DNA of 32,288 nt from Gemmatimonadota bacterium (lineage in GTDB: Bacteria; Gemmatimonadota; Gemmatimonadetes; Palauibacterales; Palauibacteraceae): assembly GCA_039588275.1 (NCBI GenBank), contig JBDHAC010000070.1, positions 1 through 32,288 of the forward strand, read 5' to 3'. How positions within the stretch are numbered: position 1 is the first letter of the stretch; every line of letters starts with the position of its first letter. The position numbers and the translations under genes were made by a program. Below, piece by piece: positions 1 through 32,288 of the stretch. The notes under the pieces are model-generated. The model was given only the letters and a program-made list of their open reading frames with translations. It was not told where the DNA came from and did not search any database.

Positions 1-253
1 GCATTCTTGTGCACGTTCACCGGATCCCCCGACGAGTAGGTTGTGAAGGCTTTAGTCACCTCCAGCTTACTCGTCGGCTTCCGGTGAACAACCATCCTGT
101 TACTTAGACCTAGCCGTCTCGTGCGTCCCAGACCCAGCCGGGGGGGGCGCGGAAGTCCCCCTCGGCTGGCTACACGTAAGAATAGGAGCCCTCGACCACG
201 ATGGCTCCTCGTCTCGTAACCCTAAGCTGTCACCCATCAGCGTTGAGTGACTG

Positions 254-1183
254 TTATTTATTGGGGTTACCGCTCAACTCCTTCAAGGCAGATCTGGGGC
301 CGACCGTGGCAACGGCCTTGAAGAAGGTGTAGCAGAACACTCCCACGTCAGATAAGACGATGCCTCGAAGGTCATCCAACCCCTTCTTCCACGCCGAAGC
401 AGTGATGTATCCGCGATCCAGAGCTTCCTCTTCGACGCCCTCCACCATCGGTATGATCGTCTTCGCCACGAACGCATCCATCACCTCAGGGCGGCTCCGG
501 TCCGCATACACCATCCGTGGTGACACGACTAGATCCACGCCACCTGCCTCTGTCATCACCGAATAGAGGCGCCGTCCGATGAGGGAGTCTCCGCCGAGAC
601 CTGCTTGCACTCGAATCAGGCAGCGCCACGCCTGAATAGCCTCATCACTCGTCGGATGAAAGTAGCAGGATCCATGGTCTCCCTCGATCACAGTCACGCT
701 CCCACCCGGCTGCACCACCCGCAAGAGCGATCGGAGAGCCCCCACAGGATCCTTCAGGTGCTCAAGGACGTGGCAAATGAAGACGCTATCGAAGGTCGTC
801 GATGCAAACGGTAGCTCGTAGAGGTCGGAGCACAGGAGGCACACGTTGTCCAATCCAAGCCCCTGGGTTCGCTCGGCGGCCATCTCCAAGGAGCCCGTGG
901 CAACGTCGCACGATAGGAAGAGCGCACCGGGACTGTTGGACGCGAGAGTGACGGTTTGGGCGCCGATTCCACACCCAAGCTCCAGGACACGGCTACCCAC
1001 GGGGAACCTCGAGTCATGGTGAAGAAGGTCTCGAACCGAGTACGCCTGATCGAGAAGACGTTGGGCTTCGCGCTCGGAGTAACCGTGGACATAGCCCGCG
1101 CTGCCTTGCCGCAACGCTTCTGCCTCCACCTCGCTCAAGGGTCTTCTATCGGACCTCCTCGCCGTCAGCCTAATCTCCTTCAC
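254..1183 (-). CDS. Class I SAM-dependent methyltransferase
   Basis: Motif I VLELGCGIG, 'FDSVFICHVLEHL' and 'VQPGGSVTVIE'. The N-terminal GYVHGYSERE segment is typical of this family. The exact start is uncertain. Confidence 0.9.
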   Translation of the reverse strand: MKEIRLTARRSDRRPLSEVEAEALRQGSAGYVHGYSEREAQRLLDQAYSVRDLLHHDSRFPVGSRVLELGCGIGAQTVTLASNSPGALFLSCDVATGSLEMAAERTQGLGLDNVCLLCSDLYELPFASTTFDSVFICHVLEHLKDPVGALRSLLRVVQPGGSVTVIEGDHGSCYFHPTSDEAIQAWRCLIRVQAGLGGDSLIGRRLYSVMTEAGGVDLVVSPRMVYADRSRPEVMDAFVAKTIIPMVEGVEEEALDRGYITASAWKKGLDDLRGIVLSDVGVFCYTFFKAVATVGPRSALKELSGNPNK

Positions 1184-1395
1184 TCAACAGTAGGAAAGCG
1201 GCCTTTCGCGGGGCAACAGGCTCCGCAGCAAGCCACGGTCTCGGACGGCCGGGGGGACCCATCTTCCCCGCTGATCGTGATCCGAACGTACGCGCAAGCG
1301 TGTGGGTGATGGACAAGCGGCTTCGGAGCGTCTACGAGGCTACCGGGATCGACCCTCCCGTGGGGAGACTCAGGAGCATCAGATCGCCACCCTGC

Positions 1396-1424
1396 TTGAC
1401 AGGGACGCCGATTCATGATAGTAT
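1396..1424 (+). promoter_or_regulatory. Sigma70-type promoter of the ArsR gene
   Basis: TTGACA (1396-1401), a 17-nt spacer, then TAGTAT (1419-1424) preceded by TGn (extended -10). Lies 28 nt before the ATG at 1453. Confidence 0.75.
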
Positions 1425-1452
1425 ATGCGCGTACACTGAAACGGATGAGGGT

Positions 1453-1749
1453 ATGAGGAGTTCCGCAGAGTTATTCAAGCTACTCTCGGTGGACACGCGA
1501 ATCGCGATCATCGAGGCTCTCAAAAAACGGCCGCGCAGCGTCGGGGGTATCGCGGAAGCGGTGGGGGTAACTCAGTCTGCGGCGTCGCAACATCTCAGGG
1601 TTCTGAAGGACGCCAGCTTGGTGACCGCCGAGCGCCAGGGTTACTTCATCTACTACACCCTGAACACTGATGCCCTCGAGGAATGCCGGACAAGGTTGAA
1701 CCGGGTCTGCACATGCGGCTGCATCGAAAGCCAAGTGGAACAAGGATGA
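1453..1749 (+). CDS. ArsR/SmtB-family metalloregulator
   Basis: LFKLLSVDTRIAII...SVGGIAEAVGVTQSAASQHLRVLKDASLVTAERQGYFIYY winged HTH, with C-terminal C...CTCGC. ATG at 1453 follows GAGGG. Confidence 0.92.
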   Translation: MRSSAELFKLLSVDTRIAIIEALKKRPRSVGGIAEAVGVTQSAASQHLRVLKDASLVTAERQGYFIYYTLNTDALEECRTRLNRVCTCGCIESQVEQG

Positions 1750-1835
1750 ACGGGAGAGGTTTTTTGCGGAGAATATATAAGTAATCGCGCAATAACTTAA
1801 ATTCTGTGTCGACTACACGGAAGGAGGAGCAGGGC

Positions 1836-2114
1836 ATGTGTTGCGAAAACGAGGGAGAAGTCAGGGGAGTGCACCGGCGAGGTGGTTGCCGGTCAGGAGG
1901 CCGTGACGATACGGGATGCAGGTGCGGTTGTAGGGAATGCCACTGCTGTGGCTGCTGCAGTTGTGGCTGCGAAGATCGTCCCTTCGGCTTTAGACGTAGC
2001 TTCCAAAGCAGGAGCGAGAGGCTCGAACAACTCGAGCGGTATCTGGCGGAGCTGGAAGCCGAAGGCGCCGGGGTGCGGGAACAGATCGCTGATCTGAAGG
2101 CAGCTGGGGGCTAA
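1836..2114 (+). CDS. Small Cys-rich (metallothionein-like) protein with C-terminal coiled coil
   Basis: Strong RBS AAGGAGGAG (1821-1829). 13 Cys in the first 45 aa, then the heptad-like ERLEQLERYLAELEAE...IADLK. Confidence 0.75.
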   Translation: MCCENEGEVRGVHRRGGCRSGGRDDTGCRCGCRECHCCGCCSCGCEDRPFGFRRSFQSRSERLEQLERYLAELEAEGAGVREQIADLKAAGG

Positions 2115-2210
2115 ACAAGTAGGCGGAGTGCGACCTGAGCTCAAGGTTTCGTAGGGTCTGGTTGGACCCTATGTGGACCCTTTAGAAGACCGTACTTCAA
2201 CGATCATCAA

Positions 2211-2300
2211 TCGGGGCGGCGAGATTCGGGGAGCTTGCGACGAGCGAGGACCGCGTCAGCGGCCGCAGCTCTCACTCACGACCTCCTGAACCCCATTCAG
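2211..2300 (-). repeat. tRNA-Pro(GGG) 3' half with 45-nt T-loop insertion, copy 1 (att-like scar)
   Basis: The minus strand reads CTGAATGGGGTTCAGGAGGTCGTGAGT[45 nt]CGAATCTCGCCGCCCCGA. There is no D-arm or 5' half. Near-identical copies lie at 13565 and 13836. Confidence 0.88.
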
Positions 2301-2551
2301 AACGAGTACGGGGCAAGATACGACAAAATGTAGTATTCACGGGGTGTTTCGGGCGTCCACCGTCGTATCTGAACTCACCGAAAACACCAGAAGATCGCAC
2401 GTTCTTACCCCACTCCACGAACTGTTCCCGGATACTGCTGGTCAGGCTCCTTGCCCCTATCTGTACGGCGAACTAGACGGTCTCCTTAGCCGGCTCTAGC
2501 TTGCGACCGATCCATTCAAAGTCGCCACTCAGGATTCCCTCGGAGGTTCCC

Positions 2552-4756
2552 GTGCTCCTCGGTCGGGTGTCTCAGACCGTACTTGGCCTCGCTCTCACCG
2601 TCCTGGCGGGTGCCTCGGGGCTGCGCGGGCAACAGGCGGCCGATTCCGCTGCGACGATTGCGCTCGAGCCCGGGCGTTCTGTCGAGCGGTCTATCGGCGG
2701 AAGCGAGGTTCACAAGTATACCGTGACCCTCAGCGCCGGGATGTTTCTCCATGTCTACGTGAACCAATTCGACGTGAACCTGGCCGTTGCTGTTCACGGT
2801 CCCGACGGGGCCAGGCTGGTGGAAGTCGACAGTACCGCCGACGGTCCCGAAGTCGTCGAGATCGAAGCAGCGAGCTCCGGTGCGTACCGACTCGAGGTGC
2901 GACGGATCTGGGAAGCGGAGGAGGAACCGTACGAGTTGCGGGTCGAGGCCCGGACAGCCTCCGAGCAGAAAGCGGCCCTCGCGGCAAGGCGGGCAGAGGC
3001 GGAAGCGACCCGCGTTTGGATCCAGGAACACGCCATCCCGCTCGCGACCGTCGAGGCGGGTCACGGCTTTGCCGACCTCCAGCCGCTCCGCGAGGTCATC
3101 GGCGACGTCCGGATCGTCGCGCTGGGCGAAGCGACCCATGGCACGAGGGAGTTCTTCCAGCTGAAACACCGTATGCTGGAATTCCTGGTGAGCGAGCTGG
3201 GCTTCGATGTGTTCGCGATCGAGGCGACCCTGCCGGAGGCGATGGACGTGAACCGCTACGTCCTCACGGGGGACGGCGATCCCGGGCGAGCCCTGGCGGG
3301 CATGTACTTCTGGACCTGGGACACCGAGGAAGTTCTGGAGCTGATCCGCTGGATGCGCCGTTACAACGAAGACCCGCAGCACCCCCGCAAGGTCAAGTTC
3401 TACGGGGTGGACATGCAGTACACCCCCCGAGCCGCGCGCGTCACGCTCGACTATCTGCGCCGCGTGGACTCGGCGGCCGCCGCCATCGCCGACTCGGTGC
3501 TCGATCCGTTGGCCGACCCCTTCCTCGCGCGGCACGTCGGCGGGTGGCCCGCGGAGCGGAAGCAGAGTCTGCTGGCATCGATACGGGAGTTGGTGGCGGG
3601 CTTCGAGTCGCGACGTGAGGAGTACGCCATGCGGTCATCCGTCACGGAATGGGACCTGGTCCGGCGGCATCTCCACGTCCTCAGACAGGCGATGGAGATG
3701 CGTGCCGGAACCGACGGCGGTTGGGCCCGCGATAGCGCCATGGCGGCGAATCTCGCCTGGATACTCGAGCGCGAAGGTCCGGGGTCCAAAGCGATACTGT
3801 GGGCCCACAACTACCACGTAAGCACCCAGCCGGGGACCACCGGCTGGCAGCTGCGCCAATGGTTCGGCGAGGAGCTCCGCGTCTTCGGCTTTGCGTTCGA
3901 CCGGGGGGAGTTTCAGGCGCGCGACTTCAGGAGGGACGGCAGACTGCGTCCCTTCCGAGTCGAGCCGGCCCCGGCCGGAAGCCTGGATGGTCAACTCGCG
4001 GCCGCTGGCCTTTCGCTGGCCGCACTCGATCTGCGGGAAGTTCCCGAAACCGGTCCCGCGGCCCGGTGGTTCAGGGCACCTCGGGCCACTCAGAATATGG
4101 GGGCGGGCTACACCGACGAGAATCCGGAGTGGTACCTATCGCATATCCGGGTGACGGACCTGTACGACGCTCTCTTCTTCGTGCGGGAGACCAGCACGGC
4201 CAGGGCCAACCCCACAGGCCAGCGTTCAGGGGTCCGGCCGCCGGCCCCAAATGCCGTCAACCTGGACTTCGAAGCGGGCGAGCCTGGTGATTTTCCGGTG
4301 GGATGGACCGCCGCCGGGGGGACCGCCCAGGTGGAATGGGATGTGGCGCTCACGCGGGAGGACGCCCGGATTGGCACGCAGGCCGTGGTCATCCGACGGA
4401 ACGACAAGGGCGGGTACGGCGAGACCGCGGGGGAGCTTCACCAACGCATCGACGCCACCCCGTGGCGCGGGCAACGCGTAACTCTCGGAGCCTCGGTCCG
4501 AATCGACGACGTGGCGGAGGCGAGCCGTGGCTATCTCTGGATGAGAGTGACTCGTCCGGCGGAGCCCTGGCCCGAGACCGTGTTCTACGAGTACATGGCG
4601 GAGCGGCCGATCACCTCACCCGAGTGGGGTGATTACGAGATTACCGCGGATATCCACGACGACGCGGGCATCATCTCCTACGGCTTCGCGTTCGTCGGCC
4701 CGGGACAGGCCTGGCTCGACGCGGTGTCGCTCGGGCTGGACCGCAGAAGCCCTTGA
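2552..4756 (+). CDS. Secreted erythromycin-esterase-family protein with extra N- and C-terminal beta domains
   Basis: Motifs IVALGEATHGTREFFQLKHRMLEFLV, FAIEA, RDSAMAAN, LWAHNYH and YDALFFV, plus a signal-peptide-like N terminus. Probable start is GTG 2552 after GGAGG (2542-2546); the ORF is open from 2501. Confidence 0.88.
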   Translation: MLLGRVSQTVLGLALTVLAGASGLRGQQAADSAATIALEPGRSVERSIGGSEVHKYTVTLSAGMFLHVYVNQFDVNLAVAVHGPDGARLVEVDSTADGPEVVEIEAASSGAYRLEVRRIWEAEEEPYELRVEARTASEQKAALAARRAEAEATRVWIQEHAIPLATVEAGHGFADLQPLREVIGDVRIVALGEATHGTREFFQLKHRMLEFLVSELGFDVFAIEATLPEAMDVNRYVLTGDGDPGRALAGMYFWTWDTEEVLELIRWMRRYNEDPQHPRKVKFYGVDMQYTPRAARVTLDYLRRVDSAAAAIADSVLDPLADPFLARHVGGWPAERKQSLLASIRELVAGFESRREEYAMRSSVTEWDLVRRHLHVLRQAMEMRAGTDGGWARDSAMAANLAWILEREGPGSKAILWAHNYHVSTQPGTTGWQLRQWFGEELRVFGFAFDRGEFQARDFRRDGRLRPFRVEPAPAGSLDGQLAAAGLSLAALDLREVPETGPAARWFRAPRATQNMGAGYTDENPEWYLSHIRVTDLYDALFFVRETSTARANPTGQRSGVRPPAPNAVNLDFEAGEPGDFPVGWTAAGGTAQVEWDVALTREDARIGTQAVVIRRNDKGGYGETAGELHQRIDATPWRGQRVTLGASVRIDDVAEASRGYLWMRVTRPAEPWPETVFYEYMAERPITSPEWGDYEITADIHDDAGIISYGFAFVGPGQAWLDAVSLGLDRRSP

Positions 4757-4776
4757 GATTAAAGAGCCAAGGGGAA

Positions 4777-4823
4777 TGGAGCCGATCGGATTCGAACCGA
4801 CCACCTCCTGAACCCCATTCAAG
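4777..4823 (-). pseudogene. Chimeric tRNA 3' half (Pro GGG anticodon arm with Ala-type acceptor end)
   Basis: The minus strand reads CTTGA-ATGGGGT-TCAGG AGGTG GTCGG-TTCGAAT-CCGAT CGGCTCC-A. The 5' half is absent. Confidence 0.75.
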
Positions 4824-4836
4824 CGGCGCAGCACCC

Positions 4837-5045
4837 GTACACTTCAGTACACTTCGATACACACCGATTTCGGCGTTTTAACGTCCGTACACTTCGATAC
4901 ACTCCTCCTCACTCTGTGACAGCTGGCGTGACAGTTCGGTTCCGGACTCTTCGCCACCCCCAGACCCGCTGATAGGCACTCAGGCGGCGCAACGTTGACT
5001 TCGATACCACACCGATTTCGCCGTGTTGACTTCGGTGCTGACTTC
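4837..5045. repeat. Cluster of short direct repeats (candidate integrase arm/accessory sites)
   Basis: GTACACTTC at 4837, 4847 and 4887; GTGACAG at 4916 and 4928; ACTTCGATAC(C)ACACCGATTTCG at ~4851 and ~4998; TGACTTC three times in 4996-5045. Confidence 0.7.
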
Positions 5046-5196
5046 CTGCCGAGATCAAGACCACCCAAGGAGGCAGGCGCTCAACGCCTGAGACAGGATC
5101 GGCCGGTCGCGATCGACGTCTCGTGGCGCCCGCGCCGGAGCACGTCGTGCGGGCGGGTCCAATTCGATGAACACCCGTTCTCGAAGCTCCGCGATC

Positions 5197-7185
5197 CTAT
5201 CGGATCACGACCGGCACCCGCATGACCACCGGAGGTCGATTGCGCATGAATGTGCTCACCTCAAGCGTCAGCTCTTCGACTGTCTCCGCGATGATCTCGA
5301 AGTCGTAGGTCTCTCCCGCTCCCAGGTACTGCTCGGCGGGCACCTGGATCGCCTGGTGCGGAGCCACCGCCGCGCCGTCCTTCGAGTAGCGGCGCCACTC
5401 GACGAGCTCGTCGCCTCGCAGGAGCCGGATGTTCTGGTTGTTGCTCGGCGTGATGTTGATGAAGCGGAGCAGGTGCGCCTTGCCACGGGCGAGCTCGAGA
5501 GGGGGTGGCTCGGCGCTCCCGTTGAGGAACGGGGGTGCATCCTCACCCGGGCCTCCCCATCCGAGGAGGAGAACGTGATCCGTCTCGGCATCGTGCTCTT
5601 CACCCGGCTCCAGCACGATGAGCGGCGCGTAGAGTCCGGACGAGAGCTGGGCGGCCTCCTCCATGTGCGTGTGGTAAATGAAGGTTCCTGCCCGGTCCGG
5701 GGTGAAGCGCACCACGAACGAGTCGCCCGCTGCGATGGCCGGTGTGAGTCGGCTCCCGGCCCCGCTCCAGCCTGCAATTCCGTCGTAGATGGCGTCGAGC
5801 TCGATCCCGTGCCAGTGCACTGTGATGGCGATCGGAGTGCGGTTGACCACCGTGACCTCGACGGGCTCGTCCCGCTGGAGGATGATCGGCGTGCCCGGAA
5901 TGAGTACCGAGTCGAGCGCGGGTGGCTCGGCACCCTCCTGGAGAATGTAGCCGTACGCCGGGTCATGGCCGAAGTAGTTCTCGCGCATGTTCGCGTATAC
6001 GCGTAACGCGCGCCGCTCGACATCCTCGGGCTCGCGCAACCCCTTCCCCTCGGGGTCTCTGACTAGAACGCCCATCATGAGCCCCGCCATCCCCTGGTAG
6101 GCGTGCTCGTGCATCATCTCGTGACCGCGCTCCTCGGCCCCTGGGAAGGCCCCGTCTTCTCCGTGCACGATCGTCTCGGGGCGTCGCACGTGCTGCTCGG
6201 CGCTGATGTGCGCGATGAAATGGCAGTGGAACAGCCAGTGCCCTTCCCGCTTCGGCAGCCAGCTGAAGGTCATCGTGGTACGCGCCGGCATGTGTTCGGT
6301 GACGGCGAGCCGGTGCTGCTCCGGCGTATAGACCGTGTCCAATCGGGCGTCCCCGCGCGCCTCGACCTGGTAGTAGAAGCCGTGGAGGTGCATCGGGTGG
6401 GGGGCGGGGCTGACGTTCACGACCCGCACACGCACCGAATCACCCACCACCGCGTCGATGGGCTCCGTGAATGGCCACGAGAGCCCGTTGATGAGGAACG
6501 TATGCGCCGGTTCCTCGCGTTGGGCCTGCACGTCGGCCTGACTCACCCAGAGGCTGACCACCAACACCCGGTCGTCGGCGGAGCCGCCGGGTGGATCGAC
6601 CACGAGCGCCCCCGAGAGGGGTGAATCCCGAAAGATCCCGGGGCGCTCGGGGGGCGGGCCGAAATCGACAGCGCGGCCGAAGTAGAAGTAGCTCCCCGGG
6701 GTCGACGCCCGGAACGCGATCTCTCGCGTGGCACCGGCCGGGATCTCGATCGGCTCGTGCTCCTCCCCGTCCCGATCGTGGAGACCCTGCAGCGTCAGCG
6801 GCCCGTCGATGGTGTTCGTAACGGTCAGGTGGACGTCCGCCCCCGACTCGACCCGGAGGAGGGGCGCCGGTGCCTGAAGCGGACCACCCTTCTCCGCGAG
6901 CGCGATGACGTCGAAGCCCGGCCCGTCGGCCCCCTGCGGGTGGAAGAGCCCGCGACGCGCCTCGATCTCGACATAGAGCACCCCGTCCCGGAACTCGCCC
7001 GCCGGTGTGCGGTTGTCGTTCGGAAGAACGGTCTCGGGCGGACGGTCGCCCGTCGCGAGCCACTCTGCTTCGTTCGATCTGTTCGACGCGGGCGGCCCGC
7101 CAAGGACCGCAGCAAACGCGGCGATCGGTGCGATTGAGGCGGCCAGGACGAGAGAGTGGCGACCACGGGTGAAGTCGATGTGCAT
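5197..7185 (-). CDS. Multicopper oxidase, apparently four cupredoxin domains
   Basis: Copper motifs HPMHLHG, WLFHCHFIAH, TVHWHG and FIYHTH, plus an N-terminal signal peptide. Confidence 0.9.
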   Translation of the reverse strand: MHIDFTRGRHSLVLAASIAPIAAFAAVLGGPPASNRSNEAEWLATGDRPPETVLPNDNRTPAGEFRDGVLYVEIEARRGLFHPQGADGPGFDVIALAEKGGPLQAPAPLLRVESGADVHLTVTNTIDGPLTLQGLHDRDGEEHEPIEIPAGATREIAFRASTPGSYFYFGRAVDFGPPPERPGIFRDSPLSGALVVDPPGGSADDRVLVVSLWVSQADVQAQREEPAHTFLINGLSWPFTEPIDAVVGDSVRVRVVNVSPAPHPMHLHGFYYQVEARGDARLDTVYTPEQHRLAVTEHMPARTTMTFSWLPKREGHWLFHCHFIAHISAEQHVRRPETIVHGEDGAFPGAEERGHEMMHEHAYQGMAGLMMGVLVRDPEGKGLREPEDVERRALRVYANMRENYFGHDPAYGYILQEGAEPPALDSVLIPGTPIILQRDEPVEVTVVNRTPIAITVHWHGIELDAIYDGIAGWSGAGSRLTPAIAAGDSFVVRFTPDRAGTFIYHTHMEEAAQLSSGLYAPLIVLEPGEEHDAETDHVLLLGWGGPGEDAPPFLNGSAEPPPLELARGKAHLLRFINITPSNNQNIRLLRGDELVEWRRYSKDGAAVAPHQAIQVPAEQYLGAGETYDFEIIAETVEELTLEVSTFMRNRPPVVMRVPVVIR

Positions 7186-7276
7186 GTGCGTTTTCTCCTA
7201 CGCGCGCCGCCGACGAGGTCGGGGCCGGTCTTGGCCTCTGGACGACGCCGGAGGCCATCGTGACAGGTCGATAAGG

Positions 7277-10192
7277 TTACTCCTGGTCCAGACGCGGTAC
7301 GTCTATCTCGAAGCCGGGATACACCTGGCGTCCGAGCTCGTTGGGATCCACGAACGACAGATTCTGCCGGTACATGATCTCCGGCGAGGGCCTCAGGTAG
7401 ATCGCGCTCACCGCCTCGTCGTCGGCATCCGCGGATGCCACCTCGGATCGTGCGTGGTAGTCGGCGTCCTCCACGCGATCCGTACACTCGACGACCTGCA
7501 TCATCCCCATGTCTTCATGCAGCAGGATGTGGCAATGGTGGACCCACGTTCCGATGAAGTCATCGAAGCGCGTGCGGAATACCACACGGCCTCCGTTCCG
7601 CGGGATCGACACCGTGTCCATCCAGCGTGGTTCCGGGAGGATGTTGTGTAGCTCACCGTGCTCGTCGGGCACCTCGATCCGAATAACCCACATGGGGTTG
7701 ATGTGGATGTGGAACGGATGGTCGCTGCCTTTCGACGTGAGCATGAACTCCGGGTCTTCCCAAAACCTCCGCTGCCCCTCGGCGCGGGACATGACGTAAG
7801 GGTAGTAGTGGCCAAGATAGGATCCGGGCTGTGGGAATCGCTCCCGGTCGGTATGCCCCCACAAGGTCTGTGAGTTGTTGTACAGCACCCATTCTTCGGC
7901 AGTATTCACCAGCACGCGGGCCCGCCGGGGATCATAGGGCATGAACTTACGCGGCAACTCAGGATCCGGATTGCGCGCCAGATCGAAGTCCGGGTTGATG
8001 GCCATCGTGCGCGTGAGGTTGGGCAGCAGCACAGACACCCCGTCCTGCATGCCCCACAGAAGGTTCTCAAGCTCGGGACGAGCTTCGGCGAAGCCCTCGG
8101 GGGTCCGTATGCAGGGGAAGACCGCACCTCCGGTCCCGGAGTAGGAGATCACGCGGGTCCGGGCGCTGCCCGCGTCGACCCTGGTGCGTCGAGCTTCCTC
8201 CGGCGGGACCCTGAGCTCTTCTTCTTTGACGGGCTGCAGAAGTGGCGGGACGGGAGGCAGACGATCTCGGAGGCTGAGCACGTCGAAGTCCCCTCCCTCC
8301 ACCGGCTTGCCGCTGACGTGGATGTAGGCCACGACGACGTCGAAGTCGGGCCGGAACTCCGCGACGATGCCCCTCGCGATCTCGGTCTGCAGTTGCCCCT
8401 GGAAGTTGTCCGTCTGGACGTGCGCCTCCTGAGCGAAGATCGTGAATGTCTTCTCCGCCGCGTCGAGGGGGGCCTTGAAGAAGAGGTCCGTCCGGTTCGC
8501 GTTCCCCAGGTAGACTTCGTTGGGGCGCACGAAGCATCGCCGCAGTGAGTCGCCATCCCGGAAGCATGCTTCGTACGCGCGCAGGCGGGCCCGCGCCTCG
8601 TCCTCCCCCTCTTCGGCTGGCGTCGTGAACGGGTTCCTCGTCCCCGGGTTCTGTTCCGACAGGTCCTTGATCGTATGCCGCGCTTCGCCGTTTTCCTCGG
8701 TCACGAGGGTCATGCCGTCGAACGAGAGCTGGTGGAGAGGGAGCTTCGCCGCCTCGATCTCCGCCAGGGTGACGGGCTCCAGCCGGCGTCGGCGGTCCTC
8801 GCCCTCGCCCTCCGCGACGACGCGCCACATGCGATTGCGGCGCTGAACGAATTGCCCCTCCAGGACCATGAAGCGCTTGGTGCCGCTGCCGTCGACGCTC
8901 CCGTTCAGCACCCGCCAGCGCTCCACCGCACCCGGTCTCATCCGCATCACGCTCGCCGGTTTCACACCGTTCACGGCCGTGAGCGGCGGGAACCGCAGGT
9001 TGTTGCGGCGCTCTCCGGCGTCCAGATCCAACGGTCCGACGAAGACCCGTTGGATGAGCACGAGTCGCTCGCGGTAGTCGTGCGGCCCCGTCCTCGTTTC
9101 CGGGTCGGGCCATGATTCGCCAGTCAGGGCGCGGTTGATCGCTTCGTCCACATCGCCTTCCACGATCAGGAAGCCGGCCATGCCGCTCGCGACCTGATCA
9201 TGCGTGGAGCCGTGGCTGTGCGGGTGATACCAGTGCGTGCCGGACGGGTGGGGCATCACGCTGCCGTCCTTCTCTAAACCCAGACGGTACGCGTATTCGA
9301 GCTCCCCCACGTGCTCATGCTCTCCCAGGGTCCCCAACTCGGGGTCGCCCGAAGCCTGGCGGGCTTCCCAGTCGGCGCGCGGCAGGATGCGGAGCAGCAC
9401 GTTGTCGGAGTGCGTGCCGTCCGGGTTGGTCTCGGGGGCCACGTGCAGGCCGTGCGTGTGGATATTCGTGACGTGCGTCGCGTGCTGTCCGTTGACGTGC
9501 TGCTTCAAGCTCCATCCCGGACGCACCTCCGGATGGATGACCTTGAGGAGCTGTTCAGGAAAGAAGAAGGGGTTGCACGGGCGCGGATCGTTCGGATCTC
9601 CTCCACGCACTTCCGCCTCCACGAGGCGGCACACCTCGCGATCCGTATCGAGCGGTAGATCGACCGGATCGGGACTGGGGCCGACGTGTGTTTCCTGTTC
9701 GTCGAGGGGGAGCGTATTGCGGATCCGGATCCTGAGGACGTCGTCGTTCCGGACCCGGACTGTCGGGCCGGGGCTCGCACCGTTGTAGCTGAAGATCGCA
9801 GGGGCCGGGTTCCCGGGCGACGGCGATGGTCCCGGATTCTGATGCCGGATCAGGTTCAATTCGAGGTGCTGGCCGGGCCAGTGATCCGGCCGCCACGTCC
9901 AGGGCTCCTGCCAGTTCTCTGCCCCTACGAGCTCGGGGTCGACAAGGTCGCCTATCTCGGGGGGCGATGCCGCCGCCCGGGCCGCCGCTGCTGCGGCCTC
10001 CGAGCCTTGGCCCCCTTGCGTCCCGTCGGCGCCGGGTGGCGTGCCTTGCCCCTCGGGCGACGGACCCTGCTCGGGCTGGACTGGAGGCGCACACGCCGCC
10101 AATGAGGCCGCTACGCTCGTCGCACTCCACTTGAGGAAATCCCGTCTGTCGGGCGAAGGCGATCTGGAGTCTCCGCAGGGATCGTTGCTCAC
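7277..10192 (-). CDS. Large Tat-exported multicopper oxidase (probable lipoprotein)
   Basis: Probable GTG start at 10192 after GGGAGA. Twin-arginine DRRDFLK and lipobox-like LAAC. Copper motifs TNIHTHG, HWYHPHSHG, HPFHIH and HHCHILLHEDMGMM. Confidence 0.9.
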   Translation of the reverse strand: MSNDPCGDSRSPSPDRRDFLKWSATSVAASLAACAPPVQPEQGPSPEGQGTPPGADGTQGGQGSEAAAAAARAAASPPEIGDLVDPELVGAENWQEPWTWRPDHWPGQHLELNLIRHQNPGPSPSPGNPAPAIFSYNGASPGPTVRVRNDDVLRIRIRNTLPLDEQETHVGPSPDPVDLPLDTDREVCRLVEAEVRGGDPNDPRPCNPFFFPEQLLKVIHPEVRPGWSLKQHVNGQHATHVTNIHTHGLHVAPETNPDGTHSDNVLLRILPRADWEARQASGDPELGTLGEHEHVGELEYAYRLGLEKDGSVMPHPSGTHWYHPHSHGSTHDQVASGMAGFLIVEGDVDEAINRALTGESWPDPETRTGPHDYRERLVLIQRVFVGPLDLDAGERRNNLRFPPLTAVNGVKPASVMRMRPGAVERWRVLNGSVDGSGTKRFMVLEGQFVQRRNRMWRVVAEGEGEDRRRRLEPVTLAEIEAAKLPLHQLSFDGMTLVTEENGEARHTIKDLSEQNPGTRNPFTTPAEEGEDEARARLRAYEACFRDGDSLRRCFVRPNEVYLGNANRTDLFFKAPLDAAEKTFTIFAQEAHVQTDNFQGQLQTEIARGIVAEFRPDFDVVVAYIHVSGKPVEGGDFDVLSLRDRLPPVPPLLQPVKEEELRVPPEEARRTRVDAGSARTRVISYSGTGGAVFPCIRTPEGFAEARPELENLLWGMQDGVSVLLPNLTRTMAINPDFDLARNPDPELPRKFMPYDPRRARVLVNTAEEWVLYNNSQTLWGHTDRERFPQPGSYLGHYYPYVMSRAEGQRRFWEDPEFMLTSKGSDHPFHIHINPMWVIRIEVPDEHGELHNILPEPRWMDTVSIPRNGGRVVFRTRFDDFIGTWVHHCHILLHEDMGMMQVVECTDRVEDADYHARSEVASADADDEAVSAIYLRPSPEIMYRQNLSFVDPNELGRQVYPGFEIDVPRLDQE

Positions 10193-10506
10193 GTGACTCG
10201 GTCTCCCGTTAGGCCATCTTCGGAGTGGGTCCGGCCTGCCTCGGAGACCAAAGACCCAAGGAATGCAAGCTCGAAAGATATCAGCCGAGGTCGGGTGTGC
10301 AGCCCCCGGGTCCGAATGCACTTCGGCCATTGACATGGCGAGCACCGTGCTTGACCGGCCGTGCAGGGCCCCCGCACGTTGCGTCCCCGACGCCCGTTCG
10401 CATGGAGAGGACATCGGCCACTGCGGCACCAGGGCCGGAGACGGGCCAGTGTCAGCCAGCTCTCTGAACGACCCGCCCGAGTTCGAGCCGGAGTAGAATC
10501 GACCCC

Positions 10507-13254
10507 GTGAGAACTGCCTTCTTCTTGTTTCGAATGCCGCGAGGGCTTTGCGGCCTCGCCGTTACGGTCCTCGTGGCTGCTTCGTTCACAGCTGGGGCCG
10601 CGTTGCTCTCCGCACAGGCCGTCACGGGAGAGGTGTCGGGGCGCGTGAGGTCCACCGACGGCGCTCCGCTCGCCGACGTCGTAGTCACGGTTACGGGCGT
10701 AAACCGCCGGGACGAACACGGCATCCTGACTGACAGCCGGGGCGCCTTCCGCTTCCCGGCCCTGCCCGTAGGAGAGTACTCGGTCCGGCTGAACCGCATC
10801 GGTCACCAGACCGTCGTCTACACCGGTGTGCGGGTCCACCTTAGACGCACATCCTGGCTGGGCGAGATCACCCTGCCAGTCGCCGCCGTCTCCATGGAGC
10901 CATTGACGGTCGAGGTGGGCGGCACCCCGGTCGATCCGACTCGAGCGGCCGTCGGCATGACCCTGAGCGCGAGCGAGTTCCGCCAGCTCCCGACCGACCG
11001 CGACTACAAGTCGATCATACAGCTCCTCCCACACGCCAACGCGAGCTTCCTCGGGGATCCCGTGAACGTGGCCGGCAGCACGGGACTCGAGAACGCGTAT
11101 TACGTCGAGGGCGTCGACGTCACCGACGTCTACCGGGGCCGGGGCGGGACGACGCTGCCGTACAACTTCGTCGAGGCCGTGGAGCTGAACGTCGGCGGCT
11201 ATGAGGCCGAGTACGGCGGCGCGCTGGGCGGAATCGTCAACGTCGTCACGCGGTCCGGCACCAACGAACTGCAGGTATCGGGTTTCGGGTACGTCACTGG
11301 CAGCGGCCTGTCCGCAGATCCGGCACCCGTCCCGGGGGTCCAAGAGCGGGCCGGCGTCGAAGAGCTCGATTTCGGGGTGAGTGTCGCCGGACCGGTCGCC
11401 CGCGACCATGTGTGGTTCTTCACCGCGTACAACCCAACCTTCGTGCGCGAGGATGTCCGCCTCCCCGAGTTTGCACTCCAGGAGGCTTCGCTCACCCGGC
11501 ACGTGTTCGCGGCCAAACTCGACTGGCGCGTGTCGGCCCGCGCAGACCTCGCGTTCGCCGTCTTCGGCGACCCCACTAGCGAGCGCCGGGTCGCCCCCCC
11601 CTCTGGGGGGGTTCAGCTGCAGAACCCTGATCCGATCCTGAGCCGTCACAACAAGGGCGGTGTCAACGCGTCGCTCCGGGGGACGGTCCGGATACACGAG
11701 AAGCTCGTGCTGGAGGGATCCCTCGCGCACCACCAGGGGCGCGAGGACCTCGAGGGGGCCACCGAACTCGGTCGCCGGGAGCCCGTCTTCCTGGACCGAC
11801 GGAACCTGCCCCGGATCCTCCTCTCCGGCGGGCACCGAGACGACCAAGAGCTGGCCAGCGCGCGGAACTCCGTGAAGCTGAAGGCAAACTTCTTTGCAGG
11901 CGGTCACACGATTGCAGGAGGTCTACAGTATCAGGACATTCGGCTCGACGTGCTGAACCTGGAGGATCCCGGTCAGGTCATCCGCACCGCCGACTCCCTC
12001 TACGAGGCCTCCTTCTTCAACCAGGACTTCACCGTCCGTAGCCGGGTCGTGAGCCTGTTCCTCCAGGACTCATGGGCCCTCACGGACCGGCTCAGGATTC
12101 TTCCGGGCCTGCGCTGGGATGGGCAGTATCTGATCGATCAGAACGGGGCCGTCGGCCAGCGCATCGCGGACCAGTTTCAGCCACGTCTCGGGTTCACGTA
12201 CCTGGCCGGCAGAGAGGGGCGTCACAAGATCTTTGGCCACGTCGGCCGTTTCTACCAGCAGCTGGCGCTATTCTGGTCGACGCTCGGACTGGCCGGCACC
12301 GATCAGCGGCAGGCGTTCTTCCACCGGGATCCGCGCGTATCCACCGATTCCCCCGACTCCGTGCGGGTGTTTGCCGACCCGGCGCAGATACGGGGCGGTG
12401 TCGAGGATCTCGAGGGGGAGCACCAGGACGAGTTCGTGCTGGGATACGAGGCGGCGCTCGGGAGCGCGTTCACGGTAGGGGTCCGGGGGATCCACCGCTT
12501 GCTCGGGGCGAGCGTGACCACTGCCTTTCAACTCGAGGGCGAGCTGACGGGCGGCAACCCGGGCCGAGGCCCTCTGAGTCACCTTCCCGAGTCGAAGCGG
12601 ACGCATACGGCCCTCGAGCTCACCCTAGGGGTCCATCGGGCGGGGCTACGCGCGATGGCTTCGTACGTCCTTTCCAGAAGCCATGGCAACTACCCCGGGC
12701 TTTTCGCTGCGGATGCGGGCGGCCTTCGAGGTGGCAGCTTCGGCCCGAACAACAACCAGTTCACGTACTTCCCGGTCCAACAGGTCAACAGCGAGGGTCT
12801 GCTGCCCAACGACCGGACCCATGTCTTCAAGCTCTTCGGTGCATACGAGCTGGCTTTGGGGTTGACGATCGGCACCTCCGTCGTCGTCCAGGCCGGGACG
12901 CCGCTCAGCGAGTTCGGGAGGGTACCGAGCGGATTCAACACGCCGCTCTTTCTGGAGCCGCGTGGCTCTGAAGGCCGCTCGCCCGCCGTCTGGAACCTCG
13001 ACCTGCGGCTCACCTACGATCTTCCACGGAGCCTGCCGGGGCGGCTCATCCTGGACATGCTACACATCGGGAACCCGCAGGAGGCGGTGCGTTTCGACCA
13101 GCGGCGCTTCAACGGGGCGCGTGGCTCTCCCTTCGACTCGTTCGAGCAACTCGTGGCCAGTCAGGTCGGTGAGCGCCCGGCGTTCGGCACGCCCATCGGC
13201 TTCCAACCCCCTTTCACGGTCCGGCTGGGTTTCGAGACGGTCGTGCTGCCGTGA
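10507..13254 (+). CDS. TonB-dependent receptor with N-terminal carboxypeptidase-regulatory-like domain
   Basis: Signal peptide, GEVSGRV...GAFRFPALPVGEYSV domain, plug signature GGYEAEYGGALGGIVNVVTRSG, barrel strands FLQDSW and FQPRLGFTY, and C-terminal VRLGF. Confidence 0.9.
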   Translation: MRTAFFLFRMPRGLCGLAVTVLVAASFTAGAALLSAQAVTGEVSGRVRSTDGAPLADVVVTVTGVNRRDEHGILTDSRGAFRFPALPVGEYSVRLNRIGHQTVVYTGVRVHLRRTSWLGEITLPVAAVSMEPLTVEVGGTPVDPTRAAVGMTLSASEFRQLPTDRDYKSIIQLLPHANASFLGDPVNVAGSTGLENAYYVEGVDVTDVYRGRGGTTLPYNFVEAVELNVGGYEAEYGGALGGIVNVVTRSGTNELQVSGFGYVTGSGLSADPAPVPGVQERAGVEELDFGVSVAGPVARDHVWFFTAYNPTFVREDVRLPEFALQEASLTRHVFAAKLDWRVSARADLAFAVFGDPTSERRVAPPSGGVQLQNPDPILSRHNKGGVNASLRGTVRIHEKLVLEGSLAHHQGREDLEGATELGRREPVFLDRRNLPRILLSGGHRDDQELASARNSVKLKANFFAGGHTIAGGLQYQDIRLDVLNLEDPGQVIRTADSLYEASFFNQDFTVRSRVVSLFLQDSWALTDRLRILPGLRWDGQYLIDQNGAVGQRIADQFQPRLGFTYLAGREGRHKIFGHVGRFYQQLALFWSTLGLAGTDQRQAFFHRDPRVSTDSPDSVRVFADPAQIRGGVEDLEGEHQDEFVLGYEAALGSAFTVGVRGIHRLLGASVTTAFQLEGELTGGNPGRGPLSHLPESKRTHTALELTLGVHRAGLRAMASYVLSRSHGNYPGLFAADAGGLRGGSFGPNNNQFTYFPVQQVNSEGLLPNDRTHVFKLFGAYELALGLTIGTSVVVQAGTPLSEFGRVPSGFNTPLFLEPRGSEGRSPAVWNLDLRLTYDLPRSLPGRLILDMLHIGNPQEAVRFDQRRFNGARGSPFDSFEQLVASQVGERPAFGTPIGFQPPFTVRLGFETVVLP

Positions 13255-13532
13255 TTGGAGGCTGATCGGCAAGCTGGCGCAGGCCACGGCAATCGGGTGG
13301 CCCTCAGGGGACGGGGTCGTCGCTCCGCCGGCATTCGCAGTTGATGACGGGGAGTTGCGGGACACTGTCAATCGTGCGCCGTACACACCCATCAGTGGCC
13401 GAGAGCTCGCGCCTGGCAATCCCTCAGCGGGTAGGGCTATGAGTTGACGCAGAACAAGACGGCCGCTCGATCCTGCACCCACTGCGTGACAGTCTAGTCA
13501 AATCGAAGAAGAGAAGGAGGGTCCAGATGCAC

Positions 13533-13558
13533 GAAAGCCCGCATGGTTGCGGGCTTTC
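13533..13558. terminator. Intrinsic terminator-like hairpin directly 3' of tRNA-Pro fragment copy 2
   Basis: Perfect 11-bp stem GAAAGCCCGCA / TGCGGGCTTTC with loop TGGT, 6 nt from the fragment's 3' end. Confidence 0.65.
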
Positions 13559-13564
13559 TCGTAA

Positions 13565-13653
13565 TCGGGGCGGCGAGATTTGGGGAGCTTGCGACGAGCG
13601 AGGACCGCGTCAGCGGCCGCAGCTCTCACTCGCGACCTCCTGAACCCCATTCA
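13565..13653 (-). repeat. tRNA-Pro(GGG) 3' half with 45-nt T-loop insertion, copy 2
   Basis: Same as copy 1. The insert at 13583-13627 is identical; the T-loop reads ATTTG instead of ATTCG on the + strand. Confidence 0.88.
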
Positions 13654-13735
13654 ACCGCTCTCCGCGCCAAGGAACAGCGACGCCGTGGACCCCATATGGA
13701 CCCCACGGCGCTTTTTAGAAACTGCGTAATGTCAA

Positions 13736-13779
13736 TGCGCCCGGGAGAATTCGAATCCCCAACCTCCTGATCCGTAGTC
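13736..13779 (-). pseudogene. tRNA-Arg(ACG) 3' half, degenerate (att-like scar)
   Basis: The minus strand reads GA-CTACGGA-TCAGG AGGTT GGGGA-TTCGAAT-TCTCC CGGGCGC-A. The 5' half is absent. Confidence 0.75.
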
Positions 13780-13835
13780 GGCCGCGTTGTGCCCAATTTG
13801 TGCCCAAGACATTGACTGAGTTCCCGTAACTCTAA

Positions 13836-13927
13836 TCGGGGCGGCGAGATTCGGGGAGCTTGCGACGAGCGAGGACCGCGTCAGCGGCCGCAGCTCTCAC
13901 TCGCGACCTCCTGAACCCCCCACTCAG
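13836..13927 (-). repeat. tRNA-Pro(GGG) 3' half with 45-nt T-loop insertion, copy 3
   Basis: The insert at 13854-13898 is identical to copies 1 and 2. The anticodon region is altered (extended C run, then CACTCAG on the + strand). Confidence 0.85.
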
Positions 13928-14005
13928 TGTGTACGGGCGTTTCGAGCCGTTTCACGCGAACCTGTCATAAGGCTCGGGTCCTAATCGAAATCGCCCCCGT
14001 CGGGA

Positions 14006-14734
14006 TCACCAGAGCTGTCCGCTGATCTCTTGGCGCAGCTTACTCTGCAATCTCCTTGCTCGCATCAGGGCCGCCGACCCACTTGAAGCATCGATCCGAT
14101 CTGCCACCGTCTCCCAGAACTGACCTTTGGCCCCGTGTTCGAGGGGAATCCCGCCGCCTTCTCGTATTGCCGCTACTAACTCCTCTTCGGCGGAGCCAAT
14201 CACCTTGTTGTGCTTGGCCCCCCATGTCTTCCTCACCATTCCAAGGATGTTGTTCATGTCCTGCTGGTTGAGGTCCGGGGAGTAGAATGTGACCCTCACA
14301 CGGAATTCACCTCGTTGCTCCATCGGATTCTGCTCGATCTTCCACGCGCCACGGACAAACATCAACCGGCCGGTCAACACGTACCCCACCGTCGTGCGGT
14401 TCGGAACGCCGTACGCCTGCTCGATCCACTCCGCGCATTCGGCGAGAGGGCGAAGCGGGCTTTCCAATGGTCCAAGGACGTGCGCGAGTACCCCGTTCTC
14501 TAGGTTTACATAGGCCACGATAGGCGGTCGCGGCTCGCGGATCGGAGGTAGCTCCCCTCTCTCGAGGTGAGCCTGCCAGGACTCGATCCATTCGACAGCC
14601 TGACGGTAGCTACGCATCGGGAGACGTACTTGGGCTGCTGCCTGGATCTCCTGTCTGGTCTGCTCGATCCTCGGCCGCTCAAGCTCAAAGACAGCTCGCC
14701 ACCGCAGACGCATGCGGTTTCTTCCCGCTTCCAA
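14006..14734 (-). CDS. Hypothetical protein of the integrative element
   Basis: Long ORF (open to 14809) with natural amino-acid composition. Probable start is TTG 14734 after GGAGG, or ATG 14713. Divergent from the RHH gene across an AT-rich stretch. Confidence 0.6.
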   Translation of the reverse strand: MEAGRNRMRLRWRAVFELERPRIEQTRQEIQAAAQVRLPMRSYRQAVEWIESWQAHLERGELPPIREPRPPIVAYVNLENGVLAHVLGPLESPLRPLAECAEWIEQAYGVPNRTTVGYVLTGRLMFVRGAWKIEQNPMEQRGEFRVRVTFYSPDLNQQDMNNILGMVRKTWGAKHNKVIGSAEEELVAAIREGGGIPLEHGAKGQFWETVADRIDASSGSAALMRARRLQSKLRQEISGQLW

Positions 14735-14823
14735 GGCGCCTCCATTTTTAACGATTTCTTTTGTCGATTTCGAGCGTACAGTATACACGAAATGTGTACC
14801 TAACCTCAAGAGATGGACATGAT

Positions 14824-15033
14824 ATGGCTTACATCCAGCCTTTGAGGGATGCGACGGTCACGGCACGGATCACACTCGCGGACCGACAATTAGTCGAGAT
14901 CGCGGCGCGGGTATGTCGGACGACGGTGTCCGCATTCGTAGCCGAAGCTGCGACTGAGGCGGCGCGGCGTGAGCTGCTCCGCGATGATGCTCCACGGACC
15001 TCGGGCATCGCGGGTGGGGAGAGCGACTCGTGA
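14824..15033 (+). CDS. DUF1778-like ribbon-helix-helix DNA-binding protein
   Basis: RDATVTARITLADRQLVEIAARVCRTTVSAFVAEAATEAARREL fits the RHH/TacA-like pattern. Confidence 0.7.
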   Translation: MAYIQPLRDATVTARITLADRQLVEIAARVCRTTVSAFVAEAATEAARRELLRDDAPRTSGIAGGESDS

Positions 15034-15368
15034 GTCGGGCCTGGGCGTGCCAAATGGTCTACCGCTCCGGCCTGTACACCGCACGCACGCTGGACGACGT
15101 GAGGGATAGCGTTCGCGGGATCCTGTTCCTCGTCCACGACGGCGAAGGCCGGCCCATTCCGCTCATCGATAGCCGGATTCTCGCTCAGCTCTACCGCGAG
15201 GTGCTCGTCGCGATCGCCGTTTCCGAAGGATCGACCCCAACCGTTTCAGCACCTGCTAAGTGCTCGGGTGGCCGGGCACGTCCACGTAAGCCCCGAACAC
15301 GCTTGTCGGTACGCCTTCCCGACCCTCGTCGGGGGGGTGGGGCAGGTCGGGCGGGGATCGACCGATGA
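15030..15368 (+). CDS. Hypothetical protein
   Basis: GTGA overlap with the upstream gene and ATGA overlap with the downstream gene (15365) indicate translational coupling. Confidence 0.5.
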   Translation: MSRAWACQMVYRSGLYTARTLDDVRDSVRGILFLVHDGEGRPIPLIDSRILAQLYREVLVAIAVSEGSTPTVSAPAKCSGGRARPRKPRTRLSVRLPDPRRGGGAGRAGIDR

Positions 15369-17171
15369 AGAAGGTCGCCCGCGAAAAGAACGGGCTGCGA
15401 TATGAGTACATCCCGCACCCAAAGGGGCCAGGTGAAGGTGTATGCGCGAGTAAAGCGGCGGCTGGAGCAACACCTTGACTATGCGGATGTGGGCGCACAC
15501 GCCGTGATCGCGGCGTTCGTCGTTGTCACCTACGTGGCCCGCGCGTTCGGGCCCTGTCCCTCGGCGTACGCCACATTGCGCACCCAGCTGTGGAACTCGG
15601 TCGCGACTTCCTGCTGTTCGGCTTCCGTGTCGAGCAGGTGCACGATGGCGAGTTGACCGAGATCCCGGTTCGTGTGCTTAGCCGCGTGGACGGCGACAGC
15701 CTGCGTGTCGAAGTCCTCGAAGGCGACGAGTTCGAGGTCGCCGGCAGCCCCCACGTGATCGACCCACGGTGGCAGCCGCCGCTGCTCGACAAGATGTGGA
15801 GCAGAGCGGGGGTCGTGGCGCTCGTGCAAGGGGAGATTCCTCCCACGCCGGCCGAGGTGTATGCGCGAGTAAAGCGGCGGCTGGAGCAACACCTTGACTA
15901 TGCGGATGTGGGCGCACACGCCGTGATCGCGGCGTTCGTCGTTGTCACCTACGTGGCCCGCGCGTTCGCCATATCTCGGTCTTCTCGGTCCGAAGGGTAC
16001 AGGGAAGTCCGTCACGCTCGAGACAGTGGAGCGGCTCGCGCTCAATGCCTATAAGGGCCGGGTGACGGCGGCGGCGCTCGGGGACACGACTTCCGCGCAG
16101 CGGGGAACGGTGTTGATTGACCAAGCACACCGACTCCCCTACGAGCTCCTTGACCTCGTGGTGGACGGATACCGCCGCGACGGCGGACGTCGACGCGTAG
16201 TGGATTCGGACCATCGAGGGCAGCCCCACGAGTTCGAGACATTCGGTCCGAAGATCGTCGCCTCCGCGGAAGGGATCGACCCGGACCTCAAGGATCGGCT
16301 ATTCGTGATCCACACAGCCCCGAGCGCGCGGCCTGTGCAGCCCCTCCCCGCACGGGACGACGAGTTCAGGCAGCTCCGCAGTGACTTGTACACGATGATG
16401 CTGAGCCACTGGCCGCTGTTCACCGAGGCCGCTGGCCGCCTAGAGAACGGGGCGACGGTCCGTAACCGAGCCGACGAGCTTTGGGCACCACTCGAGGTGG
16501 TGCTCACGGTTTGCCAGGCCCCGGCCGAGGAGATGGAGGCGGCTCGTGCGCTCTACAAGCGGTCGCTCACGGAGACGCTCGCCGAGCTGGGCGATTGGGA
16601 GCTGGCCCTCCTGGATGAGTTGGACGAGCAGATCACCACGGAATCGGTTGAGCTGACCAACGATGCGCTGCTTACGGCCGTCCTGAGGCGGCTCGACCTG
16701 CCTGAGGACGCACCAAAACCAGGTCCGCGGTGGCTCGGGACTGCGCTGGACAAGCTGAACCTTCTCGACGGCAAGAAGCGGCGGCAGATAGATGGGAAGC
16801 GCATCCGCGTCTACGGCTTCAGCCGCGCTCGCGTGCGAGGCCAAGTCCAACGGTTTGGACTGCCCACCCAAGGTGACCGACCTCCCCCTGAGGGGTCGGG
16901 CAGCGATAAGGATAATGCCAACAACGATATACAGGGCGCTGCCCGACTGCCCGACCGTTCAGCTGGCGTCCAGAATGGGGGGTCCGCCGACCAAGTGCTG
17001 CTAGCGGAAGCCGCCGGCCCCGTCTGGGACCGGCTCTGGGAGCTCGAGCCCGAAGGAGATGGGCCGCTCATGCGGCAGTTCATAGCCGAGGTCCACAGCG
17101 GCGTCACGCTGGACGATTTGGTGCACTGGTGTGAGCGGCTGGGAATTGGCCGCGGGGGCGGGGCGGCGTGA
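15365..17171 (+). pseudogene. Disrupted DUF3631-like P-loop NTPase (replication/helicase-type)
   Basis: Walker A GPKGTGKS, Walker B-like VLIDQA, and GYRRDG, FGPKIVAS, DRLFVI, RADELWAPL. Interrupted by a 123-bp self-derived insertion (15437-15559) and an apparent 8-bp deletion after 15968. Repairing both gives one 563-aa ORF. Confidence 0.75.
15436..15968 (+). repeat. Exact 114-bp direct duplication (15436-15549 = 15855-15968)
   Basis: Base-by-base identity from AGGTGTATGCG to GCGCGTTCG, offset 419 bp. Confidence 0.95.
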
Positions 17172-17518
17172 ATCTCGACTCTCTCCAGGCCCTCGCATCC
17201 GAGTGGCGCGATGATGCCAAGACGCTTCGGGCGTATGGCGACGAACGCGGTGCAACCACCGCGGAATCACACGCGGCCCAGCTGGAGCGGACGCTGCAAC
17301 AGTGGGAGGAAGAGCCGCTGCCTATCGCTACCGCAGCAGCTGAGTCCGGATACTCCGCGTACCGCCTGCGCGAACTCGCACGGCAGGAGAAGATCCGCGC
17401 ACATCGCGAGGGAGGCGAGTGGAGGATCGTGCGCCGAGACCTACCCATCCGCCCCACACAGCCCGAACCAGACAGAATCGTTGTGGACCTGGCCGCGCGG
17501 ATCAATGCTGCCCGCTGA
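17168..17518 (+). CDS. Excisionase-like HTH protein
   Basis: LPIATAAAESGYSAYRLRELARQEKIRAHREGGEWRIVRRDL resembles MerR/Xis-type winged HTH. GTGA overlap with the upstream gene. Confidence 0.72.
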   Translation: MNLDSLQALASEWRDDAKTLRAYGDERGATTAESHAAQLERTLQQWEEEPLPIATAAAESGYSAYRLRELARQEKIRAHREGGEWRIVRRDLPIRPTQPEPDRIVVDLAARINAAR

Positions 17519-17521
17519 TGC

Positions 17522-17559
17522 TTGCCGCCTTATACGTACTTTTCCATATTGGAACAGTA
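17522..17559 (+). promoter_or_regulatory. Candidate promoter with palindromic operator before the XRE-integrase pair
   Basis: TTGCCG (17522), 17 nt, CATATT (17545), overlapped by the inverted repeat TACTTTTCC-ATATT-GGAACAGTA (17537-17559, 8/9 match). Confidence 0.55.
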
Positions 17560-17798
17560 TGGAGCACGAGCATCTGACGGAGGTCGTGGTCGGTGTCCTC
17601 TCGCGGTGGCCGTTCAGCCGACGTTCGTTGGCTCGCGAGGCTGGTGTGAGCCATACCCAGCTGAACCTGATCGTTGGCGGAGAGCTTGGGGCATCGCCAC
17701 GGCTCGCACGTGCGCTGCTGGACGCACTCGAGCGGAGAAGCGTGGATCTCGCCCGTGGCGCCGATGAACTCCGCCAGGCGCTGGACGAGCTGGAGTAA
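17559..17798 (+). CDS. XRE/Cro-like HTH regulator
   Basis: SRRSLAREAGVSHTQLNLIVGG HTH. ATG at 17559; the stop abuts the integrase RBS. Confidence 0.75.
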   Translation: MEHEHLTEVVVGVLSRWPFSRRSLAREAGVSHTQLNLIVGGELGASPRLARALLDALERRSVDLARGADELRQALDELE

Positions 17799-17809
17799 GG
17801 AGGCGAGCG

Positions 17810-19051
17810 ATGGCACGACGGAAGCCCTGGACGTGGAAATGTGGCCCGCACGGCGCACGGGTTGTTCTCCGCGAGCGGAGCTATGGCAGCAACGTGCAGG
17901 TCGGGGCTTTCGACCGGACGATCGGCGGCCGCCGGTGGCGCAGTCTCAAGTTCAAGGTGCGGGATGTGGACGGCCAACTGATCCCCGACGCTGTGTCCCG
18001 CGCGAAGGAAGCGGCGTTAGACCTGTCCACACATCTGATTCGCGGCGAGTCGGACCGGAACGAAGAGGTGACGCTCGGCGAGCTGATCGCCCTCTTCAAG
18101 CGTGATAGGGTACCTGCGATGCGCGGCCGGCACCGCCTCGAAACCGATCGCGAGCTGGAGCTGCTACGGCGTGTGCTCGGGTCCCAGATCCGAGTTCAAG
18201 AGATCGGGTCCAGGGAGTGGGATGTGATTCGGCACCTACGAGCAAGTGGCACCATAGACGGACGCGGCCAGCGGCTGTCGCCGGACGAACGCACGCCCAC
18301 AGCCGAGCGTACGGTCGCGAAGACCCTCAAGGCGCTGCGCCAGCTCTGCCGCTTCGGAACGACGTACCGGCGAAATGGACGACCGTTGCTCGCGTTCGAC
18401 CCAACGGCCGGTCTTCAGCTACCCGTGAACCCAGATCCCGGCGGGCCGGTCTGCACGGACGACGAGTACGGCCGTCTACTCGCCGCCAGCCAAGGTCATC
18501 AGATGCGCGTCGGGAACCGAAAGATGGTCCCGAGCTACCTGTCGACCCTACTTGTCCTGTGTGCGGAGACTGGGCGCCGCATCGGCGCCGTCGTCGCTCT
18601 GCGCTGGGAGGACTGGCTACCGAATGAAGGGTCGCACGGCATGCTCCGCTGGCGTGCGGATAGCGACAAGCTTCGGCGTCGGGCGGTCACGCCGGTCACA
18701 CCAGAGGTGCGCGAGGCCCTAGAGCGGCTCCGTCGGACCCATCCAAACTTCCATGACTGGATGTTCCCCGCACCCAACAGCAACGGTCACATATCGGTCG
18801 CTCTTGTCAGCCGGTGGTTTCGCGGCTGTGAGAAACTGGCTGGACTCGAACACGAGCCGGGCTTCGGATACCACTCTTTGCGAAGGGCCTTCGCTACCAA
18901 GCGGAAGGCGCTGCCCGTACAGGATGTCGCGGCGCTTGGAGGCTGGAAAGGGACGCAGGTGTTGATGAACCTCTACCAGCGCGCGGACGTCGACGCGATG
19001 GAGAAAGTGCTGCTCGAGGGCCAGAAGGTGGAGCTGCGGGTCGTCAGGTGA
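17810..19051 (+). CDS. Tyrosine recombinase/integrase
   Basis: Catalytic residues in order: ETGRRIG (R), DSDK (K), HSLRR (HxxR), LGGW, NLYQ (Y). RBS AAGGAGG. Ends 94 bp from the tRNA-Lys 3' end. Confidence 0.93.
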   Translation: MARRKPWTWKCGPHGARVVLRERSYGSNVQVGAFDRTIGGRRWRSLKFKVRDVDGQLIPDAVSRAKEAALDLSTHLIRGESDRNEEVTLGELIALFKRDRVPAMRGRHRLETDRELELLRRVLGSQIRVQEIGSREWDVIRHLRASGTIDGRGQRLSPDERTPTAERTVAKTLKALRQLCRFGTTYRRNGRPLLAFDPTAGLQLPVNPDPGGPVCTDDEYGRLLAASQGHQMRVGNRKMVPSYLSTLLVLCAETGRRIGAVVALRWEDWLPNEGSHGMLRWRADSDKLRRRAVTPVTPEVREALERLRRTHPNFHDWMFPAPNSNGHISVALVSRWFRGCEKLAGLEHEPGFGYHSLRRAFATKRKALPVQDVAALGGWKGTQVLMNLYQRADVDAMEKVLLEGQKVELRVVR

Positions 19052-19145
19052 GGGGGATGATTCTGGTACCTAAACTGGAGCACCGAACGCAAACCGAAGC
19101 CGAGGGCGTGCGCATAAGGCGCACTAGCGCAGTGAGTTATGTGAG

Positions 19146-19218
19146 TGCGCCGCCAGGGAATCGAACCCCGAACCTACGGATTAAGAGTCCGTTGCTCTGC
19201 CAATTGAGCTAGCGGCGC
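19146..19218 (-). tRNA. tRNA-Lys(CTT)
   Basis: GCGCCGC acceptor stem, anticodon loop CTCTTAA, GGTTCGATTCC T-arm. Confidence 0.96.
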
Positions 19219-19336
19219 GAAGCTCGAGGCCGAGCGACCGGCGCGGTCTGGAAGCGCCCGAAGGCAACTCCCTGCGGTCCAATCTCGACCTCGAGCCAAA
19301 GCATGTATCGCTGAAGAGCTCCGACGACCAGCGAAG

Positions 19337-19409
19337 TGGAGCCGAGGGGAGTCGAACCCCTGACCTCTGCAATGCCATTGCAGCGCTCTCCCAACTGAGC
19401 TACGGCCCC
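19337..19409 (-). tRNA. tRNA-Ala(GGC)
   Basis: GGGGCCG/CGGCTCC acceptor with G3:U70, anticodon loop ATGGCAT. Confidence 0.96.
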
Positions 19410-19487
19410 GTGTTGTCAAAACCGCTGGAAAGCGGCCTCCCAAACTACCGCCTCCCACGGCTACCCGGCAGCTTGACTGCCGCCTCA

Positions 19488-19559
19488 CGCCCCCAAGGGG
19501 AATCGAACCCCTATCTCCACCTTGAAAGAGTGGTGTCCTAGCCGTTGGACGATGGGGGC
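19488..19559 (-). tRNA. tRNA-Glu(TTC)
   Basis: GCCCCCA/TGGGGGC acceptor, anticodon loop CTTTCAA. Confidence 0.95.
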
Positions 19560-19601
19560 CAACGGACTCGGCGCGCTCGGTAGCGAGCGCACCCTCGACC
19601 A

Positions 19602-19676
19602 CGCGCCCGGCAGGATTCGAACCTGCGACCCTCGGCTTAGAAGGCCGATGCTCTATCCAGGCTGAGCTACGGGCGC
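19602..19676 (-). tRNA. tRNA-Arg(TCT)
   Basis: GCGCCCG/CGGGCGC acceptor, anticodon loop CTTCTAA. Confidence 0.95.
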
Positions 19677-19724
19677 TTGCCACCCACCGCTTGGCAGGTC
19701 GCTGGACAACTCCACCGCCTGCAG

Positions 19725-19796
<72 letters not shown>

Positions 19797-19823
19797 CGAG
19801 CCGCGTCACACACGCTTCGGATA

Positions 19824-19896
19824 CAGGGGCGGAGGGACTCGAACCCCCAACCGCCGGTTTTGGAGACCGGTGCTCTGCCAGTTGAGCTACGCCCCT
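19824..19896 (-). tRNA. tRNA-Trp(CCA)
   Basis: AGGGGCG/CGCCCCT acceptor, anticodon loop CTCCAAA. Confidence 0.95.
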
Positions 19897-19947
19897 AGAA
19901 TGCCCTCGGCATCCCTGCGGGCCGCCCCGGCGGCCCGTTGTATCCCA

Positions 19948-20020
19948 TGGCTGGGGACGGAATCGAACCGCCGACACCCGCGTTTTCAGCGCGGTGCTCT
20001 ACCAACTGAGCTACCCAGCC
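19948..20020 (-). tRNA. tRNA-Phe(GAA)
   Basis: GGCTGGG/CCCAGCC acceptor, anticodon loop CTGAAAA. Confidence 0.95.
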
Positions 20021-20026
20021 AAGAAG

Positions 20027-20099
20027 CTCCGGGGGTGGGATTCGAACCCACGACCTAGTGGTTAACAGCCACCCGCTCTGGCCACTGAGCTACCCCGGA
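20027..20099 (-). tRNA. tRNA-Asn(GTT)
   Basis: TCCGGGG/CCCCGGA acceptor, anticodon loop CTGTTAA. Confidence 0.95.
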
Positions 20100-20205
20100 C
20101 CGTCCGGCCGAGCCTCTCGAGCCCGGCCGCCCGCCACACTCTCGGACCCGCGTGGAGAGCAAAACGCCCCGCCAAGCAGTGCGAGCCAGGCGAGGCGTCT
20201 TTCGA

Positions 20206-20279
<74 letters not shown>

Positions 20280-20290
20280 ATGCGGTCGCT

Positions 20291-20319
20291 AGGATACCCA
20301 AGACGCCCGGTAATGTCAA
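20291..20319 (-). promoter_or_regulatory. Sigma70 promoter of the tRNA operon
   Basis: Minus strand TTGACA, 17 nt, TATCCT, then a GC-rich discriminator. Lies 11 nt before tRNA-fMet. Confidence 0.85.
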
Positions 20320-20433
20320 CCCAAAACCGGGCCTTTTGGACCCCTTTCAACACCCGCTTGCGGCGTCTCGGATAGCGCCTCACGCGTGGTTGTACGCTTG
20401 CCCCTGCCGTCTGATCCCGCCTAAGGTTTCGCC

Positions 20434-21834
20434 GTGTCCACACACCCACTCGCTCTACCCGACTCGCTGCTCGAGCGCCTCCGGGATCTCCTCGGCCCGA
20501 GCGCCGTGATCGCGGACCCGGAACGTCTCGTCGCGTACGAATCCGACGCGCTCACGTACCTGCGCGGGACGCCGATCGCGGCCCTGCTGCCCGACTCGCG
20601 AGAGGGCGTTCGTGCCGCGGTCGAATCTCTCTACGAGGCGGAGATACCGTTCGTGCCACGCGGCTCCGGCACCGGCATCTCGGGAGGGGCCGTGGCGGAC
20701 GGTGCCGTGCTGATCTCCACCGCGCGCATGCGCCGGATTCTCGCGATCGACGTAGCGAATCGGTGCGCGACGGTCGAGCCCGGCGTCGTTACGGGGTCGA
20801 TCTCCGAGGCCGCCGCTCCCCACGGGCTGCGCTATCTCCCGGATCCCGCGAGCGCAGCGGCGTGCACGATCGGCGGCAATGTGGCGCAGAACGCGGGTGG
20901 GCCGCACTGCCTGAAGCACGGCGTGACGTCGGATCACGTGCTCGCGCTGGAGGTCGTGCGGCCCGACGGCAGCCTGCTGGATCTGGATCGCGGAGAGGAC
21001 GGAGGTCTCGATCTCGGGGGGCTTTACATCGGTTCCGAAGGGACACTCGGGATCGTGACCCGCATCACGGTCCGTCTCGAGCCCACCGTCCCCGAGATGC
21101 GTACGGCGCTGGCCCTCTTCCCGAGCATGGATACGGCCGGTTGGGCGGTGAGCGAGGTGCTGGCGTCCGGCGTGATGCCCGTCGCGATCGAGATGCTCGA
21201 CCAGGGCACGATCCGGATCGTCGAGGAGTCTCCGTTCGCGGCTGGCTTGCCCACCGACGCGGGAGCCGCGTTGATCATCGAGGTCGAGGGCGAGGCGGAA
21301 GAGGTGGACCGGGGAATCGCACGCGCGGCCGAGGTCGCGAAGCGGAGCGGCGCCACCGAGGTCCGCGTCGCGGGTGATGAGGAAGAGCGGGCGCGTCTGT
21401 GGAAGGCCCGCAAGAACGCGTACGGCGCGCTCGGACGGCGGGCGCCCGAGGTCCTCATTCAAGACGCGGTCGTTCCCCGCACGCGAATCGCCCCCGTGCT
21501 CGAGCGAATTGACAAGATCGCGCGTGCGCACGGGCTCGAGAACGTGAACTACTTCCACGCGGGTGACGGGAATCTGCACCCGCACTTGCTGTTCGATCCG
21601 CGTGACCCCGATCAAGTCGCACGCGTGAAGCGGGCGAGCGAGGAAATCATGCGGGTGTGTGTGGAGGCGGGAGGTACGATCAGCGGGGAGCACGGGGTCG
21701 GCCTCGACAAGCGCGAGGCCATGCGGCTCGTGTTCGACGATGCGGAGTTGAGCGCGATGCGCCAGTTGAAGAACGCGCTCGACCCAGCCGGGCTCTGCAA
21801 CCCCGGCAAGATGTTCCCGGCTGAGGAGACCTGA
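20434..21834 (+). CDS. glcD: FAD-linked oxidase, glycolate oxidase subunit GlcD-like
   Basis: PRGSGTGISGG, PDPAS...CTIGGNVAQNAGGPHCLKHGVT, GSEGTLG, HAGDGNLHP, ISGEHGVG, NPGK. Confidence 0.88.
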   Translation: MSTHPLALPDSLLERLRDLLGPSAVIADPERLVAYESDALTYLRGTPIAALLPDSREGVRAAVESLYEAEIPFVPRGSGTGISGGAVADGAVLISTARMRRILAIDVANRCATVEPGVVTGSISEAAAPHGLRYLPDPASAAACTIGGNVAQNAGGPHCLKHGVTSDHVLALEVVRPDGSLLDLDRGEDGGLDLGGLYIGSEGTLGIVTRITVRLEPTVPEMRTALALFPSMDTAGWAVSEVLASGVMPVAIEMLDQGTIRIVEESPFAAGLPTDAGAALIIEVEGEAEEVDRGIARAAEVAKRSGATEVRVAGDEEERARLWKARKNAYGALGRRAPEVLIQDAVVPRTRIAPVLERIDKIARAHGLENVNYFHAGDGNLHPHLLFDPRDPDQVARVKRASEEIMRVCVEAGGTISGEHGVGLDKREAMRLVFDDAELSAMRQLKNALDPAGLCNPGKMFPAEET

Positions 21835-21840
21835 CGCCCC

Positions 21841-22119
21841 ATGGCGAGGTACCGACGAAGGGACTCGTTCGAAAGCCGGGTGAGCGACGCCGTGGAGGTC
21901 AAGGGACGCACGTTCACCGCCGATCTGATCGCCAAGCACGCGACGGGCGTGGCCGGTTACAGGGTGACCCTCGCCTTCTTCGAGCTCGACGGACCCCACA
22001 ACGCGATCGTGCAATTGCCGCCGGCCATCTCACGGGCCGAAGTCCAGGCTCGGGCTGACTCGTTGCGCGCCGACCCCGCCGCGCTGGCCCGGCTCCTGGC
22101 CGAGCGGCTACAGGACTAG
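21841..22119 (+). CDS. Hypothetical protein
   Basis: Fills the gap between glcD and glcE, co-oriented, with high-GC3 codon usage. Confidence 0.65.
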   Translation: MARYRRRDSFESRVSDAVEVKGRTFTADLIAKHATGVAGYRVTLAFFELDGPHNAIVQLPPAISRAEVQARADSLRADPAALARLLAERLQD

Positions 22120-22145
22120 GACGGGCCGGGGATGGAGTCCACGGC

Positions 22146-23330
22146 ATGACGTGGATCGCCCCCGTATCGGAGGCGGAGCTGCGCGAATCGCTGGCGGACG
22201 CCGGCGCGGGATCCGGACCAGGCGCGGAGACGGTTCGCGTTCCCACCGGCGGGGGCGACCCTCCGCGCGACGCCCCCGTGGGAGACATCGACGTGATCTC
22301 GCTCGAAGCGCCCTCGTTCGCGCACATCGTGGAGTACGAACCGAAGGATCTCACGATCACCGTCGGAGCGGGTATGCGCCTCGCCGCGCTCCAGAAGACC
22401 CTGGGGTCGGAAGGCCAGTGGCTCCCGCCGGGAGCGTGGGGTCGAGCCCGGTCGGTCGGCGGGTTGGTCGGAGCCGGCACGCCCGGCCCGTTTGACACGG
22501 CCTTCGGCTCGGTTCGCAGGCACGTACTCGCCGTGCGAACGATCGCCTGGGACGGACGCCCGCTGACCTGGGGGCGGGCCGTCGTCAAGAACGTGGCAGG
22601 GTACGACTTGAAAGGCCTGTGGTGCGGGAGCCGTGGCCGTTTGGGTGTCGTGACGCAGGCTTCCCTGCGCGTGTGGCCGCAGCCCGAGGGCCGAGAGTGG
22701 CTGGAAGTCCGGGGATCGTCTGACGGGTGGACCCTCCTCGAGTCGCTCGCGGCGATGGAGCCCGAGGAGGATTTCCGGCCCGATGCGGTGCTGTGGAGCG
22801 GTGCGAGGTCGGCCCGGGGCGCGTACGCGCTCATCGGTCTGCTGGGCTCGGAGGCGAGCGTTCGCTCGCGCGGTACGCGCGCCCGGGAGTGGGTCGCGAG
22901 TCACGGGTACGAGGTCAGTGAGAGGGCGGGTGCTGCGACCCTCACGGGTCCTCTCGCGTCGCTCGAGTCCGGGACCCGCTCGCTCACCGAGGTCACTTTC
23001 AGCATCCATGGCACCAGGGCGAATCTCGCCGACGTGGGCCGGCGACTGGCTCGCGCCCTGGCCGACACGCCCGGTGCGCTCGACGCTCTCCCCGAGCTCG
23101 GCATCGTCAGGGTATCGTACGTACGGCCGGATGACGTGGCCCGCGCCGCGGCCATCCGGGCCGCTCTGTTTCAAGCGGCGGGCAGTGCCCGAATCGCACT
23201 GGAGACCGGTGGTCCGGAGGAGCTGGCCGCGGGCGAGGCACGCCGAGAGGCGAGCGTCCGGGGCCTGGAGGAAGCAGTGCTGGAGGCGCTGGGTGGCGCG
23301 CCGAGACACTGGCTCGCGGACCACGTGTAG
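22146..23330 (+). CDS. glcE: FAD-binding oxidoreductase, GlcE-like
   Basis: IVEYEPKDLTITVGAG and GRAVVKNVAGYDL...GSRGRLGVVT. Confidence 0.8.
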   Translation: MTWIAPVSEAELRESLADAGAGSGPGAETVRVPTGGGDPPRDAPVGDIDVISLEAPSFAHIVEYEPKDLTITVGAGMRLAALQKTLGSEGQWLPPGAWGRARSVGGLVGAGTPGPFDTAFGSVRRHVLAVRTIAWDGRPLTWGRAVVKNVAGYDLKGLWCGSRGRLGVVTQASLRVWPQPEGREWLEVRGSSDGWTLLESLAAMEPEEDFRPDAVLWSGARSARGAYALIGLLGSEASVRSRGTRAREWVASHGYEVSERAGAATLTGPLASLESGTRSLTEVTFSIHGTRANLADVGRRLARALADTPGALDALPELGIVRVSYVRPDDVARAAAIRAALFQAAGSARIALETGGPEELAAGEARREASVRGLEEAVLEALGGAPRHWLADHV

Positions 23331-23367
23331 CCTCTTTTGTGGATCACTGGGGAAGGAAGAGGGTCGA

Positions 23368-23967
23368 GTGAAGATCTATACACGCGGCGGGGATGCGGGC
23401 CAGACGGGCCTGTTCGGCGGGGATCGGGTCGCGAAGGACGACCCGCGCGTACAGGCGTACGGCGCGGTCGACGAGCTGAACGCGGCTCTCGGCCTCGTGA
23501 TCGCGCTCGACGAGAGCGGAATCCTGGAGCGCCCGGCGCTCCTCGCGCTGCAGGAGGACATGTTCGCGATCGGGGCACGGCTCGCCGCCGCCGACCCTGA
23601 GCGGGCGTTGCGCAAAGGCACGATTCCCCAGCTCGCCGTCGCTCGCATCACGGTGCTGGAGGGCTGGATCGATGAGCTGACCGAGGAGCTCCCGCCGCTC
23701 GACGCCTTCATCCTCCCCGGTGGGACTCCTCTAGCCGCGCAGCTTCACGTGGCGCGAACCGTTTGCCGCCGCGCCGAGCGGGCGATCGTCCCCCTCGCCG
23801 ACGCGCAGCCCGACCTCGCGGACGTCGTCCTTCCCTACATGAACCGGCTCTCCGACCTCCTCTTCACGCTGGCGCGGGCCGCGAACCACGGGGCCGGTGT
23901 GAGGGAGACGACGTGGCTCCCGCGACGCCGCGGCACCGGTGATGAAAGTGGCGGGGCGAATGAGTAG
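23368..23967 (+). CDS. PduO-type cob(I)alamin adenosyltransferase
   Basis: GTG start, then KIYTRGGDAGQTGL, YGAVDELNA, FILPGG, ARTVCRRAER and NRLSDLLF. Confidence 0.93.
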   Translation: MKIYTRGGDAGQTGLFGGDRVAKDDPRVQAYGAVDELNAALGLVIALDESGILERPALLALQEDMFAIGARLAAADPERALRKGTIPQLAVARITVLEGWIDELTEELPPLDAFILPGGTPLAAQLHVARTVCRRAERAIVPLADAQPDLADVVLPYMNRLSDLLFTLARAANHGAGVRETTWLPRRRGTGDESGGANE

Positions 23968-24006
23968 AGACGCATACCGGCGCCGTCTTCGACAGGAGCT
24001 GATGAG

Positions 24007-24576
24007 ATGAGGCAGGGATCCCGCTTCAACCGTCGCGTCCGAGTCCCGGCACCCGCCGTTCTCGCGCTCGCGCTGACCCTCGGCCCGTGGGCCACGGCGT
24101 GCCGCATCGAGAGGGCCACCGCTCCAGGCGCGGAAGATCAGGGCGCGGACTTCGAAGCGCGGGTCGAGGAGATCCTGCGGCTTTCCGCGGAAGCCTGGAA
24201 CGCGGGTGATCTCGAGGGCTTCATGGTGCACTACGAGCGCGCGCCCACCACCACGTACATCGGGAGCGCGGGTCTGCGGGTCGGCTACGACTCGATCCAC
24301 GCACGCTTTGCACCCGACTTCGAGCCCCGCGCGGCTCGTGACTCGCTGCGCTTCGAGTCGATTCGAACACGTCTTCTCGAGCAGCGTTTCGGGGTCGCGA
24401 CCGCACGCTACGTCCTGCACAGCGACGGCGTGACGACGTCGACGGGACCGTTCACGCTCGTGCTGATGCGAGTCGAGGGCGCGTGGAAGATCATCCACGA
24501 CCAGAGCGCCGCCGATCCGCGGCCGGAGCCTGAGCCGGAGGAGAACGACGAAGGAGGGTCGGCCGGGGCCGCATGA
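24007..24576 (+). CDS. NTF2-like (DUF4440/YybH) protein, probable lipoprotein
   Basis: AWNAGDLEGFMVHY...FTLVLMRVEGAWKIIHDQS, with a signal peptide ending ATAC. Confidence 0.8.
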   Translation: MRQGSRFNRRVRVPAPAVLALALTLGPWATACRIERATAPGAEDQGADFEARVEEILRLSAEAWNAGDLEGFMVHYERAPTTTYIGSAGLRVGYDSIHARFAPDFEPRAARDSLRFESIRTRLLEQRFGVATARYVLHSDGVTTSTGPFTLVLMRVEGAWKIIHDQSAADPRPEPEPEENDEGGSAGAA

Positions 24577-25964
24577 ATGGCGCCGCACTGCCATCCCCGC
24601 CCGCCTTCGACCTGGAGCTGAAGGGGCTCCTGACCTGCGTCCACTGCGGGCTCTGCCTCCCCGCGTGCCCCACCTATCAGGTATTGGGCGATGAGAACGA
24701 TTCTCCGCGCGGTCGTCTTTACCTGATTCGCGTGAGAATCGAGGGGCGTGAGAGCGGCCCGGGTGCGCGACGTGCGCATCTCGGACGCTGCCTCGGCTGC
24801 CGCGCGTGCGAGACCGTCTGCCCCGCTGGCGTGCCGTACGGGGCTCTCCTCGAGCGGGAGCGCGAGACGCTGCTGGAGTCTCGCCCCATGCGGGCCTGGC
24901 TGGGGCGCATGCCGCTCACCGCGCTCACGGGGCGCCTACTCGCGCCCGTCGTGTACGCTGCGCTGCGCCTGCTCCGTAGCCTGGGCGCAGCCAGTTGGGT
25001 CGGTGGGTGGGGCTCGGGCCGGGTCGGGCTGGCGGCGCGACTCCTCGATGCGACTCGACCGGGGCCCTTGTCGGCAGGCTCCTCCGGTCGGCGGCCCCGC
25101 CCGGGGCCTGCGGCGGCGGGGGCTTCGACCGACCCGGCTAGGTCCAGCAGCTACGCACTCCTCGAGGGGTGCGTGATGCGCGGGCTGTTCGGGCACGTAC
25201 ACGAGGCATCGCGCACAGCGCTGGACGCGAGTGGCTACCGCGAGACGCGCGTTACGCGACAGGGCTGTTGTGGGGCGCTCCACGCGCACGCCGGATACAT
25301 GGAGCAGGCGCGTGAGCTGGCGCGCCGCAACATCGCGGCCTTCGAGCCCGGCGGGTCGGACTACGTCGTGGCGGATGCGGCCGGGTGCGGGGCGGCGCTG
25401 CGGGATTACCCCGGTTGGCTGGCCGGTGACCCGGGTTGGGCTCCAGCCGCCGGACGGTTCGCGGCCCGGGTCCGTGACGTGATGGAGTTGCTCGCGGAGA
25501 CGCCCCGACCCCGGTCGGCACATCGGCCTGTCACCGCATCGGATCCCCGGTCACGGGGCCTCCGTTCGCCGGACCTCGCACCGAACCCCCGCTCGCCGGG
25601 GGCCGGCACGCCAAGGATCGCGTACGATGCGCCGTGCCACCTGCTTCACGCCCAACGGGTCGACTCCGCGCCGCGGGATGCGGTTCGGGCGATGGCGGGC
25701 ATCGAGATGGAGTCGCTCGAGTCCTCGACCGATTGTTGTGGCGGCGCGGGTTTGTACAACCTCTTCCACACATCGCTGTCCAACCACATCCTCGAGCGGA
25801 AGGTGGAAGAGATCCGGGCCGGCGCCTACGAGGCGGTGGCCACCGGCAACCCCGGGTGCATCATGCAGATTGGCGCGGGGCTGCGCGCCGCAGGCTCGAG
25901 GGTCCCGGTCGTACACCCGGTCCAGCTGTTGGCACTGGAGGGCGTGTGGGCCGACGAGGCGTGA
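24573..25964 (+). CDS. glcF: Glycolate oxidase Fe-S subunit GlcF-like
   Basis: CVHCGLCLPACP and CLGCRACETVCP 4Fe-4S motifs, plus two CCG domains (CCGA, CCGGAG, NPGCIMQI). Confidence 0.88.
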   Translation: MNGAALPSPPAFDLELKGLLTCVHCGLCLPACPTYQVLGDENDSPRGRLYLIRVRIEGRESGPGARRAHLGRCLGCRACETVCPAGVPYGALLERERETLLESRPMRAWLGRMPLTALTGRLLAPVVYAALRLLRSLGAASWVGGWGSGRVGLAARLLDATRPGPLSAGSSGRRPRPGPAAAGASTDPARSSSYALLEGCVMRGLFGHVHEASRTALDASGYRETRVTRQGCCGALHAHAGYMEQARELARRNIAAFEPGGSDYVVADAAGCGAALRDYPGWLAGDPGWAPAAGRFAARVRDVMELLAETPRPRSAHRPVTASDPRSRGLRSPDLAPNPRSPGAGTPRIAYDAPCHLLHAQRVDSAPRDAVRAMAGIEMESLESSTDCCGGAGLYNLFHTSLSNHILERKVEEIRAGAYEAVATGNPGCIMQIGAGLRAAGSRVPVVHPVQLLALEGVWADEA

Positions 25965-26042
25965 GCCGGCCACGCGTCGCCTCGTGAGCCGACCACGCGT
26001 CGCTTGGTGAGCCGGCCACGCGTCGCCTCGTGAGCCGACCAC
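25961..26042 (+). repeat. 23-bp tandem repeat, about 3.6 copies
   Basis: GTGAGCCG(G/A)CCACGCGTCGC(CTC/TTG) starting at 25961, 25984, 26007 and 26030. Confidence 0.92.
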
Positions 26043-26076
26043 CCATCGTTTACTGAATCACGCGAGCTTGGAGAGC

Positions 26077-26676
26077 ATGGATCGAGTTCGGCAAACCCTG
26101 GAGGAACACCGAGCCACGCTCGACGCGGTGGAAGCGCGTGGAGAGGAGATCCTTGCAGTCGGGCAACGGTTCCTCGACTGTCTCGCGGGCGGGGGCACCA
26201 TCTACTGGATGGGCAACGGCGGCAGCGCGGCCGACAGCCAGCATCTCGCAGCCGAGATCGTCGGTCGCTACGAGGGGGTCGATCGCCGGGGACTCGCCTC
26301 CATTGCCCTGACCACGGACACATCCGTGCTCACCTCGGTCGGCAACGATCTGGGGTTCGAGGCCATCTTCGCGCGACAGATCGAGGCCCTGTGCCGTGCG
26401 GGCGACGTGGTGGTGGCGATCTCGACGTCGGGGAACAGCGCCAACATTCTGGCCGGGGTCGCGGCCGCGCGGGCGCGCGCTGCGTTCACGGTCGGCCTGT
26501 GTGGCGGCGACGGGGGTGACCTGGCCCGGGAAGTCGATCTGGCGATCGTCGTTCCCTCCGAGAGCCCCGCACGCGTGCAAGAGGCTCACATCCTGATCGG
26601 CCACATCTGGTGCGCCTACGTGGATGAACACGTCCGAAGCCACGATGACGGGCGAACAGGGACCTCGCCGGGGTAG
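26077..26676 (+). CDS. gmhA: Phosphoheptose isomerase (SIS domain)
   Basis: GNGGSAADSQHLAAE, ALTTDTS, NDLGF, ISTSGNS and RVQEAHI. Confidence 0.9.
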   Translation: MDRVRQTLEEHRATLDAVEARGEEILAVGQRFLDCLAGGGTIYWMGNGGSAADSQHLAAEIVGRYEGVDRRGLASIALTTDTSVLTSVGNDLGFEAIFARQIEALCRAGDVVVAISTSGNSANILAGVAAARARAAFTVGLCGGDGGDLAREVDLAIVVPSESPARVQEAHILIGHIWCAYVDEHVRSHDDGRTGTSPG

Positions 26677-26749
26677 TTATTCCGAGTACGGTCGGGCGCT
26701 CGGCGTCATGCCGGGGCCAACCGATCTGATGTCGCGAGAAGACAGGTAG

Positions 26750-27991
26750 ATGCAAGAGTTCCAGTACTTGATAGTGGGCGGAGGGCTCGCCGCAGCCTCC
26801 GCCGTGGATGGAATCCGTGAGGTGGACCCACACGGCTCGATCGGCGTGCTCACCGACGAAGCCACGCCTCCGTATCACCGCCCCCCCCTTTCGAAGGAGT
26901 ACCTGCAAACGCCGGAGGCTCCGAGAGATCTGCTCTACGTGAAGCCCGACGGTTGGTTCGAGGAGCAGGAGGCGCTCGCGCTGCGTATGGAGGACGCGGT
27001 CGTATCGCTCGACCCTCGGATGCTGACGGTGACCACGGAATCGGGCGCGGTGTTCAAGGGCGAGAGGATCCTGCTGGCGACGGGTGGACGGCCTCGAACG
27101 CTCTCTCTGCCCGGGCCCCGACTCGAACGAGCCTTCACGCTTCGCTCGGTCGAGGATGCCGAGGCGATTCGCGACGCCGCGCGGGAGGCCCAATCGGCTC
27201 TCCTGATCGGGGCGGGCTTCGTCGGCATGGAGCTCGCCGCCTCGCTGAGGAAGTTCGATGTCGATCCGCTCGTGATCGAATACCGAGAACGTGTCTGGCC
27301 CGCGATGCTCCCCGAGGCCGTCGCCGGCTTCATCCAGGCCTACTTCGAAGAGCGCGGGGTCGTGTTTCTACTCGGGACTCGCGTCGAGGAGTTGCGAGGG
27401 AGCGAGCGCGTGGAATCGGCTATCCTGGACACGGGAGAGGAGGTCCCGTGTGATCTCGTGGTCCAGGGGGTGGGGCTCGTTCCCAACGTCGAGCTGGCCT
27501 CGGCGGCCGAGATGGCGGTCCAGGATGGCATCGTCGTGGACCAGTTCTGCGAGACCAGTCACGGACACATCTACGCGGCGGGGGATGTCGCGCGTTTCCC
27601 CGACCCGCTCTCGGGCGAGCCGACGCGCGTCGAGCACTGGGATCACGCGAAGGCGCACGGCAAGCTCGCCGGCCGCAACATGGCCGGCCAGCGCGAAGCG
27701 TACGACCACCTGTCATACTTCTTCACGAACGCCTTCGACCTGAGCATCAACGTGTTCGGCGAGCCCGCGGTATCGGATCAATCGATCGTCTCGGGCGTAC
27801 TCGGCTCGGCACGCTCCGTGGTGTACTGCGCGAGCGAAGGCCGTCTGTGTGGAACGATACTCATCAACGCGAACGACGCGTTGGATGAATGCAGGGAGCT
27901 CGTGCGACTCGGATTGACGATCGAGGAGGTGCGCGAGCGGCTGGTGCGATTCGGCGGGCCGGATGCGGAGGTCGAAGAACTCGTCGGCTAG
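26750..27991 (+). CDS. NAD(P)/FAD-dependent oxidoreductase (ferredoxin reductase-like)
   Basis: IVGGGLA, YHRPPLSKEYL, LATG, IGAGFVGME, YAAGD and RVEHW. Confidence 0.9.
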   Translation: MQEFQYLIVGGGLAAASAVDGIREVDPHGSIGVLTDEATPPYHRPPLSKEYLQTPEAPRDLLYVKPDGWFEEQEALALRMEDAVVSLDPRMLTVTTESGAVFKGERILLATGGRPRTLSLPGPRLERAFTLRSVEDAEAIRDAAREAQSALLIGAGFVGMELAASLRKFDVDPLVIEYRERVWPAMLPEAVAGFIQAYFEERGVVFLLGTRVEELRGSERVESAILDTGEEVPCDLVVQGVGLVPNVELASAAEMAVQDGIVVDQFCETSHGHIYAAGDVARFPDPLSGEPTRVEHWDHAKAHGKLAGRNMAGQREAYDHLSYFFTNAFDLSINVFGEPAVSDQSIVSGVLGSARSVVYCASEGRLCGTILINANDALDECRELVRLGLTIEEVRERLVRFGGPDAEVEELVG

Positions 27992-28069
27992 GAGCCGTGG
28001 GGCGGAAGCTCGCTTTCTTCGGGCAGCCCGGGTCACGATGGGTCACGAGCACAGGGACAAAGGAGCGAC

Positions 28070-28549
28070 ATGAGCGAGATGGGCGACAACCCCGACACGG
28101 AGCGACACGCCGACGCCGAGGAGAGCGGCGACGTCACGACCCCGGGCAGCGACGCGGCTGCCGACGTCACGGCCTCGAGCAGCGACGCGGGTGCCGACGT
28201 CACGCCTTCGAGCAGCGACGCGGGTGCCGACGTGGCCGCCGACGCGGGCTCGAGCGAGATCGTCGAGCAGGTGCGTACGGCACTGCGCGGCGTGAGTGAT
28301 CCCGAGCTCGGTCTCAGCATCGTCGACCTGGGATTAGTGTACGACGTCGAGCTCGAAGGAGAGCGGGCTCTGGTCACGATGACGCTGACAAGCCCGGGTT
28401 GCCCGGCCGGTGGTCAGATTCTCGGCGACGCCAAACGGGCCGCGGAGTCCGTTGAGGGAGTGGCGGAGGCCGAGGTAAGCCTCGTGTGGAAGCCCTTCTG
28501 GACCCCCGACCGCATCGACCCCAAGGTGCGGGCCATGATGGGGTTCTGA
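28070..28549 (+). CDS. Metal-sulfur cluster assembly factor (DUF59/SufT-like)
   Basis: DPELGLSIVDLGLVY, MTLTSPGCP and PFWTPDR, with an acidic repetitive N-terminal extension. Confidence 0.88.
   Translation: MSEMGDNPDTERHADAEESGDVTTPGSDAAADVTASSSDAGADVTPSSSDAGADVAADAGSSEIVEQVRTALRGVSDPELGLSIVDLGLVYDVELEGERALVTMTLTSPGCPAGGQILGDAKRAAESVEGVAEAEVSLVWKPFWTPDRIDPKVRAMMGF
28130..28233 (+). repeat. In-frame 33-bp tandem repeat (3 copies) in the DUF59 N terminus
   Basis: GACGTCACG...AGCGACGCGG(C/G)TGCC units at 28130, 28163 and 28196, encoding DVTxxxSDAxA. Confidence 0.85.
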
Positions 28550-28577
28550 GGGGGCGAGGAGAACGCGAGGCTGACCG

Positions 28578-29123
28578 ATGTTGCTGAGGCTGTTCCTCCT
28601 CTTCACGCTCGTCCCGCTGGTGGAGCTCATGCTCCTCATCCGGATCGGCGGGCTCATCGGGCTGCTCCCGACCCTCTTGCTGGTCGTCGCCACCGGTGCG
28701 GCCGGTGCGTGGCTGGCGCGGGCGGAGGGCCTGCGAAGCTGGATGGCCGTCCAGGGCGAGCTGGCGAAGGGGCGAATTCCCGGCGAGGAACTGGTGCACG
28801 GGATGCTCATCCTGATCGCGGGGATCGTGCTCGTGACGCCCGGGGTGCTCACCGATGTCGCGGGCCTGATCCTGCTGGTCCGCCCGATTCGAAAGTCGTT
28901 GATCCGCCGAATCCGCGAGCGCTTCACGCGGCAGCTCGAGGAGGGAGCCGTGGCCGGCCTGGGTGGTCCCTCCTTCAGCTTCCATTGGATGGGCGGTGGC
29001 GGGCCGGGGGCGGGCCCATGGACCGATGCCGACCCGGATGCGGCCAGCCGGGAGGCGGACAGGAATCGCGAGGAGCTGACCGGCGAGGGCGGCCATCGCC
29101 GTCCCCGGATCATCGAGCTGTAG
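28578..29123 (+). CDS. fxsA: FxsA-family membrane protein
   Basis: LFLLFTLVPLVELMLLI...LVTPGVLTDVAGLILL. Confidence 0.88.
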   Translation: MLLRLFLLFTLVPLVELMLLIRIGGLIGLLPTLLLVVATGAAGAWLARAEGLRSWMAVQGELAKGRIPGEELVHGMLILIAGIVLVTPGVLTDVAGLILLVRPIRKSLIRRIRERFTRQLEEGAVAGLGGPSFSFHWMGGGGPGAGPWTDADPDAASREADRNREELTGEGGHRRPRIIEL

Positions 29124-29143
29124 CCCCGCAGAGGGAGGGCTCT

Positions 29144-29695
29144 ATGTCGTTCAGACATTGGCTTGGATCGGTGTTGTTCGTCCTCCTTTGCGGTGCGGCC
29201 ACCCCACTCGTGGCTCCCGCCGCTCCGGGCGGGCCCCCGCATGACGCGGCGGCCCGCACCCCCGCTGCCTGCTTCCTGCCCCCCGAGGTCGTCGCGCTGC
29301 AATCGACGCAGAGCGCGCCGGGCGGGCGCGGGAGCATGACCCTCCTGATGAAGAATTCACCCTACGGCGTGAGCGTCGACGCCGATGGGCACTATGCCTA
29401 TGAAGTCATCGTGGAGGTCACCCGGCTCAGGCGGCGCGGGGGCGCTAGCTACGTCGTGTGGGCCGCGACGCCCGAGCTCGACCAGGTCGCGAAGCTGGGA
29501 GCGCTGGGTGATGGAAGTCGAGTCACGGGCACGGTGAGCTGGAACAAGTTCCTCGTCTTCGTGAGCGAGGAGACCTCCCCGGATGGCGAAACGTGGTCAG
29601 GGCCGATCCTGCTGACGGGTCTTTCCCCCAGCGGCCGCATGCACACCATGGCCGGCCACGGACCCTTCGAGGACGTGGATTGCCAGTACTTTTGA
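29144..29695 (+). CDS. Secreted hypothetical protein with C-terminal MHTMAGH motif
   Basis: RBS GGGAGG, ATG at 29144 and a signal peptide. The stop overlaps the TTG of the next gene. Confidence 0.75.
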   Translation: MSFRHWLGSVLFVLLCGAATPLVAPAAPGGPPHDAAARTPAACFLPPEVVALQSTQSAPGGRGSMTLLMKNSPYGVSVDADGHYAYEVIVEVTRLRRRGGASYVVWAATPELDQVAKLGALGDGSRVTGTVSWNKFLVFVSEETSPDGETWSGPILLTGLSPSGRMHTMAGHGPFEDVDCQYF

Positions 29696-31443
29696 TCCTG
29701 CGCGATCCAGGTCGTTTTCCTCGGCGCCCGGGTCTCGTACCGCTCCTGTCCGCTGTCCTGCCCTGCGCGTTTCTCCTGTTCGGCGCGGAAGCCGCGGCAC
29801 AGGAGGACCGCATGGAGGGCATGCACCGCCCGGTTCCCGACTCGGCCGGCGTGGCCTGGCGGATGCCCCCGGTCGCGATGCCGGTGCCCATGATGTTGCC
29901 GGACCTCATCGGCCTGACCCCGGATGACGAGCCGTTCCTACCGGGCGCCGACATCGATCCCATGTCGCTCACCGGCGCGGTGTTCCGACAGATCGTCGAG
30001 CTGGCGGACGGCGATACGCTTCGACTGGAGGCGGGGTTCGTCCGGCGCACCATCGGCAGTCGGACGCTCACGATGTACGCGTTCAACGGACAGTATCCCG
30101 GACCGCTGATTCGCGTCCCCCAGGGGGCGGAAGTCGTCATCCTGTTCACGAACAACATCGACCTTCCGACGACCGTCCACTGGCACGGCTTGCGACTGGA
30201 CAACCGCTTCGACGGCGTTCCGGGCGTCACGCAGGATCCGGTGATGCCGGGGGAATCGTTCGTATACCGCGTGTACTTCCCCGACGCGGGGATCTACTGG
30301 TACCACCCCCACCACCGAGAGGATATCCAGCAAGAGCTGGGGTTGTACGGCAACATGCTCGTCGACCCTCCCGACCCCGACTACCTGGGTCCGGTGAACG
30401 GCGAGGAGTACCTCATGTTGGATGACTTGCTGGTCGATGAGAGCGGGATATTCCCGTTCGGGCGCGAAGCGGCGATCCAGACGCTCATGGGACGGTTCGG
30501 CAACGTCCTGCTGGTGAACGGGGAGCCGCGTTACGAGCTGACCGTCCGTCGCGGCGAGGTCCGTCGCTTCTACCTCACGGACGTCTCGAACACGCGCACC
30601 TTCAACCTGGTGTTCAACGGCGCGCGGACGAAGCTCGTCGGCGCCGATGTGGGGAAATTCGAGCGCGAGCAGTGGGTCGACAACATCGTCCTCGCCCCCG
30701 CACAGCGGTATGTGGTGGACGTGCGGTTCGACGAGCCGGGGACGCACGCGCTCACGAACTCGATCCAGGCAATCAACCATTTCGCCGGCACCTTCGAAGC
30801 GCGCGTGGACACCCTCGGACTCGTCACGGTGCTGGACGAGGCGGCGGAGATCGATCACGGGAGCTCGTTCGAGACGCTGCGGCGGAATGACGACGTGATC
30901 TCCGAGCTGGATCGTTACCGGGGGGACTTCGGCCGTGCACCGGACCACGAATTGGAGCTCACGGTCCGCACGGGTGACCTGCCCTCGAGCATGGTCGCGG
31001 TGATGGCGCTCGATACGCTCTACTTTCCGCCCGTCGAGTGGAACGACGTGATGCCGATGATGAACTACCTCTCGACCTCGGGGAACGTCACCTGGATCCT
31101 GCGCGACCCCGCGACGGGTCTCGAGAACATGGACATCGGGTGGAGGTTCACCGTCGGCGACGTGGCCAAGATCCGCATCCACAACCGGCGTCGAGCCTTC
31201 CACCCGATGCAGCACCCGATCCACCTGCACGGCCAGCGCTTCCTGGTCCTGGCCCGGGACGGGGTGCCGAACGAGAACCTGGCGTGGAAGGACACGGTCG
31301 TGATCCCGGTCGGATCCACGTTCGATATCTTGCTGGAGGCATCGAACCCGGGACGCTGGATGGCGCACTGCCACATCGCCGAGCACCTGGACGCCGGGAT
31401 GATGATGGTGTTCACCGTCGATCCGGCCGAATCGGGCCCTTAG
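29692..31443 (+). CDS. Multicopper oxidase (CueO/laccase-like)
   Basis: TVHWHG, YWYHPH, HPIHLHG and HCHIAEHLDAGMM, with Met-rich segments. Probable TTG start at 29692. Confidence 0.92.
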   Translation: MILRDPGRFPRRPGLVPLLSAVLPCAFLLFGAEAAAQEDRMEGMHRPVPDSAGVAWRMPPVAMPVPMMLPDLIGLTPDDEPFLPGADIDPMSLTGAVFRQIVELADGDTLRLEAGFVRRTIGSRTLTMYAFNGQYPGPLIRVPQGAEVVILFTNNIDLPTTVHWHGLRLDNRFDGVPGVTQDPVMPGESFVYRVYFPDAGIYWYHPHHREDIQQELGLYGNMLVDPPDPDYLGPVNGEEYLMLDDLLVDESGIFPFGREAAIQTLMGRFGNVLLVNGEPRYELTVRRGEVRRFYLTDVSNTRTFNLVFNGARTKLVGADVGKFEREQWVDNIVLAPAQRYVVDVRFDEPGTHALTNSIQAINHFAGTFEARVDTLGLVTVLDEAAEIDHGSSFETLRRNDDVISELDRYRGDFGRAPDHELELTVRTGDLPSSMVAVMALDTLYFPPVEWNDVMPMMNYLSTSGNVTWILRDPATGLENMDIGWRFTVGDVAKIRIHNRRRAFHPMQHPIHLHGQRFLVLARDGVPNENLAWKDTVVIPVGSTFDILLEASNPGRWMAHCHIAEHLDAGMMMVFTVDPAESGP

Positions 31444-31477
31444 CCGATAGCAGACTGCTGACAACACAGGAGGCCAC

Positions 31478-32288
31478 ATGCGGATGTACGCGAGGATACT
31501 GTTCCTGACGATCGTCTACCTGCTGATCCAGTTGGCGCGAACCGACGGGGACGTCCTCGCGCAGGTCGAGGTGATGAAGCGCGGGAGCGACAACATCGAG
31601 GTCCTCGGCCACACACCGCTGGGACCGAGGCTGAGCGTGGCGGACATGGACATCGAGCAGGAGCTCAGCCGCCCGTACGCGTACGTCGCGCGCATGGTCT
31701 ACGGTGACGTAGGTCCCAAGGGGCTCGACATCGTATCGATCGCGGACCCGACGGCGCCCGAGGTCATCTACGAGTGGCGGATCGAGAACCAGGACCTCCA
31801 CCAGCGAACCGGCGGGATGGACGTCAAGCACTTCAAGTGGAGGGATCGCTACTACGTGGTCCAGTCGCTGCAGTTCGGGCAGGGCGGACCGGACACCGAC
31901 CTGGGGGCGGTCGTTCTGGACGTCACCGGCCTGCCCGACGCCTCGAAGGTGAGGGAGGTCGCGCGCATCCGGGAGCCCGAGCTGCCCGGCGGATTCCACA
32001 ACATCTTCGTCTACAAGCACTCGAACGGCCGCGTATACCTGTTCAGCACGGTCTCGGGGCCGTTCGCTGCCGTGTACGACCTGGGGATGGTGGTCGAGGG
32101 CGATGTAGAGACGGCGCGCGTCGCGCAGGTCCCCGTGCCGGAGCAGGGTGGCGAGACCGGGACTCGCCGCCGCGGCTATCACGACTTCTACGTGGGCTTT
32201 CACCACGAGACGGGGACCGACCGGTTTTATGGCGGAGGGACCGGCGGCTACTACATCTACGACGTCACCGATCTCCGGAGCCCGCAGC
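31478..32288 (+). CDS. Secreted LVIVD-repeat-like beta-propeller protein, truncated by the window end
   Basis: Not in the ORF track because it has no stop. RBS CAGGAGG, ATG 31478: MRMYARILFLTIVYLLIQLA...YAYVARM...GLDIVSIADPTAP...GGFHNIFVY...GYHDFYV...YYIYDVTD, open to the end. Confidence 0.75.
   Translation, partial: MRMYARILFLTIVYLLIQLARTDGDVLAQVEVMKRGSDNIEVLGHTPLGPRLSVADMDIEQELSRPYAYVARMVYGDVGPKGLDIVSIADPTAPEVIYEWRIENQDLHQRTGGMDVKHFKWRDRYYVVQSLQFGQGGPDTDLGAVVLDVTGLPDASKVREVARIREPELPGGFHNIFVYKHSNGRVYLFSTVSGPFAAVYDLGMVVEGDVETARVAQVPVPEQGGETGTRRRGYHDFYVGFHHETGTDRFYGGGTGGYYIYDVTDLRSPQ

Follow-up and report, generated by a model that had tools for sequence, protein, structure and literature searches.

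The five spare tRNA 3' halves on the minus strand of the 32,288-nt stretch of DNA studied here (the window) are, we think, probably att junctions of small, non-autonomous integrative cassettes that were moved by a visiting lambda-type tyrosine integrase. The stretch itself would be a displaced and partly decayed piece of a cassette array, and its units are best read as akin to the CIME or additive-island kind. Gene stacking at tRNA-Pro appears to be a habit of a Gemmatimonadota family; here, the stack appears to lie inside a separate, Lys-directed island. The halves are as follows.

2211 to 2300, minus strand: F1, tRNA-Pro(GGG) 3' half from the anticodon stem, with a T-loop insert at 2229-2273
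4777 to 4823, minus strand: F2, hybrid junction of a Pro(GGG) anticodon arm and an Ala(TGC)-type T arm and acceptor
13565 to 13653, minus strand: F3, tRNA-Pro(GGG) 3' half, with a T-loop insert at 13583-13627
13736 to 13779, minus strand: F4, tRNA-Arg(ACG) 3' half, identical to the intact gene on contig C12
13836 to 13927, minus strand: F5, tRNA-Pro(GGG) 3' half, with a T-loop insert at 13854-13898 and a degenerate anticodon loop

Coordinates and motif count both agree with the original prediction of five minus-strand halves sharing ACCTCCTGA: the motif occurs five times in the window, once per fragment and on a single strand, against a shuffle mean of 0.22 (0 of 100 shuffles reached five). 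F1, F3 and F5 derive from the tRNA-Pro(GGG) of the same genome (G000), whose intact gene, on contig C62, has no insert, and F4 is identical to the intact tRNA-Arg(ACG) of C12 at 46 of 46 positions. In F2, the Pro anticodon arm passes into the Ala-type T arm and acceptor at a break located within CAGGAGGT. The 'AA' that had been noticed beside the discriminator is present, but both it and ACCTCCTGA are also found in the intact Pro and Arg genes, and they are therefore common to the fragments by descent. The 45-nt insert of F1, F3 and F5, which is absent from the earlier description, replaces one T of the T-loop (46/46 bases identical in all three) and folds no better than shuffled sequence. In Rfam, the fragments and the insert had no match; the intact cluster had tRNA-type and weak matches only.

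The fragments delimit the following cargo and cargo-free units.

254 to 2114: distal cargo block (methyltransferase, ArsR-family regulator and small Cys-rich ORF)
stop at 254, minus strand: methyltransferase of the distal block
1453 to 1749, plus strand: ArsR-family regulator of the distal block
1836 to 2114, plus strand: small Cys-rich ORF of the distal block
2501 to 4756, plus strand: erythromycin-esterase-family gene (PF05139), cargo, start codon uncertain
5197 to 7185, minus strand: multicopper oxidase 1, cargo
7277 to 10429, minus strand: multicopper oxidase 2, cargo
10507 to 13254, plus strand: TonB-dependent-receptor-like gene, cargo
13654 to 13735, minus strand: cargo-free unit, a C-type left end (arms 13686-13705) fused directly to a Pro core
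13780 to 13835, minus strand: cargo-free unit, a D-type arm pair (TGGGCAC twice, 13788-13807) from a Pro half to an Arg core

This cargo is as originally assigned: a methyltransferase with an ArsR-type gene, an erythromycin-esterase-family gene, and two multicopper oxidases with a TonB-type receptor. The far end of the distal block lies beyond the contig, which breaks at the start of an IS-like sequence, presumably IS481-like. The esterase gene, whose stop is 20 nt from F2, has one other match at E<1e-80 in 114 genomes, and the Pro core motif was not found in the flanks of that match. The junction at 13654-13735 recurs in G002:C20 (91% over 234 bp), and G001:C38 holds a unit like 13780-13835 plus a full integrase bearing the same arm. 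No tyrosine integrase or remnant of one was found in 1-13930, block by block, and Pfam assigned only cargo functions to the given ORFs of the cassette part. A search of the whole contig confirmed that the integrase at 17810-19051 is its sole tyrosine-recombinase match, so that the blocks indeed lack one of their own; PF07508 serine recombinases had no match in G000 (genome 86% complete).

Next to the halves are ends of recurrent types.

2161 to 2180, minus strand: C-type paired arm repeat (GGGTCCA twice), left end of the distal block
2301 to 2414, minus strand: B-type right end, with one TGGGGTAA arm of the usual pair
4822 to 4934, minus strand: A-type right end, with a paired CTGTCAC arm (4914-4934) and two sets of 10-bp GTGTAC-type repeats
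13486 to 13564, minus strand: A-type left end, with a hairpin (13533-13558) and one CTGTCAC arm (13486-13492)

Five end types are mixed in the window, and the block 4824-13564 is the only one with matched (A-type) ends, the other four being mixed or partial. The C-type repeat also follows Arg and Pro halves on G000:C12, G001:C89 and G001:C94; the B-type end elsewhere precedes Pro, Arg or Ala anticodon loops (two each among six copies); and 4747-4776, after F2, is a left end also found after Ala halves in G013 and G001. On the upstream side of F5, no arm of types A to E was found. The hairpin of the A-type left end is stable (z -5.5, folded as DNA). Among 102 A-type arm pairs, 69 were followed by the Pro anticodon motif, and in 57 of these, from 16 genomes and the metagenome locus L104, the distance from arm to core was the same (115 nt as counted), 7 more being shorter by 10, 20 or 50 nt. 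Fourteen copies from the genus, picked by pattern, had a mean identity of 85% over the end as against 45% over the adjoining 120 nt of cargo: the same end is re-used around unrelated cargo. Of 51 left ends, 22 had their arm at a distance of 62-75 nt. At the level of sequence, the att core is the loop between the TGA/TCA stems, and core and putative arm repeats at fixed spacing on both sides correspond to a lambda-type att layout.

The crossover had been thought to pass through the shared ACCTCCTGA. This does not hold, because in 129 of 131 sites the anticodon side and the T-arm side agree in the tRNA to which they point (hybrids, 2/131) and because the same arrays contain, or have next to them, fragments of Lys, Ile, Glu and Ser tRNAs, which lack the motif; the latter also led us to reject the idea that arrays mix only CAGGAGGT-bearing tRNAs. 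From the matched junctions, we judge the crossover to be tRNA-specific and to take place at the anticodon loop. The shared motif may nonetheless ease retargeting between tRNAs. Plain loops are departed from in 80 of 137 Pro fragments, mostly through hairpin inserts, which should disable the site.

Arrays of the same kind begin at intact tRNA-Pro(GGG) in related Gemmatimonadota (G001:C34, G004:C260, G048:C99, G051:C281, G091:C211, G109:C242 and G112:C73) and in the metagenome locus L104. In these relatives, tRNA-Pro(GGG) is a fixed hotspot with partial-tRNA repeats; here the fragments sit behind tRNA-Lys. In regions of 15 incomplete genomes and one metagenome contig, picked for holding Pro sites, 57 of the 59 units between consecutive sites had no integrase match, the median unit being 3.1 kb. 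Copies of the Pro core number from 1 to 13 per genome; most g16 genomes have the tRNA and no array (26 of the 30 with a match have one copy). Single-ORF units, with ORFs picked mechanically, run against the tRNA in 10 cases and with it in 11.

Cassette content and order vary among the relatives. The oxidase/TonB block recurs on G001:C91 with the same two ends and other neighbours, the likeness beginning at the F3 anticodon arm and ending at the F2 core. Breakpoints thus fall on the fragments, and this block is present in a second context. In contigs from two studies (sequencing runs X2 and X4), oxidase 1 adjoins the left A-type end with the other two genes missing, and in those of X2 it is joined to the right A-type end too (88% likeness at the joints, with sides of 27-134 letters). 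The cargo of four units was found elsewhere without ends; in G002, too, the oxidase and TonB genes had none in the stretches compared. B-type units retain integrase remnants on G000:C12, G001:C38 and G013:C43, indicating that plain decay occurred in the B-type family. Of 16 matches in viral contigs, 12 were Pro(GGG) halves whose first bases belong to the anticodon stem or loop, and 6 of these had an integrase within 3 kb. The arrays of the relatives, with the lack of a decayed integrase in any block here, bear out the predicted accreting array of integrase-less cassettes.

The contig's only integrase had been proposed as the helper. It belongs to the following set.

17810 to 19051, plus strand: tyrosine integrase of the tRNA-Lys(CTT) island
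19063 to 19084, plus strand: E-type arm repeat of the Lys island
19145 to 19218, minus strand: intact tRNA-Lys(CTT), tRNA-side att of the enclosing island

For this integrase there is a separate att pair at tRNA-Lys(CTT), a tRNA without ACCTCCTGA, and an arm repeat different from those of the cassettes. The counterpart of the E-type arm adjoins a Lys 3' half at G000:C12:62783-62825, a C70-C12 pairing that spans an assembly gap; an empty Lys site is seen on G001:C84. Close homologues (E<1e-60) occur in only 5 of 114 family genomes, among which G001 alone is array-rich and has its homologue beside tRNA-Arg(TCG); that of G080 is also at tRNA-Lys. Between 13930 and 19144, the island comprises the integrase and a DUF3631-like ORF. 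Judged from these sequences, the Lys att pair probably encloses the array of tRNA halves, and we infer that the 17810 enzyme is the integrase of the Lys island, not the cassette recombinase, which speaks against its proposed role as helper. The Lys island could carry the array as cargo, in cis.

Mobilisation in trans, as first proposed, we likewise infer only. No circle was seen, and the genomes, viral contigs and metagenome loci that we examined yielded no helper in the sense of a cognate integrase of the A-type ends. A PF00589 search of G000 and 15 relatives revealed no A-type arm in the flanks examined, which were those of many of the matches (a small part of the 52 in G017 and of the 30 in G091). 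Viral contigs had no match to two exact patterns and eight to a looser arm pattern, none with a tRNA core after it; none of eight loci from a metagenome scan had an integrase match. A genome scan (30 rows, mostly known arrays) gave three integrase matches, which were the familiar ones of G001:C38, G109:C242 and G112:C73 and of which none adjoined an A-type arm; relatives of the G001:C38 integrase at E<1e-30 were confined to 6 of 145 genomes. Among the 21 sequencing runs listed, none held half of the query words. Four runs were compared as contigs only and hence could not show circles; for the one joint that 'goes back' in these contigs, a tandem junction would look alike.

We considered how the array relates to known systems. 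Integrons consist of small units of one to a few genes with repeated joints and variable order, and for this layout alone the description 'integron-like' stands. The array is, however, not an integron: no intI adjoins it (integrase matches beside Pro arrays were absent on G001:C34 and most others), there is no attC hairpin, and cargo lies in both orientations. The one integrase of the window had no score with any integron-integrase model. With one strand folded, F5 had a z of -0.47 as DNA (59 of 200 shuffles as good) and the A-type end a z of +1.79. Unlike integrons, moreover, the cassettes have a terminator-like hairpin at each left end and arm-type ends of about 115 nt.

As far as the accessible parts of these reports go, CIMEs and microCIMEs keep attL and attR, lack integration genes, accumulate side by side at one end of a tRNA gene and can travel in cis with an integrase element next to them; they derive from ICEs or IMEs and lie farthest from the target gene (PMC5704250, PMC7563491). 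The cassettes here are likewise att-flanked, stacked and without integration genes: the block 4824-13564 has both flanks, and the searches of 1-13930, of Pfam and for PF07508 in G000 gave no such gene. They differ in that whole arrays lack an integrase, first position included, that the ends are uniform and that no parent element was found; with regard to an origin by deletion, no A-type-ended parent was found, whereas B- and D-type arms have integrase-bearing relatives. Additive flexible genomic islands at tRNA genes are described, in the portions consulted, for Alteromonas (PMC4898812), Actinomarinales (PMC7771536) and Methylopumilus (PMC10872708) with the tRNA repeat alone and no named recombinase, in contrast to the conserved, fixed-length, arm-bearing ends found here. 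From what we have seen of the Prochlorococcus Tycheposon report, successive tRNA integrations leave partial tRNAs, and much DNA lies outside intact elements (bioRxiv 10.1101/2020.12.28.424599); but a Tycheposon has an integrase gene of its own, and often genes for replication, and the cassettes here have neither. Dehalococcoides ssrA islands, in the sections available, are tandem and lie between direct repeats, 15 of 31 having no integration module and being proposed as cis-mobilisable, yet they differ in their tmRNA target, serine recombinase and 20 bp repeat (PMC3146451).

Tandem-island decay, in which the blocks were once autonomous islands, each with an integrase that has since been lost, and are now fixed with relic ends, is in our view rather unlikely. 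It would account for the integrase remnants of B-type units and the whole integrase of a D-type unit, for the five end types and two cargo-free stubs mixed in the window and for the inserts in many cores, and it is the route published for CIMEs (PMC5704250, as far as seen). Yet the 57 of 59 units without an integrase match include first-position units in G001, G004, G048, G051, G091, G109 and L104; units right behind the intact tRNA should be the youngest, so that their lack of an integrase counts against decay. Homology, furthermore, ends at the outer arm, with spacing fixed in 57 of 69 copies that are about 15% divergent in sequence. A resident integron-style platform, on which a chromosomally fixed XerC/D- or IntI-like host recombinase captures and shuffles cassettes at tRNA-Pro, we hold to be distinctly improbable. 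The array-bearing G086, G114 and G094 do have only two PF00589 matches each, of XerC/XerD strength, and G001 and G002 have IntI-like proteins (219 and 206 bits, below the curated cut-off of 265). But no recombinase gene was found beside the arrays, the folding of the sites is unlike that of attC (z -0.47), single-ORF units are oriented both ways, and most g16 genomes have the tRNA without an array (26/30 single copy); the array core, which we take to be unlike dif, was also counted against a host platform.

It is very improbable that all five units owe their movement to the 17810 integrase acting on a shared ACCTCCTGA core. This enzyme is the sole integrase on the contig, F2 is a genuine Pro/Ala hybrid with its break in CAGGAGGT, and the B-type end serves three motif-sharing tRNAs; against this stand the enzyme's separate Lys att pair and arm repeat, at a tRNA without the motif, the position of the G080 homologue at tRNA-Lys and the rarity of hybrids (2/131). 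We give hardly any credence to a mis-assembly at 90-nt repeats that would have placed Pro fragments behind tRNA-Lys: the genome is fragmented (103 contigs), the intact Pro gene lies on a different contig and no contig of four runs spans the stretch, but the repeats are short with differing flanks, the F4-F3 junction is found in G002 and an F5-F4-like unit in G001, and the array would in any case be relocated, not abolished.

The reading that we prefer, non-autonomous cassettes moved by a visiting integrase, would work as follows. A full cassette would consist of a tRNA 3' half with terminator-like hairpin and arm, the cargo, and an arm pair with 10-bp repeats and an anticodon-loop core. A lambda-type tyrosine integrase from elsewhere would recombine the 7-nt anticodon loop (ATGGGGT for Pro-GGG), and integration would restore the tRNA gene and displace older cassettes downstream. 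More tentatively, the arrays might belong to a lineage-wide capture system of standard-length, integrase-free cassettes that are MITE-like toward tRNA-targeting integrases, with cargo held between conserved att arms, traded among genera, retargeted by a swap of the 7-nt loop, locked by a hairpin insert that comes to lie in the tRNA loops and moved as arrays in islands. If this were true, it would be a functional analogue of the integron built from different parts.

The fixed geometry of the ends makes the helper a defined target, namely an integrase that recognises CTGTCAC arms together with a Pro(GGG) core. If the cassettes are still mobile, they would be, for the family, a dedicated route for accessory genes such as oxidases, receptors and signalling proteins; integrase-gene-based island finders would miss this route, and assemblies break inside arrays. 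They would then also offer a mechanism for tRNA additive islands, which have so far been described without one.

The five tRNA 3' halves named in the original prediction were confirmed in the window, where they lie together with one integrase and one intact tRNA gene:

2211-2300, minus strand: F1, 3' half of tRNA-Pro(GGG), T-loop insert at 2229-2273
4777-4823, minus strand: F2, Pro anticodon arm joined to an Ala(TGC)-type T arm
13565-13653, minus strand: F3, 3' half of tRNA-Pro(GGG), T-loop insert at 13583-13627
13736-13779, minus strand: F4, identical to the 3' half of tRNA-Arg(ACG)
13836-13927, minus strand: F5, 3' half of tRNA-Pro(GGG), T-loop insert at 13854-13898
17810-19051, plus strand: tyrosine integrase (the 17810 integrase)
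19145-19218, minus strand: intact tRNA-Lys(CTT)

As had been claimed, ACCTCCTGA (variable loop plus 3' anticodon stem) is common to all fragments: the window, which is the complete contig C70 of a 103-contig assembly, contains it five times, once in each of F1-F5, against 0.22 expected, and 0 of 100 shuffles reached five. The intact genes already contain ACCTCCTGA and the flanking AA, both of which were therefore inherited. In the source genome (G000), the intact Pro(GGG) gene is on C62 and the Arg(ACG) gene on C12; the Ala(TGC) type of F2 was assigned via relatives, because this gene was not found among the contigs of the G000 assembly. ARAGORN and Rfam detected none of F1-F5. The cargo matched its earlier description, and its blocks indeed lack an integrase of their own: neither a tblastn search with local integrases nor an HMM built from those revealed a remnant in 1-13930.

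The tRNA-fragment arrays are real and family-wide. Of 114 Palauibacteraceae genomes, 53 matched the 19-nt Pro core; the genomes are incomplete, so that a missing match is not absence. G001 and G048 have 13 copies each, G053 11, G013 10, G086 five, and G014 and G109 four each; among g16 genomes with a match, 26 of 30 have a single copy. On G001:C34, seven co-oriented halves spaced 1.2-6.1 kb follow an intact tRNA-Pro(GGG). A census covering 15 genomes and one metagenome contig yielded 133 sites and, below 15 kb, 59 units (the DNA between consecutive fragments) with a median of 3.1 kb; 57 of the 59 lack an integrase match. Its regions were chosen because of their sites, some units are composite since degenerate sites were missed, one is a 26-nt duplication, and the 15-kb limit excluded a remnant-bearing unit on G000:C12. 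Ala(TGC) and Gly(CCC) halves form parallel arrays of their own in the same genomes (L047, L048, L051 and L036 on G001:C96 and G013:C6, C53 and C95; L027 and L057 on G001:C99 and G002:C71). Many units on G001:C34 and C89, G002:C9 and C20, and G000:C98 carry paralogous genes of ~870-1030 aa, ~70% alike in DNA, with presumably kinase-like N-termini. Further G000 fragments, with Arg ACG, Arg CCT, Leu CAA, Met, Pro and Ala-type identities, lie at C12:11963-12005 and 28846-28887 and on C53, C17, C98, C21, C43 and C83; on C12, tRNA-Arg(ACG) is followed by a conventional tandem that includes an integrase remnant (27783-28121).

Units carry a few kinds of end, here named A to E. Of 145 genomes of the order, 18 matched the A-type right end (window 4822-4934), and 17 of these belong to the family; its arm pattern occurred in three of 401 genomes sampled from the phylum, each of them a family member. 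The Pro anticodon motif stands behind 69 of 102 A-type arm pairs examined; the other 33 are left-end arms, truncated ends and chance. Arm-to-motif distance is identical in 57 of the 69, shorter by 10, 20 or 50 nt in seven and otherwise different in five. Fourteen pattern-picked copies from the genus share 85% identity on average, versus 45% in the 120 nt beyond the outer arm. Of 51 hairpin-type left ends, 22 have a second arm 62-75 nt beyond the tRNA and two have one at 49-50 nt; none was found in the other 27. Paired arms, periodic repeats and a 7-nt loop enclosed by inverted stems make up the architecture of a lambda-type att site, and Williams reportedly recognized an anticodon-loop class of integration sites. 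Twelve of 16 viral matches are Pro(GGG) halves beginning at the same stem or loop; six are near an integrase.

Read from the Lys gene, the window comprises the integrase element and a degenerate Pro core; a D-type stub and an Arg core; a C-type stub and a Pro core; a complete A-type unit of three genes and the Pro/Ala hybrid; the esterase unit, with an Ala-type left end and half a B-type right end, and a Pro core; and a C-type left end followed by the metal block. Stubs like these two also exist in other species (G002:C20, G001:C38). Outside the island, at 29593-31443, lies a third multicopper oxidase gene.

The proposal that crossover proceeds through the shared ACCTCCTGA was not supported. 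Anticodon side and T-arm side give the same tRNA at 129 of 131 distinct junctions (those without an insert before the motif), the exceptions being F2 and, in G013, one intact Arg gene. Genes for Lys, Ile, Glu and Ser tRNAs, all devoid of ACCTCCTGA, have also contributed fragments that lie in or adjoin the arrays. Both observations argue for tRNA-specific exchange at the loop, with F2 as a rare hybrid. The motif is nevertheless consistent with retargeting: B-type right ends stand upstream of Pro, Arg and Ala loops (two each among the six copies matching the search motif) and C-type left ends behind both Pro and Arg halves, as would be expected if one core half-site permits retargeting.

F1, F3 and F5 share an identical 45-nt insert replacing one T of the T-loop. 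Small inserts of several sequence families, placed in the T-loop or closely following the anticodon loop, occur in tRNA fragments of many relatives and are absent from all 26 intact Pro(GGG) genes. Among Pro fragments, 80 of 137 have a non-plain T-loop, including some point-mutated or truncated loops, or an insert that follows the anticodon loop. Wherever the sequence was inspected, one T is lost to the insert. Since Gly(CCC) and Ala halves share the T-loop insert, and Arg and Leu halves have variants of it, it would be either a separate small mobile sequence or spread by conversion; it would presumably disable or fix a site.

Synteny breakpoints coincide with the fragments, as predicted: likeness to the oxidase 2/TonB genes of G001:C91 (85-89% identical, same two ends, different neighbours) starts at the F3 anticodon arm and stops at the F2 core. 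In contigs of sequencing runs X2 and X4, oxidase 1 adjoins the left end, and in X2 the right end too, the other genes being absent; these joints, with 88% likeness and sides of 27-134 letters, may stem from other organisms. A TonB homologue on G004:C260 lies inside a unit immediately behind an intact tRNA. G002 copies of the oxidase/TonB genes have no such ends, and cargo of four other units is also found elsewhere without ends. This pattern fits gene capture between ends, but cargo movement by other means as well.

The 17810 integrase, proposed as the mobiliser, instead belongs to another element with its own tRNA-Lys(CTT) att pair and arm. A paired arm repeat and tRNA-Lys(CTT) adjoin the end of its gene, and the same arm adjoins the sole other Lys(CTT) 3' half in G000 (C12:62783-62825). 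G001:C84 presents the empty site, an intact Lys gene followed by the sequence that trails the C12 fragment, and then syntenic genes (84% over 6.2 kb); G002 carries the end of a 17810-type integrase together with that distal att. Five of five better-assembled relatives have Lys on the strand of Arg(ACG) and 0.4-32 kb upstream of it, which would agree with the implied C70-to-C12 order; Pro(GGG) is hundreds of kb away in the four with a match. The att pair, the empty site and this gene order suggest that, across an assembly gap, a Lys island spanning 24 kb or more most likely encloses the array, distant from the array's own tRNA; a rearrangement joining scattered att sites could explain this as well. 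At E<1e-60, five of 114 family genomes yielded homologues of the integrase, next to Lys (G080), Arg(TCG) (G001, G079) and Pro(TGG) (G006), and not in array-rich G013, G014, G048 and G053. That it acts on the shared ACCTCCTGA core is thus very improbable. Within the Lys island, an exact 114-nt direct duplication (15436-15549, 15855-15968) at the start of a DUF3631-like gene is a recent duplication or an assembly slip.

A second repeat family, not tRNA-derived, is represented at 108-155, with 19 copies in the stretches examined and at most three per contig (G000:C53, C73, C38; G001:C39, C52, C60, C89, C34, C53; G015:C5). On G015:C5 it coincides with the final codons of a gene, probably helicase-associated-domain-like, that occupies a long open frame. 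A transposase start, presumably IS481-like, occupies 1-115, inserted at the same spot of the repeat as on G001:C34, and the contig breaks there. A second cassette system may use this sequence as its att repeat.

The predicted likeness to integrons holds for layout only: the arrays are not an integron, and in parts they resemble a CIME stack. Integron-integrase-like proteins of ~410 aa (L061, G001:C18; L071, G002:C196), below the curated cut-off, lie away from arrays. In the passages available, additive islands carry partial-tRNA repeats (PMC4898812, PMC7771536, PMC10872708), and the integration module is absent from 15 of 31 ssrA islands (PMC3146451); others treat tycheposon islands (bioRxiv 2020.12.28.424599) and CIMEs (PMC5704250, PMC7563491), and those of a pipolin preprint (bioRxiv 2024.05.22.595293) lack relevance to arrays. 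In mostly open-access texts, no paper was found on such arrays in Gemmatimonadota, nor, in main texts, on fixed-length integrase-free cassette ends at tRNAs or loop inserts.

Cassettes that are fixed relics of decayed islands seem an unlikely, though not negligible, explanation. Descent from autonomous elements is visible in the B-type family, whose arms are associated with a complete integrase (G013:C45) as well as with integrase remnants, and in the D-type family, linked to the G001:C38 integrase; unlike these, the A-type family reveals no such descent. No helper integrase for A-type ends turned up in the genomes, viral contigs and metagenome loci examined. A platform with a resident recombinase is less plausible still, and mis-assembly scarcely credible. 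We rather favour, as the probable reading, that a visiting integrase would move non-autonomous att-flanked cassettes, which would stack at tRNA-Pro(GGG), one piece now riding in the Lys island.

Follow-up and report, generated by a model that had tools for sequence, protein, structure and literature searches.

Why three tRNA fragments should be interrupted by one and the same 45-nt sequence was the question raised by the window examined here, i.e. the whole 32,288-nt stretch of a Gemmatimonadota contig. Sequence comparison confirmed what the initial annotation had reported: the three copies were identical and, relative to the intact gene, lay between T54 and C56 of tRNA-Pro(GGG) 3' halves on the minus strand, in place of T55 (Table 1). 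Of the separate mutations ascribed to the halves, those of the first two stood, while the third merely loses homology in the anticodon loop. The halves are tyrosine-integrase island fragments of the attL/attR kind, and the integrase of the window matched PF00589 and phage families. As in published fragments of this type, the crossover is centred on the anticodon; the damage reported for those consists of a small deletion close to the 3' end and involves no structured T-loop insertion (PMC4383910). In practice, such inserts break up att-site tRNA fragments and can conceal the ends of islands from finders that rely on fragments.

Table 1. Features of the window bearing on the 45-nt insert (positions in the window;., no strand given)
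Feature	Position	Strand	Remarks
Insert copy 1	2229..2273	+	45 nt; predicted ssDNA fold on + strand
Insert copy 2	13583..13627	+	identical to copy 1
Insert copy 3	13854..13898	+	identical; same half found in public run X1, no differences
Displaced tRNA-Pro(GGG) 3' half 1	2211..2300	-	anticodon stem to discriminator; T-stem C>T
Displaced tRNA-Pro(GGG) 3' half 2	13565..13653	-	G57>A in T-loop
Displaced tRNA-Pro(GGG) 3' half 3	13836..13919	-	homology begins in anticodon loop
tRNA-Arg(ACG) 3' half	13735..13779	-	no insert; internal control
Chimeric half	4777..4821	-	no insert; internal control; Pro anticodon side; T-arm and acceptor apparently Ala(TGC)-type (isotype label by reading)
Terminator-like hairpin	13529..13559	-	matches trailer of intact tRNA-Pro gene on C62
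Short direct repeat pair	2163..2180	.	adjoins half 1; putative integrase arm-type sites
Direct repeat pair, same type as 2163..2180	13686..13704	.	between half 2 and Arg half; putative arm-type sites
Another direct repeat pair	13787..13807	.	adjoins half 3; putative arm-type sites
Direct repeats	4831..4905	.	common to an insert-free Pro half on C98 and many G001 halves; putative arm-type sites
Tyrosine integrase	17810..19051	+	adjoins tRNA-Lys(CTT); PF00589 and phrog_1 matches; context only
tRNA-Lys(CTT)	19145..19218	-	last of nine-tRNA cluster; edge of island holding the halves

Several ordinary origins of the three copies had been envisaged at the outset. A long segmental duplication is rejected, since the copies have no flanks in common beyond the tRNA half, the shared stretch being 20 nt long on one side of the insert and 23-28 nt on the other. 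The copies are not an artefact of assembly either, as the insert-bearing half was recovered without differences in contigs of other public runs (X1 records 3 and 8). Nor is the sequence a dispersed REP-type repeat indifferent to T-loops: all five copies recorded in the 4.1 Mb of its own genome (86% complete) occupied tRNA halves. The identity of the inserts amid differing flanks is not significant (p about 0.23, two point differences both lying outside the insert), and a fourth copy of the 45-mer (C21) displayed three substitutions within the insert. The 87-nt half had matches in 10 of 24 genomes of the same family, some of them to the tRNA only. Public runs X2-X20 each contained small shares of the stretch, and four of the runs were compared with it; in a contig of X2, the T-loop of the Arg(ACG) half was filled by a related insert.

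An intron-like insert of the source tRNA had been among the initial proposals. The intact tRNA-Pro(GGG) gene, located on another contig of the same genome (C62 of G000, positions 1054-1129), displayed no insert, which refutes a tRNA intron. In a search of 61 relatives, all 15 full Pro(GGG) genes that were matched read GTTC, and none of the 61 displayed a non-T after T54, both patterns being blind to inserts beginning with T. The joints were also unlike those of tRNA introns, as the T-stem fold leaves, by eye, a 3x7 internal loop and not a bulge-helix-bulge. Group I and group II introns were discarded as well, 45 nt being too short for a ribozyme and no Rfam intron being matched.

Among Gemmatimonadota genomes and metagenomes, halves belonging to 16 tRNA types displayed related inserts of 37-120 nt, always with the T-loop interrupted at the same position. 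All fetched loci together provided 171 unique copies, of which 126 were assigned to a tRNA type by the 3'-end signature of the tRNA and about 9 lay outside tRNAs. Pro(GGG) halves accounted for 72 of the 126, many of which were probably inherited together. Insert subtypes and host tRNAs displayed a many-to-many relationship, and only two copies were reversed (Gly CCC and Val TAC). A search with the core only, free of tRNA context, yielded 49 GTDB loci; five were chance matches lacking the GAGC start, and 42 of the remaining 44 were placed, by eye, in a tRNA or a fragment resembling one, at the T-loop position. The distribution of the core was patchy (11 of 300 other genomes of the phylum, in two families). 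Unrelated hairpin families filled the same Pro T-loop spot and also GGGT^TCAG, a similar sequence on the anticodon side; tandem stacking of inserts occurred as well. No Rfam entry matched an insert, either in the window or at 14 loci with short, long or other-family inserts.

Different hosts of nearly the same insert were compared. The identical 45-mer was found in a Gly(CCC) half, and Ala(TGC)-type halves from another genus matched it at 43-44 of 44 bases. In the Pro, Gly and Ala halves, host-specific T-stems were intact on both sides of the insert, and the joints had only 2-10 matching bases in common, too little for ordinary gene conversion. Together with the 16 host types and the two orientations, these observations support the tiny, site-specific mobile palindrome put forward in the initial annotation. 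The target is a short one, GT^TC, and not the T-loop itself. GT preceded the joint in most copies, and four of the seven non-tRNA copies in genome G165 lay at GT^TC; these four may stem from a single event. The joints were not uniformly clean: T55 was kept, with no clear duplication, in 87 of the 119 parsed junctions and replaced in 32.

Fold and strand were reconsidered. The tRNA-strand fold first proposed, an outer stem with an inner hairpin, did not outscore shuffled sequences (z of -0.64 for RNA and -0.76 for DNA). The same was true whichever strand was folded, with RNA or DNA parameters, for the 45-mer as well as for the 87-nt half. Sheared G·A pairs are given no score by the folding program, so that these energies neither favour nor disfavour a plus-strand fold. 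On the tRNA strand, loops and tandem mismatches were pyrimidine-rich; only on the opposite strand did they read as C-GNA-G loops with tandem G·A pairs, indicating that the first reading had folded the wrong strand. Counting was confined to tails lying outside the search core (72 unique ones): they had 63 C-TNC-G triloops, where shuffles gave 2.6 (maximum 8), and two in the reverse sense. GCGNAGC is an unusually stable DNA mini-hairpin with all four bases at N (PMC13037366), and C-GNA-G loops with tandem G·A are a signature of DNA minihairpins. The predicted plus-strand ssDNA fold of copy 1 comprises a hairpin at bases 2-13 (TT loop) and another at 14-43 (GTCA loop), each with a tandem G·A. The alternative T-stem pairing, supposed to be mutually exclusive with the fold, was not upheld, since the T-stem differs in Gly and Ala hosts.

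Among 16 short forms, 98.6% of the cells were paired (21-55% in slid controls) and four pairs had changed on both sides; none of 500 shuffles reached the covariation score. Related sequences inflate covariation controls. Further compensatory stem changes appeared in a separate comparison, and an alignment revealed an invariant GA/GCA internal loop in the palindrome. Compensatory changes imply selection on the fold. Long forms looked as if a module had been added to a short form, in its second loop; a recursive rule, with every insertion into a TNC loop, was broken by a nested 23-nt module and is not claimed.

On balance, we favour the view that the family consists of gene-less hairpin inserts in discarded tRNA halves, spreading as ssDNA elements; the insert itself is likely a non-autonomous ssDNA mini-element. 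It would fold as ssDNA on the strand opposite the tRNA, and an enzyme acting in trans would insert the hairpin at GT^TC, repeatedly and independently across hosts. Only dispensable tRNA copies would retain the insert, any hit in a gene that the cell needs being purged. Insert-bearing halves, which mark the junctions of islands and cassettes, would be copied further together with these, and the three identical copies in the window probably arose, in part or entirely, in this way. A new chemistry by which ssDNA is inserted and no target is duplicated would interest students of mobile elements and of genome editing.

Passive spread alone, i.e. a few ancient insertions followed by att-site inheritance and gene conversion, with no present mobility, is an unlikely alternative. 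It would account for the 87 bases common to the three window copies, for the failure of gene searches to find an enzyme, and for genus g13, where T-loop inserts always displayed one ending and anticodon-side inserts another, as inheritance predicts. Against it stand the short matches at the Pro, Gly and Ala joints with T-stems and loops kept, the range of hosts, orientations and non-tRNA sites, and the selection on the fold. If the inserts were only passengers on att sites, their value would be modest.

Nearly all copies occurred where islands or single-gene cassettes join, next to arm-type repeats. This association, the occupation of the same spot by several unrelated hairpin families and the conserved folds would suit a domesticated accessory of tRNA-anchored cassettes, whose fold tunes or blocks the use of the junction by the integrase or prevents a tRNA from being restored by the half. 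Yet, counts of displaced halves with a T-loop insert in three arrays were only 2 of 7, 2 of 5 and 4 of 7; with about half or more of the junctions lacking it, the insert is not a required recombination site. The attC-like functional site suggested at first is likewise not supported. Moreover, about 25 bases separate the insert from the anticodon stem, where displaced halves start, and copies occurred in tRNA arrays, in simple 3'-end duplications and outside tRNAs. An accessory role is improbable. Integron attC sites were not supported either: no AAC or GTT was read in the 45-mer (cores RYYYAAC/GTTRRRY), and many junctions lack the insert.

For the preferred ssDNA element, a mobilising enzyme was sought. 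ORF clustering around about 200 loci recorded cargo genes, mainly Ser/Thr kinases, and no shared nuclease, HUH or RT gene. Searches with PF01541 and PF01797 in the own genome, 40 relatives and five insert-bearing genomes, with flanks read, revealed no link to the insert. A GIY-YIG gene at one locus (L056) carries its own repeats and was discarded. Three genomes of this genus each displayed one GIY-YIG match, in a long reading frame, and a single Y1 match lacking the first His and the catalytic Tyr; the family-wide Y1-like gene was rejected as degenerate. No excised circle, isogenic empty/filled pair or autonomous partner was seen in this study. The 38-base minimal substrate, the folding strand and the four-base target are starting points for an enzyme hunt.

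The closest known counterparts are the tyrT/tyrV repeats of E. coli with RtT RNA (rttR), which we take to be Rfam RF00391. In E. coli K-12, four duplicated tRNA-Tyr 3' parts displayed a 68-nt gene-less T-loop insert without target duplication, whose hairpins, of the C-GNA-G and C-GNNA-G kinds, form on a single strand. The build of this long-known repeat is shared with the family, i.e. a multi-hairpin T-loop insert in a duplicated tRNA 3' part with GNA loops on one strand, and its position, mirrored through the TTCGAA palindrome, equals that of the reversed copy in L070. In contrast, its sequence is different (no RtT match at E<=1 in the window or at E<=5 in the 14 loci), insertion follows G57, orientation is opposite to that of most family copies, and it is annotated as an RNA.

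That annotation as a small RNA, and the link of RtT to tyrT processing described in one report (10.1101/2024.07.17.603846), would favour an action as RNA, either as an RtT-like structured RNA or as a spliced, intron-like piece restoring the tRNA half. Contigs from one RNA run (X15) span the insert, and 15 loci displayed it within full-length tRNA-like sequences. However, those contigs show neither strand nor splice, the insert-free joint being that of the intact gene; the insert was absent from the intact Pro genes tested, both orientations occur, G·A pairs arise on the non-tRNA strand and Rfam gave no match. An RNA role appears very improbable, and structured inserts in tRNA fragments, RtT included, are probably DNA-level mobile hairpins rather than RNAs. 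In the literature searched, no paper described RtT as a T-loop-inserting DNA element or dealt with hairpin inserts in the T-loops of displaced tRNA halves; the supplements of PMC5737381 and PMC8632094 could list such a motif. More tentatively, and with somewhat less than even confidence, all these inserts, the unrelated same-spot families and RtT may form one hitherto undescribed class of enzyme-less ssDNA mini-transposons, composed of GNA mini-hairpins and homing on the T-loop GTTC across bacterial phyla, which something other than a RAYT or a classical transposase would mobilise.

Among other known systems, derivatives of IS200/IS605 (PATEs) are ssDNA hairpins inserted by a trans-acting enzyme next to a short fixed sequence without duplication. 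Unlike them, family inserts are far shorter, often replace T55 and occur in both orientations at a palindromic target, and no parent IS with matching ends was found in the flanks of nine Y1 genes or at about 200 loci; the Y1 flanks, from three insert-bearing genomes, contained other repeats. Classical MITEs were rejected, the insert forming two side-by-side hairpins with unlike ends and displaying no inverted repeats with duplication. REPs are described as short extragenic imperfect palindromes, some with a conserved unpaired GA and some in specific small palindromic targets (PMC3733652), whose hairpin-bulge-hairpin is recognised as ssDNA (PMC6006769). The family shares the imperfect palindrome with conserved mismatches, but differs from REPs and REPINs in its branched build of two to four hairpins, the lack of a terminal GTAG/CGTC tag (CGTC of the 45-mer occurs only in a loop), its low copy number and its near-exclusive tRNA target. 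No intact RAYT (HUH-Y1) was found in three genomes of this genus, the own one being 86% complete. Two scans of viral contigs gave no match to the family core, and the hairpin of the second insert family gave 22, mostly other repeats or chance. This second family has a hairpin module in common with GTAG-tagged REP pairs in viral contigs L303 and L304.

T-loop inserts in displaced tRNA 3' parts (halves) are a real phenomenon, far wider than the three copies of the window. As the initial annotation had reported, these three copies share one 45-nt sequence and occupy T-loops of tRNA-Pro(GGG) 3' halves (minus strand); comparison with the intact gene on contig C62 of the source genome placed them between T54 and C56, in replacement of T55. 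Homology among the copies stops where the tRNA half stops, which speaks against a single long segmental duplication. Nor is the insert a product of assembly, since the insert-bearing half recurs on contigs assembled from other public runs, one of which has a related insert in the counterpart of the window's Arg(ACG) half. The pattern of identical inserts versus individually mutated flanks was present, but it constitutes weak evidence (p about 0.23). Two further copies were found in the source genome, both in tRNA halves: a Pro half on contig C21 holds one with three substitutions, and a Leu(CAA) half on contig C17 holds a longer variant. Beyond these and the window copies, a profile search of this genome gave nothing above noise. 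Halves without insert were also present: the window contains two, one of Arg(ACG) and one a Pro/Ala-type chimera, and contig C98 contains a Pro half.

Positions of the inserts and of other features in the window
Feature	Positions	Remarks
45-mer insert, first copy	2229-2273	
45-mer insert, second copy	13583-13627	
45-mer insert, third copy	13854-13898	
Small integrase element	13920-19145	tRNA-Lys gene at one end, tRNA-Pro half at the other; nine ORFs lacking PHROG matches
Perfect 114-bp direct repeat	15436-15549 and 15855-15968	within the small integrase element
Tandem repeats	25938-26052 and 28117-28240	periods of 23 nt and 33 nt; unrelated to the insert

The window halves form junctions within an island beginning at tRNA-Lys(CTT) and a tyrosine integrase, with multicopper oxidases, a TonB-dependent receptor, an erythromycin-esterase-family gene and a methyltransferase as cargo. 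Short direct repeats adjoin each half and may be integrase arm sites. The halves begin at the anticodon stem, as in the anticodon-centred class of att sites (accessible part of PMC4383910). In relatives, such halves occur in arrays with one or a few cargo genes between them. Displaced halves with a T-loop insert numbered 2 of 7, 2 of 5 and 4 of 7 on contigs of three other genomes (G001:C34, G013:C40 and G014:C41, respectively), and an accessory role of the insert at cassette junctions appears rather improbable. Such arrays, covered by five fetched loci (two of them on G001:C34), contained 5-7 displaced tRNA-Pro halves, with arm-type repeats and terminator trailers common to the halves, an integron-like, tRNA-anchored cassette organization. 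A Lys half matching the tRNA-Lys element of the window was found on contig C12 of the source genome.

Scanning GTDB with the insert core alone yielded 49 loci, five of which were chance matches (other phyla, no GAGC start). Among the remaining 44, 42 were titled Gemmatimonadota, and two, though labelled otherwise, lay in tRNA halves of this kind. Visual inspection placed 42 of the 44 at the T-loop position in tRNAs or tRNA-like fragments. Metagenomes added at least 122 loci, giving at least 171 unique copies across all fetched loci, 37 to about 120 nt long. Among the matches listed, 3'-end signatures made for this analysis assigned 126 of the 171 to 16 tRNA types plus two reversed copies; the other 45 were mostly decayed or truncated halves, about nine not being in tRNAs. 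Distribution was patchy, the exact core occurring in 11 of 300 other genomes of the phylum, in two families. Insert subtypes and tRNA hosts were related many-to-many, and we consider it unlikely that a few old insertions merely spread passively. In G001, one Gly(CCC) half held an insert identical to the window 45-mer; Ala(TGC)-type halves of G013 held nearly identical ones, each host keeping its own T-stem on both sides. The mutually exclusive pairing with the T-stem proposed at the outset relies on the Pro T-stem and is thus absent from these hosts. An RNA or intron role is very improbable.

T55 was retained at 87 of 119 parsed junctions (32 of 151 copies being unparsed). The full-length Pro(GGG) genes tested in 61 relatives were free of insert, all 15 matches reading GTTC, and none of these 61 genomes had a non-T following T54. 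The same spot of the Pro T-loop was filled by unrelated hairpin families in 6 other genomes of 200, a seventh harbouring the 45-mer family. Since one unrelated family also occurred at the look-alike GGGT^TCAG (^ marking the insertion joint) on the anticodon side, and since four of seven copies outside tRNAs in another genome, G165, lay at GT^TC inside 7-nt tandem repeats, the target appears to be a short DNA sequence, for which spare tRNA halves would offer, in their T-loop, the commonest safe example.

Several related arrangements were recorded. A second hairpin family of about 40-55 nt (ten loci, in G001, G013, G014, G375 and G376) had GNA loops and tandem G·A when read on the anti-tRNA strand, and final bases varying with the insertion site. 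In Pro halves it takes the place of T in GGGT-T-CAG on the anticodon side; one genus has it in the T-loop too. Inserts may also be stacked in tandem: at four loci one T-loop held two unlike inserts head to tail, one of these loci (L062) having a third on the anticodon side. Long inserts at five loci contained a 23-nt module, nested once or twice, whose GNA loop lies on the opposite strand. At four loci, an Arg(TCG) 3' end and an insert together formed a short unit repeated in tandem (five consecutive units in L185). Accessory tRNA arrays at three loci had inserts within full-length genes, and L052 and L056 shared an adjoining ORF that we take to be RtcB-like. Finally, eleven loci displayed full-length tRNA-Leu-like sequences, with or without insert, with compensated acceptor stems, highly variable anticodon arms and often Ser/Thr kinase genes nearby; they are possibly an undescribed tRNA-like element.

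Energy folding gave nothing special for the insert. Read on the anti-tRNA strand, 16 short forms (one further form with shifted register was left out of the alignment) could be folded as a pair of neighbouring hairpins, in which 98.6% of cells were paired and four base pairs had changes on both sides. Their covariation score was reached by none of 500 shuffles, while slid controls paired at 21-55%, relatedness inflating such controls. In 72 unique tails, which lie beyond the core used for searching, C-TNC-G triloops numbered 63, compared with 2.6 after shuffling; in reverse sense there were only 2. A TNC on the tRNA strand is a GNA on the opposite one, where GA/GCA is the sequence of the invariant internal loop. 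As DNA, GCGNAGC and GCGNNAGC form mini-hairpins of exceptional stability with a sheared G·A closing pair, and they are present in single-strand origins and the N4 promoter (accessible part of PMC13037366). The plus strand of the window 45-mer fits this build, with 13 Watson-Crick pairs, five G·A candidates and predicted GTCA and TT loops.

The insert works like a small ssDNA-hairpin mobile repeat of RtT-like build, and by the tests run it belongs to none of the named families. In E. coli K-12, RtT (RF00391) is a 68-nt T-loop insert located after G57 in each of four duplicated 3' parts of tRNA-Tyr; one of its strands has five hairpins of GNA or GNNA type, the other strand none. Its build is the same as that of the Gemmatimonadota inserts but its orientation is opposite, and no sequence or Rfam match linked the two. 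IS200/IS605 derivatives are a further system for comparison. REP/REPIN sequences likewise fold as ssDNA into imperfect hairpins, and small palindromic sequences are the insertion targets of some (accessible parts of PMC3733652 and PMC6006769), whereas the Gemmatimonadota inserts differ from them in the tag, copy number and RAYT tests. The accessible parts of PMC8632094, PMC5737381, PMC10542128 and 10.1101/2024.07.17.603846 do not describe a T-loop hairpin insert, and no account of such inserts in displaced tRNA halves was found in a literature search of main texts, with thin coverage of subscription journals.

We hold with moderate confidence that the insert is a non-autonomous element, which would move as folded ssDNA and be inserted at GT^TC by an enzyme acting in trans, without target duplication and sometimes with replacement of T55. 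Copies landing in tRNA genes that the host needs would be purged; halves bearing inserts would then be copied along with their islands. Searches for the enzyme were negative, about 200 loci having no candidate gene in common nearby. No solo GIY-YIG gene was found in the three genomes of the source genus, and its Y1 match was degenerate. Where other insert-bearing genomes had GIY-YIG or Y1 genes, these were accompanied by other repeats. A single-copy Y1-transposase-like gene recorded at 17 loci was conserved in 16 of 24 genomes of the same family; mostly devoid of the first His of HUH and of the catalytic Tyr, it probably encodes a domesticated dead HUH protein.
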